A program made the translations under genes and the position numbers. The notes beneath the pieces were generated by a model. That model saw only the letters and a list, made by a program, of their open reading frames with translations. It was not told the origin of the DNA and searched no databases. This document shows positions 1-64,000 of a stretch of 64,000 nucleotides of DNA, one piece after another (the stretch's first letter is position 1; every line of letters begins with the position of its first letter). Source of the stretch: OCS155 cluster bacterium AG-349-E07 (GTDB lineage: Bacteria; Actinomycetota; Acidimicrobiia; Actinomarinales; Actinomarinaceae); contig QCCZ01000001.1 in the NCBI GenBank assembly GCA_003281085.1, forward strand, positions 99,452 through 163,451, written 5' to 3'.

Positions 1-23
1 ATGGTTATATTTTTGCTATATTA

Positions 24-662
24 ATGGCTATTTCGCTAAGAAATTTAGCAAAAAGAAAAAGTATTAATCTAAACATTGCTCTGCTTGCTGTCATAACTTT
101 TTTTAAATTGCAATACTTAATTGTTATATTTTTATTCCTATTGTTGCAAAAAGTAAGCTTTAAAAATCTGCTTTCTTTCTTACTAAAAATTTCTGTATTT
201 TATACAGTCTATTTTGGAATACAAGCTATATTTTTTAGAAATTCATTAATTGACTATCTTTATCTGATGTTTAATGGATATCTTACTAATGAATTAACAT
301 TTGAAGCTGGTATTACAAATCCTGTGGTTTCACAGTTTATTTCAAGATTTTTTCAAGTTGAATTAAATATAAGTCTATTTTTTATTTTTGGAATTGTTTT
401 ATATGGTTTTTATTCCTTTAATAATAGAAATTCAAAATTTTTAATTGGAACTAGTCTATTTAATAGAAATAAAAGTTACGATTCAAACTACTTACTAACA
501 GCAGTAGAAAAAAAATTTGTAACGGAGTTTATTTTTGCATTTTGCTTCGTACCAAATATTTTATTTGTAATTGGAAGCAGTTTTAGTTTAGGTCCTTTAA
601 GTGAATTGTTATATGTACCTAGCCTTTTATATGTCGTAATGTTGTCTAACAAAAGAAGCTAG
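24..662 (+). CDS. hypothetical polytopic membrane protein, possibly 5'-truncated at the window edge (frame is open upstream to position 3)
   Basis: long hydrophobic ORF; no recognisable motif; in-frame sequence upstream of the ATG has no stop. Confidence 0.3.
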   Translation: MAISLRNLAKRKSINLNIALLAVITFFKLQYLIVIFLFLLLQKVSFKNLLSFLLKISVFYTVYFGIQAIFFRNSLIDYLYLMFNGYLTNELTFEAGITNPVVSQFISRFFQVELNISLFFIFGIVLYGFYSFNNRNSKFLIGTSLFNRNKSYDSNYLLTAVEKKFVTEFIFAFCFVPNILFVIGSSFSLGPLSELLYVPSLLYVVMLSNKRS

Positions 663-675
663 TATATAAATTACA

Positions 676-2307
676 ATGATTGAAGAAATTTTAGACTTGA
701 AAACAATTAACAAAGGTTCTGAAATTAGCTATATATTTAATTTTTCAAAAATTGATAAAGTACACTTACAATCACCTTCATTAATAAAAATAAAAAAAAG
801 AGAAGATCGTCTGAAGCATTTTAGAAATTTGAACAAAATTTTTGAAAAAAATAAATATATTAATCAAGTGGAACTAACAGAAAGTGGATTTATTAATTTA
901 ACACTTCATTTATCTGAAGTGTTAATTTACCTACAAAAATCCGAAGATGAAGTATTAGAAACAATAAAAGACACTGAGCCTAAAAAATATATTCTTGATT
1001 ATGGTGGACCAAATATTGGAAAAAGCATGCATGTAGGTCATTTAAGACCATTGAATATCGGTAGAGCTTTATATAATATTTATAAAATTTCAGGAAATAC
1101 CTGTATATCAGATATACATCTTGGTGATTGGGGTATACCAATTTCTCAAATATTAACTTACTGCTACGAAAATAAAATTGAAATTAACAATTTAAGCGAT
1201 AAAGATCTTCAAGAAATCTATCCAAAAGCGAGTAAATTAGCATCTGAAAATCTTGAGTTTAAAAAAAAAGTTGCTGAAAATTTATCAAAATTAAATAAAA
1301 AAAATCAGAATCTATATAATGATTGGCAAATTGTCTCTAATACAACTATTCAAAGTATAAAAAATTTACTTTTAAAACTTAATCATAAATTTGATTTGTT
1401 TTATGGAGAAAGTACAGTTGTAGATTTAATTCCTGAAATGATTGATAATCTTAAAAATAATAATTTAGTTACGTTAGATAATGGTGCATTAATTTCAAAG
1501 CAAAAAGCCGACCCTCCAGTTTTAATTCTAAAAAGTGATTCTACATATTTATATATGACAACAGACTTGGCTACCGTATTAGACAGAGAGCAAAATATAT
1601 CTCCAGATGAATACTTTTACATCGTAGACAGTAGGCAAAGTGAACATTTTAAACAACTGTTTTTAAGTGTTAAGTACTTTAATTTCTCGAAATCAAATTT
1701 TACGCATATAGGATTTGGAACTATAAATGACACTGAAGGGAAGCCTTTCAAAACTAGACAAGGTGACGTTTACCCTCTTGAAGATTTATGGAATGATATT
1801 TATCAAATACTTATAAAGAAAAATAACAAAACTAATGCTCATGTGCTTACCAATTCGGTCTTAGTCTTTTCAGACTTATTAATTGATAGAAGCTCAAATT
1901 ATAAATTTGATATCGAAAAATTTACGAATACCGAGGGTAAAACTGCAATTTACATTCAGTACACAAGAGTAAGAATTAAAAGTATATTAAAAAACTTAAA
2001 CAAAATAGAATATTTTGATAAATTTGACAAAACGAAATTAACTGACGCAGAGATAAACTTAATCTTATCAATTTTAAAGTTTTCTGATACTTTTAAAAGA
2101 TCAAAAAAAAACAATGAGCCACATCATCTTGCAGAGTATCTGTATGAACTTTGCCAAAGATTTAATTCGTTTTACAAAGAATCAAGAATTTTAGATGAAG
2201 CAAATATATACCTGCAAAATAGAAGACTTAATATCTTGATTGTATGTTTAAAAATAATTGAAATTATTTTTAATATCCTTGGAATTGAAACAGTTGAAGA
2301 AATGTAA
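676..2307 (+). CDS. argS: arginine--tRNA ligase
   Basis: class I HIGH motif (HVGHLRP), DLATVLDRE and YIQYTRVRIKSI motifs typical of ArgS; about 540 aa. Confidence 0.85.
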   Translation: MIEEILDLKTINKGSEISYIFNFSKIDKVHLQSPSLIKIKKREDRLKHFRNLNKIFEKNKYINQVELTESGFINLTLHLSEVLIYLQKSEDEVLETIKDTEPKKYILDYGGPNIGKSMHVGHLRPLNIGRALYNIYKISGNTCISDIHLGDWGIPISQILTYCYENKIEINNLSDKDLQEIYPKASKLASENLEFKKKVAENLSKLNKKNQNLYNDWQIVSNTTIQSIKNLLLKLNHKFDLFYGESTVVDLIPEMIDNLKNNNLVTLDNGALISKQKADPPVLILKSDSTYLYMTTDLATVLDREQNISPDEYFYIVDSRQSEHFKQLFLSVKYFNFSKSNFTHIGFGTINDTEGKPFKTRQGDVYPLEDLWNDIYQILIKKNNKTNAHVLTNSVLVFSDLLIDRSSNYKFDIEKFTNTEGKTAIYIQYTRVRIKSILKNLNKIEYFDKFDKTKLTDAEINLILSILKFSDTFKRSKKNNEPHHLAEYLYELCQRFNSFYKESRILDEANIYLQNRRLNILIVCLKIIEIIFNILGIETVEEM

Positions 2308-2309
2308 AC

Positions 2310-2843
2310 TTAGACAAAGAACAAAGTACCGAATATCCAAATAATTAATATCAAACTAAAACCGAAGTTATCAAAAAAGTTATATCTCGAAGCTAAGTAA
2401 TTTAAAATAAATAAAGAAATAGGAACAATAATAAATCCGGCAAAAGAAGTTGCTTTAAATAAATCTCCAACTTCTTGGAAAATACTTAGAGAGTTTGGAA
2501 TAGAAATTTGGAATAGGATAAGGAATATTATAGAAATTAAAATTGTAAATAAAATATTTGATATGAGTTCAATAAAAGTTTTATTTACCAATTTAAAAAA
2601 ATTAAGAAATTCAATAGGAAAAAATAATACAAATAATGAGGCAAAGAATAAGATTAAAGCCCAGAAAAGTCCTTGACCAGACCAAGATGATAAACTATTC
2701 GAGGAATATCCAAAGCTTTCTAACATTAAATAAACTGAGAACCCTAGCAAACATGTTCCAATAGTAAATAAATATAGAGAAAGTATCGACCTAATTTGAC
2801 TCAAATTAACAAAATTGAAATTTAAAGATTTTTGATTTTGCAT
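2310..2843 (-). CDS. hypothetical membrane protein
   Basis: multiple hydrophobic segments; no motif recognised. Confidence 0.3.
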   Translation of the reverse strand: MQNQKSLNFNFVNLSQIRSILSLYLFTIGTCLLGFSVYLMLESFGYSSNSLSSWSGQGLFWALILFFASLFVLFFPIEFLNFFKLVNKTFIELISNILFTILISIIFLILFQISIPNSLSIFQEVGDLFKATSFAGFIIVPISLFILNYLASRYNFFDNFGFSLILIIWIFGTLFFV

Positions 2844-2888
2844 ACAGACATATAATAACGTTTATTTTCTATTAAAATAATTTTAACT

Positions 2889-3131
2889 ATGGAATTTTTA
2901 GATACTCCAAATCCAAATGCAAAAAAAATATTAATAGATCATGATTTAGAAACTTCTGTATATTTAAATGATAGTAGCTCGACTACATCTTCAGAGATTT
3001 CTATCTTGTTAAAAACTTCGGGTATAAAAAATATATTCACTGGCCCCGGATTTGTCACAATTACAAAAAATGATTCCATTACTTGGGATGACATAATCCA
3101 AGACTTTAATAGCAAGTTTGATAGTATATAG
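2889..3131 (+). CDS. Nfu/NifU N-terminal-domain-like small protein
   Basis: N-terminus MEFLDTPNPNAKKI resembles the TPNPN motif of the Nfu_N scaffold domain. Confidence 0.45.
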   Translation: MEFLDTPNPNAKKILIDHDLETSVYLNDSSSTTSSEISILLKTSGIKNIFTGPGFVTITKNDSITWDDIIQDFNSKFDSI

Positions 3132-3133
3132 TT

Positions 3134-3745
3134 ATGCAAAACTTTAATCCTGACCCAAAACCTGGGAGATTAATACTTCCTCTTGTTTTAATTGGTATGA
3201 TAGCCACAACTTACACATTTATAAATAGAGTTGCTACTCAAAATGATTTGGAACTATTGGAGTCTGAGGAAGTTGCAGAGACAGTTTCCACAGAACCAGA
3301 TGAAGAAACAACAACCTCTACTTCAACCACAACTACAATTCCTGAAGATGTTGTTAAGTATCTTGAAGAAATTACGGGAGAAAAAATTCAAGCAATTGAA
3401 TTAGGTAAAAAAGTCTTAGAAACTAATCAACGTTGGGATGATAAAACTACTACATATCAAGAAGCTCAGCAAGAGTTTCAAGAATTTATTGATGATTTTG
3501 CAGATTTTGTTAATGTTTTTACAGAACCTGGACCACCAGTTGTTCAGTCTAATTTGAGCTCAAGCCATGATGAATTAGTAATACTCGTAAATCTGTTGTA
3601 TGACGATACTCAAGAATTGCTCGAGGGTTTGACCGCTCCCGATACAGGCGAAAGAAGAAACGCAGCATTAGAGTCTTTTAATAGTAATTTAGATTTATTT
3701 ATTGAAAGAATTGAGCAAGTTGTTGCCTCAGCAACTTCTAGCTAG
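3134..3745 (+). CDS. membrane-anchored Thr/Glu-rich hypothetical protein
   Basis: single N-terminal TM helix, then an acidic Thr-rich low-complexity stretch. Confidence 0.35.
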   Translation: MQNFNPDPKPGRLILPLVLIGMIATTYTFINRVATQNDLELLESEEVAETVSTEPDEETTTSTSTTTTIPEDVVKYLEEITGEKIQAIELGKKVLETNQRWDDKTTTYQEAQQEFQEFIDDFADFVNVFTEPGPPVVQSNLSSSHDELVILVNLLYDDTQELLEGLTAPDTGERRNAALESFNSNLDLFIERIEQVVASATSS

Positions 3746-4790
3746 AAGCTGCTGAACAAACTGTGTCAATCATCAACATTGCAATAACGTAAGGGTCTCC
3801 ATTAGCATTGGGTCTTCTGTCCTCTAGATAGCCTTTTTTATCTACTTCAACTTGCCAAGGAATCCTTATTGAAGCACCTCTATCACTGACTCCATAAGAA
3901 AAAGTATCAAAACTTTGAGTTTCATGATCTCCAGTAAGTCGATCTTCAATATTTGCACCATAGTTTTTTACATGCAAATCTGCATTTTTACCCAGAGCTT
4001 CGCATCCTGCAATAATGGCTTCATAGCCTCCATCTTCTCTCATCTGTTTTGTTGAGAAGTTTGTGTGCATACCCGCACCATTCCAATCACCCTTTACAGG
4101 TTTTGGATTTAAAGTTGCAGAAATATTCCAATCTTCAGCAATTCTATAAAGTAACCATCTTGCAACCCATATGTGATCACCAATATCTGGTGCTCCGACT
4201 GGACCTATTTGAAACTCCCACTGTCCTGGCATAACTTCTGCATTTGTTCCAGAAATTCCTAAGCCTGCTTCTATACAAGCTGTTGCGTGTGCTTCTGAAA
4301 TTTCACGTCCATACACTTCGTCTGCTCCAACTCCACAATAATAACCTCCTTGAGGAGCCGGATAACCTGATGGAGGGAAACCAAGAGGTTGTCCATATTT
4401 AAGAGAATCATAAGACTGCTCATAAAATGTGTACTCTTGTTCCATACCGAACCAAGGCTCAAATTCACTAAAATTTGAAGCTGATTCTACTAAAGCTGCC
4501 CTTGTATTTGAAGCATGTGGAGTCATGTCTACATTCATAACTTCACACATTACTAATATATTGTCTCCACCTCTAACTGGGTCTGGAAATTGAGCAACTG
4601 GTTTTAATACGCAATCAGATTGGTCACCTGTAGCTTGTTGTGTACTTGAACCATCAAAGCCCCAAATTGGAGGCTCTGTTCCTTGTTCTATTATCTTTGT
4701 TTTACTCCTTAGTTTTGCGGTCGGAGTTAGACCGTCAATCCATATATATTCTGCTTTTATCTTCATGAAAATAATGTAATATGTATTCAA
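3738..4790 (-). CDS. glnII: glutamine synthetase type II (eukaryote-like GSII)
   Basis: N-terminal KAEYIWIDG motif and about 350-aa length typical of GSII; GS catalytic-domain motifs. Confidence 0.8.
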   Translation of the reverse strand: MNTYYIIFMKIKAEYIWIDGLTPTAKLRSKTKIIEQGTEPPIWGFDGSSTQQATGDQSDCVLKPVAQFPDPVRGGDNILVMCEVMNVDMTPHASNTRAALVESASNFSEFEPWFGMEQEYTFYEQSYDSLKYGQPLGFPPSGYPAPQGGYYCGVGADEVYGREISEAHATACIEAGLGISGTNAEVMPGQWEFQIGPVGAPDIGDHIWVARWLLYRIAEDWNISATLNPKPVKGDWNGAGMHTNFSTKQMREDGGYEAIIAGCEALGKNADLHVKNYGANIEDRLTGDHETQSFDTFSYGVSDRGASIRIPWQVEVDKKGYLEDRRPNANGDPYVIAMLMIDTVCSAASS

Positions 4791-4830
4791 AGAAATGTTG
4801 TTACAGAAATATTAAATAATTGTTTCCAAA

Positions 4831-5460
4831 ATGATAGATAGTTACATAAATATAGATAAAAGCCATAAAAGCTTTGATAAAACCTTTGTAGATCTTGGGC
4901 TTAATAAACTCGTGCTAAAAAATATAACTAAATCAAATCAAATTAACTTAGTAGTTACATCGCTAGCTAAATATGGTGAAACAAAAAAGAATCTATCAGA
5001 CTTTGAATCTACGAACAAATCTTTCCCAACATTAATTATTGTTGACGACAAAGATTTTGAACAAACAATAGATTTAATTCAAAACCCTCTAATTGAGCTT
5101 ATGTCTAGTAAAAGTGAGATTGAAGAAGTAGGTGCTAGAATTCATGCTTTAGTAGGTGACAGTGAATCAGAAATACTTGAGTTCAAAGATCTCTTAATAA
5201 ACTTGAAAACTTATGATGCAAAAGCTGGAGATAGCTTGTTGGATTTAACATTTATGGAGTACGAACTACTTAAATTTTTTGTTGAAAATCAAGATAATGT
5301 TTGGTCAAGAGAACAGCTTTTAGAAAAAGTATGGGGTTATGACTATTTTGGCGGCGCTAGGACCGTGGATGTTCACGTCAGAAGGCTAAGGGCAAAACTA
5401 GGTGATAAAAGACAAGATTGGATAAAGACTGTTCACTCAGTTGGATATAAATTTAACTAA
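4831..5460 (+). CDS. OmpR/PhoB-family winged-helix transcriptional regulator with an atypical N-terminal domain (GlnR-like orphan regulator candidate)
   Basis: C-terminal VWGYDYFGGARTVDVHVRRLRAKLG is an OmpR-type trans_reg_C motif; N-terminal half lacks the canonical receiver acidic pocket; divergent from glnII. Confidence 0.55.
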   Translation: MIDSYINIDKSHKSFDKTFVDLGLNKLVLKNITKSNQINLVVTSLAKYGETKKNLSDFESTNKSFPTLIIVDDKDFEQTIDLIQNPLIELMSSKSEIEEVGARIHALVGDSESEILEFKDLLINLKTYDAKAGDSLLDLTFMEYELLKFFVENQDNVWSREQLLEKVWGYDYFGGARTVDVHVRRLRAKLGDKRQDWIKTVHSVGYKFN

Positions 5461-5800
5461 AACTGTTACCGCAGCCACAAGTTCTGGAGACATTTGGATT
5501 ATCAATAGAGAAACCGGATTCCATCAATCCTTCTTTGTAATCTAGGGTTGCACCTTTAACATGTTCCAAGCTTTGACCATCAACTACGATGTTTACTCCA
5601 TCATATTCTTCAATAACATCGCCATCGAACTTATCAGTATCAAAGAACATTTCGTATGAAAAACCTGAGCAGCCCCCTGGTTTAACACCCATTCGAAGAA
5701 AACTATCGTCGGAAGATTCCTCAGATTTTAGTTCCTTAAGCTTTTTTACAGCACTATCTGTTGCAAGAATTGCACGAGAAGATTTTATTTGTATATCCAT
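5453..5800 (-). CDS. IscA/HesB/ErpA-family Fe-S cluster insertion protein
   Basis: C-terminal CGCGNSFS (C-x-C-G-x-S-F signature); about 115 aa. Confidence 0.75.
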   Translation of the reverse strand: MDIQIKSSRAILATDSAVKKLKELKSEESSDDSFLRMGVKPGGCSGFSYEMFFDTDKFDGDVIEEYDGVNIVVDGQSLEHVKGATLDYKEGLMESGFSIDNPNVSRTCGCGNSFS

Positions 5801-5877
5801 AAAATAATTATACCAAACATCCAGTTATTCAATAAATTTGTAATTACATCTTTTTGAAAACTCCTTAGAATACTGTT

Positions 5878-7005
5878 ATGACCCAAAGTGATATTCTTTT
5901 AAAACATCTCTCAACTGTATTTGACCCTGAATTAGGGGCGAATATCGTTGAATTAGGGATGGTTAAAGATGTTCAGCATGTAGATAAAACAGTAACAATC
6001 AAATTAGCTCTGACAATAGCTGACTGTCCAATGAGGAATCAAATAGAAACAGAAATCAATAGAAAACTAAAGCTTTTGGAAAATGTTGAAACAGTAGAGA
6101 TAGAAATCACTGCAATGGATCAAAAAGATCGAACTGCTGTTATGGAAAAAGCAAGAGAAAAAGCTAGGGAAAATGCTCAACCAACAAATGTTGATCCTAG
6201 AACTAGAGTGATTGCTATTGGAAGTGGAAAAGGTGGAGTAGGGAAATCAACTTTATCTGCAAATATTGCATTAGGTTTAGCAAAAAAAGGATTTCAAACT
6301 GGACTGTTAGATGCAGATATTTGGGGATTCTCAATACCAAGGCTGTTAGGAATAACTGGAAGAATTGAAGCAAATAGTGACAAAAAAATGATTCCTTATG
6401 AGATTGGAAATTTAAAAGTAATCTCAACTGGTCTCATAACAAGCGATGAAGATACTGCATTGATGTGGAGAGGCCTTATGTTAAGTAAAGCACTTGAACA
6501 ATTCTTAACTGACGTGGAATGGGGAGATTTAGATTATCTGATAATTGACCTACCGCCTGGTACAGGAGATATACAAATGGCTCTAAGTAGATTACTTCCA
6601 CAAGCTGAGCTAATTGTTGTTACAACTCCACAATTAATGGCACAAAAAGTTGCAACAAGAGTTGCCGATATGGCAAAGAGAAGTTTCATCCCTCTGTTGG
6701 GAGTAATTGAAAATATGTCATACTTTGAATCAGACACTGGAGAAAAATATAATATTTTTGGTGAGGGTGGAGGTGAAGCTTTGTCGGATAAATTTGGAAT
6801 ACCTCTCTTAGGAAAAGTTCCTATTAGTGAAAACACAAATAATGTAGCAGACAGTGGAACTCCATTAATTGATCAAAATAATTCTATTACGAAAGTAGAG
6901 ATAGAAAAATTAATAAACAATATTGCTATCCAACTTCCTCCAATTATTGATGAAACATGTACTGGAAGACTAGCAAAAGTTTTTGAGGAACTTTCAAATC
7001 AATGA
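5878..7005 (+). CDS. mrp: Mrp/ApbC Fe-S cluster carrier ATPase with N-terminal DUF59/MIP18 domain
   Basis: deviant Walker A GKGGVGKST, ParA-like fold, N-terminal DUF59-like segment; 4-nt ATGA overlap with selA. Confidence 0.85.
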   Translation: MTQSDILLKHLSTVFDPELGANIVELGMVKDVQHVDKTVTIKLALTIADCPMRNQIETEINRKLKLLENVETVEIEITAMDQKDRTAVMEKAREKARENAQPTNVDPRTRVIAIGSGKGGVGKSTLSANIALGLAKKGFQTGLLDADIWGFSIPRLLGITGRIEANSDKKMIPYEIGNLKVISTGLITSDEDTALMWRGLMLSKALEQFLTDVEWGDLDYLIIDLPPGTGDIQMALSRLLPQAELIVVTTPQLMAQKVATRVADMAKRSFIPLLGVIENMSYFESDTGEKYNIFGEGGGEALSDKFGIPLLGKVPISENTNNVADSGTPLIDQNNSITKVEIEKLINNIAIQLPPIIDETCTGRLAKVFEELSNQ

Positions 7006-8297
7006 ACCCTATTTCTGTTAATGAATTAACTGAATCAGTAAACTCTAATTTACCAAGAGATATAAAATCTACGATTGCAAAAAATATACTTTCAGAGGAA
7101 AAAGACTCTGATGTTGCAAAAAATATATTCTCTGAAATTATAAATGATTTAAGTTCAAAAACTCAAAGAGAAGTTGTAAATGCAACTGGTACTGTACTAC
7201 ATACAAACTTAGGTCGTTCTCCAAATAACATAAGCTTTCCTGGAAGTTATACAAATATTGAATACGATTTAAAGACTTTATCTAGAGGAAAAAGAAATGA
7301 ATACCTATCTGTACTTATGAATAACCTTATAGAATCTCAGGATATTGCTTTTGTAAACAACAATGCCTCTTCTCTTTTTCTCTCATTAAAAGCCATTTCT
7401 AAGTCACATAATATTCAAAATGTAATTATTTCTAGAGGTGAAATTATAGAAATTGGAGGCTCATATAGGCTTCCTGAAATAATCAATGAGACTGGTTTAG
7501 ACCTTGTAGAGATAGGCACAACAAACAAGACTAAATTGAGTGATTACAGAAAAGCATTAGAAAAGTACCCAAATTCTTTGATATTAAAAGTTCACAGGTC
7601 AAATTTCTCAATCAAGGGTTTTACAGAGGATGTTTCAATTGAAGAACTCGCTGAATTAAAAAATAAATTTGACGTTTTTCTTTTTCATGACTTGGGGAGT
7701 GGTTTAGTAATTGATAAGAAATTTTTAGAAATTAATAATATAAGTATCTTCAAAGATGAACCATTTGTGCAAGATTCACTTTCTGATGGTGCAAATTTAG
7801 TTATGTTTTCTGGAGACAAATTATTTGGGTCAGTTCAATCTGGAATGATTGCAGGAGATGACGACTTGGTTAATGAAATTAAAAACTACAGTTTGTTTAG
7901 AACTTATCGTTGCTCACCTATGACCTTATTTGAACTTCAAGAGACTGTACTTAAATATATAAATAAACAAGAAAAAGAGATACCTTTTTGGAATCTTATT
8001 ACACAACCTTATTCCTCCTTAGAAGATAGGTGTAAAAATTTGGCTAAATCTATTTCTTTTTCTACAAGCATAGAAAAAGGTGAAAGTGTAATTGGTGGAG
8101 GAACACTACCAGATGTCACTTTAGAATCACCTATCTTACTTATAAATAATGAAAAAACAGTAGATACTGTCAATCAGTTAATTAAAAACGATATCCCCAT
8201 AATTCCAAGAATTATTAAGGATCAAGTTTGTCTTGATTTAAGAAGTGTATTTCATAATCAAGATAACATAATTGTACAAGCATTAAATAATTCATGA
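7002..8297 (+). CDS. selA: L-seryl-tRNA(Sec) selenium transferase (selenocysteine synthase)
   Basis: blocks match E. coli SelA: ATGTVLHTNLGR, EYDL..RGKR, FVNNNA, SRGEIIEIGGSYRLPE, EIGTTNKT, FSGDKLFG..Q.G; overlaps selB start (ATGA). Confidence 0.85.
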   Translation: MNPISVNELTESVNSNLPRDIKSTIAKNILSEEKDSDVAKNIFSEIINDLSSKTQREVVNATGTVLHTNLGRSPNNISFPGSYTNIEYDLKTLSRGKRNEYLSVLMNNLIESQDIAFVNNNASSLFLSLKAISKSHNIQNVIISRGEIIEIGGSYRLPEIINETGLDLVEIGTTNKTKLSDYRKALEKYPNSLILKVHRSNFSIKGFTEDVSIEELAELKNKFDVFLFHDLGSGLVIDKKFLEINNISIFKDEPFVQDSLSDGANLVMFSGDKLFGSVQSGMIAGDDDLVNEIKNYSLFRTYRCSPMTLFELQETVLKYINKQEKEIPFWNLITQPYSSLEDRCKNLAKSISFSTSIEKGESVIGGGTLPDVTLESPILLINNEKTVDTVNQLIKNDIPIIPRIIKDQVCLDLRSVFHNQDNIIVQALNNS

Positions 8298-9967
8298 CCG
8301 TACTTGCAACTGCAGGCCATGTAGATCATGGAAAATCAACTTTTGTAAATTTTTTAACAGGTCAAGAAACTGACAGATTAAAAGAAGAAAAAATCCGCGG
8401 ATTAACTATAAATCTTGGATATACCTATTTTGAATTTAAAAATAGAAGAATATCTATTGTTGATGTCCCTGGTCATGTTGACTACTTTAAAAACACCATT
8501 GCAGGATTTGCAAATGTCGACGGTATAATTTTTTGTATCGACTCTGTTCAGGGGTGGTCTAGACAATCAGAGGAACATTTTCAAGCAATTAGAAATCTGC
8601 AGATTAATAATATTTTTTTTGTACTAACAAAAACAGATTTACTAGATTCTCCAGTTGATAAAAGTTATCTTGAAAAAAAATTAAAAGATGAAAAAGAAAT
8701 AAATTACACAATTGATGAATTTACTTATAAAACTAGCGATCTTAAACTATTTCAAGAAAAAATAGTAAACTTCTTTAAGTCTGACTCATTTGAAAACCCA
8801 AATTCATTATGGATTGATCGTAGTTTTACCAAGGATGGAATTGGTAAAGTTATAACTGGTACTGCTTCTATGGCTTTTGATTTAGAAAATATGTATCTTG
8901 CTAGGACAAACAAATTATTAGAAGTAAAAGAAATACGAAATAGTGAAGATAAAGTTAAAAATATTACATCCACATCAAGAATTGCTATCTCTCTCAAGAA
9001 GGGTACTCAAGACGATATTAGTCGAGGCGATTTGTTAACGAATGGAGTTGTTTCTTCAGGTAAATATATTTTTGCAATTTTAAATGGAAATGATAATGGG
9101 TTTAAGAACAAAGGAAGCAATAGATTGTTTGTTGGGACAATAAATCAAATTGTCAAAAGATTAGAGATTATAAATGCTTCAGAAAAAATTTTAATATATA
9201 TAGAGCTACCAAATAAATTACCAATATTAGAAAACCAGAAAATATTAATTCAAAACATGGTGTCTAATGATTTCATAGGTGGAAAAATTGCATTTGTTTC
9301 GAATAATAATAATTTAGTTAAAACATTTTTCAGACAAGTTCGAAAAACTGAATTTATTGATGTAGAAAAAGCATTTACTCTTCTTTCAGAAAATCTAAAG
9401 GAAAATTCCAAAGATTATATAGATATAAGCAACAAATACATATCAAAAGATTATTTGGAACGTATGACCCAAAAAATTAAGGAAAATATAAAAACTATAA
9501 ATTCGGTTGGTGTTAAAAATTATTTCCATGATCAATTTTTCATAGAGGATAATTATATTGATGAATTAATAGATAAAATCGATGGGTTAAATATTATAAA
9601 TGACCAGTTATTTGTTGATAAAGAAACAGTTGTTGATTTAGAGGTTTACCAGAACGTTATCAAGGAGATGTCGACCGATCTATCAGTTAAACGTGTTGAT
9701 ATAGATAAGTTCAATAAAGAATCTATAAAAGAACTCTTTATGAACGAGTATCTATTTAGAGTTAATAAAAATATAATTATTGGAAAAGAGCATAAATCAG
9801 AGCTTGTTGAAATTCTGGAAAAATTACCTGATATTTTTGATGTATCCGAATTTAAAGAAGCTTCTAATTTATCCAGAAAGTATGCGATACCTTATTTGGA
9901 GTTTTTAGATAAATGTTTATATACTTCAAAAATTAATAGTTCAGGAAAAAGAAAAAAATTAGTTTGA
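8294..9967 (+). CDS. selB: selenocysteine-specific translation elongation factor
   Basis: N-terminal ATAGHVDHGKST, DVPGH GTPase motifs matching SelB; long C-terminal extension ending in a winged-helix-like segment (RKYAIPYLEFLDK). Confidence 0.85.
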   Translation: MTVLATAGHVDHGKSTFVNFLTGQETDRLKEEKIRGLTINLGYTYFEFKNRRISIVDVPGHVDYFKNTIAGFANVDGIIFCIDSVQGWSRQSEEHFQAIRNLQINNIFFVLTKTDLLDSPVDKSYLEKKLKDEKEINYTIDEFTYKTSDLKLFQEKIVNFFKSDSFENPNSLWIDRSFTKDGIGKVITGTASMAFDLENMYLARTNKLLEVKEIRNSEDKVKNITSTSRIAISLKKGTQDDISRGDLLTNGVVSSGKYIFAILNGNDNGFKNKGSNRLFVGTINQIVKRLEIINASEKILIYIELPNKLPILENQKILIQNMVSNDFIGGKIAFVSNNNNLVKTFFRQVRKTEFIDVEKAFTLLSENLKENSKDYIDISNKYISKDYLERMTQKIKENIKTINSVGVKNYFHDQFFIEDNYIDELIDKIDGLNIINDQLFVDKETVVDLEVYQNVIKEMSTDLSVKRVDIDKFNKESIKELFMNEYLFRVNKNIIIGKEHKSELVEILEKLPDIFDVSEFKEASNLSRKYAIPYLEFLDKCLYTSKINSSGKRKKLV

Positions 9968-10219
9968 TACGTAGAGGTTCTCTCGTTTTCTTTCAACTTC
10001 ATTTAAGCCACCCCATACACCAAATGGTTCTGAAATTTCATTTGCTTCATCCAAACATTCAATCTTTACAGGACAACCACTACAGACTGCTTTGGCTTTG
10101 GCTTCCCTTTTTTCTCTATCTTCTTTCTTTTCAAATGTAGCTGGCGGAAAAAAAAGATTGCTACTATGTTGTCTGCAAAGTGCATCGTATTGCCATGTAG
10201 AAACTTTTATTTGAAGCAT
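9959..10219 (-). CDS. whiB: WhiB-family Fe-S transcriptional regulator
   Basis: four Cys (C..CSGCPVKIEC) plus GVWGG motif; 86 aa. Confidence 0.8.
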   Translation of the reverse strand: MLQIKVSTWQYDALCRQHSSNLFFPPATFEKKEDREKREAKAKAVCSGCPVKIECLDEANEISEPFGVWGGLNEVERKRENLYVSN

Positions 10220-10278
10220 ATGTAAACAGTAATTAAAGATTCTATTGTGTAAAAAGATTTTTTTCGCGAAGTAATTAA

Positions 10279-11415
10279 CTAAATTGACAGTTTTCCATCT
10301 ATTTCGGTAATTTCTACTTCTTGATTAACTTCTAAAGATTGTTTATTTTCTATTTCTACAACAAAATTATTGCTTTCTAATTGGACAAGTGCTCTGTTAT
10401 CACTTAACAATTCAACAATTTTGACCTTTGAGCCCTTAAACGATGACATTGCACTTGTGTCTGTAGTAAGCCTGGATCTAATAACTGTAGGTATTGCAAC
10501 AAAATAAAAGAAAGAGATTATTGAAGAAGCAAATATCATCAAGAAATTATTTATTTCTAATTGGTAATTTGAAAACATTACAATTGATGAAATATGCAAG
10601 ATGGAAAAAGCAGCTATTCCTAGAGGACCAAAATATCCCCTTGCTAATATTTTTATAAAAATCAGAAAAGAAATGAGAAATAGAATTAAACCATAATAAT
10701 TTAAACCGAACTCAGTAAACGTTATAGAGGAGAAGCCGATAAGCAGAGCTCCTATAAATGCCATCAATCCAGGCCCAATTGCAAATAGCTCTAAACCTAG
10801 TAGTGCAAAACCTAGAGCAAAAAATAAATAAGTAAAGAATGGGTTTGATATTGAAATATAAAATCTTTCATACAGAGACGGTTTTACAAATTTGATTTCA
10901 TTAATATCATCAGAGTTAATATCGAAACTTACAATGCCAGATGTTCCTGATTCTTCTGAAATTATATTTGATATTATTTTTTCATTTCCTAAGTTTTCAA
11001 TAAATGCTCCGATTGAACCTACGACCATATAACCTTCATAGATTCCTTCTTGATTTATAAATTCGAACTCATTATTAGAAAGTTTATTAATAATTGTTGT
11101 ACCAGGTGATATACCAACGTAGTCAAATGACTTCAAAAGTCTTGCATCAACTGTTGTCTCGTTTGGCCCGACCCAGATGGCTTTTGGTGTTTTAATGCCC
11201 TTGAGTAATTCTTGTAATTCAACGACACTATTTTCACTTGTGTCAGAAGCGTTGTATTGAATAACAAATAAGCTTGTTTCTCTTAAATCATTCTCGCCTA
11301 TATATCTTTGAATGGCATTGATATGACTATTTGAAAATATACCATCAATTTCGAATATGCTAATTTGTGTTATATTTACAGCTGCAAAAAATAATATAGG
11401 TAATAGTTTTAACAT
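10279..11415 (-). CDS. NfeD-like membrane protein (signal peptide, soluble domain, 4-5 TM, C-terminal OB-fold-like tail)
   Basis: architecture and the C-terminal VKIVEL..ALVQLE..VEIENK..EVEITEIDG beta-rich tail resemble the NfeD C-terminal domain. Confidence 0.35.
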   Translation of the reverse strand: MLKLLPILFFAAVNITQISIFEIDGIFSNSHINAIQRYIGENDLRETSLFVIQYNASDTSENSVVELQELLKGIKTPKAIWVGPNETTVDARLLKSFDYVGISPGTTIINKLSNNEFEFINQEGIYEGYMVVGSIGAFIENLGNEKIISNIISEESGTSGIVSFDINSDDINEIKFVKPSLYERFYISISNPFFTYLFFALGFALLGLELFAIGPGLMAFIGALLIGFSSITFTEFGLNYYGLILFLISFLIFIKILARGYFGPLGIAAFSILHISSIVMFSNYQLEINNFLMIFASSIISFFYFVAIPTVIRSRLTTDTSAMSSFKGSKVKIVELLSDNRALVQLESNNFVVEIENKQSLEVNQEVEITEIDGKLSI

Positions 11416-11456
11416 TTTATATACTTAAATATATACAATAGTAGTCTTTTAAAACT

Positions 11457-11780
11457 GTGAAAATTTGCTTGATAACAGATAACGAATGGGTAAAGGATTC
11501 TTTACTAAAGTATCTTGATTTTGATTACAATTTTACTCATCTTATTGGTAGTGATGATATCAAATTGTCGTACGATTATATTTTTGTTGATATGCAAGTA
11601 AATAACAATGGCGGTCCTTCAATCATCAGAGAAATTGGGCGCAACAATAAATTTGCAAATTCAAAAAAAATTCTATTAATTGACAGAGAAGCAGATGTTT
11701 TTCAGGCTAAGAGGGTTGGAGCTGATGGACATCTTTTAAAACCAATTGATAAAACAAATTTAAAAAAAGTATTTACTTAA
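11457..11780 (+). CDS. stand-alone CheY-like receiver-domain protein (degenerate), GTG start
   Basis: IFVDMQ (phospho-Asp position), ILLID, GADGHLLKPID pattern typical of REC domains. Confidence 0.4.
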   Translation: MKICLITDNEWVKDSLLKYLDFDYNFTHLIGSDDIKLSYDYIFVDMQVNNNGGPSIIREIGRNNKFANSKKILLIDREADVFQAKRVGADGHLLKPIDKTNLKKVFT

Positions 11781-11811
11781 AACATAAATTATCTAAAATC
11801 AATGATACAAA

Positions 11812-13062
11812 TTGAGTATTAACTTTGACATCGTTTTATACATAGTATTTTTTCTTTGCCTAATCTTGTCTGGCATGCTTTCAGGCTCTGAAACAGCTAT
11901 AACTTCTATTCCAATACAAAAAATACATCAATTGGATGAAAACAAAAAGAATAAAAGAATTAAAAGAGCTAAAGAAAATATTGAAAAAACTATTGGTGGA
12001 ATATTAGTTGGTAACAACTTTGTTAATATATTGATGGCATCAGTTGCAACACTTATTTTTGTAAGGCGTTTTGGGGAAAGTGCAGGTAGTGCGATAGCAA
12101 CGGTGTTTACTACAGTTATAGTTCTAATTTTTGGAGATATTACTCCAAAAACTTTGGCAACGAAGTTGCCGATATCATTTTTATCAAGAACTACGTTTTT
12201 AGTTGAAATTCTTTCAAAAGTATTTGCTCCATTTACTGAAGGTATAACAAAGATGATAATGAAATTTGTTAAAACACCTGATGAAGATGATGCAGAGGTT
12301 ACAGAAGCTGACATACAAGCTTTAACCGCACTTGGTGAAATTGAAGGGCAAATTTTACCAGCTGAAAGAGAGATTATTGATTCACTTCTAGATTTTTCTG
12401 ATAGACCTATTAAAGAAATTATGACTCCAAGGGTAGATGTTTTGTTTCTATCAATTCCTGTAGTTATGGAGGATGTAAGAAAAATTGTTGATGAAAAAAG
12501 AATATCGAGAATGCCAATTTCAAGAACAGAATCATTAGATGATACTTTTGGAATTGTATACGTAAAAGATTTATTCAATCTTGAAAATGAAGCTACATCA
12601 GTAGAAGTAGAAAATCTTGTTAAAGATGCAATTTACCTACCAGAATACACAACTGTACTGTCTGCTTTAAATATTCTTAGAGAAAATCAGGCAAGCTTTG
12701 CATGTGTAATAGATGAGAATGGTGGAATAGAAGGTGTAATTACTATCAAAGACGTTCTTTCTGAATTCGTTGGCGATCTGCCAGATGAACATGATGAAAG
12801 ATTCAAAGGAATTAAAAGACTAGGTCCTGGTCAATGGGTTGTAGAGGGAAAAACAGACATTGATGATTTTGAAGAATTTTTTGGCCTTGAGTCACAAGAG
12901 TCTGATGTGGCTACAGTAGGAGGGCTGTATTTAAGCTATTCAGAAAAACTGCCAAGTATAAATGAAAAAATTACAGTCCATGGTCTTGAGCTTACTGTTT
13001 CAGCAATCGACAACAGAAGAATCGATTCGTTGATTGTTAAGAAGATTGCAAAAATTACCTGA
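11812..13062 (+). CDS. CNNM/CorC-HlyC family transporter (DUF21 + CBS pair + CorC_HlyC domain), TTG start
   Basis: N-terminal SGSETA DUF21 signature, tandem CBS-like segments, C-terminal transporter-associated domain. Confidence 0.75.
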   Translation: MSINFDIVLYIVFFLCLILSGMLSGSETAITSIPIQKIHQLDENKKNKRIKRAKENIEKTIGGILVGNNFVNILMASVATLIFVRRFGESAGSAIATVFTTVIVLIFGDITPKTLATKLPISFLSRTTFLVEILSKVFAPFTEGITKMIMKFVKTPDEDDAEVTEADIQALTALGEIEGQILPAEREIIDSLLDFSDRPIKEIMTPRVDVLFLSIPVVMEDVRKIVDEKRISRMPISRTESLDDTFGIVYVKDLFNLENEATSVEVENLVKDAIYLPEYTTVLSALNILRENQASFACVIDENGGIEGVITIKDVLSEFVGDLPDEHDERFKGIKRLGPGQWVVEGKTDIDDFEEFFGLESQESDVATVGGLYLSYSEKLPSINEKITVHGLELTVSAIDNRRIDSLIVKKIAKIT

Positions 13063-13389
13063 TCAAATTACTTCAAAAGCTTTAAGTAGCTCATGTTTGT
13101 TTGGTGAATTATCAAAATCTTCTTTTGACTTATGAGCCTCGACATGCCAATCTGTTAATTCATTAATTAATAATTCTTCATCAACGCCGTTAACTTTTAT
13201 GGTTATTTCCCCATTTTGTGGTGCAGCCATGGTCATTATATTGATAATACTTTTTCCATTTGCAACCTTATCATCAAAAAAGATTTCAATGTCGCTTTCA
13301 AACTTGTTACATAATTCCACAAATTTAGCACCTGGGCGAGTATGCAAACCAGGATATATCAGTATTTTAAATTTTTTTTCTACTGCCAT
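13063..13389 (-). CDS. ptsH: phosphocarrier protein HPr
   Basis: GLHTRPGAKFV active-site His motif and KSIINIM segment typical of HPr. Confidence 0.8.
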   Translation of the reverse strand: MAVEKKFKILIYPGLHTRPGAKFVELCNKFESDIEIFFDDKVANGKSIINIMTMAAPQNGEITIKVNGVDEELLINELTDWHVEAHKSKEDFDNSPNKHELLKAFEVI

Positions 13390-13482
13390 TATTTATAATA
13401 TTAGTCATTTTTCGAAAAATTCTTAATCGCTATTTGTCAGAATATGGAGTTATGAACAATTAAGACCTTTTATAATTCACTT

Positions 13483-13866
13483 ATGAAAAATTTAATTTAC
13501 ATCCTTCTGGGAGCAGGTTTTTTAGCAATTATTTCCTCAAGTGCATCAGGGTTTTTAACTACTGAAACAAGTAATACTCTTGATAACCTATATGAAGAAA
13601 CTTTCTACATTGATCCAGAAAATATTGAAATCACAAATAACAACATCGTGATTACACTATCACAACAAAATAAAAATAACGCCGAGAAGAAAATTAATGA
13701 TTGTTTAAATTATTACAAAAAAGTTTATGAAAATTTAAATATAAATTGTGATTTAGTAGTAAAAGAAAGTGTTGCGCTTAATTCTTCTTGTGTGCACAAA
13801 TCAGGCGTTTTTGTTAAAGAAGAAAATCAGGAATATATAAAGATTACTACCTACAGCAACTGCTGA
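13483..13866 (+). CDS. small secreted Cys-containing hypothetical protein
   Basis: N-terminal signal-peptide-like segment; four Cys; no homolog recognised. Confidence 0.3.
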   Translation: MKNLIYILLGAGFLAIISSSASGFLTTETSNTLDNLYEETFYIDPENIEITNNNIVITLSQQNKNNAEKKINDCLNYYKKVYENLNINCDLVVKESVALNSSCVHKSGVFVKEENQEYIKITTYSNC

Positions 13867-14139
13867 TTAGTCGAATATTGAACCTAAAAGACTATCTTCT
13901 TCAGTTTCTATTTCAGCTATTGTGTCACCAACATTTACTATGTCGCCCTCTTCACAAGCTAAGTCTGTAATTTCTCCGGAGTAAGGTGATTCTAGATCCA
14001 TATCAACTTTGTCAGTGGAAATTTCACATATAGTGGCACCCTTCTCAATCTTTGAACCAACTTCAACTTTCCAACTTAAAATTTCAGCTTCGGTCATTTG
14101 ATCAGACATTGCCGGTAATTGAATTTTTTCTTTTGCCAT
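13867..14139 (-). CDS. free-standing lipoyl-attachment domain protein (no E2 catalytic domain)
   Basis: EILSWKVEVGSKIEKGATICEISTDKVDMDLESPYSGEI matches the E2 lipoyl-domain consensus with lipoyl-Lys in TDKV; ORF ends after about 90 aa. Confidence 0.65.
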   Translation of the reverse strand: MAKEKIQLPAMSDQMTEAEILSWKVEVGSKIEKGATICEISTDKVDMDLESPYSGEITDLACEEGDIVNVGDTIAEIETEEDSLLGSIFD

Positions 14140-14147
14140 ATATTTAT

Positions 14148-15131
14148 TTATAACATACTTTTGACTGCATTCGTAATGTCTTCAGCTTGAGGAATAACGT
14201 TTAATTCGAGGTGTTTTGCAGAAGGCATGGGTGAATGTAATCCTGAGACCAGCTTTGGAGCAACTTCAAGTTCATGAAATAACTCGCTTTCAACAATTTT
14301 TGAAATTACTGTCGTTCCCACAGAACTATTGGAAGGAGCTTCTTGACAAACTAAGAGTCTTTTTGTTTTTTTAAGTGAATTTTTAATAGTATCGTAATCT
14401 ATTGGTGAAACTGTCTGAAGGTCAATTAGTTCAATCGAGCAATTTTGTAATTCATCAGCGGCTATTGCTTCTTTTGCAACATTTACCATATTTGAATAGG
14501 CAACTATTGTTATATCGCTTCCTTCTTTAATGAGATTTGCTTTACCCAACATGCTTGATTCCTTGGGAATATCATTAAGTTCTACATTGTCTTTAATTTT
14601 ATATATTAATTTATGTTCCATGAAAATGATTGGGTTAGGATCTACAAAAGAATGGAGCAATAGATCATAGGCATTCTGAGGATTTGAAGGAGTAACTACT
14701 TTTAATCCTGGAACATGACAAAACCATGATTCAAGTGACTGGCTATGTTGTGCTGCCGCCCCTGTTCCAGCTCCACTAGCACCTCTGACAATTATTGGTA
14801 CGTTTACCGTTCCGCCATACATAAAATGAAGTTTTGCAGCTTGATTAACAATTGGATCCATAGCATTAACAATAAAATCACTAAACTGCATTTCGACAAT
14901 GGGTTTTCCGCCAGTCATTGATGCTCCAACAGCTAACCCTGCGATGACATCTTCAGCAATTGGTGTATCTTTAATTCTCTCCTCTCCAAATTGAGCTAGG
15001 AGTCCATCTGTAACTCCAAAGGCACCTCCGTAAATTCCAATATCTTCTCCAGCAATAAACGCTGTGGGGGTTTTTTCTAATATCAAACTAAGGGCTTTAT
15101 TTAATGCCTGTCCAGTTGTTAACTCAGGCAT
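14148..15131 (-). CDS. TPP-dependent 2-oxoacid/acetoin dehydrogenase E1 component beta subunit
   Basis: transketolase-like pyrimidine-binding and C-terminal domains; about 327 aa; overlaps the alpha subunit gene. Confidence 0.85.
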   Translation of the reverse strand: MPELTTGQALNKALSLILEKTPTAFIAGEDIGIYGGAFGVTDGLLAQFGEERIKDTPIAEDVIAGLAVGASMTGGKPIVEMQFSDFIVNAMDPIVNQAAKLHFMYGGTVNVPIIVRGASGAGTGAAAQHSQSLESWFCHVPGLKVVTPSNPQNAYDLLLHSFVDPNPIIFMEHKLIYKIKDNVELNDIPKESSMLGKANLIKEGSDITIVAYSNMVNVAKEAIAADELQNCSIELIDLQTVSPIDYDTIKNSLKKTKRLLVCQEAPSNSSVGTTVISKIVESELFHELEVAPKLVSGLHSPMPSAKHLELNVIPQAEDITNAVKSML

Positions 15132-16083
15132 ACGAATCCTCTTCTAAATTTGTTATTGGGCTGAGTGGGGAATCTAATGCCTGCTTAACCGATTTTCTGA
15201 TTAAATCCTTAATATCTGTATCAATGTCTTTAAGTTGATCTTCACTAATTCCAGACTCAATTAATTTTCCAATGTATCTTTTTATAGGGTCTTTTTCTTC
15301 TTTCCAATATTCAATTTCATCACTTGTTCTGTACAAGTTCCTATCAGATTTTGAGTGTCCCCTGTAGCGATATGTAACTGCTTCAATGAATTTTGGGCCC
15401 CCAGACGATAAAATTTTATTCTTAAAATTTAATACGTTTTCATAGACAGCCTCAACATCATTACCGTCAATTTGAATACTCTCTATTCCATAAGAATTTC
15501 CTCTCGATGCAATTGAGTCGCCTGCAACTGCTTTATCAGTTGCCATTGACATTCCATACTGATTATTCTCACATAAAAATAACACTGGAAGACTCCATAG
15601 CGATGCTAGGTTTAGAGCCTCATGGAATGAGCCTTCATTAACCGCTCCGTCTCCAAAAAAACAAAGTATAATATTGTCTTTTTTCTGCATCTGGAATGAT
15701 AAAGCTGCCCCAACAGAAATTGTTAAACTGCCAGCGACAATTCCATTGGCACCAAGATTACCATTTGATAAATCAGCAATATGCATTGACCCACCACGGC
15801 CTCTACAGTATCCATCTTCTCTACCAAGTAACTCTGCAAACATCTTATAAGGTTCGGCTCCTTTTGCAAGACAATGTCCATGTCCTCTGTGTGTTGAAGT
15901 AATCAAGTCATCTTTTTGAAGAGCTAAACATGCCCCAGCTGCTGTAGCTTCTTGACCGATAGATAAATGCATGGTCCCATGGAGCAAGCCTCTTGAAAAC
16001 ATTTCTTCTAGTGCTTCTTCAAACAACCTGATCAGCATCATCATGCGATGAAGTTCTAATTGAGTGGTTGTACTAAGTGTCAT
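15124..16083 (-). CDS. TPP-dependent 2-oxoacid/acetoin dehydrogenase E1 component alpha subunit
   Basis: TPP-binding motif GDGAVNEG...NN; about 319 aa, in the AcoA/PdhA size range. Confidence 0.85.
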   Translation of the reverse strand: MTLSTTTQLELHRMMMLIRLFEEALEEMFSRGLLHGTMHLSIGQEATAAGACLALQKDDLITSTHRGHGHCLAKGAEPYKMFAELLGREDGYCRGRGGSMHIADLSNGNLGANGIVAGSLTISVGAALSFQMQKKDNIILCFFGDGAVNEGSFHEALNLASLWSLPVLFLCENNQYGMSMATDKAVAGDSIASRGNSYGIESIQIDGNDVEAVYENVLNFKNKILSSGGPKFIEAVTYRYRGHSKSDRNLYRTSDEIEYWKEEKDPIKRYIGKLIESGISEDQLKDIDTDIKDLIRKSVKQALDSPLSPITNLEEDSYA

Positions 16084-16093
16084 TAAAGACTAT

Positions 16094-17347
16094 TTAACTA
16101 GCTTCTTGAAGTTTTCTTAAACTATTAATTAAATTTTCAGGAAGTTCAACTGAGTCTTTTGTAATTGGTTCACCTTTTTTTAGTTCTTTAATAACAGTTG
16201 CGCCTTCTAATAAGCCAAGTGGAATTAAATTGTCTGTATTTGCAACAGGATAAGTTACACCGTATGTGGCAAATCCCCCAATTCCATCAATCTTTTCACC
16301 TTTTTTTAGGTCTTTTTTTGCATGGCCAATAACTTCTGCAATCCATGACTTTGGTTGTAGCCCGGGTTCATTATTTATGATGGCCATCCCAATACTTCTA
16401 GGTGCTTCAATTGAAGCGAGGTGATAAGGCCTATAAAGAGTGTAATATGGACCTTCTCCCATAGATAAATACTCCATTTCTTCAATAACAGTTGGGTTGT
16501 CCGATTTCACAATAGAAAACACTCCTGGTGCTGGTCCAAATGCATAGTCAACTCTTCCAGATTCACTTAAAACACCCCCATCAGCTTTAGGGATAAGGAC
16601 TTTGTTTAATTCCTCTACTGAACTTACTGGTCCGTTCATGCCAATTTGATCTGGTGGTAAATTAATTGCATTTGCTAAAGCCGTCATTTCAATCATAGTT
16701 TTTGAACCATCTTCAAAACTTGCTAGCATTTTTGGATTCATATTCTTCTTAGTAGCTTTTTCTAAACAGGTATCAGGATTTGCAGTTTGGTCTAGTGGGT
16801 TGTTTTTTCCTTTTCCGACACACACTATCTCAAAACCTAAATCCACTGAGAAGTCATATAGCTCTTTACATGCAACTGGTTCATCACCATTCGCAACACT
16901 ATAAACTACATTATTTTTATTTGCTTTATTGGCTAAATACATCCCTATTGTGACATCTGTCTCTACATTCAACATGAGTATATGTTTTTGTGCCTCAATA
17001 CAGGCATCGGCAACCTCCGCACCAACCCATGGCACTCCAGTTGCTTCGAATACAATATCTATTGGTAGTTCTGCAAGAGCAGCTGCATTATCTACTACAC
17101 CACCTTGTCCGCTTTGGATAGACTTTGACGCCTCCTTGTTGTGTTTTACATACTCAACTCCAGCAAGATGTAATGCATTCTCAGCTCTTCCAATATCTAT
17201 ATCAGCACAAGCAACGAGGTTCATTCCTGGTATTTTCCCAATTTGTGCAGCAAGGCCGGAACCCATTTGGCCAGCACCAGCCAACCCAACTCTTACTGGT
17301 CTACCTAAATCTTTTTCACGAGCAATTAATAATTCTGTATAGTTCAA
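16094..17347 (-). CDS. NAD(P)-binding oxidoreductase with C-terminal SAF-like domain (COG4091 / homoserine-dehydrogenase-like family)
   Basis: N-terminal Rossmann GLAGAGQMG; C-terminal GEKIDGIGGFATYG SAF-like segment; about 417 aa. Confidence 0.5.
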   Translation of the reverse strand: MNYTELLIAREKDLGRPVRVGLAGAGQMGSGLAAQIGKIPGMNLVACADIDIGRAENALHLAGVEYVKHNKEASKSIQSGQGGVVDNAAALAELPIDIVFEATGVPWVGAEVADACIEAQKHILMLNVETDVTIGMYLANKANKNNVVYSVANGDEPVACKELYDFSVDLGFEIVCVGKGKNNPLDQTANPDTCLEKATKKNMNPKMLASFEDGSKTMIEMTALANAINLPPDQIGMNGPVSSVEELNKVLIPKADGGVLSESGRVDYAFGPAPGVFSIVKSDNPTVIEEMEYLSMGEGPYYTLYRPYHLASIEAPRSIGMAIINNEPGLQPKSWIAEVIGHAKKDLKKGEKIDGIGGFATYGVTYPVANTDNLIPLGLLEGATVIKELKKGEPITKDSVELPENLINSLRKLQEAS

Positions 17348-17703
17348 TTGTTTATCCTTAAATTATCCCCAATGCTTATATTAGGTTTATTATCAAATGT
17401 ACACCTGACATCTCCAAGCTGTGCTTCCTCAGTTGAAGAGTCAAGTTTTAAAACTAAATGACCTAAATTTTTAAAGTTTTCATTGGCTACAGGCCCTACA
17501 GAGACAACTTCTAAATTAGAATCTGAAAGACTTATTTTTGTTCCAACTACTATTTCACCAGAGATTTGCTCTAGTTTATGTATTACCGCAAAATCTTGAA
17601 GTTCCTCTGGTGCATTGTCACCAAAAAAAACTACAATTCCTTCATCTAAAAATAAATTAGCTTGTTCGCCTATTCTTACTATTTCTGAAGAATAAATTTG
17701 CAT
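17344..17703 (-). CDS. srlB: PTS glucitol/sorbitol-family EIIA component
   Basis: aligns by eye to E. coli SrlB (EIVRIGEQA vs TITRIGASA; LGHLVLKLDS vs LGHVTLRFDG); about 119 aa. Confidence 0.7.
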   Translation of the reverse strand: MQIYSSEIVRIGEQANLFLDEGIVVFFGDNAPEELQDFAVIHKLEQISGEIVVGTKISLSDSNLEVVSVGPVANENFKNLGHLVLKLDSSTEEAQLGDVRCTFDNKPNISIGDNLRINN

Positions 17704-18080
17704 TAAGCTTCAGTAACTTGATCCTCAGAAACTCCAGAAACAAAGTTCTCTTCTTTAATAAATTGAGCAAGTGGACCTGCTGGTGTAGTGTCATGAATAT
17801 CAATCGTTGGTACGCCCTTCATAGGATATACACCGATTCTCGCAGTTCCTCCACAATCAATTACTGCACAAGCCATGGCTTTAAAGCTTCCCTCTGGTGA
17901 TGATTTAAAGCCATCAAAGGCTTCCGCCCCAGTTAAATCAGCAATTTTTTGAGCAACTGGATGAATTCCTCCACCAGTAACGCAAACAATGTATTTTTTT
18001 TCATCAGTTGGTTGTATTTCTAAAGGGCCTCCCCAACCACTTGGCCCTGCTTCTACTTTTACTTTTTTATAATCTGCCAT
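17703..18080 (-). CDS. PTS glucitol/sorbitol-family EIIB domain protein (homolog of the SrlE N-terminal domain)
   Basis: GWGGPLEI, AVIDCGGT, PTIDIHDT, GPLAQFI blocks match the SrlE EIIB domain. Confidence 0.7.
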   Translation of the reverse strand: MADYKKVKVEAGPSGWGGPLEIQPTDEKKYIVCVTGGGIHPVAQKIADLTGAEAFDGFKSSPEGSFKAMACAVIDCGGTARIGVYPMKGVPTIDIHDTTPAGPLAQFIKEENFVSGVSEDQVTEA

Positions 18081-18100
18081 AGTTTCTCCTTTAAAAATAT

Positions 18101-18130
18101 GTAACGCTCTGATTTTAGTCAGAGCGTTAC
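18101..18130 (-). terminator. intra-operon perfect 12-bp-stem hairpin (GTAACGCTCTGA-TTTTAG-TCAGAGCGTTAC) followed on the transcript by AUAUUUUUAA, then the RBS of the EIIB gene; partial terminator or attenuator candidate
   Basis: palindrome read directly from the sequence, placed between the EIIC-domain and EIIB genes. Confidence 0.4.
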
Positions 18131-18157
18131 AAATTTAAAAATTGTTAAGTTATGTCT

Positions 18158-18682
18158 TTACAAACCTAGTGCAAATAAATAACCAACAACGACTGAGATT
18201 GGTCCAGTAATCATTCTACTTGTTAGAACTGCTGGAACACCAACCGTAACTGTCTCCGGTTCTGCTTCACCAAGAGCCAGACCAACTGGTACGAAATCAC
18301 AACCAACCTGTGGGTTAATTGCAAATAAAGCTGGAAGCGCCATTGAAACATCAATGTTTCCACGTCCAATTTCAGTACCAATTAGAACACCAACGATCTG
18401 AGCAATTACTGCACCAGGTCCTAGTAGTGGTGATAAAACAGGTATTGCGCATATGATACAAACTATCATTAATCCGCCTAAACTACTTGCAAAACCTTTT
18501 ATACCATTTGCAATAGCGTCACCAACACCGGTTTCTAAAATTAAACCAATGACAAAAGTAACGAATGCCATAAATGGAATTATTGTTTTTAAACATAGGT
18601 CAACAGCATCTCGACCTGCTTGGAACAATGTTCCAACCACGCCACCAACTGATCGACCAATTCTCTCTATTAAAGCTTGCAT
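18158..18682 (-). CDS. PTS glucitol/sorbitol-family EIIC domain protein (homolog of the SrlE C-terminal membrane domain)
   Basis: SPLLGPGAVIAQIVG, LPALFAINPQVGCDFVPVGLALGEAEPETV blocks resemble the SrlE membrane domain as I recall it; about 174 aa, several TM. Confidence 0.6.
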   Translation of the reverse strand: MQALIERIGRSVGGVVGTLFQAGRDAVDLCLKTIIPFMAFVTFVIGLILETGVGDAIANGIKGFASSLGGLMIVCIICAIPVLSPLLGPGAVIAQIVGVLIGTEIGRGNIDVSMALPALFAINPQVGCDFVPVGLALGEAEPETVTVGVPAVLTSRMITGPISVVVGYLFALGL

Positions 18683-19224
18683 TATTCAACACCTGCCCTT
18701 CTTGACGTCATAATGTTATAGATAATATCAGTTACGATACCTCTAATTAATATGACTACAAGGCCAGCAAGAAGATATCTAACTGCTAAAGCAGTTACCA
18801 TATCTGGTGCAACTATTTCTACACCTGCTGCAATCCCTAACCATACAAACAACTCTCCACCATTCGCATGTGGAAAAATTCCTGTAATGGGATGAACAAA
18901 GCTTACTGCTGAATCATAAAATGCTGGTTTATGTTTTTCAGGCAAAAAGGTACCGAATGTATAGCAAACTGGGTTAGTAAGCATAAATACAGCTACAAAC
19001 GGTAAAAGAGTATAACGAACAGGCATGTAAATTGCCCCTTCTTGAGAAGCCCATTTTGCAAAGCCCTCAACTCTTTCCTCACCGATGAACTTGACTAAAG
19101 CATTAACTGCAGTCAAGAACACAACCACAATTGGAATAATTCCAGTTGTGAAACCAACAAATACATCAGCAGCGGTTCTAAATACTTGGATAAAGGCTTC
19201 TGCGCCTGCTACCAAAGCATCCAT
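18682..19224 (-). CDS. srlA: PTS glucitol/sorbitol-family EIIC2 component
   Basis: close match to E. coli SrlA (FLPEKHKPAFY vs FMPEKYKPSYY; GIFPHANGGELFVWLGIA vs GLFPHINPGELFVYLGIA). Confidence 0.75.
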   Translation of the reverse strand: MDALVAGAEAFIQVFRTAADVFVGFTTGIIPIVVVFLTAVNALVKFIGEERVEGFAKWASQEGAIYMPVRYTLLPFVAVFMLTNPVCYTFGTFLPEKHKPAFYDSAVSFVHPITGIFPHANGGELFVWLGIAAGVEIVAPDMVTALAVRYLLAGLVVILIRGIVTDIIYNIMTSRRAGVE

Positions 19225-19242
19225 ATCTCCCCCTCCTTATAA

Positions 19243-19656
19243 TTAATTTGTCGAATTACTATCTGCTTTACTTTGAAGTTTTTTTATCAAAGTGTCAGCT
19301 GCCATTTTGGCAGCATCCCAGATAGGTTCTTTGTTTTCTGAGTTAGCAATTTCATTTAATGTTTTGCCATTAAATAACGAAACTTTTTTACTTTTTGCAA
19401 AAGTAGTTACCCCCTCCAGAGTAAGACCGTTAACAATGGTTGAATTTACATCAGCAGAGATTGCTAGATAGATTTTTTTTCTCCCCCATTTAGGTTGATT
19501 TACACCTATAGCGACTTCCAAGCCAGGTCCTTTAATGCTGTTTACTGCATCTAAGAAACCAGTAGCCTGTTTTTTAGCAAGATACATCTGTAAAACCCAC
19601 ATAAGTGCGAGTGTTACAAATATGACACCAAGTGCATATGGTGAACTAGATAACAA
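19243..19656 (-). CDS. gutM: GutM-like glucitol-operon activator
   Basis: single N-terminal TM segment plus GRKKIYLAISADVNSTIVNGLTLEGVTTFAKSKK resembling GutM. Confidence 0.55.
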   Translation of the reverse strand: MLSSSPYALGVIFVTLALMWVLQMYLAKKQATGFLDAVNSIKGPGLEVAIGVNQPKWGRKKIYLAISADVNSTIVNGLTLEGVTTFAKSKKVSLFNGKTLNEIANSENKEPIWDAAKMAADTLIKKLQSKADSNSTN

Positions 19657-19785
19657 CTTCCATCCTTCAACTTAAATAGTTAATTTAATTCTACATAAAT
19701 GATTCTTCGAATTTTGGTAAAAACCCGAAATCTTAAAAATAATGTAACCATTTTTGATTAAGAAAGGCCTGTTTTTAGGATTTTT

Positions 19786-20466
19786 TTAAATCATTTCCTC
19801 AAGTTTAAAGATATCTTCTATAAAAGTTACCTTCATGTTTCTTGGATCGCCAGGAATTACTACTGCCTCAAGCTCAGAATATTTTGATACGCATTCTGTT
19901 GTGTCTACTGCTTGCCATTTATCTAATTTTGCTAATTCATAGGATTTCCAAAGTTCTGAAGCTGGAAATATCTGTGGAGTTTGTATCTCTACAATTGTTT
20001 CTTGGATTTCTTCTTTGTTAAATTCCTGTTTTTTCATAAGATTATCTGAGTTATACCCAGGAGCTGAAGCTCCATATTTTTTTGCAACATCAATAAGCTC
20101 GTCTAACAAATAACTAGGTAACAGAGGTCTTGCGCCATCATGAATTAAAATTAGGTCTTCTTCATTTATATCTGGTCTTTCTTTTAAATAAAGAAGTCCT
20201 TGATATTCACTTTCATGTCTTGTGTTCCCACCAATTGTTACACCAGATAATTTTTTGGGATTAACTAGCTGAATTACATTATTAGTTTTTTCCCAGTCTT
20301 CATCCCTTACAACCAAAATTATTGAGTCAACTTTATCGGAATTATCTAGTGTCTCTAGTGGCCAGGAAAGTGCTGGCTTACCGCCAATTGGAAAGTAAAC
20401 TTTGTTTTCTTCATTATTAAACCTGTCGCTAGAACCACCAGCTAGAAGAATAGAATGTACTTTCAA
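19786..20466 (-). CDS. IspD/TarI-family polyol-phosphate cytidylyltransferase
   Basis: N-terminal ILLAGGSSDRF and GGKP nucleotide-binding motifs; about 226 aa; 4-nt overlap with ptsI. Confidence 0.65.
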   Translation of the reverse strand: MKVHSILLAGGSSDRFNNEENKVYFPIGGKPALSWPLETLDNSDKVDSIILVVRDEDWEKTNNVIQLVNPKKLSGVTIGGNTRHESEYQGLLYLKERPDINEEDLILIHDGARPLLPSYLLDELIDVAKKYGASAPGYNSDNLMKKQEFNKEEIQETIVEIQTPQIFPASELWKSYELAKLDKWQAVDTTECVSKYSELEAVVIPGDPRNMKVTFIEDIFKLEEMI

Positions 20467-22094
20467 TTTATAATTTCTTGAATAATCGTTCTAACCTCAT
20501 CAGCATTATTCTGTTGTAAAATCTGATCTTTTATCTTTTGTTTGTTAATTTTTGAGTGTGTATCTAAAGCATCAAATACAAAAGGAGCTGCTGAAGGTGC
20601 CATACTAAATATCTTTAAACCTAAAATGTATAAAACAAATGCTGAGACGGGATCTGATGACATTTCACCACATACTGACACCTCGGTATTATTTGCATTA
20701 CAACAATCAATTACATTAGAAATTGCCCTAAGTACCGCTGGATGAAGTGGGTCTTGGTACGGGCTTAAATTATTGTTGCCACGGTCTGCAGCCATAATGT
20801 ACTGCGTCAAATCGTTGGTGCCAATAGATATGAAATCAACAATTTCTGAAAACTTATCAGCAATCAATGCTGACGAGGGTGTCTCTACCATGATACCGAG
20901 TGGGGGAACTTCAACATTTAAGTTATTCGCTATTTTAGCAACAAACTCTTTTGCTTTTATAAAATCTTCTATAGTAGAAATCATTGGAAACATAATTTTT
21001 AATCTTCCTAATGATTTAGAATTTAAGATTGATTTTATTTGTGTGTCAAATAATTCAATATCATCCAACAATAATCTAATACCCCTTACGCCAAGAAAGG
21101 GGTTTTCTTCTGAAGGTAAATTCAGATAATCTACTTGTTTGTCACCTCCAATATCAAGAGTTCTATAGACAATTATTCCAGTGAATTTTTGAGTTATTTG
21201 TTCTAGAACCCTTGTTTGTTCCTCAAGTGTTGGAATGGTTGTGTTGTCTAAATATATAAACTCGGACCTAAATAAGCCAATGGAGTTTAAAAAGGGATGA
21301 TTAAATGAAATAATCTCCTCTAAAGAACCAATATTAACTCTGAATTCTACTCCTAATTCTTCGTACTTTTTTTTAGTAAAATTATCAATCAACTTTGTTA
21401 TATTGCCTTGTTTTTCTTTGAATTCAGATATCTGATTCTCACTTGGAGAAATAACAATATTCCCCGTATCACCGTCAATTGTCATTAACTCGCCATCTGC
21501 AATATTGTCGAGCAAACTTTTTACGCCGATCACGCAAGGGATACCCAAATTCTTTGCAACGATAACAGCATGCGAAGTAAACCCTCCTTCTTTTAATATA
21601 ATTCCATTAACTTTACTCAAATCCATTGATGATGTATCTGCAGGTGTTAAGTCTTCAGCGATTAAAATAGTGTTTTCGTTTAAAGTAATTTCTCTTTCAA
21701 TGTTTTGCATATTGAAAACAAGGTGTTTTCCTACAGAGAGTATGTCTTCAGCTCGTTGCTTAAAATAAACATCTTCCATTGATTCAAATACACTTGCAGT
21801 GGACGTAAAAATACTATAAACCTCTTCGACTGAAGAATCTGAATTTTGATTTAGTTGAGCCACTATTTCAGGATCTTGAAGGATCAATATGTATGCATCT
21901 AAAATGTCAGCTTCATCATTTCTTTCTTTTGAGCGGAAATCAAGGATTTGAGAACTAAATTTTTCAATCAGTTGTTTGCTAGCCTCAACATGAGTGAGGA
22001 TTGCTTCTTTATCAAAATCTATCTCATTTTCATAAACAAATGATGAACCTATTGCAACACCTAATGAAGCACCTAGTCCCTTAACACTTGTCAT
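20463..22094 (-). CDS. ptsI: phosphoenolpyruvate--protein phosphotransferase (PTS enzyme I)
   Basis: phospho-His region GGFTSHAVIVAKNLGIPCVIG; GTNDLTQY; CGEM motifs. Confidence 0.85.
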   Translation of the reverse strand: MTSVKGLGASLGVAIGSSFVYENEIDFDKEAILTHVEASKQLIEKFSSQILDFRSKERNDEADILDAYILILQDPEIVAQLNQNSDSSVEEVYSIFTSTASVFESMEDVYFKQRAEDILSVGKHLVFNMQNIEREITLNENTILIAEDLTPADTSSMDLSKVNGIILKEGGFTSHAVIVAKNLGIPCVIGVKSLLDNIADGELMTIDGDTGNIVISPSENQISEFKEKQGNITKLIDNFTKKKYEELGVEFRVNIGSLEEIISFNHPFLNSIGLFRSEFIYLDNTTIPTLEEQTRVLEQITQKFTGIIVYRTLDIGGDKQVDYLNLPSEENPFLGVRGIRLLLDDIELFDTQIKSILNSKSLGRLKIMFPMISTIEDFIKAKEFVAKIANNLNVEVPPLGIMVETPSSALIADKFSEIVDFISIGTNDLTQYIMAADRGNNNLSPYQDPLHPAVLRAISNVIDCCNANNTEVSVCGEMSSDPVSAFVLYILGLKIFSMAPSAAPFVFDALDTHSKINKQKIKDQILQQNNADEVRTIIQEIIN

Positions 22095-22169
22095 ATATAC
22101 ATCAAACCTTATTTAAAAATTTACTTTTATAGTTTCTTATTACTCAAAAATATTATTACTTTAACTTAT

Positions 22170-22628
22170 ATGCAAATTTTAGTGCTTGAGATTAATACTT
22201 CTATTACTTTGTTTAATTTAAGTGACAAAAATGGGTCACTTAAATTCGAGAATTTAGGAGAAATACAAGACTCAAATCAATTAAATTTTAGTGACGAAAC
22301 AAAGTGCTTGATTATAGATTCAACAGCACCTGAAGAGCCAAAGCTTTCAATGTTACTTACAAATTTTATTAATTCGGAATACAAGATAACTACCAATAAT
22401 GTAACTAATGCTATTAAGAAAATAAACACAGATGGTCAGATAATTGAGCACCTTGATCGTGAAGAATACACAAGGTTGTCAACACCTTCAAAAGCAACTA
22501 TTGGAATGGTCAAGTCATACTTTAATAAATACGCATCATGGAGCTTTAATAAATTTATAGCTTTGCATAGTTCTTACTATGACCAATACCAGACTCTCGA
22601 GCCTGAAGTCTATTTAGAATCTAAATAG
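22170..22628 (+). CDS. hypothetical protein
   Basis: ORF only. Confidence 0.25.
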   Translation: MQILVLEINTSITLFNLSDKNGSLKFENLGEIQDSNQLNFSDETKCLIIDSTAPEEPKLSMLLTNFINSEYKITTNNVTNAIKKINTDGQIIEHLDREEYTRLSTPSKATIGMVKSYFNKYASWSFNKFIALHSSYYDQYQTLEPEVYLESK

Positions 22629-23440
22629 ACCTGGGTTACTCCAGCAATAATAACCAATCCAAAACCAAAATATTGAAAACCCTTTATTGTTTCATTTAAA
22701 ATCAAAGCTCCTATTACCACACCGGTTACAGGCTCTAAATATGTTATTGTTCCAATTGCTAATGGTGTAACAATTTTTACAACATACCAATAGGTAGCTA
22801 AACCTACTCCTGTTAGAAAGAACCCCAAAAATAAACTTACTAATAAATTATCAAGCATCCAATCAAATCCCGAAGCTGTAAATGGAGATAAACAAATAGC
22901 AGCAAAAATTACCTGTATAAATGCAACATTCAAGCCACCGTATTCTTTTGACTTTTCAGAACCGTAGATTATTAAAAATGCAAGTGTTATTGCACTTATG
23001 ATTCCATAAACAACACCGATTGGTGAGGCAATACTTGTTATATCTAGAAGAAAAAACAAACCCAAAAATCCAGATAAAATAATTAGGATTTGATATTTTG
23101 CAACCTTCTGACCTCTCAACATTTCGATGAATATTACAAAAATTGGATAAGAAAATACTAGCCCAATACCGACGGCAACACTATTTAGCTCAATAGACTT
23201 AAACATAGTTGACCAGTGAATTGCTAGTAAAGGCCCCAATATAAATCCAGAATTAACTAATTTTTTTGTTATACCTTTTTTCTTGAGAACGAATATTAGT
23301 AAAAAAATTGATCCTAAAAATGTTCTTATACCTACAAGCGATAGCGGGCTTATGTTTGATGTTCTAATAATTAATGGAATAGTGCCCCAAGAAATGGCTA
23401 AAAAACTTATTAAAAAATAGGCTCTAAGTTTGAGGTTCAA
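22610..23440 (-). CDS. EamA/DMT-superfamily transporter (10 TM)
   Basis: two-fold repeated 5-TM hydrophobic pattern; about 276 aa. Confidence 0.5.
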   Translation of the reverse strand: MNLKLRAYFLISFLAISWGTIPLIIRTSNISPLSLVGIRTFLGSIFLLIFVLKKKGITKKLVNSGFILGPLLAIHWSTMFKSIELNSVAVGIGLVFSYPIFVIFIEMLRGQKVAKYQILIILSGFLGLFFLLDITSIASPIGVVYGIISAITLAFLIIYGSEKSKEYGGLNVAFIQVIFAAICLSPFTASGFDWMLDNLLVSLFLGFFLTGVGLATYWYVVKIVTPLAIGTITYLEPVTGVVIGALILNETIKGFQYFGFGLVIIAGVTQVYLDSK

Positions 23441-23442
23441 AC

Positions 23443-24804
23443 TTACTGCTGTTCTTGTTTTGAGTAATTGCTAAATTGTGTAAATTCTTTACTAAAGAAA
23501 AGCTCTACTTTGCCGGTCTGTCCTGACCTATTCTTAACAATATTGACTTCAGCGACGCCTGGTATTTCAGTTCCAGGATTGTAATAATCATCCCTGTAGA
23601 GCATCATCACAATATCTGCATCTTGCTCTATTGCGCCTGATTCACGCAAGTCTCCCAATCTAGGTCTTTTATCTTCTCTAGCTTCCGCTGCTCTATTTAA
23701 CTGTGAAAGAGCAAGTATTGGAACTCTTAATTCACGTGCTAAGTTTTTCAAATTTCTACTGATTTCAGCAATTTCTTGTTGCCTATTATCTCCAGAAGAA
23801 CTCTGCATGAGCTGAAGATAGTCAACAACAATTAAATCTAAACCTTTTGATGATTTGAGTCTTCTCGACTTAGCTCTAATATCGGTAACTGTAATTACTG
23901 GAGCATCATCAAAATACAGTGGGAGACTGTTGACTTTTGATGCAGCTTCTACAACTCTTGACCATTTTTCTGGTCCCAGCTGTCCTTTTCTTGCATCTCC
24001 TGAAGTAACTTTTGCTTCAGAAAATAAAACTCTTTGTACCAGTTCCTCTTTTGTCATTTCAAGAGAGAAAAATGCAACAACCTTACCTTCTTTTGAAGCA
24101 TTTGTACTAATATTTAATCCGAGTGAGGATTTACCCATGCTGGGTCTAGATGCAAGAACTATTAGATTACCTTCTTGAAGCCCAGATAGGTAATAATCAA
24201 GATCGGAAAAATAAGTAGGAAGACCCGACAAGCCAGTACCACGATTTTCAATCTCTTCGATTCTCTCGATAGCACCCTCTAAAACATCATTAACTCCTAC
24301 TAATCCGTCTCCAATAGCATCATCAGAAGCAGTAAAAATAGTTTGTTCAGCTTCATCAAGAACACTGTGAATTTCTTTGTCCATAGCCATTGCTAGGAGT
24401 TCGATTCTTCCACTGGCTTTAAGTAACTTCCTTCTATGCGAATGCTCTAAAACTATTTCAATGTATCTTTCAAAGTTTGCTGAACTTGGAACATTGTCTA
24501 CTAGTCGTGCAATATATGATGCATTGATTGATTTAGAGTTTTTTGAATCTTTAAATATCAATTCAGAAACAGTAACTGTATCAATGGGTTTTCCTGTATC
24601 AAACAAACCCTTCATAGCTTCATAAACAGTTTGGTTTGAAGGGCTATAAAAGTCAGCTGGTCTGACTTCTTCCATTAATCTAGAGACTGCGTCTCTGGAT
24701 AGTAAAGCGCTTCCTAAAAGTGCCTCTTCGGCTTCAAGGCTGTGTGGTGGAACTTTGCCTAATGACTGAGTGTCTCTTGATGAAAGTGCTTCAGGACCAA
24801 CCAT
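23443..24804 (-). CDS. dnaB: replicative DNA helicase
   Basis: DnaB N-terminal domain plus RecA-like core with Walker A (SRPSMGKSSLGLN). Confidence 0.85.
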   Translation of the reverse strand: MVGPEALSSRDTQSLGKVPPHSLEAEEALLGSALLSRDAVSRLMEEVRPADFYSPSNQTVYEAMKGLFDTGKPIDTVTVSELIFKDSKNSKSINASYIARLVDNVPSSANFERYIEIVLEHSHRRKLLKASGRIELLAMAMDKEIHSVLDEAEQTIFTASDDAIGDGLVGVNDVLEGAIERIEEIENRGTGLSGLPTYFSDLDYYLSGLQEGNLIVLASRPSMGKSSLGLNISTNASKEGKVVAFFSLEMTKEELVQRVLFSEAKVTSGDARKGQLGPEKWSRVVEAASKVNSLPLYFDDAPVITVTDIRAKSRRLKSSKGLDLIVVDYLQLMQSSSGDNRQQEIAEISRNLKNLARELRVPILALSQLNRAAEAREDKRPRLGDLRESGAIEQDADIVMMLYRDDYYNPGTEIPGVAEVNIVKNRSGQTGKVELFFSKEFTQFSNYSKQEQQ

Positions 24805-25256
24805 TATTTTGTTTCAGGTATGATTTCTAGTGTTGTTTCAAATTTTGTATCTGGGCCTAAGACAATAAAAATCGAATGAAGACCTATTTCTTTGACTTGG
24901 TTTTCAACATCGATTTGTTCAGCCTCTAACCTAAATCCTGAGAATGTTTCTATTGCATCAACAATTTGTTCATTACTCACTGCTGCGTATAGCGTTCCCT
25001 CATCTGTTGTATTTTGAGATATTACGATTTTTGCATCAGCAAGGGCTGTTTTGATTGATTCAGCTAATTCATTGTTGGCTACTGCTTGTATTTCTCTTTT
25101 TTCTCTTAATGCTTCAGCGAACTTAAGGTTACTTGAATTAGCAACAACTGCCAGCTTTTTAGGCAAAAGATAATTTCTGGCATATCCTTTAGCTACATCG
25201 ACTACATCGCCCTTTCTTCCTAGAGACTTTACATCAGAGTTAAGAATAAGTTTCAT
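24804..25256 (-). CDS. rplI: 50S ribosomal protein L9
   Basis: MKLIL..V..LG..GDVV.V..GYARNYL N-terminal signature. Confidence 0.8.
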
Positions 25257-25540
25257 CTTCTGTTGTAGCTTTGCTTGTATGAACTTGTGGTCACATAGGG
25301 AAGTAAAGCTAGCTCTCTTGCAACTTTAATTAAACGGGCAACTTTTGCTTGTTCTTGTTTTGTAATTCCTGTTATCAAACTGGATCTAATTTTTCCTCTA
25401 TCAGAAATAAATTTTTCAAGTAACTTAACGTCTTTGTAAGTTGCGTTTTCTATTTGCTGCTTTGTAATTCTTCTTTGTTTAGGAGCCTCGTATTTTGAGG
25501 ATCTTCTTGTACCACTCTTTTTTCCGTTTGCCATAATCAA
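25253..25540 (-). CDS. rpsR: 30S ribosomal protein S18
   Basis: size, basic composition, conserved gene order. Confidence 0.8.
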
Positions 25541-25545
25541 TCTCC

Positions 25546-25971
25546 TTAAAACGGTGCTTCGTCTTCTTCGTAGTTTTCTCTAGCAACTGGTTCCTGTGAA
25601 GTTCCCATACCGCCTGATACCCTCTCAATATTTGCTTTTGCCCATCGTAAGCTAGGAGCTATTTCATCAATAGAGAGGTCAACAATTGAACGGTTTTGGC
25701 CATCTTGTGTTTCCCAAGACCTGTAATTTAATCTTCCGACTACAACTACTCTCATTCCTTTTTGTAATGAAGCAGCCGCGTTTTCTGCCATATCGTTCCA
25801 AACTGTTCCTTGAAAAAACATCGGATCTCCCTCTTCCCAAGATCCATCAGAGTTTCTTTTTCTTTTATTTTGTGCGATTCTAATTTCTGCAAGAGTTGCA
25901 CCACCGTCAGTAACCCTAATTTCAGGGTCTGCGGTTAAATTTCCTACTATTGTTACTGTGTTATCTACCAT
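25546..25971 (-). CDS. ssb: single-stranded DNA-binding protein
   Basis: OB-fold N-terminus ([14 protein letters not shown]) and acidic C-terminal tail DEAPF. Confidence 0.85.
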
Positions 25972-25983
25972 TTTTATATACCT

Positions 25984-26271
25984 CTAGCTTTCCATCTTTA
26001 AGACTTTGTGTCTAATGACATCATCAGATATTTTTAGCACTCTATCGAGTTCTGCGGGAACATTTGAAGGGCTTTCAAAGCTTGTTATCGTGTATATTCC
26101 CTCTTTGAATGTATCTATTTCGTAAGCTAGCTTTCTTCTTTGCCAAACTCCTTGTTCTGACACATTTCCACCACCATTTGAGATAACTTCTGAAATGGAT
26201 TTGTGAACTGATTCGACGATTGATTCGTCTGCTGTGGGTCTCACGATTGAGACCAAATCGTATTTATTCAT
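25984..26271 (-). CDS. rpsF: 30S ribosomal protein S6
   Basis: size and position in the rpsF-ssb-rpsR-rplI block. Confidence 0.75.
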   Translation of the reverse strand: MNKYDLVSIVRPTADESIVESVHKSISEVISNGGGNVSEQGVWQRRKLAYEIDTFKEGIYTITSFESPSNVPAELDRVLKISDDVIRHKVLKMES

Positions 26272-26342
26272 TTTTCTCCTATGGACACTTGTACGTGGCT
26301 TCTTTAGAAGCAGGTACTAATAAATTTAATACTAAATATGTA

Positions 26343-27206
26343 CTATGACAGAATTTTTTTAATTTCTTTTTTCCACTCTTTAAGTGAATCTTGAATATCA
26401 GAACCCATATCGTAGGAATGTTCTTCAGTTGGAAAGTTAAGGCTTTCTATGTCTTTTTTATATTCAAGTAGGGCTTTAACTGTTGCATCATACTGCTCAC
26501 CGTATCTTTTAACGAACTTAGCATCTATGTATTCTTTTGATTTCATGCCTATGAGATCATGGATCACAAGGACTTGCCCATCTGTATACTTTCCAGCACC
26601 TATGCCAATTGTTGGTATTGTTAAATTTTCTGAGATGGATTGAGCAACAACAGTAGGAACACCTTCTAGGACCATTGCAAAACATCCTGTTTCTTGCAAA
26701 AGAAGAGCTTCTTCGAAAAGTTTTTTAGCTAAATCTAGAGTTTTGCCTTGAATTTTGTAACCCCCCATTAAGTTTTTTGATTGTGGTGTTAAACCCAAAT
26801 GTCCCATCACTGGGATTTCAGCATCTATTAATGCCTTTATAACTTCTTTTCTTTTTTCTCCACCTTCTACTTTTACAGCATCTGCTTTGCCTTCTTGTAT
26901 GAATCTACCGGCATTTTTTAATGAATCAGAAATATTTATGTGATATGACAAATATGGCATATCGGCAACAACTAATGATGAGGGGTTGGCATTCGTGACC
27001 GCTTTTACATGATGCAACATTTCATCGACAGTGACAGAAAGTGTATCATCATGACCAAGAACAACCTGTGCTAGAGAGTCACCAACTAAAACGATATCAA
27101 TTTCTGCCTCTGAAACTGCTTTTGCTGTTGGATAATCGTAAGCAGTCATCATAGATATAACTCGATTGCCTTTTAAATTATTAATATAAGGTACTGTTTT
27201 TTTCAT
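26343..27206 (-). CDS. panB: 3-methyl-2-oxobutanoate hydroxymethyltransferase
   Basis: ISMMTAYDYPTAK..VLVGDSLAQVVLGHDDTLSVTVDEM matches the PanB consensus. Confidence 0.85.
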   Translation of the reverse strand: MKKTVPYINNLKGNRVISMMTAYDYPTAKAVSEAEIDIVLVGDSLAQVVLGHDDTLSVTVDEMLHHVKAVTNANPSSLVVADMPYLSYHINISDSLKNAGRFIQEGKADAVKVEGGEKRKEVIKALIDAEIPVMGHLGLTPQSKNLMGGYKIQGKTLDLAKKLFEEALLLQETGCFAMVLEGVPTVVAQSISENLTIPTIGIGAGKYTDGQVLVIHDLIGMKSKEYIDAKFVKRYGEQYDATVKALLEYKKDIESLNFPTEEHSYDMGSDIQDSLKEWKKEIKKILS

Positions 27207-27326
27207 TTTCCTCTCTCCGCTATATAAGTCGAAGGATTCATCACTATTCTATTAATATTTTATTATTAAACAAGATACTTATTGATATGATTTATTATTT
27301 CTAGCCATTGCCAATAACATCAATAT

Positions 27327-27932
27327 GTGAGTTATTTAAAATATTTAACCTTATTAATATTTATATCATGCTCAGTAACTAGCTCGGGAGTTGTAATGAA
27401 TGACAATGGATACGAAAAAGCTTATTTTGCCGGTGGTTGTTTTTGGTGTATGGAGCCTCCATTTGAGGCAATGGAAGGTGTAATAGAAGCTACATCAGGA
27501 TATATGGGTGGTTCTATAGAAAATCCTACATACGAAGAAGTCACTACAGGTGAAACTGGACATGCCGAAGTTGTAGAAGTCTTGTTTGACCCAACAATTG
27601 TTACATATGAAGAATTACTAGAAGTGTTCTGGAGAAATATTGACCCAACAGCTTTAAATTACCAATTTGCAGATGTTGGGTCGCAATATAGGACAGAGAT
27701 TTTTACAGTTGGAAGTGAACAGAAAGATTTAGCTGAACAGTCAAAAGTCGAATTAGAAAATTCTGGTAAATTTGATAAGCCAATTGTTACTGCAATTTCA
27801 GAAGCGCCTGCATTTTATATTGCTGAAGAATATCACCAGGATTTTTATAAAAAACAAAGTATGCGCTATCAAATGTACGCAAAAGCAAGTGGAAGAAAAG
27901 GGTTTCTCGAAGACACTTGGGGAGAAGACTAA
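27327..27932 (+). CDS. msrA: peptide methionine sulfoxide reductase A with N-terminal signal peptide
   Basis: GGCFWCMEP active-site motif; hydrophobic N-terminus. Confidence 0.85.
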   Translation: MSYLKYLTLLIFISCSVTSSGVVMNDNGYEKAYFAGGCFWCMEPPFEAMEGVIEATSGYMGGSIENPTYEEVTTGETGHAEVVEVLFDPTIVTYEELLEVFWRNIDPTALNYQFADVGSQYRTEIFTVGSEQKDLAEQSKVELENSGKFDKPIVTAISEAPAFYIAEEYHQDFYKKQSMRYQMYAKASGRKGFLEDTWGED

Positions 27933-28894
27933 TACATAATTGTTTTAGTTAAGTGATGAGGTCTCTCATCGGCATGAAAGTCGGTCCAAATTTTGAAATC
28001 TAATTGTGGAATGATAATTTTTTCTTCCTCTTTTTTATAATTATTTATAAGTTCTGTCAATTTTGCTGTTGCATATATTGAAGTAGATCTGATTTCAATT
28101 TCCTCGGTAGAATCTTTATCAATAAGAATTCCGGAATCTATTTTTTCCTTTAGTTCAGATGAATATTTAACAATTCCAAAACTCTCTAATGCAACTGGAA
28201 TAATATAATCAGCAAATGCTGTCATATTCTCCATATCCTCTATATAAAAATATCTTTTTGAAAGCTCTCTGTGAATTCCCCAGAATGCTAGTTGCGCCAA
28301 CTTAAGAAAATATACTTTTTCATTTTCAAAAATCGAATGGTCATCAAACCTTTTAAAATCTCTTACTAGTCTTTCAACTAACCCTTTTCCATTGTCATAA
28401 AGTTTTTTGGGTCCATCGTCTATGAAATTTATCCAATCACCACCATATTTTGTAACTAAAATATCTCCAACATTATTAAGTATTTTTACTTTTTCATCAG
28501 CCATAGGCATTACAATATTCCCAGTAAAAAGTGTCTTGAATTCTTTTAAATTCATATCCCTCATAAAGCGACCTTGGGTAAGAGGAATTCCTTGGTCTAA
28601 AGCCTTATCTATTTGATAAACCATTGCATCCGTATCTGAATAATTTTCAATTTTATATTTCACAGAAGTCAAAAAATCAGTAAAGACAAAATTGAGAGTG
28701 TTTATTAACATTGTTTTTCTTATATATTCTTTTGGAACAGTATTTGTATTTCCTTCATAATTAATTGAAAAACTATCTTCACTTAATTCAGCTGCTACTT
28801 CGTGTAATTTATCTATATCTATTTCTAGACAAGAAAGCTTTGGAATGACTTTTGAAACTGATGATAAAACCTGAGATTCCCAATTAATTTCCAT
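27929..28894 (-). CDS. hypothetical protein, possibly queuosine-salvage family (DUF2419/Qng1-like)
   Basis: size about 320 aa and C-terminal W.DFH..ERPHHLTKT segment reminiscent of that family; weak. Confidence 0.3.
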   Translation of the reverse strand: MEINWESQVLSSVSKVIPKLSCLEIDIDKLHEVAAELSEDSFSINYEGNTNTVPKEYIRKTMLINTLNFVFTDFLTSVKYKIENYSDTDAMVYQIDKALDQGIPLTQGRFMRDMNLKEFKTLFTGNIVMPMADEKVKILNNVGDILVTKYGGDWINFIDDGPKKLYDNGKGLVERLVRDFKRFDDHSIFENEKVYFLKLAQLAFWGIHRELSKRYFYIEDMENMTAFADYIIPVALESFGIVKYSSELKEKIDSGILIDKDSTEEIEIRSTSIYATAKLTELINNYKKEEEKIIIPQLDFKIWTDFHADERPHHLTKTIMY

Positions 28895-28944
28895 GTAAAA
28901 ATCCTAATAGATTTTAAGAAAATAATTTTTTATACTTTTAGATT

Positions 28945-29814
28945 ATGAAACCAAAAGTCTGTGTAGTTGGAAGTGCAAATATTGATCAAGTTTCCTATGT
29001 AAAAAGAACACCTAATGATGGAGAGACAGTTTTTGGCGACTCTTATCAAATGGGTTTTGGTGGAAAAGGAGCGAACCAAGCGGTGATGGCTGGAATCTTA
29101 GGTGCAGAAGTTTATGTTATTACATGTCTTGGTAGTGACGTCTATAGAGATATGACGATTGAGAATTTTAAAAACAATGATGTAATAACTGATTATATTC
29201 AGACAGTTGATGGATCTAGTGGTGTTGCTCCTATTTGGGTCGATGAATCTGGACAAAACAGAATTATTGTAATACCTGGAGCAAATGATTTAATAGATGG
29301 TTCTTTGGCTATAGAAGCATTAGAAAAAATTGGTAAACCCGATGTCCTGGTTGGACAGTTTGAAATACCAATGAATGTAAATGAACAAGTTTTTTCATAT
29401 GCATACAAAAATGGTGTCAAGACTGTACTTAACCCAGCTCCAGCAAATAAGCCCTCTGACATTCTGCTCCAAAACACGTCTTGGTTTATACCTAACGAAA
29501 TTGAATTTGAGGAAATTTATGGTGATATATTTAATGAAAATAATTTACTTTTATTTGCAAAAAATGTTGATACTAATGTTGTGGTAACTTTAGGTGAAAA
29601 AGGTTGCGCTTACATAGAAAATAATTCCGTAAAAATAATAAAAGCTGATTCAGTCAAAGCAATAGATACAACCGGTGCAGGTGACGCTTTTGTAGGTGCT
29701 TTCTCATTTGCATTAGCAAGTAAATTAGACATTGAAGAATGTCTCAAGTTAGCATTGAAAAAAGCAACTGACTCGGTTACAAAAAAAGGTACTCAAAGTT
29801 CTTATAAAAACTAA
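28945..29814 (+). CDS. rbsK: ribokinase-family sugar/nucleoside kinase
   Basis: GSANIDQ, GGKGANQA and DTTGAGDAFVGAF motifs. Confidence 0.8.
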   Translation: MKPKVCVVGSANIDQVSYVKRTPNDGETVFGDSYQMGFGGKGANQAVMAGILGAEVYVITCLGSDVYRDMTIENFKNNDVITDYIQTVDGSSGVAPIWVDESGQNRIIVIPGANDLIDGSLAIEALEKIGKPDVLVGQFEIPMNVNEQVFSYAYKNGVKTVLNPAPANKPSDILLQNTSWFIPNEIEFEEIYGDIFNENNLLLFAKNVDTNVVVTLGEKGCAYIENNSVKIIKADSVKAIDTTGAGDAFVGAFSFALASKLDIEECLKLALKKATDSVTKKGTQSSYKN

Positions 29815-30581
29815 TAAGGGATTTTTAAGCTTGCTTCAAGAATTATATTTGTAGCAATATTTACAGACTCTAAATACTCGTCTTTGCCAAGAGCTTCTTG
29901 TCTATTTTGATCACCATAAACTACAAGCAAAGCACCCGTTCTAAGTTTCCTATAACTACCAACAACAAAAAGAGTTGATGCTTCCATTTCTGAACATAAG
30001 ACACCACCCTTTACCCAAGCATCCCATTTTTGATTAAGCTCATGAGAAACTGGCATGGAGTTAGGGTCGTGTTGTCCATAAAAAGAATCTTTGGACTGAA
30101 CTACGCCGATGTGATAATTTACATCCTTTTCTTTTGCTACCTCTTCTAGGGCAAAAACCATGTCTGCAGAGGGTACAGCAGGAAACTCCATTGGCATATA
30201 CTGTGGAGAAGTTCCTTCTTGTCTGACAGCTCCATTTGCAATTACAAAATCGCCAACTCTTGTATGTTCTTGCATTGCACCTGAAGTACCAATCCTGACT
30301 AAAGTCTTTGCGCCAATATTAGCTAATTCTTCAATTGCAATTGCTGCAGAAGGGCAACCAATACCTGTGGAAGTAACACTCACTGGCCGTCCTTTATATG
30401 TGCCAGTCACAGTTTTGTACTCTCTGTTAAATGCAATTTCTTTGGGGCTATCAAAATGCTGTGCAATAAAATCAACTCTTCCCGGGTCTCCAGGAAGAAT
30501 AACAAAATCAGCAATATCACCCTCTTTTAATTGGATGTGATACTGCTTTTCACCATCTAACATAGACTTTTTTTCTGACAT
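29811..30581 (-). CDS. udp: uridine phosphorylase (PNP/UDP family 1)
   Basis: long collinear similarity to E. coli Udp (VILPGDPGRVD, STGIGCPSAAIAIEELA, RIGTSGAMQEH, YEMEASTLF). Confidence 0.75.
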   Translation of the reverse strand: MSEKKSMLDGEKQYHIQLKEGDIADFVILPGDPGRVDFIAQHFDSPKEIAFNREYKTVTGTYKGRPVSVTSTGIGCPSAAIAIEELANIGAKTLVRIGTSGAMQEHTRVGDFVIANGAVRQEGTSPQYMPMEFPAVPSADMVFALEEVAKEKDVNYHIGVVQSKDSFYGQHDPNSMPVSHELNQKWDAWVKGGVLCSEMEASTLFVVGSYRKLRTGALLVVYGDQNRQEALGKDEYLESVNIATNIILEASLKIPY

Positions 30582-30668
30582 AAAAAAATGTTATCAACAA
30601 GTAACAAATTGTCACTAATTTTTTATAAAATCTATAGAAATTTCTTTGTAAACTGATACTTTAGAACT

Positions 30669-31868
30669 ATGACGATTCCAGAAATAGATTTTCCAAGCAG
30701 TGATTCAGATTTTATTAAAGACCCGTACCCCTTAATGAAAGATTTGAGAGAAATGTCACCAGTAGTACTAGATAAAACAACTGACTTACAACTTGTGACA
30801 AGATTTGATGGTGTTAAGAATATTCAAACAAGTAAGAATTTTTCATCTAGTCCACCCAATGATTTAGAAGGTTCGGAATCTTCAATTATCGATCCTAAGG
30901 AATATGAATACTTTTGGAAAACTGAGGAATTCTCCCTACTTAACCTAGAAGGTCAGTTGCATGGTGATTTAAGAAATCTCGTTGCAAAAGCTTTTTCGAA
31001 TAGGCAAGTACAGGAACTGAGGCCTTTCATGGAAAATAAGTCTTCAAGTTTATTGGAGGGTTTAAAAGGTGAAGAATTTGACCTACTCAAAGATTATGCA
31101 CAGCCGTATTCAATTTCTGTAATTGGAAAATTACTAGGTGTTCCAGAAGACATGTATGAAAGATTTTTAGATTGGTCTAACAAAATTGTAAAAATGTATG
31201 ACTTAAAAGTAAGTGACGAGGACTCTGCTGATGCAGAAAATGCAGCTAAAGAATTCTATGAATATACATTGTCGCTTATAGACCAGAAAGTGAACACTCC
31301 TGGAGATGATATGATTACAAGACTTGCTAATGTAACTGAAAATGATCAGAAGTTAACTAAGGATCAGATAATCTGTACAGTTATTTTGTTGCTCAATGCT
31401 GGTCATGAGGCAACAGTAAATACTATTGGCAACTCTATTGTGACGCTTGCAAATAATAATATTGATACATTGAATCTTGATAAAAAATATAATATCAAAA
31501 ACATTATCGAAGAGCTTATAAGATTTGATAGTCCCCTTCAGTTCTTCCAGAGATGGGTTTTAGACGATGATTATGTCGGAGGTGTAGAAGTAAAAAAACA
31601 CTCTAAAGTGGCCATATTATTAGGGTCTGCAAATAGAGATGCGGATAGTTTTATGGAGCCAGACCAAATAAACTTTGAAAGATCGAATCTTAGTCATACT
31701 AGTTTTGGAGGTGGAGTACATTTTTGTTTAGGAGCCCATCTAGCAAGATTGGAACTGGAGGTTTCTTTTCACAACCTATTTTCAAATTCTATTTTGTTAG
31801 AAAGCCAACCTGAAAGAACTGGTGCATTTGGAATACGTGGCTACAAGGAAATAAAAGTAAAAATCTAA
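30669..31868 (+). CDS. cytochrome P450
   Basis: heme-binding loop FGGGVHFCLGAHLAR; about 400 aa. Confidence 0.85.
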   Translation: MTIPEIDFPSSDSDFIKDPYPLMKDLREMSPVVLDKTTDLQLVTRFDGVKNIQTSKNFSSSPPNDLEGSESSIIDPKEYEYFWKTEEFSLLNLEGQLHGDLRNLVAKAFSNRQVQELRPFMENKSSSLLEGLKGEEFDLLKDYAQPYSISVIGKLLGVPEDMYERFLDWSNKIVKMYDLKVSDEDSADAENAAKEFYEYTLSLIDQKVNTPGDDMITRLANVTENDQKLTKDQIICTVILLLNAGHEATVNTIGNSIVTLANNNIDTLNLDKKYNIKNIIEELIRFDSPLQFFQRWVLDDDYVGGVEVKKHSKVAILLGSANRDADSFMEPDQINFERSNLSHTSFGGGVHFCLGAHLARLELEVSFHNLFSNSILLESQPERTGAFGIRGYKEIKVKI

Positions 31869-31912
31869 ACTTTTTTAGTGTTTAATAAGTATGTTCGCCC
31901 TAATATTCACAT

Positions 31913-33079
31913 ATGGGGAAATCTAAAAAATACGGCATGAATACTAAAGCACTTCATGCAAACAAAAGGTTCGAACCTATCTCAGGCGATGTCATGCCTC
32001 CTCTTCATTTATCCACTACATATATAAATGATGTGCCGGGTGAGTCAGAATATTTTTACGGGAGAGTAAATAATCCAACTAGAGAGTTGTTTGAACGAAC
32101 TCTTGCCTCGCTAGAAGGTATTGAAAATTACGAAGAACAGCATGCATTTGCTATGGCTTCAGGTATGTCTGCCATTAGCTTGATAGCGGAACTGGCAAAA
32201 CCCGGTGACAATGTGGTAATAACAAAAGATGTCTATGGAGGAACAACCAATTATTTTTCAAAAATTATTAGAGAACGCGGTGTAGAGGTTAATTTTTGTG
32301 ATTTTGCAGATACAGAAAAGCTGGACAGTCTACTTAATGAGAAAACAAAACTGGCATGGATTGAATCTCCTTCAAACCCGTCTATGAATTTATATGATTT
32401 ACAAAAAATATCTGAAATTGTTCACAGCTACCCAACACTTCTAGTTGCTGACGGCACATTCTCAACACCATTTATAACAAGACCTTTTGAACATGGTGTA
32501 GACATCATAATGCACTCCACGACAAAGTATATTGGCGGGCACAGCGACACATTAGGTGGTGCCGTGGTTTGTAAAGATCCCGAACTTCATGAGACTTTAA
32601 TGCTATATCAAAGACAAGGCGGAGCGATAATGTCTCCTTTTGATTCTTATCTTGTCCAGAGAGGACTCTACTCACTTGGTCCTAGAATTAAATTACATTC
32701 TGAAAATGCTCATAAATTAGCAGAATATTTAGAAAACTCAGAACACATCAGGGAAGTAAGATATCCAGGCCTTAAAGGATTTGAAAATCATGAAATTGCT
32801 ATAAAACAAATGAATTATTTTGGAGGTATGCTTAGTTTTTATCTCGAGGAGAATATTAACCAAGAGAAATTTTGGAAATCTCTTGAGCTTTACAAGTTGG
32901 CAGTGAGTCTTGGAGGGGTTGAAACATTGATTGAGCTTCCATATCTGATGACTCACGATAACGCTCAAGAAACAGAGGCTAGTGCTCCAATAGACTTAAT
33001 TAGAGTTTCCACAGGGCTTGAAAACATTGAAGACTTAATTGAAGATATGGACACAGCCTTAAATGCAGCAAAAAAATAA
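31913..33079 (+). CDS. Cys/Met-metabolism PLP-dependent enzyme (cystathionine gamma-lyase/synthase family)
   Basis: STTKYIGGHSD PLP-lysine motif; about 388 aa. Confidence 0.8.
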   Translation: MGKSKKYGMNTKALHANKRFEPISGDVMPPLHLSTTYINDVPGESEYFYGRVNNPTRELFERTLASLEGIENYEEQHAFAMASGMSAISLIAELAKPGDNVVITKDVYGGTTNYFSKIIRERGVEVNFCDFADTEKLDSLLNEKTKLAWIESPSNPSMNLYDLQKISEIVHSYPTLLVADGTFSTPFITRPFEHGVDIIMHSTTKYIGGHSDTLGGAVVCKDPELHETLMLYQRQGGAIMSPFDSYLVQRGLYSLGPRIKLHSENAHKLAEYLENSEHIREVRYPGLKGFENHEIAIKQMNYFGGMLSFYLEENINQEKFWKSLELYKLAVSLGGVETLIELPYLMTHDNAQETEASAPIDLIRVSTGLENIEDLIEDMDTALNAAKK

Positions 33080-34022
33080 TTTAAACTCCAATTATTTTTC
33101 TTACGCAATATATTCAGTATTTTTAACGGCTTTACTCTTTATTGTCTTTGGTGCAAATGGTTGGGGAGCCGCAGCAGAAAATGAACAAGCTATTGGGGAA
33201 ATTTCTAGATGGTGTGAAAGGGTAAGTGGAGGTTTTTTTAGAGAACCATCTAACACACTTGGTAATCTCGGTTTTGTGGTAGTTGGCCTTTATATGTTTT
33301 ACAAGTTGTCAGATGATGCGACCAACAACAAGTCACCTATGTTTGGTTCTTACAAAATTGCTTTGTTATATGCTACAGCATCTACATTTTTGGGTCCAGG
33401 CTCCATGGCAATGCATGGAACTCACACACGATTTGGTGCTTGGTTAGATAATGTTTCTATGATTGCTTACATTCTGCTTCTCTGGATATACAACTTAAAA
33501 AAATTAACTCATTTCTCAAATAGGGTTTATTTTTCATCCTATACAATATTGCTTGTTTACTATGCATACAGCTATTGGTATTTAGATTCTGGACTTGGAA
33601 TAGGAGTAAATTTATTTGAATTAAGCATAGGACTTTGGATAGCAACTGAGGTATTAGTAAAGTTTCCAAATCTATTTGGAAGGATAGTGTCAGGATTAAC
33701 CGTCTTGTTAATTCAGCAGCTTTTTGGTAGCCCTGTAGTTGAGTCTTTACTAGATTTTCAAAATAATTGGGAGATGCTCCTATATTTTGCTCCAGCGTTA
33801 TTGCCAAATATAAAACCAAACATTAAAAGGACATACACTCCGTGGTTATTTATTGGATTTGCCTCGTTTTTTGGCGCTGTATTGATATGGGGAACTGGTG
33901 TTCCTGATCATCCATGGTGTAACCCTGATTCATGGCTTCAAGCTCATATGATATGGCATCTTTTGTGCGCACTTGCAACATTAAGCTTTTTCAACTTTTA
34001 TAGACAAGAGACTAAAAAGTAA
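33063..34022 (+). CDS. 7-TM membrane protein (possibly ceramidase/hydrolase-like)
   Basis: hydrophobicity pattern; conserved His in TM segments; weak. Confidence 0.3.
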   Translation: MQQKNNLNSNYFSYAIYSVFLTALLFIVFGANGWGAAAENEQAIGEISRWCERVSGGFFREPSNTLGNLGFVVVGLYMFYKLSDDATNNKSPMFGSYKIALLYATASTFLGPGSMAMHGTHTRFGAWLDNVSMIAYILLLWIYNLKKLTHFSNRVYFSSYTILLVYYAYSYWYLDSGLGIGVNLFELSIGLWIATEVLVKFPNLFGRIVSGLTVLLIQQLFGSPVVESLLDFQNNWEMLLYFAPALLPNIKPNIKRTYTPWLFIGFASFFGAVLIWGTGVPDHPWCNPDSWLQAHMIWHLLCALATLSFFNFYRQETKK

Positions 34023-34416
34023 TGGTCTCTATCCAGTCTGATATTTCTTGAACTGTTTGCGTATAAATTTTTAGGGCATGTTCTTCTGAATCATAATGAT
34101 CTCTTTTTGGGTCAACAAAAGATTTATGTATTCTATTTTTTGCATTAGGAAAAACTGGACAAAGTTCATTTGCTGAATCACAAACAGTTAAAACATAATC
34201 AAATTCAGTATCAAGGAAGTCATCTACTAATTTTGGATAGTGACTGCTAATATCAATTTCTTTTTCTTGCATAACTCTTACAGCGTAAGGATTAACATTT
34301 GATTCGGGGTGTGTTCCTGCCGAAAAAACTTCAAAATCTGGAAATCTATTCTTGATTAAGCCTTCTGCTATTTGAGAACGACATGAATTCCCAGTACACA
34401 CAACAAGTATCTTCAT
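34012..34416 (-). CDS. arsC: LMW-PTP-family arsenate reductase / protein-tyrosine phosphatase
   Basis: N-terminal CTGNSCRS P-loop. Confidence 0.75.
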   Translation of the reverse strand: MKILVVCTGNSCRSQIAEGLIKNRFPDFEVFSAGTHPESNVNPYAVRVMQEKEIDISSHYPKLVDDFLDTEFDYVLTVCDSANELCPVFPNAKNRIHKSFVDPKRDHYDSEEHALKIYTQTVQEISDWIETITF

Positions 34417-34450
34417 AGAACTATTTTAAATCATACTGTATTGTTTAAGT

Positions 34451-34747
34451 ATGAGTTCAACAGAAAGTACCGAAAGAAAAACCACCCGAACCATAGAAAA
34501 AGTTGTTATGTCTTTTATGTATCTTTTATTTGGTGTCATGTTATTAGCTGTGGCTTTTAGTGGTGAACCTACCGGATTATTTGTAGTATTGCCGATTGCT
34601 ATTTTTAGTATTGGTTTAACTAAATGGGGATTGAAGTGGCAAAACGATAGGTATATCCGCTCTGCAAAAAATGTAGATGCTATTGAAGTACTTTCTGTAG
34701 AAATAAGGGAATTAAAGAAAAGAGTAGAAGATTTGGAGAAAAAATGA
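34451..34747 (+). CDS. small membrane protein
   Basis: two TM helices; 4-nt overlap with the next gene. Confidence 0.3.
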   Translation: MSSTESTERKTTRTIEKVVMSFMYLLFGVMLLAVAFSGEPTGLFVVLPIAIFSIGLTKWGLKWQNDRYIRSAKNVDAIEVLSVEIRELKKRVEDLEKK

Positions 34748-35226
34748 TATCTGTTGAACTTTTAGCAAAACATATGGCCTGGGCAAACCAAGAGATTTTT
34801 AAAGAAGTGAAAAAACTTGGTCCAGACGTACTTGATTACTATGTTGTCGATGAAGAATGGACAGTTAAAACAATAATGGTACATATCGTTGCTGCTTCAT
34901 ACTTATATAGTCAAAGATTACAAGAAAAACCCTTTTCTAAGATTGAATTTGATATGGACAGCCCTGATTTAATTGATGACTTGCTTTCGGCTCTTGAGAA
35001 TATTGATAAAGATTTAATAGAACAAGCTTATAAAGATGATAAAGAGATTGAATATGAAACATCAAAAGGTATGAGATCGAACAAAATCTCATTTATATTG
35101 TCTATGATGATTTTTCATGCCACAGAACATAGAGCTCAAATTGTTGCAGCTTTAGACAAAAATAATGAGAGAAGCATAAATTTAGACGAATATAGTATTT
35201 ATGGTTATGTTCAACAACAACGCTAA
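34744..35226 (+). CDS. DinB/YfiT-like (DinB_2) metal-dependent four-helix protein
   Basis: helical pattern and His positions (HIVAAS...HATEH). Confidence 0.4.
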   Translation: MISVELLAKHMAWANQEIFKEVKKLGPDVLDYYVVDEEWTVKTIMVHIVAASYLYSQRLQEKPFSKIEFDMDSPDLIDDLLSALENIDKDLIEQAYKDDKEIEYETSKGMRSNKISFILSMMIFHATEHRAQIVAALDKNNERSINLDEYSIYGYVQQQR

Positions 35227-35528
35227 GAGGTTTGTTTTTTTACCCAATCATCATATTCAGGAAGTGTATAGGTAGGTTCTAAAACTGTAATTTTTGGAAG
35301 TTCGTATGGATGTCTTTGCGTTATGTTTTCTACAACTTCTCGCATAAGAGATTCTTTTGTGTACATAGATATTTCAAATTCTTGCTCTTCTACTAGTTCT
35401 TCTTTCCATTTATAAGAAGATTGGATTTTATGAAAAGTTCCACATGCAATTTTGTTTGTTTCAACTAACAATTTAATCAATTCTTTGGCTTTTTTATCAT
35501 CATCAACTGTGGTTTGAATTATTATCAT
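35223..35528 (-). CDS. cutA: divalent-cation tolerance protein CutA
   Basis: about 100 aa; C..Y.W.GE...E.E......T.......+....HPYE.P pattern. Confidence 0.6.
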   Translation of the reverse strand: MIIIQTTVDDDKKAKELIKLLVETNKIACGTFHKIQSSYKWKEELVEEQEFEISMYTKESLMREVVENITQRHPYELPKITVLEPTYTLPEYDDWVKKQTS

Positions 35529-36364
35529 AAATCTAAATTAAGTTCATTCGCCGTAAAAGTCCAGAGTTTATTTCTGAGCTCCTCGTTATAAACAAGTTTA
35601 TTATGTTGCATGGTTGCTGGTTGACCATAGAAGCCAAAGATTTTTGGGGCATAAACATGTTCTGCAGAAACATTATCTGCTTCAATCGCCTGAATAATAG
35701 GGGCTATCCCTGTTTGAATGTTTGTAGAAAAGTATGTGTAAAAAGATTTCTTAATTTTTTTGACTTCATAAGGTCTTGATTGCCTTGACTTTGTTACCCC
35801 TGGATGTGCAGTAGCAACCGAGATAGAAGTTTTTTTAAGTTTATTCTCTAACTCAAGTGAAAACATTGACCTAAATAAATTTGTAAGGTTGTACCTACTG
35901 CTTGGAGAAAATCCCATTTTTGAATGAAGAAAGTCCAAATTAAACTCTCTAGCAAGATACATCGAAAGACTCGTTACCTGAACAATTCTTCCTGAGCTTC
36001 TATGTAAGTTTTCTAAAAGCATTAAAGCTAATCTATAAGCACCGAAATAATTAACTGCAATCATTGACTCATAGCTTTCTTCGGTAAGTTCAAAATCCCT
36101 ATAAATTAAACCTGCATTATTGTATAAAACGTCAATCTCTGAGAAATGAGTATTAATTTGTTTTACAAACTGTAAGACACTTGCTGGTTTTGATAAATCT
36201 AATTCTAAAAAGTGCGCATTGTTGCCAAGATACTCCTCAGCCATCTTTCCTTTTACATTATCTCTACAGCCAATTATGACTTTGTAGTTTTTAGAAATTA
36301 AATCTTTTGCAACTGCTAGACCTATGCCTTTGTTGCCACCTGTGATTATTGCTGTTTTTGACAT
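35525..36364 (-). CDS. SDR-family oxidoreductase
   Basis: TGGNKGIG Rossmann motif, NNAG; 4-nt overlap with cutA. Confidence 0.8.
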   Translation of the reverse strand: MSKTAIITGGNKGIGLAVAKDLISKNYKVIIGCRDNVKGKMAEEYLGNNAHFLELDLSKPASVLQFVKQINTHFSEIDVLYNNAGLIYRDFELTEESYESMIAVNYFGAYRLALMLLENLHRSSGRIVQVTSLSMYLAREFNLDFLHSKMGFSPSSRYNLTNLFRSMFSLELENKLKKTSISVATAHPGVTKSRQSRPYEVKKIKKSFYTYFSTNIQTGIAPIIQAIEADNVSAEHVYAPKIFGFYGQPATMQHNKLVYNEELRNKLWTFTANELNLDL

Positions 36365-36400
36365 TTTTTATTTAGTTTATTAATACCTACAATTAAAGAA

Positions 36401-36622
36401 ATGTATTATTTATTAACTGGAATTGTTATAGTTTCGATACTCAGATACTTTAATTTAATTCCAAAAATGACAAGCAAGTTTTGGACATATGTTGATTATG
36501 CTTTAGTTCTTATAGCTTTTGTATTACTTTTATCGAGAATACCTCCTTTTTTCTCAGGAATTTTACTGACCGTTGTAGCTGGATATGCATGGCGAAAAGG
36601 TTTTTTTGATAAATTTCGTTAA
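36401..36622 (+). CDS. small membrane protein
   Basis: two hydrophobic helices. Confidence 0.3.
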   Translation: MYYLLTGIVIVSILRYFNLIPKMTSKFWTYVDYALVLIAFVLLLSRIPPFFSGILLTVVAGYAWRKGFFDKFR

Positions 36623-36626
36623 CTGA

Positions 36627-37202
36627 TTGCTTCGTTGTTATGCTTGGATAATGATAAGAATATTCGACTTTTTATTTTCTTTTTTTGGATTGTTGGTACT
36701 ATCTCCAGTTCTTTTAATTTTATTTGTAATTACTTATTTTGATACTGGCTCACCATTGTTTCGCCAAGAAAGAATTGGTAGGTTTGAGGAGCCTTTTACT
36801 CTAATAAAATTTCGTACGATGCAGTTTGATACAGCATCAGTTGCAAGCCACTTGGTCGATAAATCAGCAATAACACCTATTGGTTCATTCTTGCGTAAAT
36901 CACACCTAGATGAACTTCCACAACTTTGGAATGTATTAAAAGGTAATATGAGTTTAGTCGGTCCTCGTCCAGCTTTGTTTAGCCAGGAAAAATTAAGAGA
37001 CGCAAGAAAAAAATACGATGTTTATAGAGTACGCCCAGGTATTACTGGGCTTTCACAAGTTAGTGGTCTTGACACTTCTACCCCCGAGCTTCTTGCTGAG
37101 ACTGATGCAAAGATGATACAAAATTTATCTTTAATCGATTACTTTAAATTTATTATCGCAACTGCTAGTGGAAAAGGTGGGGGTGATGCAGCTCAGCGAT
37201 AA
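36627..37202 (+). CDS. bacterial sugar transferase (WbaP/PglC-like phosphoglycosyl transferase)
   Basis: PLFRQERIG, KFRTM, DELPQLWNVLKGNMSLVGPRP signature. Confidence 0.8.
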   Translation: MLRCYAWIMIRIFDFLFSFFGLLVLSPVLLILFVITYFDTGSPLFRQERIGRFEEPFTLIKFRTMQFDTASVASHLVDKSAITPIGSFLRKSHLDELPQLWNVLKGNMSLVGPRPALFSQEKLRDARKKYDVYRVRPGITGLSQVSGLDTSTPELLAETDAKMIQNLSLIDYFKFIIATASGKGGGDAAQR

Positions 37203-37206
37203 TTTT

Positions 37207-38670
37207 TTATTCATTAGGAAGTATTGACATAAGCTCATCTTCAGAACTGTTCATAATAAAATTTCTAAATTCTTTTTCATATGAAATATAGTCCTTTCCA
37301 AATGTATTTTGGAAATTTTCAGGAAATAAAATACCTGACTGTGAATTGATCCAAAAGTCATACATTGTTTGTTCTCCATGAGTATTTGTTAAGTAAGCTA
37401 TAAACCATGCACCAACTTGATAACCTACAGCCCAATCACTTTCCCATGTAACGTTATATAATTCAGGTCCATCTAAATATCGTTCTTTTATTGTTGGTTG
37501 ATTATCTCCACAATAACAACTGAACAATCCACCATACATTTCATTTTCTAAATGAGAGAAATCATTTATGTCTCGGGAGTAATAAAGATGTGAAAAATAT
37601 GTGGCATATCCCTCCATCCAGAACGGTTTGTCCCTTTTGTCATCTCCTATTCTCTTGCCAGTAATTTTTTGTTGTAATTCATAGTCAAAATCTATAACAT
37701 TCGAAATCTGGAAGATATGATACATTTCATGAATAGTTACATATGCTTGTGATCTACTATCCCAGGATAAATCAAATGAACCACTTATAAAAAGATAACA
37801 ACATTCTCTATTGCTAGGTGCTCCGCTAATAGAAGAGCCTGAGACTCTTCCACCATCTGTAAACAATCCGATACTTCCGTCGGCTTTCCTGTCATGATTC
37901 TGCGGATTACATCGAGAATTATTAAATGTTGTGGGATATTCGTCATTTATGTATTGGCAATATTCTTCCTCTAAGGTGATTGCGGATTGATAATTTTCAG
38001 AGTCTAGTTGTACAACCAGTATTGGATATAAGTTTTCTCTTTTTACACGTATATCTGTAAACAAAATCTGTTCTGTATATTCAATATATTTTGTGAGAAT
38101 ATCAATGTGTTGATCTGAGATAGTTGATGCTTTAAAAACTTTTACATCTCTATAATCAAGATAGTTCTCAGATGATGGGATTGTTGTTCTTGGTGTAGAA
38201 CTAGATTGGTCAGTATTGCCAAATCTCTCTTGGTATTTCATTCCAACGGTTCCATACATCTGTGGTACATTTGCGTACTCATTGTTTATAAATGCAAATA
38301 GATTTCTGTACTCTTCTGTGAAAGCTTCTGGATAATTCTGAAAGTAACTATTTAAATCGTTCATATATTGTTCAAGTTCATTGGCATAGCTAAAAACGAA
38401 TTCTAAATTATCTCTATATTGACGAAGACATTCTTCTGATGTTGAGTCTATATCTTGAGCATCACTACATAATTCATTAACAAGTTTTGAATTATAGATA
38501 TCAATAATATCAAAATTAACCGATGGTATAGGTGGTATAGATTCCTCTTGACTAACTTCAGGTGTCGTATTTTGATTTTCATTTATGGTTGGTTGTAAAG
38601 ATTCTTCTGGTGTCGATGATGTTCCGCCACACATAAAAAATATCAATAACAAAGACAGGTGTCTTTTCAT
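37207..38670 (-). CDS. secreted Cys-rich lipoprotein with HExxH motif (putative zinc metallopeptidase)
   Basis: N-terminal LLIFFMCGGTSS lipobox-like signal; HEMYH; about 16 Cys. Confidence 0.4.
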   Translation of the reverse strand: MKRHLSLLLIFFMCGGTSSTPEESLQPTINENQNTTPEVSQEESIPPIPSVNFDIIDIYNSKLVNELCSDAQDIDSTSEECLRQYRDNLEFVFSYANELEQYMNDLNSYFQNYPEAFTEEYRNLFAFINNEYANVPQMYGTVGMKYQERFGNTDQSSSTPRTTIPSSENYLDYRDVKVFKASTISDQHIDILTKYIEYTEQILFTDIRVKRENLYPILVVQLDSENYQSAITLEEEYCQYINDEYPTTFNNSRCNPQNHDRKADGSIGLFTDGGRVSGSSISGAPSNRECCYLFISGSFDLSWDSRSQAYVTIHEMYHIFQISNVIDFDYELQQKITGKRIGDDKRDKPFWMEGYATYFSHLYYSRDINDFSHLENEMYGGLFSCYCGDNQPTIKERYLDGPELYNVTWESDWAVGYQVGAWFIAYLTNTHGEQTMYDFWINSQSGILFPENFQNTFGKDYISYEKEFRNFIMNSSEDELMSILPNE

Positions 38671-38712
38671 TCGTAATACCTATTGTTGTATAACAGCCAC
38701 CTCACACAAAAT

Positions 38713-38744
38713 ATTACAATGACAATCGAAAATAGCATTGTAAT
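38713..38744. promoter_or_regulatory. palindrome ATTACAATG-N14-CATTGTAAT in the upstream region of the 37207..38670 gene
   Basis: read directly from the sequence. Confidence 0.3.
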
Positions 38745-38805
38745 GTTTGGAAATAAGTACAGAAGTGTTATAGATCCAATAATCGTTAAAAAAATTACCA
38801 ACATT

Positions 38806-39471
38806 TTATGTTGTTCCTGGTTTATAAAATACTTTATTCTTACCTTTAACTAAATGATACTTTTCCATCAAAGCTTCTTTATCTTGCTCTACAGAATTAG
38901 TTAAGGACATTGCTTCCATCAATTCAAATCTTCTATTCTCATAATCAATCTTTGTAGGTACCACGGTAGCATCCAAGGCTTTTCCAATATAGTGAAAACC
39001 ACTTTTAATTGTCTGATTGGTTTTCATCTCTCCCTCAACTGTGAGATACAGGATAAACTTCTCTTTTGACTCAAGCTGTTCAATTACTTGTTTAGTAACT
39101 CCGGTTGATTTAGCCCGCCAAACCGGAATTCCACCAAATTCATGAAGGACTCTATTTTGAAATTTTCCAAAAGGATGTGGGATACCTAACTTATCTGGAT
39201 TTTTTTTAAATGGTAGCGGTACGACAATTCGTGTGAACATTGAGACGGAACCAAGAAAATGAAATTTTAAATCTGTTGCCAAACATACAAAATAGGCATA
39301 TATAGCATCGAAGGTAGATGAGTGAGGAGCCGAAGCAATTATGATTCTTTTTTTATCAGGAAGATATCCGACTACATCCCAATTAATAACTTTTAAAACG
39401 AATCTTCCAAATGGCCCAAGAAATTTTCTTACTCTAATTGGATGATTTTCTGTCTTAATAATCTGATCCAT
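38806..39471 (-). CDS. PlsC-like acyltransferase
   Basis: HX4D motif (APHSSTFDAI). Confidence 0.5.
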   Translation of the reverse strand: MDQIIKTENHPIRVRKFLGPFGRFVLKVINWDVVGYLPDKKRIIIASAPHSSTFDAIYAYFVCLATDLKFHFLGSVSMFTRIVVPLPFKKNPDKLGIPHPFGKFQNRVLHEFGGIPVWRAKSTGVTKQVIEQLESKEKFILYLTVEGEMKTNQTIKSGFHYIGKALDATVVPTKIDYENRRFELMEAMSLTNSVEQDKEALMEKYHLVKGKNKVFYKPGTT

Positions 39472-39480
39472 GTACTTATG

Positions 39481-40770
39481 CTAATTATTTGTTATCTCTT
39501 TTACCTGCCTTGAGAGATTTCTTAAATTTTTGTTATTGAAATTTAAAATCCATATTCCTACATACAATATTCCTACAATAAAAAATAGAAAAGCATAGCC
39601 TCTTCCGTGACCTAAACCAACAAACGGAGAGAGTAATTCAATATTGTTTGGATAAAAATCAAACTCTAGATAATCTCCCAGAGGACCTGCAATAATAACA
39701 CCTAGTGGTCTTAGCATCTGGGCAATGGTACCTCTTAATGCTAAAGCTCTTCCTCTGATATCTTCTGTAGTTATAGCTAGCCATGCGCCTGAAGAAACCG
39801 TATATTGGACTGTCCCACTAACACCGTTAATAATCCCATGTATGCATAGAAGAATTATGCTTGGTCTAAGAGAACCTAAGATTAAGCTTATTCCACCTAA
39901 AAGACCCATATAAATCGCTACCTTTAAATTTCCTTGAAGCTTGTCTGCGAATCGTAGGGAAATTATCGAACCTAGTAGAAAAGCTAGACCAATGCTTGAT
40001 TCAACAATGCCTAGGCCTCTTGCGTCTGTGAAACTAAGTATCATCGGAGGGAGTAAAACCTGAGTAAAGCCCCAGAGAAAGTTACAAACACCCAGAATAA
40101 GTACTAAAGAAAGTAGGCCTTTCTGTTTCTTCAGCCAATTGTATGCTTCAGTTAAATCAAAATAAACATTTTTAATACTTAAATCACTTTTTACCTCAGT
40201 TTTGCTGCTTTTGAAAAAGGTAATGGTTGCAATTCCAAAAAAACAGGTAACTATATCTACAATTATTACACCTGTTAATCCAAAAAATGAATAAATAAAA
40301 GCTCCGCCAATAGGGCCAATAAGAACTGATATCGCTTCGGCACTTTCAAATAATGCTGAGACTTTTGTTACTTCATTTTTTTTGACGACGTCACCCAAAA
40401 AAGCACTCCAAGTTGTCCAGTGAGCTATTTCAAAAACACCAAATGCTAATGCAAATGGAATCAAAAGAGTTAATGTCAACATATCATTTAATGCTAAATA
40501 ACCAATAAGGCACATCAGTGCAGCAATAATCAAATCAAAACTAATTATCAATTTTTTCCGTGGAAACCTATCTGCTAATACTCCTCCAAACGGCCCAGTA
40601 ATTACGCCAACTATTGCAACAATAAATAATATTGATGAAAGTGCGCTTGCTTTGCCTGTTGTTTCATATATCCAAACACCAATTGCAAAAAAAGACATCG
40701 CAGAACCTGTCCAAGAAACAGTTTGTCCAAACCACAGAAAATATACTTTTTTGCTCATAATGACTTTCAA
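39481..40770 (-). CDS. MFS transporter
   Basis: 12 TM pattern; about 429 aa. Confidence 0.7.
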   Translation of the reverse strand: MKVIMSKKVYFLWFGQTVSWTGSAMSFFAIGVWIYETTGKASALSSILFIVAIVGVITGPFGGVLADRFPRKKLIISFDLIIAALMCLIGYLALNDMLTLTLLIPFALAFGVFEIAHWTTWSAFLGDVVKKNEVTKVSALFESAEAISVLIGPIGGAFIYSFFGLTGVIIVDIVTCFFGIATITFFKSSKTEVKSDLSIKNVYFDLTEAYNWLKKQKGLLSLVLILGVCNFLWGFTQVLLPPMILSFTDARGLGIVESSIGLAFLLGSIISLRFADKLQGNLKVAIYMGLLGGISLILGSLRPSIILLCIHGIINGVSGTVQYTVSSGAWLAITTEDIRGRALALRGTIAQMLRPLGVIIAGPLGDYLEFDFYPNNIELLSPFVGLGHGRGYAFLFFIVGILYVGIWILNFNNKNLRNLSRQVKEITNN

Positions 40771-40828
40771 GTAGAGATAATAGTTGTATTTGAATGCTAC
40801 GTAAGTTGTCTTATTTTTTAAGGTTGAA

Positions 40829-41191
40829 TTAGTAAATTAACACTCTATCTGCCTCAAAAGTAAGTTCAACAAGTTTATTTGGAGTAGCAGGAGTAAAGCC
40901 TAAAGATTCTAATTGGTCTTTAGTTATTCCCCTTGCTTGCGCAGATTTACCGGAGGCATAAAGAACGGCACCTTTTAGTTTTAATTCTTCTAAATGATCT
41001 GAAAGAGTCCCGAGTCCAACACCTTGCATTTCTTTTGTTGTGATGTCATGAAGAGAAGTTACTCCGTCCCCTGCACAGAATATGGTGACTTCATTACCAT
41101 CTTCTATTGCTGATTTGGCAACCAGAAATCCCAATACTGAACGACTAGGATTTTCAACTCCCGTAATAATATGCACTAATAATTTACCCAT
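40829..41191 (-). CDS. DsrE/DsrF-like family protein
   Basis: about 120 aa; MGKLLVHIITG..NP and conserved Cys (FCAGDGV) pattern. Confidence 0.4.
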   Translation of the reverse strand: MGKLLVHIITGVENPSRSVLGFLVAKSAIEDGNEVTIFCAGDGVTSLHDITTKEMQGVGLGTLSDHLEELKLKGAVLYASGKSAQARGITKDQLESLGFTPATPNKLVELTFEADRVLIY

Positions 41192-41217
41192 GTAATGAAT
41201 AATAAAAGATTATATTT

Positions 41218-42234
41218 TTGAATATGTTGTTTTTTAAAATTAAGCTGAAAGATACAAAGATTAATTACAAAAAAATGATTAGCAAAGAAGCACAAAAAAG
41301 TATTAAAAGGTTTAAAAGAGCATCATCATTTATCGGGCTACTTTACAAATCTCCAAAAGAAATGACCTCAGGAAGAATGAAGATTGGTAGATGGTTTAAT
41401 AACTTACAAGGAACTGTATTTCCTAAAGTAAAAGGGACAAAAAAAGAAGTAATTTACCTAGACAATATAAGATCGTTTAAAATTTCTACCCCTAATTCAG
41501 ATCCAGAGAGGATTCTTCTTTACTTTCATGGTGGTGGTTATTCACTAGGAAGTCCTGAGTCTCACTATGCTTTAGCTAGTTATTTAGCTGATATTACCAA
41601 AACTGTTGTTTATGTTCCAGACTATAGACTTGGTCCAGAACATAAATTTCCAGCACAACTAGAAGACGGTATAAAAAGTTATAAATTTTTGATAGATGAA
41701 TTAGGTTACTCTCCTGAACAAGTAGCAATTTCAGGAGATTCCGCTGGAGGTCATCTCGCTTTAATTACACTGTTAAAACTAAAAGAAGACGACATCCAAC
41801 TTCCATCTGCATTAGCACTATTATCACCTTGGACTGACCCAAGTGCTTCTGGTGATACCTACACATATGAAATGGCAGATAGAGACATAATGCTTGGGCC
41901 TTTATTTAAAAAAATTTGGGAAAACGGTGATCAACTTTATGAATATTACCTAAATCAAGAAGATTATGATGAAAAAGATAAGTATGTTATCCCACTTAAG
42001 GGAAATTATGAGAACTGCCCTCCAATAATGATTCAGGTGGGGACTGAAGAGCTTTTGTTATCTGACTCACAGAGATTAAGAGATGTACTAAAAGAAGACA
42101 ATTGTGAGCATGAATACTATGAATGGGAAGATATGTATCATGTGTTTCACGTAGATGTAAGAATGCCTGAAACAATTGAGGCATTTAACCAAATTGGTAA
42201 TTTTTTAAGAAAACATATTGGTATTAAATTATAA
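41218..42234 (+). CDS. alpha/beta-hydrolase esterase/lipase (HSL family)
   Basis: HGGGY oxyanion motif and GDSAGG nucleophile elbow. Confidence 0.8.
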   Translation: MNMLFFKIKLKDTKINYKKMISKEAQKSIKRFKRASSFIGLLYKSPKEMTSGRMKIGRWFNNLQGTVFPKVKGTKKEVIYLDNIRSFKISTPNSDPERILLYFHGGGYSLGSPESHYALASYLADITKTVVYVPDYRLGPEHKFPAQLEDGIKSYKFLIDELGYSPEQVAISGDSAGGHLALITLLKLKEDDIQLPSALALLSPWTDPSASGDTYTYEMADRDIMLGPLFKKIWENGDQLYEYYLNQEDYDEKDKYVIPLKGNYENCPPIMIQVGTEELLLSDSQRLRDVLKEDNCEHEYYEWEDMYHVFHVDVRMPETIEAFNQIGNFLRKHIGIKL

Positions 42235-42240
42235 AGTTTT

Positions 42241-43230
42241 ATGAAGACTGCTCTTATAACGGGAGGCTCTGGGCATGTTGGGGCAAATTTAGTAAGAGAG
42301 CTAACAAAGCAAGATTTTAAGGTTAGATGTATAGATTTTGACGGAGATCATCGAGCATTTGAAGGACACGCTGTAGAACTTATCAGGGGAAACATTACAG
42401 ACATCGAATCTGTGGACTTAGCATTTAAAGATGTAGATGTAGTATTTCATACAGCTGCTCTAATTAGCTTGGTACGCAAAGATAGGGACATAATTCGTTC
42501 TGTAAATGTTTTGGGAACAAAGAATGTATGTGAATTATCTTTAAGACATGGTGTTAAAAAATTAATACATTTTTCGTCTGTAGATGCATTTATAAGAGAA
42601 CCTTTAGATGAAGCGCTTTTGGAAGATAGACCTCTTGTAACAAATCCTAATTCTGTTCCGTATGATCTATCAAAAGCAGATGCACAGAGAATTGTTTATG
42701 ATTATTGTGAAAAAGGTCTTGATGCTTCAATTATTCATCCTTCAGGGATTTTTGGACCAAATGATTTTAAACCTAGTTTGTTCGGTCAAGAGATTATAAA
42801 TATTGCTAATGGAAAAAGACCTTTTACAGTAAATGTTGGTTATGACTATGTTGATGTTCGTGATCTTTGCCTCACTGCAATAAACTGTGTAGAAAAAGGC
42901 GAGTCAAGACAAAATTATATTGTTGGAGGAAACTATATAGATTTTGTTGGAATCGGTGAAGTAATGTCTAAGAAGTTAAATACACAATTAATAAGAGGCA
43001 CACTTCCGTTTTTCTTTGCTTATCTATCAATTCCTTCGTCCTATTTAAAGGCACTTTTTTTTAACAAACCAAGAAGTGCTACTGTTGATTCAATTCATAC
43101 TGTAAAAGTCCAAAACAAAATTATTCCAAGTACTCTCGCAAAAGAAATACTTGATCATAAACCAAGGCCTGTAGCTGAAACAATAAACGACACTGTGGAT
43201 TTTTTTCAAAAAAGAGGTCTTATAAAATAA
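42241..43230 (+). CDS. NAD-dependent epimerase/dehydratase (3-beta-HSD-like)
   Basis: ITGGSGHVGANLV Rossmann motif; YDLSK catalytic pair. Confidence 0.75.
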   Translation: MKTALITGGSGHVGANLVRELTKQDFKVRCIDFDGDHRAFEGHAVELIRGNITDIESVDLAFKDVDVVFHTAALISLVRKDRDIIRSVNVLGTKNVCELSLRHGVKKLIHFSSVDAFIREPLDEALLEDRPLVTNPNSVPYDLSKADAQRIVYDYCEKGLDASIIHPSGIFGPNDFKPSLFGQEIINIANGKRPFTVNVGYDYVDVRDLCLTAINCVEKGESRQNYIVGGNYIDFVGIGEVMSKKLNTQLIRGTLPFFFAYLSIPSSYLKALFFNKPRSATVDSIHTVKVQNKIIPSTLAKEILDHKPRPVAETINDTVDFFQKRGLIK

Positions 43231-43247
43231 GGATTGGGATTTACAAT

Positions 43248-44084
43248 ATGTCTGTGAATAATTTAGATGTACTTAATATTGCGGGATATAAATTTGAACC
43301 ATTAGATGACTTTGAAGATTTGGTTCCTCAGTTTCAATCAATTTGTGTCGAACTTGAATTAAAGGGCTCAGTATATTTAAGTCCAAAAGGAGTTAACTTT
43401 TCTCTTGCTGGAAGCAAAGAAGCTATAGAAATCTATCTTCATTTTTTGGAACAAGATGAAAGATTTTTAGATATCCCTTTAAAAAAAACATACAGCGAGA
43501 CTCAGCCTTTTAGAAGAATGAAAGTGCGTCCAAAAAAAGAAATCATCTCATTAGGCAGAGATGATATTAATCCAAGAGAACTAACAGGAGATTATATCAC
43601 TCCACAAGAACTCTATGCAATGTACGAAAACAATGAAGATATCATTGTCTTGGATACTCGCAATGAATATGAGACTCGTGTTGGACTGTTTGAAAATGCT
43701 GTTGACCTCCAACTTGATACATTTAGAGATTTTCCAGATGCAATAGAACAACTACCAGAAGAGTACAAAGATAAACAAATTGTTATGTATTGCACTGGTG
43801 GAATTAGATGTGAGAAAGCATCTGCAGTAATGATGAAAGCAGGGTTTTCTGATGTAAAACAACTAGAGGGTGGAGTACTTGACTACTTCAAAAAGACAGA
43901 TGGAAAATACTGGAATGGTGACTGTTTTGTTTTTGATGAACGTGTTGCGTTAGACACAGACCTCAACGAAACAGAATATATTTACTGTTATATATGTAGA
44001 GAGCCAATTTCAGTAGAAGAGAAAGCTTCTCCAGATTTTAAGATTAACGAGTACTGTCCGTATTGCGTCGATAAAAATGTCTAA
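43248..44084 (+). CDS. trhO: rhodanese-domain tRNA uridine(34) hydroxylase-like protein (YceA/TrhO family)
   Basis: CTGGIRCEKAS rhodanese active-site loop characteristic of UPF0176/TrhO; C-terminal Cys pairs. Confidence 0.65.
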   Translation: MSVNNLDVLNIAGYKFEPLDDFEDLVPQFQSICVELELKGSVYLSPKGVNFSLAGSKEAIEIYLHFLEQDERFLDIPLKKTYSETQPFRRMKVRPKKEIISLGRDDINPRELTGDYITPQELYAMYENNEDIIVLDTRNEYETRVGLFENAVDLQLDTFRDFPDAIEQLPEEYKDKQIVMYCTGGIRCEKASAVMMKAGFSDVKQLEGGVLDYFKKTDGKYWNGDCFVFDERVALDTDLNETEYIYCYICREPISVEEKASPDFKINEYCPYCVDKNV

Positions 44085-44141
44085 ATTGTCCTTTTTACAA
44101 ATTTGATTGAATTATTAAAAAAATTTCATTAGGTTGTAATT

Positions 44142-45254
44142 ATGAAGGGGAAAACGCTAATTTTTGCCTTAACCTTCATTATTTGTGGAGGTACTAGTAG
44201 TTCGCCAAGTACGACTCAACAAGAAACTACAACTACGACTCAACAAGAAACTACAACTACGACTCAACAAGAAACTACAACTACGACTCAACAAGAAACT
44301 ACAACTACGACTCAACAAGAAACTACAACTACGACTCATACGGTAAATGTTGACCCAGTAAAATTTTGTGAAGAAAATCCTGATCATCCACAATGTCAAG
44401 GTTTTGACGCTGCAAAATTTTGTGAAGAAAATCCTGATCATCCACAATGTCAAGGTTTTGACCAAGCAAATCAAGGTAGTGGCGGAATGGGAAGTAGTGG
44501 ATCACCGGCTAGTGATGACCCTCCTTTTTTATATAATCTCTTAATTACAAATTGGGGACCATACGAACCTTCTACAGGTGTCTCTGGTGATTTTGAGTTT
44601 AAGTCAGAACTACAACTAGTATTCTTTGATGAATTTGGAAGAGTCCACTCAGCAGGAACACCTGGCGCATATGATAATCCAACTTTTGAATACAAAGTTC
44701 CTAGAGATACACTTGTTCATATTCCTATTAATGGAGTAATTGACTTTTTCCAATTCCAACCTACATCAAGCTATATTCAGGACGACTGGGAGTTGATGAT
44801 AAAACCAGCAAGAAACAGTGACTGGGCAGTCGTCATAGACCATGTAGTGAGCCTAAGTTGTGATAGGACGAGTAGAGCGGTTTGCCAGAATCCTCTTACA
44901 GTAAATGGAGAGGAGATTTACAGCGGAATGCAGGTTCAAGCTGGTGATGTTTTAGGGTATGTAGGCAACTATGAAGATGGGGAGGGTGGAAGTGTATTTG
45001 GTCGAACTGAAATTTCAATTGGAAAATATGTAAGAGTAGGAAACCAACAGCAGGATTTTAATAATTTTTGCCCTACTAATTATCTCCATCCAAGTGTCAA
45101 AGATTCAATTCAAAATTCCGTGAATCAAATTATGGCTTCTTATGAGTCTTGGAGTGGAAATAGTAATTTTTATGATGAATCCAATATGGTAGCTCCAGGT
45201 TGTTGGTATTCAGAAATTTATGAGTCAAAGGGAAAAACTACACCTAAAAAATAG
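44142..45254 (+). CDS. repeat-containing lipoprotein of unknown function
   Basis: signal/lipobox FIICGGTSS; 5x TTTTQQET; 2x KFCEENPDHPQCQGFD. Confidence 0.5.
   Translation: MKGKTLIFALTFIICGGTSSSPSTTQQETTTTTQQETTTTTQQETTTTTQQETTTTTQQETTTTTHTVNVDPVKFCEENPDHPQCQGFDAAKFCEENPDHPQCQGFDQANQGSGGMGSSGSPASDDPPFLYNLLITNWGPYEPSTGVSGDFEFKSELQLVFFDEFGRVHSAGTPGAYDNPTFEYKVPRDTLVHIPINGVIDFFQFQPTSSYIQDDWELMIKPARNSDWAVVIDHVVSLSCDRTSRAVCQNPLTVNGEEIYSGMQVQAGDVLGYVGNYEDGEGGSVFGRTEISIGKYVRVGNQQQDFNNFCPTNYLHPSVKDSIQNSVNQIMASYESWSGNSNFYDESNMVAPGCWYSEIYESKGKTTPKK
44211..44337 (+). repeat. perfect 24-nt tandem repeat x5 (acgactcaacaagaaactacaact) encoding (TTTTQQET)n
   Basis: read directly. Confidence 0.85.
44353..44461 (+). 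repeat. two copies of a 48-nt unit (aaattttgtgaagaaaatcctgatcatccacaatgtcaaggttttgac) with 54-nt period
   Basis: read directly. Confidence 0.85.
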
Positions 45255-45266
45255 TTATAAAATTAT

Positions 45267-45518
45267 TTAGTCGTCACCAAAGAACATTTGATTTCCACCA
45301 TATGGAATTTCTTCGTCTTTGGCATAAATTTCTACAAATCTAGTCTTTATCTCTTTAACCTTATCAATGATTCCTTTTTCTTTGAGAAAGTTGTACGGAG
45401 CTCGAAATACTCTGTCCTCGACTTCTAAAAATTTATTTATCTTGTCTTTCATATTGTTATAAAAGTAATGGAATTTTAAATTTATCGGTAATTTTATATA
45501 GTAAATTTTTGTTAACAA
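45267..45518 (-). CDS. hypothetical protein
   Basis: ORF only. Confidence 0.25.
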   Translation of the reverse strand: MLTKIYYIKLPINLKFHYFYNNMKDKINKFLEVEDRVFRAPYNFLKEKGIIDKVKEIKTRFVEIYAKDEEIPYGGNQMFFGDD

Positions 45519-45583
45519 AGGTTTAACAACTAAATATGCAAGGTTTTAAGGGTTTTGATATTCTAAAAAAAAGGAGGTAAATT

Positions 45584-45934
45584 ATGGAATCAATAAGCGT
45601 TGTTGTTAGGAAATTTCCAGAACACAATGAAGAATTTATGCAGGCATGGAAAGATTCTTGGACAGAAGCAGATACGTCAGCTTTTACTGAATCTGGAGCT
45701 GTGAATTACTGGGCATATGATGAGACAGATGATGGAGTTACTTACATTATTGTCAATAAATGGCCATCACAGGAAGCAAGAGAAGGATTTGTTAATTCAG
45801 ATGCTGCAAAAACAATGGAGTCAGAAATAAACTCTCTTTTTGAAGAAAAAACTGGAGTTAGCACAGATGAAGCAGACAAAGATGTCATCTCAGAATCTAT
45901 GTTTCTTGGTCTAGATGTGCAATTTAGTTTGTAA
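45584..45934 (+). CDS. ABM/Dabb-like small alpha+beta protein
   Basis: secondary-structure-like pattern similar to a single domain of the 56.7-60.1 kb paralogs; weak. Confidence 0.3.
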   Translation: MESISVVVRKFPEHNEEFMQAWKDSWTEADTSAFTESGAVNYWAYDETDDGVTYIIVNKWPSQEAREGFVNSDAAKTMESEINSLFEEKTGVSTDEADKDVISESMFLGLDVQFSL

Positions 45935-45936
45935 AA

Positions 45937-46479
45937 ATGAAAAAAATAATTTCGATTTTTACAGTATTTGTTTTATTTTCATTCTGCTCAAGTGGTCCGG
46001 AGGCAAGTGTTAATATTTTTGAGGCGGCTAAAACGGGTAATGTTGACGAAATAAACTTACACATTGAAGGCGGTAGTAATCTCAATGAGAGAGCTGAGCT
46101 TAACAGTGACACACCTTTAATTTTTGCAACAATTTATGGGCAAAACGAGATAGTTGAACTTTTATCTCAACAGGAAAGTGTTAATCTTGATTCTCAAAAC
46201 ATTCAGGGTTTTACAGCTCTTTGTGTTGCTACTGTATGGGGGCAGATCGAGATTATTGAAACGCTGCTTGCTGCGGGTGCAGATAAAAACATTAAATGTT
46301 TTGGAGATGAAAATAATAATGGTCCAAAAGTTGGTACCGCATTGATGGCAGCTCAAGCGTCTGTCAATCCTAGTATCGAAAAACAATACATCGATACTGC
46401 GGAGCAGTATGGACTTGAGTTTGATTTAGATAAAATTATTGAAGGTAGAGCTAAAGCAGCAGAAGCCCTTCAAAAATAA
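45937..46479 (+). CDS. secreted ankyrin-repeat protein
   Basis: signal peptide; 3-4 ANK repeats (TPLIFATIYGQNEIVELL; FTALCVATVWGQIEIIETLLAAGADKN). Confidence 0.6.
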   Translation: MKKIISIFTVFVLFSFCSSGPEASVNIFEAAKTGNVDEINLHIEGGSNLNERAELNSDTPLIFATIYGQNEIVELLSQQESVNLDSQNIQGFTALCVATVWGQIEIIETLLAAGADKNIKCFGDENNNGPKVGTALMAAQASVNPSIEKQYIDTAEQYGLEFDLDKIIEGRAKAAEALQK

Positions 46480-46510
46480 CTTATACTGGAACTAATAGAA
46501 AGGATAAAGT

Positions 46511-46795
46511 ATGCCATTATTTCATATAGAGCGAATTGCTCCTGGTTTGGGAAGTACTCCACCAGAGGAGCTTGAAAAAGGAGTTCAAAACTCAGAGTCT
46601 GTTTTGGTAGAGATGCGAAGTGAAGGAAAAAATATCAGACAGGTGCGTAGTTTTGCCAACATGGATGGTATTTTCTGTATTTATGAAGCTGACTCAGAAG
46701 ATCTCATTAGAGAACATGCGGAGAGATCTGGTGGTACAGCAGATAAAATTACCGTAATAACTGGCGAAATTCAGCACGATACATCTGAGCAGTAA
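46511..46795 (+). CDS. DUF4242-like small protein
   Basis: N-terminal MPLF...; size. Confidence 0.3.
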   Translation: MPLFHIERIAPGLGSTPPEELEKGVQNSESVLVEMRSEGKNIRQVRSFANMDGIFCIYEADSEDLIREHAERSGGTADKITVITGEIQHDTSEQ

Positions 46796-46798
46796 AAT

Positions 46799-47188
46799 AT
46801 GAAGCTATTTATACGCTTTGGTGTAATTAATATTTCAGTATTAGGATTTACTGTTGCAGTTGCATTGCTCGTATTTAATAATCAATTTTTTGACTTTCTT
46901 GGAGTCACAATCTCTGAAAATTATGTATTGAATCAAATTAAAGCGGACATTGGTGGCCTTTGGATTCTATTAGGTGTTGCCCCACTTCTTTGGTTTAGAA
47001 CAAAAGATAATTTCTGGATAAGACTTGTTTTTGTGACTCTAGGGTTTGTAATGGTTGCAAGGGTTATTAGTTTTGTGCAAGAAGGAGTTCATCCAGTTTC
47101 AATTGTTCTGTTTGTTGGTGAGATAAATCTGTTTTTATTTACACGATATATCTTAAAAAAATTCCCTGATGGATCATTTTTTTATTAA
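46799..47188 (+). CDS. small membrane protein
   Basis: 4 TM pattern. Confidence 0.3.
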   Translation: MKLFIRFGVINISVLGFTVAVALLVFNNQFFDFLGVTISENYVLNQIKADIGGLWILLGVAPLLWFRTKDNFWIRLVFVTLGFVMVARVISFVQEGVHPVSIVLFVGEINLFLFTRYILKKFPDGSFFY

Positions 47189-47495
47189 ATAAAATAATTT
47201 TGACTAAAATTAAATAGTTATGAACGCTACAAGAATACTAATAGGTGCATTTATACTTCTAATACCTTTATTTTGTGGTTTTCTCTTACTCTCCCAATAG
47301 ATTTGTAAGAATTAATTAGTTAGGGAACGTTGGGGCTCTGGTCAAAAGGCTCGTCGTATCTGCTCTCATAAAAATCTTCAGCTGTTCTGTATATTTTTTT
47401 TGAAGTAACAAGAATCGTGACAATACCTTTTTTAACAAGCCACCTATATGGTGCAGAAAATAGTCTTTTTTCTAGTTCTAAAAGCTTCTTAAACA

Positions 47496-47903
47496 TTAGC
47501 TCAAGCTTAGCAGGTACAATGTTCTGCTGTTTACTTCAGAAATTTCTTCTAAGATATTTTCAATATCATCAAATGAGTTTGATTCGTTTAATTCTGCTAC
47601 AAACCCTGATAACTGAGTTACTTGATTTTTGAATTCATTAATTTTATTTTTAGTTTCTTCTTTAGAAAAATAATTTTCTAAAGAATAAGGGCCTTCGCTA
47701 AATTTGAGTCTGGTATTTTGATTTCCCTGCCATGACTCAACTAGCTTATCATTTAAGTCTGTGAGGCTTTCATAATATTCGCCTAATGCCTCATGTTCTG
47801 CATAAGATTGTGTCTGCCAATGAAATACTTGAATGTTGTTCAAGAAACTCATTGTGTAGGACACAAATTCGTCTATTTTTACATTTAATGTTTTTACGTT
47901 CAT
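47496..47903 (-). CDS. Dps/ferritin-like protein
   Basis: LNNIQVFHWQTQSYAEHEALGEYYE resembles the Dps helix A/B metal-site region. Confidence 0.4.
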   Translation of the reverse strand: MNVKTLNVKIDEFVSYTMSFLNNIQVFHWQTQSYAEHEALGEYYESLTDLNDKLVESWQGNQNTRLKFSEGPYSLENYFSKEETKNKINEFKNQVTQLSGFVAELNESNSFDDIENILEEISEVNSRTLYLLSLS

Positions 47904-47966
47904 ATTTTTATTAAAACAATTTTGTAATTTTATGAGAAATTTAAATTCTATAAATTAACCAGTTGC

Positions 47967-49235
47967 TTATAGATCGTTTATATACGTATCTTGAAAACTT
48001 TGTCTATTGACTAACTCAACTACACCACTACTTGTAACTGCAACTACTCCGGATTTAGGTACTCGGTTATAGTTACTGGCCATAGCAAAGGTATACGCAC
48101 CAGTAGAAGTAGACATTAAAATGTCTCCTGACACGGTATCCCTTGGCAACATTGCATCTTTTACTAATAAATCTCCACTTTCACAGTGTCTACCAGAGAC
48201 TGCATAGACTACGTCCTCTCTAGCTTTTCTACCAGAAATGTTAAAAAGCTTGTGTTCGCTTCCATATAATGCAGGCCTTGGATTGTCTGACATACCACCA
48301 TCCACTAAGATATATGGTTTCTCACCTCGGTCATCTTTAATAGCCCCGGCAGTATATAAAATGACTCCTGGATTGTTTACTAAGGCTCTTCCTGGCTCAA
48401 TCATGACTTTGTAGGATCCACTCCAGTGTTCTAAAATACCTTGATGAATTGCATCAGCATACACTTTTAATTCATGGTCAACTTCATCGCCTGCATAAGG
48501 TGAAAAGAATCCACCACCAGCATCAAAAACAATTTCCCTCTCCACACTTGCAGGATGAGCGTTGAGAAAATCTGCACATTCACTCATTGCTTTTTTATAA
48601 CGGTCTGGTTCTTTAATCTGGCTTCCAATATGAACATGGACTCCAGAAAACAGTAAATGCTTAGATTTATATATCTGTTGAAGTGCCTCTTCAGCAAAAC
48701 CAATAGAGATCCCGAACTGTTGGTCATTTCCTGAGGTCAACACCATTGGATGGGTCTCTGCTCCAACATCTAAATTTATACGCATAATGACTGGTTGTTT
48801 TCTATCTAATTTATTTGCAACCTCTTCTAACATCGGGATCTCAAAACGATTATCAACTGAGATGTGGCCACCATTATGTTGCATAAAGAACTCAATCTCA
48901 TCTTTATTCTTAAAAGTTCCGTTAAACAATGAGTTTTCTAAGGTTCCAGTAACAGCTTGGACAGTTGCCATCTCTCCACCTGAGACAACATCTACTCCCC
49001 AACCTTTGTCATCTAGTTCTTTGACTAAGGCTTTGCAGATAAATGCTTTTGCTGCATATCTAAAATAGGTATCTTCTCCAAAAGCATTCGTAAAATAATC
49101 TATATTATCTAGTAGATGTTCCCAGTCATAGACATAGAGAGGAGTCCCATACTCTTTAGCGACATCAAGCAGTGAAGTCTCTCCGATAAAAGCGACTCCG
49201 TCTTTAAATTCAAGGTTAGATGGTAAATAGTTCAT
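47967..49235 (-). CDS. lysA: diaminopimelate decarboxylase (fold-III PLP decarboxylase)
   Basis: YAAKAF PLP-Lys region; GGG and CESGD-like motifs; about 422 aa. Confidence 0.7.
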   Translation of the reverse strand: MNYLPSNLEFKDGVAFIGETSLLDVAKEYGTPLYVYDWEHLLDNIDYFTNAFGEDTYFRYAAKAFICKALVKELDDKGWGVDVVSGGEMATVQAVTGTLENSLFNGTFKNKDEIEFFMQHNGGHISVDNRFEIPMLEEVANKLDRKQPVIMRINLDVGAETHPMVLTSGNDQQFGISIGFAEEALQQIYKSKHLLFSGVHVHIGSQIKEPDRYKKAMSECADFLNAHPASVEREIVFDAGGGFFSPYAGDEVDHELKVYADAIHQGILEHWSGSYKVMIEPGRALVNNPGVILYTAGAIKDDRGEKPYILVDGGMSDNPRPALYGSEHKLFNISGRKAREDVVYAVSGRHCESGDLLVKDAMLPRDTVSGDILMSTSTGAYTFAMASNYNRVPKSGVVAVTSSGVVELVNRQSFQDTYINDL

Positions 49236-49999
49236 TTCTTTAAGCGACGTTTAATCCACGCAATGTCTTTCTTTTGCGCTTCTAGTCCTCCAGGAGTTTC
49301 TACAACAATATCTGTTTTACAGTTTTTAATGACATATTCAAGTTCAGCTTTTGGAATCTGTCCTTTGCCCAAGTTCTCGTGGCGATCTCTCGAGCTTTCA
49401 AAACCATCTTTTGAGTCATTGAAATGAACAAGGTCTATCTTTTTAACAAGTTTTTTAAATCCTTTTACTGCTTTTTCTGTAGGAATTCCTCCTGCCCATG
49501 TATGGCATGTATCGAGACAGAGCCCAACGTTTAAATGGCCAATTACTTCCCATAGTCTTTCAATGGAGTCCATGTATCTGGCAACTGAGTTTTTTCCACC
49601 AGCTGTATTTTCTACCAGTACTCGCATTCCGGTGTCTTCAACATGTTCTATAGCTTTTTTCCAGTTGTCATAACCAACACCAATGTCTCCACCTTCTCCA
49701 ACAGACCCTCCGTGAACAATGACTCCTTTGGCGCCAAAACTTGCGGCGACTTTACATGTGTCTTTTAATAATTTTCTACTGGGATGACGTACTTTATTGT
49801 TTGGAGTGGCAACATTTATTAAGTATGGTGCGTGGACATATATTGGTCCGTCATAATCTTGTAAAATATCGACGTCTTCTCGAGGTTTTGGGCTTTTCCA
49901 CATTTGAGGACTGGATATAAATATTTGAAAAGTGTCACCTTTTCGCATTTTTATCTCTTCAATTGCGTTTTTTGAGGGTATATGAGCACCAATATTCAT
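49232..49999 (-). CDS. nfo: endonuclease IV-like AP endonuclease (xylose-isomerase-like TIM barrel)
   Basis: GAH, HAPYLINVA, VHGGS blocks. Confidence 0.65.
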   Translation of the reverse strand: MNIGAHIPSKNAIEEIKMRKGDTFQIFISSPQMWKSPKPREDVDILQDYDGPIYVHAPYLINVATPNNKVRHPSRKLLKDTCKVAASFGAKGVIVHGGSVGEGGDIGVGYDNWKKAIEHVEDTGMRVLVENTAGGKNSVARYMDSIERLWEVIGHLNVGLCLDTCHTWAGGIPTEKAVKGFKKLVKKIDLVHFNDSKDGFESSRDRHENLGKGQIPKAELEYVIKNCKTDIVVETPGGLEAQKKDIAWIKRRLKK

Positions 50000-50149
50000 G
50001 AATTTAAGTATAAATCATCCTAATTTTTGCCCAAATGATAAAAATAAACGATACAACACTAAAATAAGAGTAAGACTTCCTTTCGTACTTTGAGCCACTT
50101 CAAAAGGGCGATAAAACAAAAATTACAGCCACAGGGAGTCTTTTTGCCT

Positions 50150-50420
50150 TTTTTCAGAAAAAACATTGTATAAAGTGAAAATCCCGATTGATCTTGCGAC
50201 CCTCCGGGATTTTCGAACTATCTTCTATTAGGTCTTGCGACTTCATTTCTGATAGTTATATAAAAATAGTGTAGATTTGCTATTTTGGCAAGAAATTTGA
50301 GTTTGTTTTTTTCGCGAACTTTTATACATAAATTCTATAAATATTTCAATGTGGAAAGCAAAAATCCCGATTGATCTTCCGACCCTTCGGGATTTTCTGT
50401 TCTATCTTCTTTTCTATCTT
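50150..50420 (+). repeat. diverged tandem duplication of an approximately 180-bp intergenic unit, each copy with a conserved hairpin AAAATCCCG-N18-CGGGATTTT (50178..50213 and 50361..50396)
   Basis: read directly; the two copies align over about 120 bp, ending ...ggcaag / ...tgcaag. Confidence 0.55.
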
Positions 50421-50506
50421 TCGATTTCTTTTCCGATAGTGTTCTATAAATATACGTTATTTTTTATTCTTATGCAAGATATTTACTAATCTATTTTTCG
50501 CGAGGT

Positions 50507-50734
50507 TCATTCCTCTTCTAGAGTGTTATCAGGTCTAAAGGCTTCTTTCACAGAAACAATAATTTGAGAAAGTCCAAGAAAAAGAAGTAGATAATACAAA
50601 TACTCTTCTCTAGTGTTTGTACCAAACTCTTTTAGATCAAAGTAGGTTTTGAGAAATTCTCTAAACGGACCATCAAGAATATTATCTAAGGCTAGATAGA
50701 TTAATGTCACTCCAAAAAGAAAAGGTCTTATCAA
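50507..50734 (-). CDS. small membrane protein
   Basis: two hydrophobic segments; ORF only. Confidence 0.25.
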   Translation of the reverse strand: MIRPFLFGVTLIYLALDNILDGPFREFLKTYFDLKEFGTNTREEYLYYLLLFLGLSQIIVSVKEAFRPDNTLEEE

Positions 50735-50800
50735 TTTTTTCTCTCTTTATATTTTTTATCTTTAGGTATCAGAATAACCTAATTTAGCTATTGTTTTGGT

Positions 50801-51496
50801 ATGGAAATTGTACTTATACGCCATGGACAGCCTGCATGGATGCTAAACGATGAATATACAAGAAATCCTGGCCTCACTGAACTTGGAGTTATTCAGGCTA
50901 AAAAATCTGCTGACCAGTTTCCAGAGAATAGCATCGATCAGCTCTGGGTTTCACCTTTAAACAGAACCGCACAAACACTTGTACCCTTTGAAGAAAATGA
51001 AGTTGCTAAAGAGATAAAGACTTTCGAGTGGCTGAAAGAAATGGAAGATAAAGACGAGGTTGCATTGTATGGAAAAAGCACCGATGAGATAATGAGTTTT
51101 TTTGAAAAAAGGAATAGTCAAACGTTTGAAGAGTGGTCTGCTAGTAACCATGGAGTATATATGCAGGATTTTGCTAAGAACATAATCACCAATCTTGAAA
51201 AGGAATTAAAAAGCCTAGGGATTGTATGCACAGATGATACCTTTGATAAGAAATTTGAAATAAAAAATGATTCTATAAAAAATTTAATGATAATTTCGCA
51301 TGCAGGAACAATGTCTGTTTTGCTTTCATATTTTTTAAATATGCCACTTTATGCATGGACATGGAAAAAATTCCTACCAAGACACACCGGTCATACAAGG
51401 TTGAAATCTACCGCAATATCAGACGGTCACTTTTTTAGGCTTAAAGAGTTTAATAATGTGTCTTTTATAGAAAATCCAGAGGAGCAAACCTACTAA
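50801..51496 (+). CDS. histidine phosphatase family protein (PGM/SixA-like)
   Basis: N-terminal LIRHGQ catalytic RHG motif. Confidence 0.7.
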   Translation: MEIVLIRHGQPAWMLNDEYTRNPGLTELGVIQAKKSADQFPENSIDQLWVSPLNRTAQTLVPFEENEVAKEIKTFEWLKEMEDKDEVALYGKSTDEIMSFFEKRNSQTFEEWSASNHGVYMQDFAKNIITNLEKELKSLGIVCTDDTFDKKFEIKNDSIKNLMIISHAGTMSVLLSYFLNMPLYAWTWKKFLPRHTGHTRLKSTAISDGHFFRLKEFNNVSFIENPEEQTY

Positions 51497-51515
51497 AATA
51501 TTAACTTAGAGGAAA

Positions 51516-52184
51516 ATGACATATACTAAAATTCTTCCAGATATAACTGTTAGCTCTCTTACCCCTCGAAAAAAAAGATTTTTCTTGAAATATCTTGCTA
51601 GATTTCTCCTACTCTTTGAAAATATACGACCTGTTGGTAGTTTTTTAGACAATAAAAGAGTTGTTCTTGTCGCAGCACCCCATCAATCAGGTAAAGATGA
51701 GTACTTAATGATTTTAATAATTCTCGCCTTAGATGTTGATGTTTGTTATCTGTCTGCCAAATGGACTATGAGAAGAATACCTAATCCATTTGAGAAATCG
51801 AAAGATATTGATAATCAAGGGATTAGATGGCCACTTGGATGGCTACAGGAAATAATCTTTAGAAAGTTTGGAGCAATTCCAGTTGATAGAAAAGGAAATA
51901 GTGGACAGTACAATTCTGTAATTGAGGAATTGAAAAAGAGAGATTCTTTTTTACTAATCGTTACACCAGAAGGAAGATTTGACGCGACAAGATTTAGAAC
52001 AAGCTTTTTATTTATCGCAAAACAACTCAATGCAGAAGTAATGCCAGTCCAGATAGATTATGAGAATGAAATATTTAATATCTTAGAATCTTTCAATATT
52101 GAAGGAGATACAGAAAGTGTTGTTAAAAATCTAAGACTTAAATTTGATGGAGTTAAAGGAAAGAAAAGTAGATTTAAAGCGTAA
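51516..52184 (+). CDS. PlsC-like acyltransferase
   Basis: HX4D (APHQSGKDE) and PEGR motifs. Confidence 0.5.
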   Translation: MTYTKILPDITVSSLTPRKKRFFLKYLARFLLLFENIRPVGSFLDNKRVVLVAAPHQSGKDEYLMILIILALDVDVCYLSAKWTMRRIPNPFEKSKDIDNQGIRWPLGWLQEIIFRKFGAIPVDRKGNSGQYNSVIEELKKRDSFLLIVTPEGRFDATRFRTSFLFIAKQLNAEVMPVQIDYENEIFNILESFNIEGDTESVVKNLRLKFDGVKGKKSRFKA

Positions 52185-53044
52185 TGGAAGAAAAGATTAA
52201 TCATCTTATCAAAGAGCGAGCTCCTTGGTTGGCTAAGAAAAATTTTATATCTTTATTGATTCTTAACTTCCTTAAAAAACTTTTGAGGTTTGATGAAACA
52301 ATTTACGCAGGAGATTATATACAAGACTTATCTGGTGCTGAAGCATTTAATTGGTTAGGAGATCAATACACTAATAACTGCTCTGTTGAGGGTTTGGAAA
52401 ATATACCTAGTGATGGAAGTTGTCTTCTGGTGGCTAACCATCCTATGGGTGCGGCAGACGCAATAGCTTTATATAGGCAGCTATATAAAGTGAGGAAAGA
52501 TGCATTTTTCTTTGCAAATGAACTCTTTGTTTACTTGCTTGGTTCATTCCATAACGTAATGGCACCAGTTGTGTGGAATAAAGAAAAAGAGACACACTCT
52601 GCAACCAAGGTTACTCTCGAAAGACTTCATACTTTTTTTAATGATAAGAGACCTGGAATAATTTTCCCTTCTGGAAGACTCTCTAAACTTACATTATTTG
52701 GATTATGGGATAGAGAATGGGAGAAAACTCCAATACTGCTTGCTAAAAAGAATAATTTTCCACTAATTCCTGTACATGTAGAAGGTAAAAATTCCTGGTT
52801 CTTTTATTTTGCTTCTTATACAAACAAACAATTAAGAGATGTTTCACAACTCAATGAATTATTTAATAAGAGAGACAAACACATCTCAATCAAAATAGGA
52901 AAGCCAGTAAAAGTTTCTGAGCTTAGTAGTAATAATGATATTGCTATTCAACAGTTGAGATATAAGGTTGAGAGCTTAGGAAAAAAAGGCTTGTTTAAAA
53001 TAAATAGGTTTATTCATTTAAGAAAGTTTAAAAAAATTACCTAA
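52184..53044 (+). CDS. putative acyltransferase
   Basis: VANHPMGAADA motif and FPSGRLS resembling acyltransferase motifs I and III. Confidence 0.4.
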   Translation: MEEKINHLIKERAPWLAKKNFISLLILNFLKKLLRFDETIYAGDYIQDLSGAEAFNWLGDQYTNNCSVEGLENIPSDGSCLLVANHPMGAADAIALYRQLYKVRKDAFFFANELFVYLLGSFHNVMAPVVWNKEKETHSATKVTLERLHTFFNDKRPGIIFPSGRLSKLTLFGLWDREWEKTPILLAKKNNFPLIPVHVEGKNSWFFYFASYTNKQLRDVSQLNELFNKRDKHISIKIGKPVKVSELSSNNDIAIQQLRYKVESLGKKGLFKINRFIHLRKFKKIT

Positions 53045-54014
53045 CTACTTCACCAGACGTAGGGCTCACACCTAAGTTTCCTAACATGTACCCAAATAGA
53101 AGTGGTGTTGTAACCAGGCCGCCAAGGCCATAAAAACGCCATGAGAGATCGACTCCATTAAGTACAGAAAAAGCCAATAAATGTATAACAAATATTAGAC
53201 CGTAAGAGCCAGCAACTAAGGCCGTACTTATTTGAATTTTTCTATCATGATTTGTTGTTTGATACCATTTAGTGATTTGATATATAAGTGCAGACATTAA
53301 TAAACCAGAGACACAAATTAGAATTGTTCGATTAAATTCACCAAGGCTTGGATTTATTGAGATATACAAAAAAGAAATTAAATAAACAAGTGACATCTGT
53401 TTTGGTGAAACTTTAAAACGCACTACATAAACAAATATAAAACTGGCAAGCATTGCCTGCAGTATTACACCGCCAGCAGCAAGTTCATCTTCTCTTTCGA
53501 CAAAAGACCAAATATTTAAAAATGGATTTATAAATAGTGTTATAAACATAACTAACCCATAACTTGTCGCTGCAGAAAATATTGATGCATTATCCAAACT
53601 CTCTTTTGATGGCCTTGTAGTAAAAACATAATCTAACATGAGAAATGAACCAAGAAATAACATGAGATGAGATGGAGTAATAAGAGGCTCTACTCCAGTT
53701 TCTATTCCAAGTAGTGTGTGCCATATAGCATCTGATGCTCCACCTATTCCAAAAATAACTGCTCCTAAAACACCTATATCAAATTTATAATCCTTCATTT
53801 TATTTTTTATATACATAACTACCAAAACTGAAAAAGCATACCCTGAATAAAGTACACCATGCCAAGGTGTAAAGAATGTCTCAATATCATCTATGAGATA
53901 GGTATGTGCGCTTGAATCAATCCATGCTCCTGAAAAGAACCAGATCATAGAAAATATTAATAGTCTCCTATGTGTTTGATTTGTAATAGATGTTGGTGAC
54001 AATTTATTAAACAT
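53037..54014 (-). CDS. polytopic membrane protein
   Basis: about 9 TM; no motif. Confidence 0.3.
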   Translation of the reverse strand: MFNKLSPTSITNQTHRRLLIFSMIWFFSGAWIDSSAHTYLIDDIETFFTPWHGVLYSGYAFSVLVVMYIKNKMKDYKFDIGVLGAVIFGIGGASDAIWHTLLGIETGVEPLITPSHLMLFLGSFLMLDYVFTTRPSKESLDNASIFSAATSYGLVMFITLFINPFLNIWSFVEREDELAAGGVILQAMLASFIFVYVVRFKVSPKQMSLVYLISFLYISINPSLGEFNRTILICVSGLLMSALIYQITKWYQTTNHDRKIQISTALVAGSYGLIFVIHLLAFSVLNGVDLSWRFYGLGGLVTTPLLFGYMLGNLGVSPTSGEVVR

Positions 54015-54092
54015 TTTTTATCTATAACTTATTTTAAACAATTGTTTTATTTCTTATTCTTGAAATTACTAAAACTAAATTAAAATTCACCC

Positions 54093-55259
54093 ATGAAAGA
54101 AAATAATTTTTCAAGAACATTAACTAAGAGAAATTCTTTATATCTAGGTTTGAGTTCAATGATTGGTGCGGGATTATTTTATAATTTAGCTCCTACTTCA
54201 AAAATTAGTTCTTACTCATCCATTTTAGGATTATTGCTTGCAAGCACTCTTGCATTTGCAAATGCCTCATCATCTGCTCAGCTCGCATCGTTATATCCAC
54301 AAACTGGTGGAACCTACTTATATGCAAACAAAGTGTTGGGGAAGCTGCCTGGAAATATTGCTGGAATTGTATTTATATTAGGAAAGACAGTTAGTTGTGT
54401 TGCTATTGCTATAACTCTTGGAAATTACATATCTCCAATTTATGGCAAAGAACTTGGTGTGGGTTTATCTTTAGTTGTCTTTTTAGTTGGATACAAAGGA
54501 ATTACAAAAACTGCAGCTTTAGCAAGGTGGTTTGTTCTTATAGTGATATCAATTTTAGCTTTTTTCTGTATTGCAATACTTATGACACCTTCAACAAATA
54601 CTGCTATTCCTTTGCTTGAAGGATTTAGTACTAGTAATTTGTTTTTATCAGCAGCTTTATGGTTTTTTGCTTTTACAGGTTATTCAAGACTTGCAACATA
54701 CGGAGAAGAAGTAAAAAATCCTGAAAAAATAATCCCTAGTTCAATACTTACTGGCTTGGGTGTTACGGTTATAATTTATCTTTTGGTAAATTGGCTAGCG
54801 CTATCAATCATAGGGCCCGAAGTTGTTGCAAACTCATACACTCCCTTGCTTATTGCAATGGATGTATCAGTAATGTCTGATTTTTCATTTCTAATAGTTT
54901 TTGCATCTACAATTGCTACTGCTTCGGTGTTTCTTGCTTTACTTCCAGCGATAAGCAGAATATATGTTGCAATGTCAAGAGATGGTATTCTTCCAAATGT
55001 GTTTTCAAAAATACATAATAAAAATAACTCGGCATATGTTTCAGAATTGTTTGTTTTACTAACAGTGGTTGTAGGAATTTATACCATAAATATTACAAAC
55101 GCAATAAAGCTCAGTGCATTCTTTATTCTCATTTATTATTCACTCACTAATTTAAGTGTGATCAACTTACACAAAAACCAAAGACTCTACTCAGTCTCCA
55201 TAGCGTATTACGGTCTTTTGATGTGCATGGTTCTCGGGTTTTCCCTAGTTCTCATATAA
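54093..55259 (+). CDS. APC-superfamily amino acid/polyamine permease
   Basis: 12 TM; size; Gly-rich TM1 region. Confidence 0.55.
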   Translation: MKENNFSRTLTKRNSLYLGLSSMIGAGLFYNLAPTSKISSYSSILGLLLASTLAFANASSSAQLASLYPQTGGTYLYANKVLGKLPGNIAGIVFILGKTVSCVAIAITLGNYISPIYGKELGVGLSLVVFLVGYKGITKTAALARWFVLIVISILAFFCIAILMTPSTNTAIPLLEGFSTSNLFLSAALWFFAFTGYSRLATYGEEVKNPEKIIPSSILTGLGVTVIIYLLVNWLALSIIGPEVVANSYTPLLIAMDVSVMSDFSFLIVFASTIATASVFLALLPAISRIYVAMSRDGILPNVFSKIHNKNNSAYVSELFVLLTVVVGIYTINITNAIKLSAFFILIYYSLTNLSVINLHKNQRLYSVSIAYYGLLMCMVLGFSLVLI

Positions 55260-55260
55260 A

Positions 55261-55288
55261 AAACAAACCGGATTTAAATCCGGTTTGT
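55261..55288. terminator. bidirectional intrinsic terminator hairpin ACAAACCGGATTT/AAATCCGGTTTGT
   Basis: perfect 13-bp palindrome immediately after the permease stop. Confidence 0.55.
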
Positions 55289-55398
55289 CAAAATAACCTG
55301 TGAAGTCTTCCCCCAAAGTTCTCACTAATTATTTGAAGATATGATCTCCCCGTAATCATTGTACAAATCAGTATTTTGGAATGCATTAAAAAAACTAT

Positions 55399-55456
55399 AT
55401 TTTCACAAACTGAGATCTTTTGTGAAAATAAAATCACAATCTTGCAAGGTTGTGAA
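55399..55456. promoter_or_regulatory. two inverted repeats with TCACA/TGTGA half-sites (ATTTTCACAAA-N8-TTTGTGAAAAT; TCACAA-N11-TTGTGA with internal CTTGCAAG palindrome) upstream of the 55571 gene
   Basis: read directly. Confidence 0.35.
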
Positions 55457-55570
55457 GAAGAAATTATAATGTATTAAAGGGTCAATCACGTGTATGCGTT
55501 GAAAATCACTCAAACACACTTCCATAGGTGGTTGACCTATGCCCAAAGTAGTAGCTTCTAAATTTTATTT

Positions 55571-56107
55571 GTGACATATTTTTTTATTTTTATAAAGATG
55601 ATTTATATTTATAAAATGAAAGGTTTTAACTCATCTAGTAGTCAGGTATTTTCTCAAAAACCTGACGAGTTATGGAATGCTATTTCAAAAGAAAATAATC
55701 TAAACGATACACATCCATTTTGTAAAGAAAATGAAATATTAGTTTGGAACGAAGAAAACCATATAGATAAACTCGTATACTTAAATGGCCTCACATTTAT
55801 CAGAGAGTTTTCAGAATGGTTTGAGGGTATTGGTTATAATTTGTGGATTGGAACAAAACGTGGTCCAAAGTCTTATGTTGAATGGAGAATTGCAGAGCAT
55901 TCTCTAGGATCCGAGTTAAGAATAACTGTATACCCTTTCTTCTTTAGAAAATGGCCTAAGTTTATTGCTTTTTTACCATATTATTTATACATAAACCCTA
56001 AATTAACATCTTATTTAAATTCTGTTGTAGGAGGTTTTAAATGGTACCTAGATGAAGGAACAGCAGTACCTAGAAACCATTTTGGAAAACATCGCTGGTT
56101 TTCATAA
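55571..56107 (+). CDS. SRPBCC-like hypothetical protein
   Basis: weak fold-level pattern only. Confidence 0.25.
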   Translation: MTYFFIFIKMIYIYKMKGFNSSSSQVFSQKPDELWNAISKENNLNDTHPFCKENEILVWNEENHIDKLVYLNGLTFIREFSEWFEGIGYNLWIGTKRGPKSYVEWRIAEHSLGSELRITVYPFFFRKWPKFIAFLPYYLYINPKLTSYLNSVVGGFKWYLDEGTAVPRNHFGKHRWFS

Positions 56108-56146
56108 ATTAATTTTCATCTTCACATCCGCATTCTGGACAAAACA

Positions 56147-56518
56147 TTACCCTCTCCTTTCTTCTAGTTTTATAATCGCCCGATTCTTATCAGGTCCTTT
56201 CATAATCATTTTTGCCATCATGCCATATTTTTTCCTGATTATATCTGCAGCATGCTTTTTCATATCCGCATCCTCTATAAGAGATGCTTTTAGATCGAGG
56301 CTTTCTGATAACTTTTTTGAGCCGTTTTGGTTAGTAATATAAATTGTTGCTTTACCGTTGTTTCTAACCCTCTTTACTTTTCCAGCGTTAAGGCTTGTTG
56401 TTACAACTAATGAGTTTGAAAAATCTGCAACCCATACCGGTGTTGTGATAGGCGTTTTGTCTTTTTTGTATGTGATTAGATTTATGTATTCGACATCTGA
56501 AAAATCTTTTAAATTCAT
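56147..56518 (-). CDS. PPOX-class (pyridoxamine 5'-phosphate oxidase-like) F420/FMN-binding split-barrel protein
   Basis: TPVWVADF..SLVVTT..GKVKRVRNNGKATI pattern typical of PPOX-class F420-dependent enzymes. Confidence 0.5.
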   Translation of the reverse strand: MNLKDFSDVEYINLITYKKDKTPITTPVWVADFSNSLVVTTSLNAGKVKRVRNNGKATIYITNQNGSKKLSESLDLKASLIEDADMKKHAADIIRKKYGMMAKMIMKGPDKNRAIIKLEERRG

Positions 56519-56680
56519 AAATTCAGTTTAAAGATAGTTTAATAAAAGTTCAGGAAGTTGTTTTAATCTTCTTGCTGTGTCGTCTTCAGAAAAAAGTATA
56601 TAGAGAAGCAACAAAATAAGTATTACTCTTGTAAGTGTTATTTTTCTGAACATAGAAATATGCTAAATATTTTCAATATA

Positions 56681-56714
56681 AAAAAAAGGGATTTTATAAA
56701 AAATCCCTTTTTTT
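56681..56714. terminator. bidirectional intrinsic terminator A8-GGGATTTT-ataa-AAAATCCC-T7
   Basis: read directly; closes the minus-strand operon ending at 56740. Confidence 0.65.
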
Positions 56715-56739
56715 CTATGCGTTATCTGTCCACTTAGAT

Positions 56740-57375
56740 TTATGTTGGAGTATCTCCCTCATTAAAATCAATAAACAACTTACCTGCATACACAGGTCCC
56801 ATATAAGCTACAGTGCTTCCATCAAACATTTCAGACTCTGATTCACTATCTAGTGCTGCCTGTAATTTTTCAACAGCTACATTCATTTCTTCCTCAGAAT
56901 CCCAGAAGTTCCAACTAATAGCGCTACTTCCGTCAAAAACTGCACCTGTTACTTGAAGGCCTTCAGACTCTTCATAAATTGGTTCTACTTTTTCTTTGAG
57001 GAAGCTCAATACTGCGTCTGTGTCTTTTGCAACACCAACAACCAACCTTAAATAGCTTGGTCTTGTACTGTCCTTAGCCATAGTCTTATATACCTTGCCA
57101 TAAACTGCATCTCCTTGATAAATTACAGGAGGTGCCGACATCATTCCAGCTGCTTCTGATAATACGCCTTGTATTTTTTCTTCTACAGCATCTACAGCTT
57201 CCTTACTTTCATAAGCAGCCAAATTAACGCCAGAAGTCTCCCCTGTAATAGCAGCCATCATCGTTAGAAGTCCAGGTGTGCCATCAAACTCTGGCATAAC
57301 TTTTTCTTTAACAAAAGATATGGCTTCGTCTTTTTTTCCATCCTGAAGAGATGGAATCGTTATTCTAAAGTACAT
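56740..57375 (-). CDS. paralog 4 of a tandem double ABM/Dabb-like domain protein family
   Basis: MYFR... N-terminus; internal two-fold repeat; paralogous to 57391, 58739 and 59416. Confidence 0.45.
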   Translation of the reverse strand: MYFRITIPSLQDGKKDEAISFVKEKVMPEFDGTPGLLTMMAAITGETSGVNLAAYESKEAVDAVEEKIQGVLSEAAGMMSAPPVIYQGDAVYGKVYKTMAKDSTRPSYLRLVVGVAKDTDAVLSFLKEKVEPIYEESEGLQVTGAVFDGSSAISWNFWDSEEEMNVAVEKLQAALDSESESEMFDGSTVAYMGPVYAGKLFIDFNEGDTPT

Positions 57376-57390
57376 AATTTCCTTTCTTTT

Positions 57391-58035
57391 TTAATTAATT
57401 GAGTTCCCTGCTTTAAAGTCGGTAAATTGCCTCATAGCAAACGGTTCACCATAATAATCTGTAAATCCATCCATTAGTGGCATGAATTTTTCGTATACAT
57501 TTTCATCAGCATTAAGTTTTTCATCAAAACTGTGCTTTGCATCATGAGAAGTCCAAAACTCAAACAAAACAAGTGAGTTATCATCGATTTTAATTGATCC
57601 GTAAGAAATAATTCCCTCATCGTTTTCAAGTTTTGGTAGATAAATTTCTTTTTGAAGATTCATATATTCGTCAGCATTTTTTACATCCAACTTTGCGAAT
57701 GCCAAAAAGAAAGAATCTCTTGGTTCTTCAACTAGAGAGTCCTTTAGGGTCTTGCCAGTAAATAGTTCACCTTCATAAACCCTTGGAAAACTAGCAAGCA
57801 GATCTTGAATTTGCATCAAGTTTTCGTTTCTAATTTGTGCAAATTTATCTGCAGTCTCTTTGTCCTTCATGAATGCAATACCTAGGTTTACATTATCTTT
57901 TGGATTAAAAAAGGCTATTGAATACAAGTCTCCTTTAAGGATCTCTAAAGCTGGGAAGCCTGTGTTTTCAAAAAACTCTTTTAGTTCATCAAGCTTCCCA
58001 TCTTGAAATAAAATACTGACTGCTACTGCATACAT
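57391..58035 (-). CDS. paralog 3 of the double ABM/Dabb-like domain family
   Basis: shares the FEFWTSHDAKH block with the 59416 paralog (FNFWTSHDAAH). Confidence 0.45.
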   Translation of the reverse strand: MYAVAVSILFQDGKLDELKEFFENTGFPALEILKGDLYSIAFFNPKDNVNLGIAFMKDKETADKFAQIRNENLMQIQDLLASFPRVYEGELFTGKTLKDSLVEEPRDSFFLAFAKLDVKNADEYMNLQKEIYLPKLENDEGIISYGSIKIDDNSLVLFEFWTSHDAKHSFDEKLNADENVYEKFMPLMDGFTDYYGEPFAMRQFTDFKAGNSIN

Positions 58036-58099
58036 TTGTTTTATTTTTTACTCTACGGAATAATTTCCTATTTAAATGTTTCCATTACTTACCTCAGAA

Positions 58100-58726
58100 T
58101 TATTCTGCTGTGTTTAAAGATGCTCTAAACGAAACACCTAGAGCCCAAACTGTAGCAGGGTAAAGTATCACTCCGCCTAATATCAAGATAATCAAATTTG
58201 CAGCATCAGGAATTAAACCAAAGGCTGAACCTAAACCATTAGTCATTACTAAAATGGCTGCTCCATATCCTGCAATAACACCCCAGCTTGGTAAGAGATC
58301 TACCTTACTGCTTCGCAAAACAGTAATTGTAAATATTCCAAGAAAAAGAGCCCAAACAGGACCATTGGTTCCTGTTGTTTGCAAAACTTGATTAGTTGTC
58401 AAAAAAGCATTGTCGCTATTTGAAGCTAAGGGTCCTGCAAATGCATCTTGAACAAAAATGCACTGAGTAACAAAAGCTATTGTTCCAGTAATTCTTACAT
58501 ATGGATTATTGTCGTCTCCAAACAACTTAGTTGTTAGAGCAAAAACAAATAACAATGCAAACCCAGTAATCACATTTAGTGTCGAGATAACTGGTCCCCA
58601 TGTTTCGTTGTAACCAACGACTGTTGGATCAAGAGCAAATGCCTGAATTAAGAAATTAGGAATTATTCCAATAACAAAAATTCTAGCCATGCTTGAGCCA
58701 ATTGCTACTTCCTTAGTACTTAACAT
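58100..58726 (-). CDS. membrane protein (5-6 TM), distinct from the NIWRY family
   Basis: hydrophobicity; embedded in the operon. Confidence 0.35.
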   Translation of the reverse strand: MLSTKEVAIGSSMARIFVIGIIPNFLIQAFALDPTVVGYNETWGPVISTLNVITGFALLFVFALTTKLFGDDNNPYVRITGTIAFVTQCIFVQDAFAGPLASNSDNAFLTTNQVLQTTGTNGPVWALFLGIFTITVLRSSKVDLLPSWGVIAGYGAAILVMTNGLGSAFGLIPDAANLIILILGGVILYPATVWALGVSFRASLNTAE

Positions 58727-58738
58727 ATATTTCCTTTC

Positions 58739-59389
58739 TTATTTGTTCCACTGTGATAATTTTCCAGCTGGAAAACTCACGTTATTTCTCCAAAGGTTGC
58801 AAACACCAGTCACAACGGTTGGAGGATTTTTTACATATTGCATGGCATCTGCCATGATTTCTTGAAACTTTTCTTGTGATGCATCCAAAGATTCCTGGTC
58901 CTCCCAGGTACTCATTGTTACCACAGAACCACCAACATCAGCAGCTGATGCACCCATTAGTCCTGGGGTTCCTTCATAACCAGCAAACACAGTATTCTGT
59001 ATCCAATCAGTTGCTTCCTCTATTTTGCCATCTTGGTATTCGGCTCCAAATCCAAGTCGAGCGACAAAAGGCTCCCCGTCTCTATCGCCCTTCATTAAGT
59101 TTTGGTAAATTTGCCCAGCATTCATTGGACCGTGTGAAATAGTTGGTGGGCCAGCAATATAATCTGCCAATCCTCCCAAAGCTTCTTGAATTTGAGGGCC
59201 TGCAGCATTCATTGCATCTTCGCTTGCCCATGTTGTCCAAGAAGTCATTTGGCCATTACTCATTTCAGCTATACAAATCTGATATAGTCCTGGTGTATCA
59301 ACAAATGAATCCATGACACCTGATGCGTAAGCAATGGTTTCATCCATTTTTCCTTCTTGTACATCTACTTGAGTTAATCTAAAATACAT
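58739..59389 (-). CDS. paralog 2 of the double ABM/Dabb-like domain family
   Basis: MYFRLTQVDVQEGKMDE...SWTTWASEDAMNAA parallels MYVRLGLANPKEGMAED...AWTTWANNEAKEAA. Confidence 0.45.
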   Translation of the reverse strand: MYFRLTQVDVQEGKMDETIAYASGVMDSFVDTPGLYQICIAEMSNGQMTSWTTWASEDAMNAAGPQIQEALGGLADYIAGPPTISHGPMNAGQIYQNLMKGDRDGEPFVARLGFGAEYQDGKIEEATDWIQNTVFAGYEGTPGLMGASAADVGGSVVTMSTWEDQESLDASQEKFQEIMADAMQYVKNPPTVVTGVCNLWRNNVSFPAGKLSQWNK

Positions 59390-59415
59390 TTTCCTCCTTT
59401 AACAAATCAATAGTA

Positions 59416-60057
59416 TTAAATTTTTCCTACTGGAAAATCAACATAATTTTTCCAAACGTTGCATTCACCGGTAAGTTCTTTGGGGGCTTCTTTTATCAAG
59501 CTTGCGACTGCATCTGAAACAACAGATGAAATTACTTCTGAAGCCGCGTGCGCGGCATCATGGCTTGTCCAAAAGTTAAAACTAAACCCACTATTTTCAT
59601 CTACTTTGCAAGCTCCAGTAGCATAAATACCCTCTACATTTTCATATGCTGTATAAACAGTATTTGTCATAAAATCAGCAATGTCATCGTAAGTTTTTCC
59701 TTCTTGTGTGCCTCCACCCATTACAAATCTTGCAAAAAATGGCTCTTCACCATCTTTAGGTACCATAATGTATTGTTGTCCAGCTACCATTGGGCCCTCA
59801 AGAATAGTTGGAGGTTCATTCAACAGTTCAGCAAGCCCAGCAAGGTTCTGTTGGAATTCAGCCATAGCTGCTTCTTTAGCTTCATTATTAGCCCATGTTG
59901 TCCAAGCCATAAGCTGTCCTTCATTATTAATGCATGCAGCAGCTCCTAATAGTCCGCTTACCTGATCGTATACTGGTATTGCTACGTCCCTAAAGTAATT
60001 TAAAGCGTCTTCTGCCATACCTTCTTTGGGGTTCGCTAATCCTAGTCTTACATACAT
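59416..60057 (-). CDS. paralog 1 of the double ABM/Dabb-like domain family
   Basis: as above; two ferredoxin-like alpha+beta half-domains. Confidence 0.45.
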   Translation of the reverse strand: MYVRLGLANPKEGMAEDALNYFRDVAIPVYDQVSGLLGAAACINNEGQLMAWTTWANNEAKEAAMAEFQQNLAGLAELLNEPPTILEGPMVAGQQYIMVPKDGEEPFFARFVMGGGTQEGKTYDDIADFMTNTVYTAYENVEGIYATGACKVDENSGFSFNFWTSHDAAHAASEVISSVVSDAVASLIKEAPKELTGECNVWKNYVDFPVGKI

Positions 60058-60060
60058 AAA

Positions 60061-60594
60061 CTATTCTTTCTTATTCCAAGCAAGTAGTGGGCCTATTCCG
60101 ACACCTGCAATAAATGCTAAGAAAAAAACAAACTGGAAAGGAGTATCTGCAATGATATTAGTTCCAGTAATAAATTCACTACCAGCTCCTACAATTCCAG
60201 ACAATCCAGCGATAATCGCTGCATATCTCCAGATATTATCGATTACACCTTCTGAGGTTACACCTAGGCCTAATATTACAAATCCAAATAATGTCCAAAC
60301 ACCAGAAGTGTTTAGATCTTCATTAATACCAAGAAGTGATGCAACAAACACTGCCGCAGCAATCATTGTGTATCCCTGTCTCCAATCTTCAGGAACTGTA
60401 TCTCCTTGAAGATCTTTCAATCCCAAAAGTATTCCTACAAGTGAAAAGGACCAGAATAATTGAAGTACATTTTCAAAAACTCCATAATCTAGTTCAGCTA
60501 TGCCTCCAACAAACCAAACAACATTTATAGCTATAAACATGTAGGCTGCTTGTTGTGATCCTTCTTTAACGTCCTGTATAAAGAACTTTTTCAT
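60061..60594 (-). CDS. small membrane protein, NIWRY-motif family paralog C
   Basis: shares NIWRY.AI..GL and C-terminal AWNK.E with 60634 and 61213. Confidence 0.4.
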   Translation of the reverse strand: MKKFFIQDVKEGSQQAAYMFIAINVVWFVGGIAELDYGVFENVLQLFWSFSLVGILLGLKDLQGDTVPEDWRQGYTMIAAAVFVASLLGINEDLNTSGVWTLFGFVILGLGVTSEGVIDNIWRYAAIIAGLSGIVGAGSEFITGTNIIADTPFQFVFFLAFIAGVGIGPLLAWNKKE

Positions 60595-60633
60595 TTTATT
60601 TTCTTTCTCCTTTTTCTAATATTCTCTTTCTTT

Positions 60634-61191
60634 TTAATCTTCTCTCTTGTTCCAAGCTGTATATGTTCCAACCCCTATTCCAAGAAGCCATGAAACATAA
60701 AAAACTAAACCAATAGGAAATACCCATTCAGGCAAACTATCAAAGAATGAGCCATCAAAGAAATAATCATATCCTATAAAAAAAAGCAGACCTAATGAGC
60801 CAGTTATTGCCATGTACCTCCATATGTTTGAGACAACGCCTTCAGCAACAACATTGAATCCAATTATCGTTATCAATATAAACAAATAAATTCCATCAGT
60901 ATTTATAGGAGCTTCTGTTCCAATGTAAGCTGTATCAAAGATTCCAAAACCTAAAGCCACAGCTGCGATCATTGCTGTTCCGGTTTCCCAACTTTTTGGA
61001 ACATTATTGTTTTCGACTAATTGGTAACTTAACAAAATCACATTAGCAAAAGCGACTGCCCCAAAAAATGCAATTAGTTTATCTAAACCATTTATTCCTA
61101 GCTCAAGAAAGCCATAGACTTCTGAAAAGATAAACATAATCGCAGATCCTTTAGCTTGTTGTTTATCTGGTTGTACAAAAAATGATCTCAT
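60634..61191 (-). CDS. small membrane protein, NIWRY-motif family paralog B
   Basis: see above. Confidence 0.4.
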   Translation of the reverse strand: MRSFFVQPDKQQAKGSAIMFIFSEVYGFLELGINGLDKLIAFFGAVAFANVILLSYQLVENNNVPKSWETGTAMIAAVALGFGIFDTAYIGTEAPINTDGIYLFILITIIGFNVVAEGVVSNIWRYMAITGSLGLLFFIGYDYFFDGSFFDSLPEWVFPIGLVFYVSWLLGIGVGTYTAWNKRED

Positions 61192-61212
61192 CGATTAAAC
61201 TCCTGTTCTTTT

Positions 61213-61842
61213 TTATTCAACTTCATTGCTTGTGGTTGATTTATCACCCCAGGCAAAATAATTTCCTAAACTAAAACCAATTATCAAAACAAGCCATCCA
61301 ATAAATCCAAATTGTTGAAAGGAATCTGTAGGCTCAAAGCCAAAAAATAGAGTTGCTGAGCTTCCAATAAGTAGAAACAGTGCTCCAAGAATTGTCATGT
61401 TCTCATAAATTGGACGAAATACTCCATTACCTCTGAGAGTAACGCTATAAATTAATGAATTAAATGCCCAAAAAAAGTACATTGGTAGAAATCCATCTTC
61501 TAATTCAGTAATTTCAAGAAATGTTCCGAATATTATGACTGTAGCTAAAATGCTGTGTGCTGATCTCCAATAATCTGGAACATGATCTTCAGCAAGATAA
61601 TATGCAGTAATAACTATTGTGGCGAGAGAGAAACCCCAGATGAAGTTTATCAAATCTTCAAGCGCATCAAGTGCTGTTATGCCTGATAGCTCTAATGCTA
61701 CAAATAAAAGATTCAAGACCAAAAATGTAATAGCATTTTGTCTTGCTAAATTGCCGATTGGTTGCGTAAAAAATGTTTTCATAAGATAACCTACCTTCCA
61801 TAAGCTCCGTTTATTAATTTTTTGGCGTAATTTAACTTCCAT
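61213..61842 (-). CDS. small membrane protein, NIWRY-family-related paralog A (more diverged)
   Basis: PDYWRSAHSILATVIIFG parallels P(K/E)SW..G.AMIAA; C-terminal YFAWGDK. Confidence 0.35.
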   Translation of the reverse strand: MEVKLRQKINKRSLWKVGYLMKTFFTQPIGNLARQNAITFLVLNLLFVALELSGITALDALEDLINFIWGFSLATIVITAYYLAEDHVPDYWRSAHSILATVIIFGTFLEITELEDGFLPMYFFWAFNSLIYSVTLRGNGVFRPIYENMTILGALFLLIGSSATLFFGFEPTDSFQQFGFIGWLVLIIGFSLGNYFAWGDKSTTSNEVE

Positions 61843-61898
61843 AAATTACATGGCCATTCTACAAAATTTTTATTGGGCTTGTGTTGGATTTTGTTAAA

Positions 61899-61920
61899 TT
61901 TGTGTAAAGTTTGTGTAAAT
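61899..61920. promoter_or_regulatory. tandem 11-bp direct repeat TTTGTGTAAAG / TTTGTGTAAAT (preceded by the degenerate ttgtgttggatt / ttgttaaatt) about 57-78 nt upstream of the 61842 start codon
   Basis: read directly. Confidence 0.4.
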
Positions 61921-62952
61921 CTAGGACTTTTCGAGAACTAATGGTTTTACTTCTTGCCCGATGAGGTTAAATGTCTGAAGAAGGTCATCATGAGACAGAC
62001 CAGCATTATCTATTTGAAAAGTAAAGCGTGAAATGCCTCCCAAAGCCTTGCTATGTCTGACTAATTTATCAGCAACTTCTTCTGGACCTCCAATAACATA
62101 AGCTCCTAAGTCACCAATTTGTTGTTCAAATCTCTCCATAGTAACTGGTGGCCAGCCACGCTCTTTGCCAATTTGGTTAAACCAAACTCTATAGCCCGGA
62201 TAGTATTTTTCCACTGCTTCTTCTTTTGTGTTTGCCACGAAACCAAGTGAGTGAAGTCCTATTTTCAAGGAAGATTTTTCATGGCCTGCCTCTTCAGCAG
62301 CTTTATAGTAAAGATCAACTAACGGCTTAAACCTATGTGTCTCACCTCCAATTACAGCAATCATAAGAGGTAGGCCTAAGGAACCTGCTCGAACAAATGA
62401 TGCGGGAGTTCCTCCAACACCTACCCATATTGGTAATTTTTTTTGAACAGGCCTTGGATAAACAATCTGATTTTCTAGAGGTGGTCTAAATCTTCCGGAC
62501 CAAGTAACTTGTTGTTCATCTCTGATTTTCAAAAGAAGATCAAGTTTCTCAGCATAGAGGTCATCGTAATCACTAAAGTCAAGTCCAAATAAAGGAAAAG
62601 CCTCCGTAAAAGATCCTCTGCCTGCAACTATTTCTGCTCTGCCATTGGAAATCAAATCTAACGTTGAGTAATTTTGAAATAATCTTACTGGATCCATTGC
62701 ACTAATTACTGCGACTGCACTGGTTAAACGAATGTTATCTGTTTTTGATGCTGCAGCAGAAAGTATATTATGAGCTGCAGAATCTAGAAACTCTTCTCTA
62801 TGGTGCTCCCCAAGACCAAAAACATCAATACCAACTTTATCGGCATGTACAATTCGTTCAATGAGCTCAAACATAGCCTTTGCGTCATCATCAACAGTGC
62901 CTCCTTCATTTGTTAAAGTCTTCTTAGCAAAGGAGTCTATTCCTATTTCCAT
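61921..62952 (-). CDS. LLM-class (luciferase-like) flavin/F420-dependent oxidoreductase
   Basis: TIM-barrel LLM pattern (MEIGIDSF.., GRAEIVAGRGSF.., IVYPRPVQ). Confidence 0.7.
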   Translation of the reverse strand: MEIGIDSFAKKTLTNEGGTVDDDAKAMFELIERIVHADKVGIDVFGLGEHHREEFLDSAAHNILSAAASKTDNIRLTSAVAVISAMDPVRLFQNYSTLDLISNGRAEIVAGRGSFTEAFPLFGLDFSDYDDLYAEKLDLLLKIRDEQQVTWSGRFRPPLENQIVYPRPVQKKLPIWVGVGGTPASFVRAGSLGLPLMIAVIGGETHRFKPLVDLYYKAAEEAGHEKSSLKIGLHSLGFVANTKEEAVEKYYPGYRVWFNQIGKERGWPPVTMERFEQQIGDLGAYVIGGPEEVADKLVRHSKALGGISRFTFQIDNAGLSHDDLLQTFNLIGQEVKPLVLEKS

Positions 62953-62969
62953 TTGTGTAGTTTTAGGAT

Positions 62970-64000
62970 CTAAATATTCTTCAAAGTCTTAACAAGACTT
63001 TCGATTAGCATCTCAATATGGTCGATTTGTACGCTCTCATTTGGAGCATGAGCATTTCCTAGTTCTTCATCAGCAGCCCCAATTAAAACAAGTTCTGCAT
63101 TTGGAAACTCTCTGACAAAATCATTAGCAAAAGGAATTGATCCACCTACTCCTATATATGCAGTTTCGTTTTCCCAGGTAGAGTTAAAACTATTTACTAA
63201 TTCTGTAGTGAAAGGTTTGTTTGGATCTGCCACAACTCCCGAACCTTTAGAGTTTGGAATAAACTTAACGGATGCATCCCAAGGAATATTTTTCATTATG
63301 TGGTCCTCGAGCATTTTCATTGCATGGTCTGGGTCTTCTGTTGGCGGAAGTCTTAAACTGACTTTTGCCCTAGCTTTTGGAATAACTAAGTTAACAGCTT
63401 CTTTTACTGGCGGGGCGTCGATTGCAAGTACATCTAGCGCTGGTTCTAACCAGAGCCTCTTTGAAATACTTTCAGTATCAAAAAGGGCAATGTCATCTGA
63501 GCCAAGCATTTTTTTAAGAAAGGACTCCTCAAGTTCGGTAACTTTCATATCTGTAGAAGTTAAACCTTCTATCATGAGATTTCCTTTGTCATCGTGAAAC
63601 GAGGAAATGATTCTACTGAGTACCATAAAAGCATCTGGTACAACACCTCCTCCAACACCTGAATGAATTGGCCTCATTGGTTGATCAACTTCAATAATTC
63701 CATCAACTAAACCTCTAAGTGTTGTTGTAATAGTTGGTACTCCTATTTTTACATTTCCAGAATCGGCAATAATTATTACATCTGCCTCAAGCGCTTCTCT
63801 GTTTTGCTCTATGAATAAAGCCATTGTTGGAGACCCAATTTCTTCTTCACCTTCAATAAACACTTTTATGTTTACAGGCAGTTCATCAATTAATTGTTTT
63901 ATGACGTTGTAATGTACCACTACTCCAGATTTATTATCTCCAGATCCTCTGCCAAATAGTCTTCCATCAATCATTTCTGGTTGAAAAGGGTCAGTGTTCC
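62970..64000 (-). CDS. M20-family metallopeptidase/deacylase (ArgE/DapE/CPG2-like), 5'-partial: frame stays open to the window end
   Basis: GRGSGDNKSG, EGEEE, and C-terminal GxxDExxGxAHxPNE motifs; the first Met at 63974 lies in the middle of the M20 fold. Confidence 0.7.
   Translation of the reverse strand, partial: NTDPFQPEMIDGRLFGRGSGDNKSGVVVHYNVIKQLIDELPVNIKVFIEGEEEIGSPTMALFIEQNREALEADVIIIADSGNVKIGVPTITTTLRGLVDGIIEVDQPMRPIHSGVGGGVVPDAFMVLSRIISSFHDDKGNLMIEGLTSTDMKVTELEESFLKKMLGSDDIALFDTESISKRLWLEPALDVLAIDAPPVKEAVNLVIPKARAKVSLRLPPTEDPDHAMKMLEDHIMKNIPWDASVKFIPNSKGSGVVADPNKPFTTELVNSFNSTWENETAYIGVGGSIPFANDFVREFPNAELVLIGAADEELGNAHAPNESVQIDHIEMLIESLVKTLKNI

Follow-up and report, generated by a model that had tools for sequence, protein, structure and literature searches.

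Does the overlap of selA and selB with a gene of the Mrp family in OCS155 cluster bacterium AG-349-E07 mean that iron-sulfur (Fe-S) cluster assembly serves selenoproteins in this organism, and are the two genes part of a working selenocysteine (Sec) pathway at all? In the 64,000-nucleotide stretch of DNA that we analyzed (GCA_003281085.1 QCCZ01000001.1:99452-163451; hereafter, the window), an IscA-type gene on the minus strand is followed by mrp, selA, and selB, all on the plus strand, with the sequence ATGA at both the mrp/selA and the selA/selB junctions. A preliminary description had taken this arrangement, together with nearby IscA and Nfu_N genes, as a sign that the selenoprotein served is an Fe-S or molybdopterin enzyme such as formate dehydrogenase. 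We find it probable (roughly 0.85) that the locus is instead a canonical bacterial selAB module, that of Candidatus Actinomarina, abutting a housekeeping mrp gene through genome streamlining and with no functional link to it. The features concerned are as follows.

2889-3131, plus strand: Nfu_N gene, named in the preliminary description
5453-5800, minus strand: A-type Fe-S carrier gene (115 aa), IscA/ErpA-like, divergent from mrp
5801-5877, no strand: iscA-mrp intergenic region (77 nt), the sole noncoding space upstream of mrp-selA-selB in the gene map
5878-7005, plus strand: mrp (375 aa), first gene of the co-oriented block
7002-7005, plus strand: mrp/selA ATGA overlap (ATG at 7002-7004, TGA at 7003-7005; three bases common to stop and start)
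7002-8297, plus strand: selA (431 aa), L-seryl-tRNA(Sec) selenium transferase
8294-8297, plus strand: selA/selB ATGA overlap (selB start ATG at 8294-8296, selA stop TGA at 8295-8297)
8294-9967, plus strand: selB (557 aa), selenocysteine-specific elongation factor, divergent in sequence

The gene map and profile matches place the four genes where they had been described, the Nfu_N gene is likewise present, and both overlaps can be read directly from the sequence. At the far end, selB stops with TGA at 9965-9967 and overlaps the convergent gene whiB by 9 nt. The three plus-strand genes had been called translationally fused into an operon; they are indeed co-oriented and overlapping, but their reading frames are separate and no fused protein is encoded. 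All six Actinomarina species compared have the ATGA at both junctions. Between mrp and selA it recurs identically in the related locus L008; between selA and selB it is kept in L009 and L010, two distant relatives. The SelA sequence is 81 to 96% identical to SelA of Actinomarina single-cell and metagenome-assembled genomes, and the block GS-RR-IscA(-)-Mrp-SelA-SelB-WhiB(-)-NfeD(-) has the same order in Actinomarina genomes. This whole eight-gene block, unrelated genes included, is as well conserved as the mrp-selA adjacency.

Both Sec proteins are recognizable from their full-length matches. SelA is matched by TIGR00474 over residues 19 to 429 at 383.4 bits (cut-off, 267.9) and by PF03841 at 325 bits. 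In the alignment with Aquifex aeolicus SelA (3W1H; E = 8e-73), R86, K285, R312, and R315 face identical residues, and the motifs GDK, NLGR, and R..R, which hold the PLP-binding lysine and the selenophosphate-binding arginines, are kept. The protein also retains all 44 of the invariant columns in an alignment of 30 SelA sequences, including K273, D272, R72, R300, and R303. SelB is matched by TIGR00475 at full length (residues 3 to 544), with a score of 204.8 bits that lies below the cut-off of 242.25; the next best family, EF-1-alpha, is far lower (89.5 bits; cut-off, 502). Composition bias and divergence likely account for the shortfall. Residues 3 to 544 align with A. aeolicus SelB (4ZU9; E = 2e-42), and the GTPase motifs GHVDHGKST, RGLTI, DVPGH, and LTKTD (the SelB-type TKxD) align to those of both A. 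aeolicus and E. coli SelB. The pocket residues IDR and SRIA are present, and residues 507 to 547 match PF09107 (SelB-wing_3), a C-terminal winged helix predicted to bind the SECIS hairpin; this final winged helix, RKYAIPYLEFLD, is aligned to RKYLIPLLEYLD of 4ZU9.

The subthreshold score of SelB could nevertheless be read to mean that the two genes are decaying and that UGA is not recoded. Other features could be read in the same way. SelA has about 57 residues before its core, compared with about 72 in A. aeolicus, and no match to PF12390, the N-terminal tRNA(Sec)-binding domain that some other SelAs match, so that this domain is plausibly shortened. SelA and SelB have also diverged faster than their neighbors in the Actinomarina comparison (81% and 75% identity versus 92 to 97%), and the window holds neither selC nor selD nor any gene for a selenoprotein. 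Against such decay, the lengths of 431 and 557 aa are fixed and the frames unbroken in six Actinomarina species, dN/dS is well below 1 (0.10 to 0.15 for selA and 0.16 to 0.25 for selB), and all invariant SelA columns and the GTPase, pocket, and winged-helix motifs of SelB are kept. Furthermore, an unreviewed preprint of April 2026, "Actinomarina, resolved" (bioRxiv 10.64898/2026.04.03.716425), reports that 84/84 complete Actinomarina genomes have selA, selC, selD, and a divergent selB, with about five predicted selenoproteins per genome. Both genes are thus intact and under purifying selection, and the idea that they are relics, already contradicted by these data, is very improbable. The earlier conclusion that UGA is decoded as Sec in this AT-rich, streamlined organism is supported by the state of the two genes and by the preprint's selC and selD. 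It had been made to hang on two points: selA is no pseudogene, given its intact frame, its catalytic residues, and its dN/dS, and selC and selD are, on the preprint's account only, present in the genome.

The rest of the pathway lies elsewhere. In the window, ARAGORN found no tRNA, Rfam gave no match at gathering thresholds, and tblastn with an E. coli SelD query found no selD. Two scans for in-frame TGA turned up no credible TGA-interrupted gene, all of their hits being artefacts, either antisense or overlapping. As positive controls, ARAGORN found tRNA-SeC in five unrelated SelA loci and the same SelD query detected selD in six fetched metagenome loci. The absence from the window of tRNA-Sec, selD, and a TGA-interrupted ORF pair, noted earlier, is therefore confirmed, and it is explained by the distances in Table 8 of the preprint, where selC and selD lie about 0.17 to 0.19 genome lengths from selA (bioRxiv 10.64898/2026.04.03.716425). 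The preprint's account of the same genes in the same genus resembles ours in other respects. There, selB falls under the KofamScan threshold (268 versus 306), as it does here under that of TIGR00475 (205 versus 242), and selA adjoins a hypervariable sugar-decoration island (bioRxiv 10.64898/2026.04.03.716425). The glycosyl and epimerase genes that lie immediately upstream of the window agree with this, as does a tRNA-Phe/Asp/Lys cluster in L006.

We can now ask whether mrp is linked to selAB by function, whether through selenoproteins that are themselves Fe-S or molybdopterin enzymes (formate dehydrogenase, for example) or through a role of Mrp in the handling of selenium. The overlapping frames are conserved throughout Actinomarina, a near-abutting mrp-selA pair is retained in more distant low-GC relatives, and the IscA and Nfu_N genes are close by, all of which would fit such a link, as would reports of formate dehydrogenase genes in marine members of another order, Acidimicrobiales. 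The neighboring proteins argue against it. The IscA-type protein is matched by PF01521 (Fe-S_biosyn; 64 bits) and TIGR00049 (120.1 bits; cut-off, 58.8), falls just under the ErpA equivalog cut-off (106.9 versus 117), and carries the three carrier cysteines in GGCSG ... CGCG of its translation. It does not belong to the selenoprotein subfamily IscA_HesB_Se (47 versus a cut-off of 85 bits). It is a standard carrier and a housekeeping neighbor outside the Sec machinery, and the divergent IscA(-)/Mrp(+) pair also occurs in the high-GC relative L068.

Mrp has a ParA/NUBPL P-loop domain (PF10609; 285 bits) with the deviant Walker A motif GKGGVGKST, preceded by an N-terminal PF01883 domain (DUF59/FeS_assembly_P; 53 bits) that is common among bacterial Mrp proteins, and its gene has a dN/dS of 0.03 to 0.05 among Actinomarina species. 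It shares the P-loop domain and GKGGVGKS with carriers such as Salmonella ApbC and E. coli Mrp (8ZKC; E = 3e-53). In ApbC and NBP35, a CxxC pair ligates a bridging [4Fe-4S] cluster. The Actinomarina protein differs in that it has no CxxC, CSNC of E. coli Mrp aligning to SDTG, and its cysteines are confined to the DUF59 domain (ADCP) and the region near the C terminus (ETCTG). The loop bearing CxxC is entirely absent from the Mrp of a high-GC relative. Scores also fall below the equivalog cut-offs of ApbC (NF008669; 232.7 versus 348) and MrpORP (255 versus 450). The earlier label, Fe-S carrier mrp/apbC, stands as to the Mrp/NBP35 family; because CxxC is missing, the carrier function is uncertain, and on its sequence the protein is better classified as an Mrp/NBP35-family ATPase than as ApbC.

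Gene order in other lineages bears more directly on the question. In high-GC actinobacterial relatives, with a SelA that shares only about 36% identity with the window's, the same IscA(-)-Mrp ... SelA-SelB-WhiB(-)-NfeD(-) frame is found, but 0.65 to 3.7 kb with opposite-strand genes, among them RDD, M23 peptidase, MBL hydrolase, and NUDIX genes and/or FxsA, part mrp from selA. The three loci compared are as follows.

L068: IscA (minus), Mrp, then RDD, M23, MBL, and NUDIX (all minus), then SelA, SelB, WhiB (minus), NfeD (minus)
L015: M23, MBL, NUDIX, and FxsA (all minus), then SelA, SelB, WhiB (minus), NfeD (minus)
L035: Mrp, then about 650 bp with a candidate minus-strand ORF, then SelA, SelB

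Since opposite-strand genes lie between them, mrp and selA cannot be co-transcribed in these relatives. No homologue of the intervening genes (RDD, M23 peptidase, MBL hydrolase, NUDIX, or FxsA) was found in the window or in any low-GC locus, and in the low-GC relatives L009 to L011 (SelA, 50 to 59% identical) the mrp-selA spacing is -1, +6, and +4 nt. The spaced arrangement is thus ancestral and the adjacency derived by deletion; that genes were lost here, and not inserted in the high-GC lineages, we infer from three metagenomic loci. Outside this actinobacterial group, an Mrp homologue accompanies SelA in 0/52 loci, counting only those in which 1.2 kb or more of sequence upstream was available. 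As predicted selenoproteins the preprint names SelD, the K07090 family, and an unknown protein of 78 aa, and the word "formate" is absent from its main text and from one supplementary spreadsheet (bioRxiv 10.64898/2026.04.03.716425). Taken with the missing CxxC and with the frequency of overlaps between unrelated genes (see below), these results speak against the Fe-S or formate dehydrogenase inference, and we consider a functional tie between mrp and selAB improbable. The adjacency does persist in low-GC relatives even where SelA identity is down to 50%, and the preprint describes gene order as otherwise changeable from one Actinomarina species to the next (bioRxiv 10.64898/2026.04.03.716425). 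Some selective value of mrp-selAB co-expression is possible.

In this genome, overlap of a gene's start with the preceding stop is the default. Coding density in the window is about 95%, and 15/53 same-strand neighbor pairs overlap (by 4 nt in 8 cases), among them such unrelated pairs as PtsI/IspD, AP endonuclease/decarboxylase, and SDR/CutA1. Given that mrp, selA, and selB abut or overlap, they are probably co-transcribed from the 77-nt spacer and translationally coupled. This spacer, which we infer to be the site of divergent promoters, holds one weak promoter-like match (5843-5871) and no significant RNA fold (z = 0.05). Alternatively, selAB might be transcribed from a promoter of its own in the 3' part of mrp, in which case the genes merely abut and there is no regulatory mrp-selAB operon. 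AT-rich coding DNA is rich in promoter-like hexamers, such as those at 6725-6753 inside mrp (10/12 positions), and in the high-GC relatives selAB must have its own promoter because the genes that precede it are oriented the opposite way. However, promoter-like matches are no commoner than in shuffled sequence (20 found versus 24.4 +/- 4.5 expected), the 4-nt overlap leaves no room for a terminator, and no plus-strand terminator-like site was found between 5878 and 9967. Separate transcription of selAB therefore seems unlikely.

The selAB operon of E. coli offers a useful comparison. The same two genes occur there in the same order and close together, selC and selD being located at other chromosomal sites, and the catalytic lysine and arginines of SelA and the GTPase and winged-helix motifs of SelB are conserved. 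The proteins differ in length, the E. coli chains deposited in the PDB being longer (SelA, 463 aa; SelB, 614 aa), and in Actinomarina an unrelated upstream gene, mrp, overlaps selA. E. coli has an autoregulatory SECIS-like element at the start of selA, whereas the beginning of selA in the window showed no SECIS-like hairpin (z = -1.25).

Altogether, these results are best explained by a canonical selAB module caught up in genome compaction. Judging by sequence, SelA would convert Ser-tRNA(Sec) to Sec-tRNA(Sec) with selenophosphate, and SelB would bring the product to UGA codons that precede a SECIS hairpin. This gene pair was presumably inherited in this actinobacterial lineage at a fixed place, upstream of convergent whiB-nfeD and downstream of divergent iscA/mrp. 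Streamlining in the Actinomarina lineage then probably removed the opposite-strand genes between mrp and selA, a loss that left mrp, selA, and selB abutting, with 4-nt overlaps in Actinomarina proper. The selC, selD, and selenoprotein genes would lie elsewhere on the ~1.1-Mb chromosome, as the literature alone indicates. The coupling of mrp to selAB would be a by-product of compaction and no sign that Mrp or Fe-S assembly serves selenoproteins. The observed arrangement is real and ordinary, and the use of Sec by Actinomarina is already known from the 2026 preprint, which does not mention mrp; to its account we add the overlap of mrp, selA, and selB and the ancestral spacing of mrp and selA in high-GC relatives.

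The mrp, selA and selB genes are co-oriented on the plus strand, and an IscA-type gene lies on the minus strand. The genes of this block and two that lie before it are as follows.

3738-4790, minus strand: glutamine synthetase, 350 aa, adjoining the 209-aa protein
4831-5460: OmpR-type DNA-binding protein, 209 aa (Trans_reg_C at residues 137-208; no recognisable receiver domain)
5453-5800, minus strand: A-type Fe-S carrier, 115 aa (TIGR00049, 120 bits, above cut-off)
5878-7005, plus strand: Mrp/NBP35-family ATPase with a DUF59 domain, 375 aa (PF10609, 285 bits)
7002-8297, plus strand: SelA, 431 aa (TIGR00474, 383 bits against a cut-off of 268)
8294-9967, plus strand: SelB, 557 aa (TIGR00475 over its full length, 205 bits against a cut-off of 242; C-terminal SelB winged-helix domain)

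The ORF list places the four genes of the block exactly where the preliminary description had them, the two ATGA overlaps that it claimed (mrp/selA and selA/selB) can be read directly in the sequence, and its Nfu_N gene is located at 2889-3131. The feature exists as described and amounts to an ordinary selAB module, whose presence in Actinomarina was previously reported. In profile searches, the IscA-type protein is a standard carrier that falls outside the selenium-associated IscA_HesB_Se subfamily, and the 209-aa protein may be a GlnR-like orphan regulator. The stop codons of mrp, selA and selB are all TGA (7003-7005, 8295-8297 and 9965-9967), the codon that also specifies selenocysteine in this organism. 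Of the three stops, TGA ends the fewest window ORFs of 100 aa or longer (11, versus 47 TAA and 16 TAG).

We asked whether selA and selB are intact or relics. SelA aligns to the Aquifex aeolicus crystal structure 3W1H (E = 8e-73) with its pyridoxal phosphate lysine and three active-site arginines conserved, and none of the 44 columns that are invariant among 30 aligned, diverse SelA proteins is altered in it. Its short N-terminal region gives no PF12390 match in profile searches and may hold a shortened tRNA-binding domain. SelB can be aligned end to end with A. aeolicus SelB (4ZU9) and retains its G1-G4 motifs, its pocket residues ("IDR" and the arginine) and its final winged helix. Across six Actinomarina species, both reading frames are unbroken and constant in length, with dN/dS values of 0.10 to 0.15 for selA and 0.16 to 0.25 for selB, three to six times the value for mrp (0.03 to 0.05); that of glutamine synthetase is about 0.02. 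Between the window and L006, a locus from an Actinomarina relative, identities are 81% for SelA and 75% for SelB, versus 92% for Mrp, 96.5% for WhiB and 97% for glutamine synthetase. Thus, selA and selB are clearly under purifying selection, though they evolve faster than their neighbors, and since the frames are constant and intact and dN/dS is well below 1, we reject the hypothesis that they are relics. SelA is 81 to 96% identical to sequences in five genome records, four from Candidatus Actinomarina and one from an OCS155 cluster bacterium. Against a library of representatives at 50% identity, similarity falls from 85% to 44% or less outside the lineage; the next matches come from mixed phyla, so the closest outside SelA is unusable as a clue to origin. 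Unusually long SelA homologues offered no Mrp-SelA fusion: P0123, P0156 and P0227 are SelA duplications or carry N-terminal extensions.

Selenocysteine decoding in streamlined Actinomarina is already known from the public record. "Actinomarina, resolved", an April 2026 preprint, reports selC, selA and selD in all 84 complete genomes, together with a selB whose KofamScan score is under the threshold (bioRxiv 10.64898/2026.04.03.716425). Deep learning predicts about five selenoproteins per genome, among them a SelD that contains Sec, an uncharacterized 78-aa protein and a member of the K07090 family, and Supplementary Table 8 of that preprint places selC and selD about 0.17 to 0.19 genome lengths from selA, across dnaA. 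At that distance, neither gene is expected in a 64-kb window around selA. The absences noted in the preliminary description all held: the window contains no tRNA by a program that detects tRNA-SeC in five unrelated SelA loci (L041, L052, L064, L066 and L085), tblastn of the window and its flanks returned no SelD homologue, and in-frame TGA scans gave no credible selenoprotein. These scans covered open frames with a single TGA in all six frames, and every gene was checked for extension past a TGA stop and for an upstream in-frame TGA. Three candidates were rejected: one at 2941 (minus strand) is antisense to the Nfu_N gene, one at 50017 (minus strand) lies upstream of a complete AP-endonuclease start, and a third, extended past 50507, gains only 6 codons, with no hairpin visible by eye downstream of the TGA. 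No Rfam family reached its gathering score in the window. Fold z scores were -1.25 at the mrp/selA junction, -0.73 at selA/selB and 0.22 downstream of the selB stop; none is significant, and thus there is no sign of SECIS-like autoregulation at these sites.

The same preprint puts selA at the edge of a hypervariable island (bioRxiv 10.64898/2026.04.03.716425). This position fits the sugar-modification genes in the 10 kb that precede the window and the tRNA-Phe/Asp/Lys cluster that one relative carries upstream. The 10 kb before the window start holds no tRNA, and hence no selC, but instead encodes an epimerase, a DegT-type aminotransferase, a glycosyltransferase and asparagine-synthase-like proteins. 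Window positions 1-3745 border this variable cell-surface sugar island. Between Actinomarina species, ArgS (676-2307) and the ORFs at 2310-2843 and 3134-3745 are 41 to 81% identical, and genes from 3738 onward are 92 to 100% identical. In Supplementary Table 8 of the preprint, every genome flagged "selC in HVR = Y" has selA at about 0.07 to 0.11, with selC near 0.89 and selD near 0.91. These "Y" positions mirror (1-x) those of the "N" genomes (selA about 0.9, selC 0.10, selD 0.08), and they conflict with the text, which places selA at 91 to 92% in all genomes. Given the mirror-image positions, the report that 32 of 84 genomes have selC within the hypervariable region looks like an artefact of genome orientation and not selC mobility. 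Genome orientation may likewise explain the "secondary hotspot at 10-15%".

Within Actinomarina, the order GS(-)-RR-IscA(-)-Mrp-SelA-SelB-WhiB(-)-NfeD(-) and both ATGA overlaps are invariant. Because a homologous-protein search with SelA gave nothing below 97% identity, distant synteny was examined through a metagenome scan that started from an alignment of diverse SelA sequences and yielded 80 loci. Three low-GC loci (L009-L011; SelA 50 to 59% identical), probably more distant members of the same order, have the same gene order with mrp-selA spacings of -1, +6 and +4 nt. Three high-GC loci, actinobacterial since WhiB is present, share the outer frame with the window but lack the mrp-selA adjacency:

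L068: IscA(-)-Mrp; then RDD, M23 peptidase, MBL-fold hydrolase and NUDIX genes on the minus strand; then SelA-SelB-WhiB(-)-NfeD(-)
L015: M23, MBL, NUDIX and FxsA genes on the minus strand; then SelA-SelB-WhiB(-)-NfeD(-)
L035: mrp; about 650 bp, apparently with a putative minus-strand ORF; then selA

No homologues of the intervening genes were found in the window or the low-GC loci. The simplest reading of these gene orders is that the adjacency arose by gene loss: selAB would have long been seated between mrp and whiB in this lineage, and streamlining would have deleted the genes that lay between mrp and selA, so that the two came to abut. The welding of selAB onto mrp is unreported but unremarkable; it and its origin are the sole additions made here to what was known of the module.

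Alternatively, mrp might be linked to selAB because it serves Fe-S or molybdopterin selenoproteins, and the preliminary description had read the operon in this way, suggesting a selenoenzyme such as formate dehydrogenase. The CxxC pair ligates the Fe-S cluster in ApbC/NBP35. Mrp in the window lacks it, with the E. coli "CSNC" aligning to "SDTG" (near residues 290-296), and in the Mrp of L068 (3230-4339) the CxxC loop is deleted and reads "ENMTGDVFGEGGG"; absence of the CxxC pair may be general in this actinobacterial lineage. Since Mrp also scores under the ApbC and MrpORP equivalog cut-offs, a cluster-carrier role for Mrp itself is unproven and the label "Fe-S carrier" is uncertain. A limited literature search returned no work on actinobacterial Mrp (Rv1229c). 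Further evidence against functional coupling comes from the standard, non-IscA_HesB_Se type of the IscA protein, from L068, where the divergent IscA/Mrp pair is present with mrp and selA not adjacent, and from the spacing of mrp and selA in the high-GC relatives, which is probably ancestral. Likewise, a Mrp homologue was found in 0 of 52 SelA loci with at least 1.2 kb upstream of selA, drawn from 71 other loci (selD was found in 6 of the 71). The ATGA overlap is weak evidence of shared function because overlaps are common among unrelated genes: the window is about 95% coding, and 15 of 53 same-strand neighbors overlap, 8 of them by 4 nt, including pairs as unrelated as PTS enzyme I/IspD, AP endonuclease/Orn-DAP decarboxylase and short-chain dehydrogenase/CutA1. 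Formate dehydrogenase genes have been reported for marine Acidimicrobiales, a different order that is uninformative on Actinomarina. No formate dehydrogenase is among the named predicted selenoproteins of Actinomarina, and the word "formate" is absent from the text and one supplementary spreadsheet of the preprint (bioRxiv 10.64898/2026.04.03.716425). Altogether, we consider functional coupling very improbable and do not retain the formate dehydrogenase proposal. Slightly less probable still is that a CxxC-less Mrp ATPase was recruited as a selenocysteine-pathway partner in the low-GC Actinomarina lineage, where it could, for example, couple expression or deliver selenium or sulfur species to SelA, with the overlap selected for stoichiometric co-expression and not through mere compaction.

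Under the gene-loss reading, mrp, selA and selB would be transcribed together from the 77-nt iscA-mrp spacer, with translational coupling probable at the ATGA overlaps; no plus-strand terminator-like site was found between 5878 and 9967. Following the established roles of their families, SelA would convert Ser-tRNA(Sec), with selenophosphate, to Sec-tRNA(Sec), and SelB would bring Sec-tRNA(Sec) to those UGA codons that precede a SECIS hairpin in the mRNAs of selenoproteins encoded elsewhere.

Two other features of the window deserve mention. Its largest noncoding gap (50000-50506, 507 nt) contains a tandem duplication of about 184 nt (copies at 50164-50268 and 50347-50452), each copy with a hairpin, AAAATCCCG-N17-CGGGATTTT. 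Nothing in Rfam matches this region, even at E <= 1; it could encode a small RNA or serve as a terminator pair or a regulatory leader. The second is a PTS gene set, carried in a very small genome, whose enzyme I overlaps ispD by 4 nt:

16094-22094, minus strand: glucitol/sorbitol-type PTS (EIIC, EIIBC, EIIA), DRL-type oxidoreductase and PTS enzyme I

Actinomarina is among the smallest and most abundant of free-living marine bacteria, and its use of selenocysteine is of real interest: a genome of roughly 1.1 Mb still carries a costly recoding system, a point that is already public. To this we add independent evidence, from other Actinomarina genomes, of purifying selection on selA and selB, and a reconstruction in which mrp-selA-selB would have originated through loss of intervening genes. 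Since unrelated genes are routinely welded together in streamlined genomes, these results also urge caution before operon membership or an ATGA overlap is taken as a sign of function in such organisms.

Follow-up and report, generated by a model that had tools for sequence, protein, structure and literature searches.

A Gut-type phosphotransferase operon with a DXR-II-like oxidoreductase: a candidate route for methylerythritol scavenging in a marine actinobacterium

The window (the whole 64,000-nucleotide stretch of DNA that was analyzed) was found to carry a compact block of genes that we take, with moderate confidence, to be an operon for scavenging 2-C-methyl-D-erythritol (ME), the free alcohol belonging to the MEP route to isoprenoids. 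If this is true, imported methylerythritol would be either burnt or fed into isoprenoid synthesis in an abundant marine actinobacterium. The host is a marine actinobacterium, probably of Ca. Actinomarinales: despite its GC content of 33%, a WhiB gene and relatives from TARA metagenomes indicate an actinobacterial origin. The initial annotation had described eleven minus-strand genes, from ptsI to a lipoyl gene, as one packed block, and all 11 of 11 were found there (listed here together with a hairpin and the HPr gene):

20463..22094, minus strand: ptsI, PTS Enzyme I (Pfam PEP-utilizers_C, PEP-utilizers, PEP-utilisers_N)
19786..20466, minus strand: IspD-like cytidylyltransferase, "module type" (Pfam IspD, 112 bits)
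19243..19656, minus strand: gutM, GutM-type operon activator (Pfam GutM, 57.7 bits)
18682..19224, minus strand: PTS EIIC1, SrlA type, EII-GUT (Pfam EII-GUT, 223 bits)
18158..18682, minus strand: PTS EIIC2, SrlE C-terminal membrane half (Pfam EIIBC-GUT_C, 151 bits)
18100..18131, minus strand: intercistronic hairpin separating the IIC2 and IIB genes, 13-bp stem followed by a T-rich tail (terminator-like scan)
17703..18080, minus strand: PTS EIIB, SrlE N-terminal half (Pfam EIIBC-GUT_N, 177 bits)
17344..17703, minus strand: PTS EIIA, SrlB type (Pfam PTSIIA_gutA, 100 bits)
16094..17347, minus strand: DXR-II/DRL-family SAF-domain oxidoreductase (Pfam DRL_cat, 211 bits, and SAF)
15124..16083, minus strand: TPP-dependent E1 alpha (Pfam E1_dh, 271 bits)
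14148..15131, minus strand: E1 beta (Pfam Transket_pyr and Transketolase_C)
13867..14139, minus strand: 90-aa stand-alone lipoyl protein (Pfam Biotin_lipoyl, 76 bits)
13063..13389, minus strand: HPr, PTS phosphocarrier (Pfam PTS-HPr, 73.6 bits; GLHTRP His15 motif)

The order of transcription is ptsI, IspD-like, gutM, SrlA, SrlE-C, SrlE-N, SrlB, DRL, E1 alpha, E1 beta and lipoyl. As described before, overlaps of 1-8 nt join ptsI/ispD, srlA/srlEc, srlEn/srlB, srlB/DRL and E1a/E1b (4 nt at both ptsI/ispD and srlB/DRL), and three further junctions have gaps of 8-18 nt. Of the claim that the block holds a single sizeable gap, the 129 nt between ispD and gutM stood, but a second gap of 77 nt separates the srlE halves. 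No Rfam element was found in the 129-nt gap. The hairpin is unique within the window, and its 13-bp stem is kept across four relatives (L001-L004), where the loop is variable and one A-to-G change in the stem preserves a G-U pair. The HPr gene, which belongs to the PTS system of the block, lies downstream of it, beyond a convergent plus-strand ORF. The block is located in a core region, adjacent to rpsF-ssb-rpsR-rplI-dnaB, and the genome is highly compact.

The gene product initially called a COG4091 oxidoreductase was confirmed to be a SAF-domain oxidoreductase, and its assignment was sharpened to DXR-II/DRL (DXP to MEP) by Pfam PF21135 (DRL_cat, 211 bits). Comparison with the Brucella DRL structures 3UPL/3UPY gave E = 1e-102 (347 bits and 42% identity for 3UPY). 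The window protein retains K191, K193, T229, R320, Y322 and G121, including the fosmidomycin anchors K191, K193 and T229 together with the dimer residues, and carries the substitutions H250N and V351I; position 121 or 229 is Ala in some actinobacterial relatives. DLO-like outgroups are devoid of K193 and T229, and in a tree rooted with them the window protein falls inside the DXR-II clade, which takes in proteins listed in the published one. The activity of this enzyme family is established in the literature. Judged by its sequence, the window oxidoreductase is a DXR-II/DRL enzyme, and hence the polyol phosphate is likely to be 2-C-methyl-D-erythritol 4-phosphate and the E1 substrate DXP. The end of its beta2 strand carries Asp, a NAD-type signature. 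An acidic residue was present there in 90 of 90 surveyed homologues (Asp, with Glu in the later-added Paracoccus versutus), the Brucella reference being the sole exception, with an S-A-R-R sequence of the NADPH type. In the tree, the Brucella protein is nested among E1-linked rhizobial proteins. Functional DXR-II has been described in Finegoldia and Anaerococcus, both without other MEP genes, in the mevalonate-only Chloroflexus, and together with DXR-I in many genomes; a methylerythritol breakdown pathway would account for the enzyme in all three settings.

The Pfam assignments of the Gut components held on checking. The SrlA-type EIIC1 passed the NCBIfam SrlA equivalog cut-off (206 bits against 150), which keeps glucitol among the substrates that the sequence permits, and the SrlB-type EIIA scored far below the glucitol equivalog cut-offs. 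EIIC2, encoded by a separate gene here, matches positions 158-329 of the SrlE profile, and a DCGGT motif in EIIB contains the presumed phospho-cysteine. ptsI occupies the same position in L001-L004. Among related loci, the SrlE parts follow the order C then N in 35 and N then C in 23, and a GutM gene is present in 53 of 80. No SDR-type srlD was found in the block, in agreement with the initial annotation. Its wider proposal, that the Gut-family PTS takes up a polyol distinct from glucitol and that the resulting phosphate is either oxidised and cleaved via TPP/lipoate or CMP-activated, was supported by the Pfam results, the absence of srlD and the cross-phylum gene set described below, and full-text literature searches gave no description of a pathway of such composition, as it had supposed.

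E1 alpha contains the GDG...NN motif and reached 350 bits with the NCBIfam PDH E1 alpha model, missing its cut-off of 393.85. Its identity is 51-57% to E1 alpha of DRL-linked operons and at most 43-48% to annotated AcoA/PdhA; E1 alpha/beta of the module form one clade, without sigma54-regulated aco, Thermus acoA and pdhA-like genes. In the only studied member of this clade, C. difficile acoRABCL, acetoin caused no induction and supported no growth, and acetoin use was unchanged. A clade-specific basic residue able to bind the DXP phosphate was not found in E1. The lipoyl protein has a TDKVDM motif with its lysine motif intact, and the 90-aa form is kept at 77% identity in L001-L003, whereas in all modules examined outside Actinomarinales its orthologue is a full E2 (lipoyl, E3-binding and catalytic domains). 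By this comparison, the lipoyl protein is an E2 that stops immediately behind its lipoyl domain, the E2 core having been lost in the lineage.

The IspD-like protein scored 138.5 bits with NCBIfam ispD (equivalog cut-off 181.3) versus 77.8 bits with ribitol-5-P cytidylyltransferase, contains the motifs GGSSDRF...NKVY, HDGARP and MKVT, and clusters with the IspD copies found after DRL in other phyla rather than with canonical IspD/IspDF. Its predicted reaction is MEP + CTP → CDP-ME. Such a gene is present in 41 of 80 related loci, and in many Actinobacteria the module lies inside a carD-ispD-ispF-cysS locus. Our model does not account for the need for a dedicated IspD paralogue, for a Zn-ribbon protein and for a second divergent IspD-like gene in large genomes.

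In the proposed pathway, phosphate would be relayed from EI and HPr via IIA and IIB to the Gut-family permease, by which ME would be imported and released as MEP. The DRL would then act in reverse, presumably as MEP + NAD+ → DXP; since the DXR equilibrium favours MEP, it is the E1 step that must draw this reaction forward. The acetoin-dehydrogenase-like E1 alpha/beta would cleave DXP, an acetoin-like methyl alpha-hydroxyketone, to glyceraldehyde 3-phosphate (GAP) and thereby reductively acetylate the lipoyl protein. Because the lineage lost the E2 core, transfer of the acetyl group to CoA and re-oxidation of lipoamide would depend on an E2 core and an E3 whose genes lie elsewhere; neither was found within the window. 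A share of MEP might be converted to CDP-ME by the IspD-like enzyme as salvage for isoprenoid synthesis. The net reaction of the breakdown would be ME + PEP + CoA + 2 NAD(P)+ → pyruvate + GAP + acetyl-CoA + 2 NAD(P)H. A precedent for such uptake comes from Salmonella, whose sorbitol PTS is reported to transport ME (Testa, Cornish and Poulter 2004, cited in PMC3994034 and PMC4082188).

Comparison of genome context revealed that the block is syntenic in the four relatives (DRL identity 83-88%) and that dozens of distant genomes from several phyla share its gene set, which ruled out the chance juxtaposition considered in the initial annotation. Linkage was counted in 80 homologue loci in genomes of several phyla: a Gut-type PTS lies beside DRL in 58, E1 alpha/beta were present in 46, a full E2 in 43-46 and a SorC-type regulator in 59, while the order of the block is shuffled over four or more named phyla. 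Rhizobia and Priestia have an ABC or MFS transporter and a sugar kinase instead of the PTS, with DRL-E1-E2-E3 retained. Uptake and phosphorylation thus vary (PTS, ABC with PfkB kinase, MFS with FGGY kinase) around a constant DRL-E1-E2-E3(-LipA), implying that a phosphorylated substrate passes via DRL and then E1. Two published DXR-II members belong to this module: Sinorhizobium fredii NGR234 has the arrangement PfkB<, ABC<, SorC>, DRL>, E1a>, E1b>, E2>, Lpd>, and Listeria has SorC>, DRL>, GutM>, Gut PTS. No E1/E2 was present within the flanks examined at the Listeria, spirochaete and Ligilactobacillus loci, so the cleavage is either not universal or encoded elsewhere.

The same enzymatic logic might serve another substrate, e.g. 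1-deoxy-D-xylulose (DX), a 2-methyltetrol isomer, an apiitol-like branched polyol or a DPD/AI-2-like compound, the phosphate of which would yield acyl-CoA and triose phosphate; we regard this as unlikely, yet worth weighing. The core of phosphorylation, DRL and E1/E2/E3 constrains the chemistry loosely, residues 229 and 250 of the substrate region vary in some relatives, SorC-type regulators bind diverse sugar phosphates, and in a subclade of Chloroflexota DRL is accompanied by a ribose-type ABC transporter, a Zn-ADH and a fucose-isomerase-like protein, but no kinase. However, the clade holds listed DXR-II proteins, and eleven members of the published clade make MEP from DXP; the anchors for phosph(on)ate and substrate do not vary; DX would need no DRL between kinase and E1; rhizobial operons place DRL directly 5' of E1 alpha; and the linkage with ispD and ispF is MEP-specific.

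It is improbable, in our view, that the block is biosynthetic housekeeping, with DRL as the sole DXR and IspD as the sole IspD lying beside an ordinary PTS by compaction, and E1 perhaps a DXS-like carboligase making DXP. This would suit a compact genome, the core-region location and the loss of the E2 core; in Brucella and some further lineages DXR-II also takes the place of DXR-I, and mutant PDH E1 is reported to supply DXP in E. coli (PMC3424233). Against it, large genomes and rhizobial plasmids carry the same set with full E2, E3, LipA, sugar kinases, transporters and SorC regulators. Streptomyces, Nocardia and rhizobia possess canonical dxs and dxr. Furthermore, a carboligase needs no lipoyl carrier, yet the carrier is 77% identical with its lysine motif intact, and the NAD-type signature speaks against a reductive biosynthetic role; moreover, the two roles are not exclusive, and DRL could serve both. 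Least credible is an ordinary glucitol/sorbitol operon in which a DRL-family dehydrogenase stands in for SrlD (sorbitol-6-P to fructose-6-P) beside an unrelated pyruvate/acetoin dehydrogenase: although NCBIfam calls SrlA and the joint SrlE halves glucitol PTS components, sorbitol uptake is listed in the Actinomarinales genome paper, DRL sits at the expected place of srlD, and Listeria and Ligilactobacillus carry PTS and DRL only, it explains neither the DRL-E1/E2/E3 operons with ABC or MFS transporter plus kinase instead of a PTS, nor the distinct E1 clade, nor the ispD/ispF association, and the conserved DXR-II substrate anchors and the low IIA scores oppose it.

The proposed methylerythritol operon shares features with several known systems. 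The Brucella abortus DXR-II/DRL (3UPL, 3UPY), an alternative MEP synthase, has the same family, fold and clade as the window enzyme and common substrate-anchoring and dimer residues; however, it is biosynthetic and of the NADPH type, whereas the NAD-type Asp and the transport and cleavage operon lead us to propose the opposite physiological direction in the window. The E. coli/Salmonella glucitol/sorbitol PTS operon (srlAEBD-gutM-srlR-gutQ; TC 4.A.4) has the four transporter domain families and GutM in common with the block, as well as the methylerythritol import reported for Salmonella in the citing papers, but in the window (i) a DXR-II enzyme is found instead of SrlD, (ii) srlE is split with its halves swapped, (iii) ptsI and HPr are incorporated, and (iv) the block additionally includes E1 alpha/beta, a lipoyl protein and IspD; in relatives the regulator is of the SorC type, not SrlR. 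Acetoin dehydrogenase (AcoA/AcoB/AcoC/AcoL) likewise combines a heteromeric TPP-dependent E1 alpha/beta (about 40-43% identity) with a lipoyl acceptor, and the chemistry proposed here is of the same type, methyl alpha-hydroxyketone to acetyl-lipoamide and aldehyde. Nevertheless, the module E1 clade is separate from sigma54-regulated aco operons, its relatives are under SorC-type sugar-phosphate regulators, its studied member does not act as an acetoin dehydrogenase, and E2 is a bare lipoyl domain in the window lineage. The TarI/TarJ CDP-ribitol pathway also uses an IspD-family cytidylyltransferase and a NAD(P)-dependent enzyme on a pentitol-type phosphate, but it serves wall-polymer synthesis, whereas the window context is uptake and catabolism, its IspD favours IspD over ribitol-5-P models, and the partner enzyme is DXR-II and no TarJ-type reductase. 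Finally, in the lsr pathway for AI-2 (LsrK, LsrG, LsrF, LsrR), phosphorylation of a five-carbon methyl-ketone sugar is followed by its splitting into acetyl-CoA and triose phosphate, as in the proposed route, and the regulator, of the SorC family, binds the phosphorylated intermediate. To our knowledge, LsrG and LsrF homologues are absent from the module, and the lsr cleavage is thiolytic, whereas that of the module would be TPP/lipoate-dependent and follow a DXR-type rearrangement.

Every gene that the initial annotation had named in this block was recovered at its position on the minus strand by an ORF listing combined with Pfam and NCBIfam scans, in the following order (5' to 3'):

minus strand, ptsI
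minus strand, IspD-like cytidylyltransferase
minus strand, gutM
minus strand, EII-GUT (SrlA)
18158-18682, minus strand, C-terminal membrane half of SrlE (IIC2)
17703-18080, minus strand, N-terminal IIB half of SrlE
minus strand, SrlB (IIA)
16094-17347, minus strand, SAF-domain oxidoreductase
minus strand, E1 alpha
minus strand, E1 beta
minus strand, lipoyl protein of 90 aa

Most junctions were as tight as had been claimed, with overlaps of 1-8 nt or gaps of less than 20 nt; the 129-nt gap between ispD and gutM proved to be the largest rather than the only sizeable one, a second of 77 nt lying between the srlE halves. The assignment of the transport genes to the Gut families held in profile searches, where IIC1 (PF03608), IIC2 (PF07663), IIB (PF03612), and IIA (PF03829) all scored far above the Pfam cut-offs, and IIC1 also passed the NCBIfam SrlA equivalog cut-off. 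Both phospho-relay partners, ptsI and HPr, are present if HPr, encoded slightly downstream on the same strand, is counted with the block, and the phospho-acceptor motifs of HPr (GLHTRP with His15) and IIB (the cysteine of DCGGT) are intact. Likewise, no SDR gene that could represent srlD was found within 13063-22094, where the SAF-domain protein is the sole oxidoreductase. A published survey of Actinomarinales genomes annotates the order with 'mannitol and sorbitol' PTS systems. Despite a GC content of 33%, a WhiB gene is present in the window, whose close relatives were found in TARA Oceans and estuary metagenomes and in a marine single-cell or MAG assembly; the host is thus a streamlined marine actinobacterium, with Ca. 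Actinomarinales as the most probable assignment.

The boundaries of the operon could not be drawn from the promoter and terminator scans, since promoter-like sites were fewer than in shuffled sequence and terminator-like sites were hardly enriched. An Rfam scan of 12.5-23 kb (E ≤ 1) revealed no riboswitch or leader. A hairpin that occurs only once in the window, with a perfect 13-bp stem and a tail rich in T, lies between the srlE halves (18100-18131, minus strand). Its stem is kept in four relatives, where a single A-to-G change still allows G-U pairing, but its loop and flanks differ. This pattern suggests that the RNA structure is selected, and the hairpin might uncouple the membrane parts of the PTS from the soluble ones in expression. 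The block is flanked by opposite-strand ORFs of 127 aa (13483-13866, plus strand) and 152 aa (22170-22628, plus strand), neither with a Pfam match, whose position and length are kept in four close relatives (L001-L004). The N-terminus of the 127-aa protein resembles a signal peptide; the idea that this ORF is a remnant of an E2 core was rejected, as no similarity was found. Relatives with 83% DRL identity (L001, 14007-16970, corresponding to 13390-13482 of the window) carry mannitol-type PTS EIIC, IIB, and IIA genes and a mannitol-1-phosphate dehydrogenase gene between the 127-aa ORF and HPr. These four genes are missing from the window, which indicates a presence/absence polymorphism in the lineage.

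The oxidoreductase, annotated initially as a COG4091 protein, is indeed there, and its identity could be refined to DRL (DXR-II), the alternative enzyme interconverting 1-deoxyxylulose phosphate (DXP) and MEP (2-C-methyl-D-erythritol 4-phosphate). It matched PF21135 (DRL_cat) with 211 bits and the Brucella abortus DRL structures 3UPL and 3UPY with E = 1e-102 and 42% identity over residues 9-416, while an exact-sequence look-up returned no match. DXR-II has been set apart by diagnostic residues from DLO1 and DLO2, two groups of inactive paralogues, and because the same work assigned some Actinobacteria and spirochaetes to the DLOs (PMC3847144), we tested the window protein against this possibility. 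At the diagnostic positions Gly121, Lys191, Lys193, Thr229, His250, Arg320, and Val351, whose roles, like those of the other residues discussed here, are taken second-hand from that paper, it has G, K, K, T, N, R, and I. Five are thus identical, Val351Ile is conservative, and His250Asn is a deviation. The protein retains the anchors for fosmidomycin (Lys191, Lys193, and Thr229) as well as Glu174, Phe178, Arg320, and Tyr322, which are dimer residues. DRL homologues on annotated plasmids fell into identity tiers of 40-45%, 30-36%, and 24-28%; the lower, DLO-like tiers lacked Lys193 and Thr229 and occurred in CDP-sugar biosynthesis contexts or in TRAP/PfkB systems with a quinol monooxygenase. In a tree rooted on these DLO-like outgroups, the window protein was placed within the clade of Brucella, Listeria, and Sinorhizobium fredii NGR234, all of which are DXR-II in PMC3847144. 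Taken together, the identity tiers, diagnostic residues, rooted tree, and differing gene contexts led us to reject an inactive DLO paralogue. DXP-MEP catalysis was demonstrated by complementation for eleven members of the DXR-II clade (PMC3847144) and is predicted for the window DRL. On Deinococcus and Gemmobacter plasmids (L098 and L100), the 30-36% DLO-like relatives are flanked by rfbF, an SDR gene, and rfbC in clusters of the CDP-sugar/O-antigen type, which hints at a nucleotide-sugar function of this paralogue group.

A DRL alignment was then scanned against species-representative genomes, which yielded 80 loci at 45-57% identity, and the window proteins and recurring neighbor families were mapped on them. 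A Gut-type PTS adjoined DRL at 58 of the 80 loci, and srlB lay immediately upstream of it at 39. The same set of loci contained a SorC-type sugar-binding regulator (59 loci), GutM (53), E1 alpha/beta (46), a full E2 (43-46), and an IspD-like gene (41). The hosts belong to Actinomycetota (among them Nocardia, Mycolicibacterium, Streptomyces, Amycolatopsis, Cryobacterium, Klenkia, Planktophila, and Rubrobacter), Chloroflexota, Spirochaetota, and Bacillota. The genes are therefore no chance juxtaposition unique to this contig: the set persists while the order and orientation of its blocks vary by lineage, a classic sign of functional coupling. The split srlE is found with the C-part first at 35 loci and in the reverse order at 23, and as both orders are common, the split is a natural variant and not a sign of decay.

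The strongest evidence came from annotated plasmid and chromosome records, in which the following arrangements were read:

Agrobacterium tumefaciens pAtCFBP7129b: ABC transporter, PfkB kinase, DRL, E1 alpha, E1 beta, E2, LpdA, and LipA in a single operon, with a divergent SorC-type regulator
Sinorhizobium meliloti pRM41A: as in pAtCFBP7129b
Sinorhizobium fredii NGR234: as in pAtCFBP7129b
Priestia: MFS transporter, FGGY kinase, DRL, E1/E2/E3
Listeria monocytogenes: SorC, DRL, GutM, Gut PTS, without E1
Ligilactobacillus: DRL and Gut PTS, then fsa and tkt

Three unrelated types of import and phosphorylation are thus joined to DRL, mostly together with a complete lipoate/TPP dehydrogenase complex. 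Judged from these gene contexts, such swappable uptake systems are the pattern of a catabolic pathway in which a phosphorylated compound would pass through DRL and then E1. On the Ligilactobacillus salivarius megaplasmid (L088, 9001-16575), fructose-6-phosphate aldolase (fsa) and transketolase follow DRL and the Gut PTS in place of E1/E2 and might offer another route, one without oxidation, for cleaving the DRL product. A Chloroflexota DXR-II subclade (L045, 5036-13825; also L062, L068, L073, and L076) has no PTS, kinase, or E1 but the order SorC, ribose-type ABC transporter, DRL, Zn-dependent alcohol dehydrogenase, and L-fucose-isomerase-like protein; it retains the full Brucella residue signature and may run a different pathway with the same enzyme.

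The E1 and lipoyl proteins of the window carry the expected motifs (GDG...NN in E1 alpha, TDKVDM around the lipoyl-lysine). E1 alpha shared 51-57% identity with its counterparts on DRL-carrying plasmids and in Clostridioides difficile, versus at most 43-48% with annotated AcoA or PdhA (about 41-43% with AcoA). It scored 350 bits with TIGR03182 (pyruvate dehydrogenase E1 alpha), below the cut-off of 393.85, and E1 beta barely passed its subfamily model (323.3 versus 321). For both subunits, all DRL-linked E1s, drawn from five phyla, formed one clade in neighbor-joining trees built without bootstrap support. Outside this clade fell an Enterococcus aco operon under sigma54 regulation, Thermus acoA, a pdhA-like gene of Ralstonia, and a Tamaricihabitans paralogue, and neither subunit grouped with aco E1 genes that are characterized or regulated by sigma54. 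The 'predicted acetoin dehydrogenase' acoRABCL of C. difficile (L090, equivalent to CD0035-CD0039) belongs to the DRL-linked clade and has a SorC-type regulator, the DXR-II of this species being encoded elsewhere in the genome. According to a preprint, acoRABCL is not induced by acetoin, there is no growth on acetoin, and an acoA mutant consumes acetoin unchanged, all of which fits a substrate other than acetoin. Among the residues specific to the module E1 clade, where changes were mainly to small residues plus Tyr92, no added Arg, Lys, or His was found that might bind the phosphate of DXP, and we infer the specificity of E1 for DXP from the logic of the pathway.

In all modules examined outside Actinomarinales, the lipoyl domain belongs to a complete E2 protein. 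In the Actinomarinales lineage, the gene stops just past this domain, and the short form is kept at 77% identity. Neither an E2 core nor E3 was found in the window, while both occur in the module of other taxa. With the lipoyl gene truncated, acetyl transfer to CoA and lipoyl re-oxidation would require an E2 core and E3 encoded elsewhere in the genome. Actinobacteria offer a precedent for lipoyl sharing between complexes, as OdhA/Kgd uses the lipoyl domains of the pyruvate dehydrogenase E2. On a Rubrobacter plasmid (L091, 2721-5042) and a Thermus plasmid (L092, 3995-6185), E1 alpha/beta pairs that do not belong to the module clade likewise precede a separate protein of ~80 aa, which in Rubrobacter is annotated as lipoyl-type, and genes for sugar or TRAP transporters. 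The pairing of E1 with a free lipoyl carrier may thus be commoner than assumed.

The IspD-like protein scored 112.5 bits with Pfam IspD (cut-off 27), 138.5 bits with NCBIfam TIGR00453 (cut-off 181.3), and 77.8 bits with the ribitol-5-phosphate model. Its motifs GGSSDRF...NKVY, HDGARP, and MKVT correspond to the catalytic and substrate motifs (P-loop Arg/Lys, HDxARP, and C-terminal KVT), which we take to be defined as in Escherichia coli IspD. The IspD-like genes of DRL loci formed three groups: (i) canonical IspD or IspDF fusions adjoining carD or ispF; (ii) a 'module type' located after DRL and usually followed by a 105-aa Zn-ribbon protein, which includes the window IspD and Chloroflexota copies; and (iii) very divergent copies adjoining carD. 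The Zn-ribbon protein (two CxxC pairs) directly follows the module-type IspD in Actinobacteria and Chloroflexota at L008, L029, L048, L072, and about 30 other loci, and modules of these phyla often have a second, highly divergent IspD-like gene beside carD. In many Actinobacteria, the whole module lies within a carD-ispD-ispF-cysS locus. Rhizobial and Bacillota versions do without IspD, which is therefore an accessory branch outside the core. A plain housekeeping copy beside ispF was rejected for the window, from which carD, ispF, and cysS are absent; genome-wide, such a role is possible. No dxr, dxs, or ispD is listed in the supplements to the survey of Actinomarinales genomes.

A DXR-II, a Gut-type permease, an acetoin-dehydrogenase-like complex, and the tie to ispD/ispF can all be accounted for by one compound, 2-C-methyl-D-erythritol (ME). 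We lean towards the view, built on gene content and homology, that the operon handles ME: the PTS would import it as MEP, DRL would convert MEP to DXP, E1 and the lipoyl protein would cleave DXP, and IspD would divert some MEP. The sorbitol PTS of Salmonella is reported to import ME (Testa et al.). Free ME and its precursor MEcDP are known to build up in stressed plants and bacteria and to be exported from them. DXP (CH3-CO-CHOH-R) is an analogue of acetoin, and splitting it would amount to the DXS reaction run oxidatively in reverse. ME catabolism would also account for the otherwise unexplained distribution of DXR-II, functional forms of which occur in Finegoldia and Anaerococcus without other MEP genes, in the mevalonate-only Chloroflexus, and beside DXR-I elsewhere (PMC3847144). 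The main alternative, rather unlikely in our estimate, keeps the same enzymatic logic with a related small polyol or deoxy-ketose as substrate. A mainly biosynthetic role in a streamlined genome is compatible with ME handling, though improbable as the chief function. Slightly less probable still is an ordinary sorbitol operon, which would leave the coupling to E1/E2/E3 unexplained.

The cofactor signature bears on the direction in which DRL works. Brucella DRL, the biosynthetic DXR of that cell, has Ser-Ala-Arg-Arg at the end of Rossmann strand beta2, the usual NADPH signature, whereas all 90 other homologues, including the window protein (Ala-Asp-Ile-Asp) and those of Listeria and rhizobia, have Asp, the usual NAD+ signature under what is a heuristic rule; the later added Paracoccus versutus has Glu. 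In the rooted tree, Brucella DRL is nested among E1-linked rhizobial proteins. Given this nesting and the near-universal acidic residue, the simplest reading is that the family would be ancestrally catabolic and NAD-linked, the Brucella type being a later recruitment.

Two further regions of the window deserve mention. Eight ORFs that match no Pfam family stand in tandem (56740-61842, minus strand) next to a luciferase-like monooxygenase. Seven of them form two paralogous families, one of four ORFs of about 211-216 aa that start with MYxR and share 24-35% identity, the other of three hydrophobic ORFs of 177-209 aa that are 26-30% identical; the eighth, a hydrophobic ORF of 208 aa (58100-58726), fits into neither family. 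At 7002-9967 (plus strand) and 9959-10219 (minus strand), selenocysteine machinery (SelA and SelB) is kept beside a WhiB gene in this highly streamlined genome.

A broader proposal, which we advance tentatively and with somewhat less confidence than ME handling by this operon, is that DXR-II/DRL would be at its root a catabolic NAD+-linked MEP dehydrogenase and not an 'alternative isoprenoid enzyme'. Its partner would be an unrecognized DXP dehydrogenase complex, sister to acetoin dehydrogenase, that turns a sugar phosphate into acetyl-CoA and glyceraldehyde 3-phosphate (GAP). The resulting ME catabolic pathway would be widespread: its carriers would be bacteria associated with soil and plants, some Bacillota (species from gut and food among them), and a photoheterotroph that ranks among the most abundant in the ocean; the biosynthetic DXR-II of Brucella would be a secondary recruitment, and free ME a real currency of dissolved organic carbon. 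If the ME model is right, it would add a new catabolic pathway, with a sugar phosphate as a new substrate class for lipoate/TPP dehydrogenase complexes. It would explain a more than decade-old puzzle, namely the scattered occurrence of DXR-II, its redundancy with DXR-I, its location on plasmids, and its presence in organisms that have no MEP pathway. The annotations 'sorbitol PTS', 'homoserine dehydrogenase-like / SAF domain protein', and 'acetoin or pyruvate dehydrogenase' would need correction in hundreds of genomes, including those of Listeria, C. difficile, rhizobia, and Streptomyces. Ca. Actinomarinales would devote nearly 1% of a roughly 1-Mb genome to an isoprenoid-pathway by-product released by phototrophs. 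Fosmidomycin-type drug design would also be affected, because DXR-II may not be a biosynthetic target in many pathogens.

In full-text literature searches, whose scope took in few subscription journals, we found no mention of ME or deoxyxylulose catabolism and no paper that connects DXR-II with a PTS, with an operon of kinase and transporter, or with a dehydrogenase complex, in agreement with the initial remark, whose author was not aware of a described pathway of this composition. All the part families are known, as is the polyol-utilization operon in kind; what is new is the proposed chemistry and the reinterpretation of DXR-II.

Follow-up and report, generated by a model that had tools for sequence, protein, structure and literature searches.

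A free-standing lipoyl-domain protein follows an E1αβ dehydrogenase pair at the end of a PTS-DRL-IspD operon in Actinomarinales

Analysis of a 64,000-nucleotide stretch of the OCS155 cluster bacterium AG-349-E07 genome (hereafter, the window) uncovered a free-standing lipoyl-domain protein of 90 aa, encoded on the minus strand (13867..14139) directly after the α and β subunits of a TPP-dependent E1 dehydrogenase. This ORF is very probably a genuine E2 gene that was truncated and retained by selection. Comparison with homologues shows it, at the level of sequence, to be the surviving lipoyl “swinging arm” of an E2 from a conserved catabolic module, and since the E2 is complete in orthologous clusters from five phyla, the detached carrier represents a lineage-specific truncation and no separate kind of system. 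The first-pass annotation had overlooked such a truncation and argued that a detached carrier implies either E2 and E3 acting in trans or an acetoin-type cleavage that forms no CoA ester; both remain live explanations. The locus provides a natural, selected case of a 2-oxoacid-dehydrogenase-type E1 with a detached single lipoyl domain.

The 90-aa protein contains ISTDKVDMDLESPYSGEI and matches the Pfam domain Biotin_lipoyl (PF00364; 1.7e-21) over profile positions 2-73 of 73, with neither PF00198 nor PF02817 found in the ORF by Pfam. The gene begins 8 nt past E1β, and the E1α and E1β genes share 8 nt (15124-15131), spacings already given in the first-pass annotation, which was also right that the ORF is a complete lipoyl domain ending right after the domain. 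Its lipoyl-lysine motif, TDKVDM, is kept in the window protein, in all Actinomarinales variants, and in full E2s, and predicts lipoylation. The protein is homologous to the N-terminus of full E2s, its best NCBIfam match being the AcoC N-terminus (NF011457), and it ends directly after a conserved EEDSLLGSIFD tail, whose equivalent in full actinobacterial E2s comes before an Ala/Pro linker. ORF length is exactly 90 aa in all diverged Actinomarinales contigs examined, and dN/dS, wherever it could be computed, is 0.03-0.10 at saturated dS, much as for E1α, E1β, and DRL. These alignments and substitution rates show a clean truncation at the boundary between lipoyl domain and linker, apparently fixed in Actinomarinales and maintained by strong purifying selection.

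No E2 catalytic domain, E2 remnant, or second E2 was found in the six frames of the 64-kb window by tblastn with 42 full-length E2 homologues, which matched the lipoyl ORF alone, and a frameshift or hidden E2 remnant was rejected on this basis. The first-pass annotation had excluded a frameshift from the convergent orientation of the next ORF, and the conserved 90-aa length bears this out; the Pfam scan and the tblastn search of the window likewise uphold its description of a lipoyl protein without an E2 catalytic domain or E3 in cis. That convergent ORF (13483..13866, plus strand) abuts the stop codon of the lipoyl gene and encodes 127 aa with a signal-peptide-like N-terminus, cysteine, and no assigned family; it is kept in Actinomarinales (dN/dS 0.06-0.25) and marks the operon boundary, outside the system. 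The 64-kb window contains no Lpd-type CxxxxC motif of the kind found in E3. Among the window ORFs scanned there was no lipoate ligase, LipA, or LipB, for the first and last of which the first-pass annotation had pointed to the neighborhood, and no dxs, dxr, further E2, or Lpd. The lack of E3 in cis, which had been taken as telling, is uninformative because a cis E3 is rare in clusters of this type, being encoded in only 2 of 80 related loci (L023 and L055) and on an S. meliloti plasmid.

The E1 pair had first been treated as an isolated unit. The E1α, E1β, and lipoyl genes instead lie at the 3′ end of an operon with glucitol-family PTS, DRL/DXR-II, and IspD genes, a tightly packed, translationally coupled gene string on the minus strand, which gives the strand of every gene listed here. 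Its first gene encodes PTS enzyme I (PtsI; 20463..22094; NCBIfam TIGR01417 PTS_I_fam, 427 bits against a cutoff of 341.7), which overlaps an IspD-like gene (19786..20466) by 4 nt and has an equivalent position in Actinomarinales contigs. A GutM-type glucitol operon activator (19243..19656; Pfam GutM, 1.5e-15) is followed by an SrlA-like glucitol-family EIIC (18682..19224; EII-GUT, 3.3e-66), the C-terminal membrane part of EIIBC (18158..18682; EIIBC-GUT_C, 8.5e-45), which precedes the EIIB part corresponding to the SrlE N-terminus (17703..18080; EIIBC-GUT_N, 4.5e-52), and EIIA (17344..17703; PTSIIA_gutA, 7.7e-29). A DXR-II (DRL)-type oxidoreductase (16094..17347) comes next, then E1α, E1β, the lipoyl protein, and an HPr phosphocarrier protein (13063..13389; NCBIfam TIGR01003, 74.7 bits against a cutoff of 47.9). 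With EI and HPr at the locus, the PTS is self-contained there. All six Pfam/NCBIfam families of the PTS glucitol (Gut) family, TC 4.A.4, were found (EIIA, EIIB, EIIC2, EIIC, EI, and HPr), a family match that implies no substrate. The enterobacterial srlAEBD-gutM-gutR operon shares the EIIC, EIIBC, EIIA, and GutM families. Unlike that operon, the window lacks an SrlD-type SDR dehydrogenase and has DRL, E1αβ, the lipoyl protein, and IspD in its place, its EIIBC is split with the two parts in swapped order, and EI and HPr are encoded at the locus.

E1α (15124..16083; 319 aa; Pfam E1_dh, 1.5e-80) is a TPP-binding subunit of the heterotetrameric PDH/acetoin type, and E1β (14148..15131) is a 327-aa protein with Transket_pyr (1e-36) and Transketolase_C (1.5e-27) domains; their PDB matches reach 1e-57 and 1e-67, respectively. 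The E1 motifs are all intact in the window proteins, namely the catalytic RGHS in the α subunit and AQHSQ and GED in the β subunit, which we take to correspond to human αHis263, βHis128, and βGlu59. Residues required for cofactor activation and lipoyl acylation thus appear to be in place. E1α scores 350 bits against the PDH E1α equivalog TIGR03182, below the cutoff of 393.85. It is 50-62% identical to E1α of DRL-linked clusters in five phyla, exceeds about 49% identity to none of the 50%-identity cluster representatives, and has mostly Actinomarinales sequences as its closest homologues (at least 86% identity). In E1α of the cluster type, aromatic residues are replaced by polar residues or His with 100% invariance, in segments that are presumably the active-site segments of human PDHA1. 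A search of E1 for cluster-specific basic (phosphate-binding) residues found no new invariant Arg; the invariant His/polar replacements and one Lys in E1β that it returned are suggestive at most.

In order to place the locus, 80 DRL-anchored loci from GTDB species genomes were compared. PTS-Gut genes occur in 60 of them, E1 in 47, both in 44, and a lipoyl/E2 gene in 45, and DRL is directly followed by E1α in 21/80. The cluster core of uptake and phosphorylation, DRL, and E1αβ-E2 is found in Actinomycetota, Chloroflexota, Spirochaetota, Bacillota, and Alphaproteobacteria, with hosts that include Streptomyces, Mycolicibacterium, rhizobial plasmids, freshwater acI, and marine Actinomarinales. Outside Actinomarinales, every assessable locus encodes a full E2. 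In the orthologous clusters of the five phyla, this protein comprises a lipoyl, an E3-binding, and a catalytic domain, the last marked by DHRxxDG. The long form was found in 42/42 homologues from other lineages, counting one E2 (L002) that runs into the linker at a contig end and one (L057) that is frameshifted and goes on in another frame. Three loci of the acI type (L025, L044, and L054) have DLR or DLN in place of DHR and still have lipoyl and E3-binding domains; freshwater acI-type bacteria thus appear to have lost the E2 catalytic His independently, in parallel with Actinomarinales. Their dead E2 core would be an intermediate state, and the series that it forms with Actinomarinales may show which parts of the complex are indispensable.

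Rhizobium sp. B230/85 and Nitratireductor encode GutM-IIC-IIB-IIA-PtsP with DRL-E1α-E1β-E2, and in S. meliloti Rm41 an ABC sugar transporter and sugar kinase replace the PTS ahead of DRL-E1α-E1β-E2-LpdA-LipA. Since a PTS serves in some hosts and an ABC transporter with a kinase in another, uptake and phosphorylation appear swappable, and what stays invariant is a core of DRL and, after it, the lipoyl complex. In Thermovorax, the operon (L055) consists of GutM-IIC-IIBC-IIA-DRL-E1α-E1β-E2-E3 with no further enzyme, so two steps must suffice there to reach central metabolism. NCBI annotation gives the cluster genes generic names only, and a published Actinomarinales genome analysis names the locus simply a sorbitol PTS. 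Literature searches found nothing linking DXR-like enzymes to lipoyl, glucitol, or methylerythritol catabolism, and nothing relevant on stand-alone lipoyl domains partnered with E1. The comparison describes a conserved unnamed cluster, present in at least five phyla, that pairs a DXR-II enzyme with a dehydrogenase complex of the lipoyl-dependent type.

The window DRL contains DRL_cat (Pfam PF21135, 1.1e-62) and SAF (6.9e-07) domains, the same domains as the Brucella abortus DRL (PDB 3UPL/3UPY), to which it is 42-43% identical (E 1.3e-102). It is 41-45% identical to members of the DXR-II clade vs. 32.5% to C. necator DLO2, and it falls with the Brucella enzyme inside the DXR-II family in a neighbor-joining distance tree rooted on two DLO-like proteins, a tree with no confirmed DLO1 sequence. 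Rhizobial DRLs that are coupled to E1 share 72-75% identity with the Brucella enzyme, and the whole set forms a single family to which the DLO-like proteins are the outgroup; DLO-like homologues (31-36% identity) have no E1 neighbor. Judged by these comparisons, the cluster DRLs are genuine DXR-II-type enzymes. Of the DXR-II signature residues Gly121, Thr229, His250, Arg320, and Val351 (PMC3847144), the window DRL keeps G121, T229, and R320, with H250 changed to N and V351 to I. The exact GTHRV signature occurs in 23/80 loci, and because several loci have Ala at Thr229 or Gly121, DXR-II chemistry would not be guaranteed for every cluster DRL. DXR-II has been described as a biosynthetic replacement for DXR-I; the window DRL is in an uptake/catabolic operon, and the direction proposed for it below is reversed (MEP to DXP).

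Our best explanation of the whole, to which we would give even chances, is a PTS-DRL-E1αβ route onto the free lipoyl arm with E2 and E3 in trans. The glucitol-family PTS, with EI, HPr, EIIA, EIIB, and EIIC all at the locus, would import and phosphorylate a sugar alcohol, and the DXR-II/DRL-type enzyme would turn the polyol phosphate into an acyloin-type keto-sugar phosphate, most parsimoniously from 2-C-methyl-D-erythritol through MEP to DXP. E1αβ would then cleave the CH3-CO-CHOH-R bond with TPP, as the acetoin dehydrogenase E1 does in acetoin, freeing glyceraldehyde 3-phosphate and reductively acetylating the lipoyl-lysine of the 90-aa protein. Because no cognate E2 core is present, an E2 catalytic domain from another locus (housekeeping E2p or OdhA-type) would pass the acetyl group of the dihydrolipoyl protein on to CoA, and a shared lipoamide dehydrogenase would reoxidize the arm. 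The DXR reaction favors MEP, so that the reverse direction would need a pull from the E1 step. Within this explanation, the balance tips slightly toward the 90-aa protein serving this E1 as its cognate acceptor, with E2/E3 provided in trans, and ME/MEP/DXP as the substrate falls just short of evens. Testa et al. 2004 reportedly showed that Salmonella takes up 2-C-methyl-D-erythritol through its sorbitol PTS.

Extended to all hosts, the proposal becomes more tentative. The operon may be an unrecognized catabolic or salvage route for 2-C-methyl-D-erythritol or 1-deoxy-D-xylulose that enters the MEP pathway backwards, in which a PTS (or ABC transporter plus kinase) would deliver MEP, DXR-II in reverse would give DXP, and a dedicated “DXP dehydrogenase complex” (E1αβ-E2-E3) would produce acetyl-CoA and glyceraldehyde-3-P. 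The primary and ancestral role of DXR-II would then be catabolic, and the ultra-small planktonic Actinomarinales, with a minimal free lipoyl carrier, and acI, with a dead E2, would borrow housekeeping E2/E3. Verified DXR-II enzymes are found in organisms without any MEP pathway, for which the authors gave no explanation (PMC3847144); if the methylerythritol/DXP reading is true, the question of why a redundant DXR exists even there would become testable in culturable hosts, and a catabolic ancestry would explain the presence of DXR-II in bacteria that have DXR-I or lack the pathway. Two aquatic groups of Actinobacteria that rank among the most abundant would, moreover, gain an identified carbon source from a locus so far annotated “sorbitol PTS”.

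In the proposed chemistry, CH3-CO-CHOH-R would be cleaved onto lipoamide, as in the acetoin dehydrogenase reaction. Like the acetoin dehydrogenase system (AcoA/AcoB/AcoC/AcoL) and heterotetrameric PDH/BCKDH, the window encodes an α2β2-type TPP-dependent E1 (PF00676, PF02779/PF02780) followed by a lipoyl-bearing protein with a DK(A/V)-type lysine. Unlike these complexes, it has no full E2, lacking the catalytic and E3-binding domains, and no E3 in cis; its E1α falls below the PDH E1α equivalog cutoff and carries invariant family-specific active-site substitutions, and its genes are embedded in a PTS/DXR-II operon. DXS likewise uses TPP to act on the C2-C3 bond of DXP, and its carboligation would run backwards in the E1 half-reaction proposed here, although DXS is a single-chain, non-lipoyl, decarboxylating carboligase whereas the window E1αβ belongs to a two-subunit, lipoyl-dependent dehydrogenase family. 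Small free swinging-arm carriers include B. subtilis YngHB/BLAP, the mycobacterial biotin/lipoyl carrier NF004547, GcvH, and LbpA. The window protein, which matches NF004547 weakly (28 bits vs. a cutoff of 75), differs from all of these in being demonstrably derived from an E2 N-terminus, and we know of none that is dedicated to an E1αβ dehydrogenase.

The IspD-family cytidylyltransferase inside the operon (Pfam IspD, 3.3e-32) scores above the Pfam cutoff at 112.5 bits and below the TIGR00453 equivalog cutoff (138.5 vs. 181.3 bits); it also matches ribitol-5-P cytidylyltransferase, more weakly. Such a gene is within 10 kb of DRL in 40/80 related loci, and in acI loci the cluster-linked IspD is a better IspD match than the carD-linked one (144 vs. 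40-58 bits). A zinc-ribbon partner of the cluster IspD is absent from the window by tblastn and HMM. IspD could form a side branch from MEP to CDP-ME for isoprenoid salvage. The IspD paralogue and its zinc-ribbon partner are hard to account for in a catabolic cluster, and this counts against our main reading, as do Chloroflexota DRLs that have the exact Brucella signature and adjoin Zn-dependent dehydrogenases and FGGY kinases, with no E1.

Among the alternatives, the strongest, though we think it unlikely, keeps the architecture and changes the substrate: the PTS would take glucitol or another ordinary polyol, DRL would be a plain polyol-phosphate dehydrogenase, and E1αβ would cleave another acyloin or ketose phosphate (for example, to glycolyl-lipoyl) or be merely a co-regulated acetoin/pyruvate-type dehydrogenase. 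The glucitol family of the PTS and the published annotation as sorbitol uptake fit this, as do the lack of an SDR-type sorbitol-6-P dehydrogenase, for which DRL could serve instead, and the variable signature positions of cluster DRLs. Listeria and Ligilactobacillus have PTS-Gut and DRL without E1; fsa and tkt come after the cluster in Ligilactobacillus, an arrangement that would suit an ordinary ketose phosphate better than DXP. In quinocarcin/naphthyridinomycin biosynthesis, TK/E1-like enzymes with E2-like partners move C2 units from ketose phosphates to lipoyl groups, a further point for another substrate. Oxidation of sorbitol-6-P, however, yields fructose-6-P directly and leaves a dehydrogenase complex needless, and glycolyl-CoA is no central metabolite. 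Moreover, DRL, E1α, E1β, and E2 have stayed adjacent across five phyla and are the sole operon enzymes in Thermovorax and S. meliloti, and the closeness of E1-coupled DRLs to the verified Brucella DXR-II (72-75% identity) also speaks against this alternative.

Less probable is resolution of the acyl-dihydrolipoyl protein without any E2 in trans, by hydrolysis to acetate or transfer to another acceptor, with E3 reoxidizing the arm and a yield of NADH and GAP only. The window has no E2, and since E2 catalysis was lost twice in streamlined plankton (the whole domain in Actinomarinales, the catalytic His in acI), cognate CoA transfer may be dispensable. Against this, the thioester would be wasted, and the operon encodes no thioesterase or alternative acyltransferase. 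Discharge in trans is simpler, as Actinobacteria already split lipoyl and E2 domains between proteins: in the hybrid PDH-ODH supercomplex of actinobacterial OdhA/KGD with E2p, lipoyl and acyltransferase domains are on different polypeptides and the lipoyl-lysine works in trans (PMC10415282). The window system shares the phylum and the separation of lipoyl and E2 catalytic domains. It differs in that OdhA is an E1 that carries an E2 domain and borrows the lipoyl domains of a full E2p, whereas the free single lipoyl domain here would borrow an E2 catalytic domain. The literature searched describes no free single lipoyl carrier for OdhA systems.

Biosynthetic repurposing in Actinomarinales and acI seems very unlikely. 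E1αβ would be a DXS-like carboligase (pyruvate + GAP to DXP) forming, with DRL and IspD, an alternative upper MEP pathway in which E2 is unneeded and the lipoyl protein is regulatory or vestigial. The position of IspD within the operon and its translational coupling to EI, the stronger IspD match of the cluster-linked copy in acI, and the loss of E2 catalysis are consistent with this, and mutations of aceE (PDH E1) in E. coli can reportedly rescue strains in which the first step of the MEP pathway is defective (PMC3424233). Yet a carboligase needs no lipoyl acceptor, and purifying selection on the lipoyl domain, the Lys motif, and the tail matches that on E1 in strength. The E1 His residues for lipoyl acylation are retained, as are the PTS genes, and E1α divergence is no higher in lineages without E2 (58-62% identity throughout). 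That the 90-aa ORF is a functionless leftover of an E2 gene in decay, or the product of misassembly, is scarcely credible and effectively refuted, for although relatives have a full E2, the 90-aa length and an identical C-terminus recur in independent metagenome contigs at saturated synonymous divergence (dN/dS 0.03-0.10), the cut is at a clean domain boundary, and nothing is left downstream, where the conserved convergent gene abuts the stop codon. A chance ORF or pseudogene was rejected from the same conservation and dN/dS.

Rfam and tRNA scans of the window gave no matches, and a promoter scan showed no enrichment vs. shuffles. A perfect hairpin with a 13-bp stem and a T-run (18100..18131, minus strand) sits in a 77-nt gap within the PTS genes. 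It is the only such hairpin in the window, where none is expected by chance, and it is nearly invariant across diverged Actinomarinales contigs.

The E1α (15124-16083, minus strand, 319 aa) and E1β (14148-15131, minus strand, 327 aa) genes overlap by 8 nt, and a 90-aa ORF (13867-14139, minus strand), whose sequence includes the ISTDKVDMDLESPYSGEI quoted in the first-pass annotation, starts 8 nt past E1β; the spacings claimed there agree with the coordinates. E1α matches the Pfam domain E1_dh (1.5e-80), E1β matches Transket_pyr and Transketolase_C, and the window E1 retains intact motifs for activating the cofactor and acylating the lipoyl group. The description of the small ORF as lipoyl-only was borne out by the Pfam scan, in which Biotin_lipoyl is the sole match (1.7e-21, profile positions 2-73 of 73) and the 2-oxoacid_dh and E3_binding domains are absent. 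The claimed lack of an E2 catalytic domain or E3 in cis also stands: tblastn with 42 full-length E2 homologues in all six frames recovered neither a catalytic-domain remnant nor a second E2 in the window, and a search of the 64 kb for an Lpd-type redox motif was empty. Any continuation into an E2 is closed off, as had been argued, by a convergent ORF (13483-13866, plus strand) that abuts the lipoyl gene so closely that no nucleotide separates their stop codons. This 127-aa ORF has a signal-peptide-like N-terminus, several Cys residues and no family assignment, and is kept across Actinomarinales (dN/dS 0.06-0.25).

The earlier reading of a detached lipoyl carrier without cis E2 or E3 holds, but it overlooked the wider operon, as the three genes are the end of a densely packed minus-strand gene string. 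This string encodes PTS enzyme I (EI; 20463-22094), an IspD-family cytidylyltransferase (19786-20466, overlapping EI by 4 nt), GutM (19243-19656), a glucitol-family EIIC (18682-19224), the C-terminal part of EIIBC (18158-18682), EIIB (17703-18080), EIIA (17344-17703), and a DXR-like (DRL) oxidoreductase with DRL_cat and SAF domains (16094-17347) immediately ahead of E1α; HPr (13063-13389, minus strand) lies on the far side of the convergent ORF. In a published genome survey of Actinomarinales, a sorbitol PTS is all that is noted for the locus (PMC7771536). Between the EIIBC C-terminal and EIIB genes, at 18100-18131 (minus strand), a perfect 13-bp-stem hairpin, TGTAACGCTCTGA-CTAAAA-TCAGAGCGTTACA, is followed by a T-run. 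The hairpin is unique in the window and almost unchanged in diverged Actinomarinales contigs despite saturated synonymous sites, and may act as an intra-operon attenuator, RNA stabiliser or operator. The glucitol-family EIIBC at 17703-18682 is split in two genes with swapped order (C-terminal membrane part, then EIIB), as in most actinobacterial loci, whereas Streptomyces, Cryobacterium, Bacillota and rhizobia carry the usual fused N-to-C form. Some Actinomarinales contigs (L086 and L087, 12773-16026) hold a mannitol PTS and mannitol-1-P dehydrogenase island between the 127-aa ORF and HPr. In every examined contig reaching past HPr (Actinomarinales contigs L081-L084, L086 and L087), a GSDH-family gene that the window lacks separates HPr from the CNNM gene.

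At every assessable locus outside Actinomarinales, the lipoyl domain forms the N-terminus of a long protein that also holds E3-binding and 2-oxoacid_dh catalytic domains. These E2s are about 340-530 aa as extracted, and 377-465 aa in most of those with an intact DHRxxDG motif; one (locus L002) reaches the contig end inside its Ala/Pro linker, and another (locus L057) is frameshifted and continues in another frame. The window protein stops directly after EEDSLLGSIFD. Full-length actinobacterial E2s carry the counterpart of this motif (DADDLLGGLFD, for instance) at the junction of the lipoyl domain with the Ala/Pro-rich linker, and the truncation of the window protein therefore falls precisely on a domain boundary. 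All the Actinomarinales contigs examined, with E1α proteins 87-90% identical to that of the window, have both the 90-aa form and its abutting convergent ORF. Across these contigs synonymous sites are saturated and the lipoyl ORF has a dN/dS of 0.03-0.10, similar to its neighbours E1α (0.04-0.07), E1β (0.06-0.10) and DRL (0.05-0.07), and virtually no variation is seen in the lipoyl-lysine motif or the C-terminal tail. These comparisons show that the 90-aa protein derives from an E2 by truncation and that its ORF is under purifying selection. With this low dN/dS and near-invariant motif and tail, the ORF is a functional gene rather than a relic.

The DRL protein aligns with Brucella DRL, whose structure is solved (3UPY/3UPL), at E 1.3e-102. 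Using the clade lists of DXR-II and the related outgroup DLO proteins in PMC3847144, it shares 41-45% identity with published DXR-II members, S. fredii NGR234 and Listeria among them; identity is 32.5% with the DLO2 protein of Cupriavidus necator N-1 and about 24% with the Paracoccus denitrificans record. With two DLO-like proteins as the root, a neighbour-joining tree places the window and Brucella enzymes inside one family. Of the five signature positions given in PMC3847144, three are unchanged (Gly121, Thr229, Arg320) and two differ, with Asn for His250 and Ile for Val351; the signature residues are not constant among cluster DRLs. By sequence, the window oxidoreductase is thus assigned as a DXR-II (DRL)-type enzyme. 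Interconversion of 1-deoxy-D-xylulose phosphate (DXP) and 2-C-methyl-D-erythritol phosphate (MEP) has been verified for its close relatives. Verified DXR-II enzymes occur both in bacteria that also hold DXR-I and in bacteria without any MEP pathway (Chloroflexus, Finegoldia), a distribution that the authors left unexplained (PMC3847144).

A scan with a DRL alignment, taking one genome per GTDB species, yielded 80 loci. Within 10 kb of DRL, a glucitol-family PTS was found in 60 of the 80, E1αβ in 47, both together in 44, a lipoyl/E2 gene in 45 and an IspD-like gene in 40; E1α directly follows DRL in 21. The loci span Actinobacteria (Nitriliruptorales, Nocardia, Mycolicibacterium, Streptomyces, Amycolatopsis, Cryobacterium, Klenkia, Rubrobacter, Planktophila/Nanopelagicales) as well as Caldilineaceae, Ktedonobacterales, Alkalispirochaeta, Thermovorax and Tepidanaerobacteraceae, and annotated replicons add Alphaproteobacteria to this range. 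Plasmids of Rhizobium sp. B230/85 and Nitratireductor thuwali encode GutM-IIC-IIB-IIA-PtsP with DRL-E1α-E1β-E2. The accessory plasmid of S. meliloti Rm41 instead carries an ABC sugar transporter and sugar kinase, then a SorC-type regulator and DRL-E1α-E1β-E2-LpdA-LipA; because these replace the PTS, uptake and phosphorylation are interchangeable. The Thermovorax operon consists of GutM-IIC-IIBC-IIA-DRL-E1α-E1β-E2-E3 with no further gene. The verified Brucella DXR-II shares 72-75% identity with the rhizobial DRLs; for E1α and E1β, identity between the rhizobial and window proteins is 52-53% and 44-47%. DLO-like homologues (31-36% identity) adjoin quinol monooxygenases, kinases and isomerases, without E1. 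DRL followed by a lipoyl-dependent complex is the invariant core of the cluster, whose conserved genes carry only generic names in the NCBI annotation.

The E2 catalytic domain is also eroded in three acI-type loci of freshwater planktonic actinobacteria (acI/Planktophila type; L025, L044, L054). Their E2s are short (342-363 aa) and keep the lipoyl and E3-binding domains; in L054 the catalytic domain scores 33 bits vs 139-306 bits in three typical full E2s. DHRxxDG is replaced by IDLRALDF, IDLRYCDF or IDLNFCDF (DHR to DLR or DLN), so the catalytic His is Leu. E1α identity to the window is 58-62%, alike with or without an intact E2. With the E2 catalytic domain (Actinomarinales) or its catalytic His (acI type) lost and the lipoyl arm kept, cognate acyl transfer to CoA appears dispensable, and the lipoyl arm not, in these two streamlined planktonic lineages. 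The corresponding E2 motif is DHRVSDP in a Nanopelagicales locus (L068) and DHRVGDC in three Streptomyces loci (L008-L010).

The gene anatomy and orthology of the module are established by these comparisons, and from them we infer its central biochemistry. The free lipoyl protein would be the acyl and electron acceptor of the window E1αβ; an E2 catalytic domain and Lpd from other parts of the genome would then discharge and reoxidise it. The substrate may belong to the line of 2-C-methyl-D-erythritol (ME), MEP and DXP. DXP is a substituted acetoin (CH3-CO-CHOH-R) and the TPP chemistry is established; its use here is our own proposal. An acetoin-type E1 would split DXP into hydroxyethyl-TPP and glyceraldehyde-3-P, reversing the DXS ligation. 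ME would proceed through MEP and DXP to acetyl-lipoyl and glyceraldehyde-3-P, using every module of the operon, with IspD as a salvage branch to CDP-ME. Beyond DRL and the complex, compact operons hold only genes for uptake and phosphorylation, and two enzymatic steps must therefore reach central metabolites. The title of Testa et al. 2004 reports ME transport by a glucitol-family PTS in Salmonella. Such a reverse-MEP catabolic route is possible and, if true, would explain the occurrence of DXR-II beside DXR-I and in bacteria without the MEP pathway. Relative to human PDHA1, 50 cluster-type E1α proteins share invariant (100%) replacements of aromatic residues by Thr or His at T37, H65 and H70, in two segments that we take to be active-site segments of PDHA1, likewise H154 in place of Phe, and a fixed two-residue insertion; Lys174 is invariant in cluster-type E1β. 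These replacements lend the scheme weak support, pointing to a substrate other than pyruvate without naming it.

Several facts fit this scheme less well. Listeria and Ligilactobacillus have DRL with PTS and without E1, and in Ligilactobacillus fsa and tkt follow the DRL/PTS cluster. Chloroflexota DRLs (loci L021, L041, L064, L069, L072 and similar) bear the exact Brucella signature GTHRV, with neither PTS nor E1 nearby; their neighbours are Zn-dependent polyol dehydrogenases, two FGGY kinases, a fucose-isomerase-like protein and ABC transporters, which is another, also uncharacterised, sugar-catabolic setting for DXR-II. In 33 loci the cluster IspD is paired with a ~105-aa zinc-ribbon-like protein (two CxxC pairs, basic C-terminal half, no Pfam family), encoded nearly always directly after it (e.g. 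L068 11991-12320, L010 16165-16476) and absent from the window. Neither the IspD paralogue nor this partner has an obvious catabolic role. As a separate observation, two IspD-family genes adjoin in acI loci (11281-11988 vs 12317-12934 in L068; 11577-12269 vs 12580-13344 in L025): the cluster-linked one is a strong IspD match (144 bits), and the one next to carD, where the housekeeping gene usually sits, is a weak match (40-58 bits).

The window E1αβ belongs to the PDH/acetoin-type E1 family, with E1α below the PDH equivalog threshold. Since the window locus lacks the E2 catalytic core that defines the canonical complex, classing it as AcoABC or PDH would be misleading; the system would work like such a complex minus the E2 core. 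Its closest functional analogy is the actinobacterial OdhA/E2p system, where lipoyl and catalytic functions are split. A detached, selected lipoyl arm is by itself moderately surprising, and the conserved DXR-II-E1E2 cluster and a testable explanation of the DXR-II paradox add to the value of the finding. A literature search returned no paper that joins DXR-like enzymes to lipoyl or glucitol systems, deals with methylerythritol catabolism or describes an E1 whose lipoyl partner is a free-standing protein.

The low GC content of the window (~33%), a WhiB gene (9959-10219) and closest proteins drawn from TARA and Actinomarina records mark the source as a marine actinobacterium of the "Candidatus Actinomarinales" type. 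Elsewhere, the window encodes, at 7002-9967, SelA and SelB for selenocysteine synthesis and Sec-specific elongation; ARAGORN found no tRNA genes, including tRNA-Sec, anywhere in the window. Eight tandem ORFs at 56740-61842 (minus strand) form two paralogue families; the one member scanned (57391-58035) had no Pfam match. One family comprises four soluble proteins (~212 aa, 25-35% mutual identity) and the other three to four membrane proteins (~180-209 aa).
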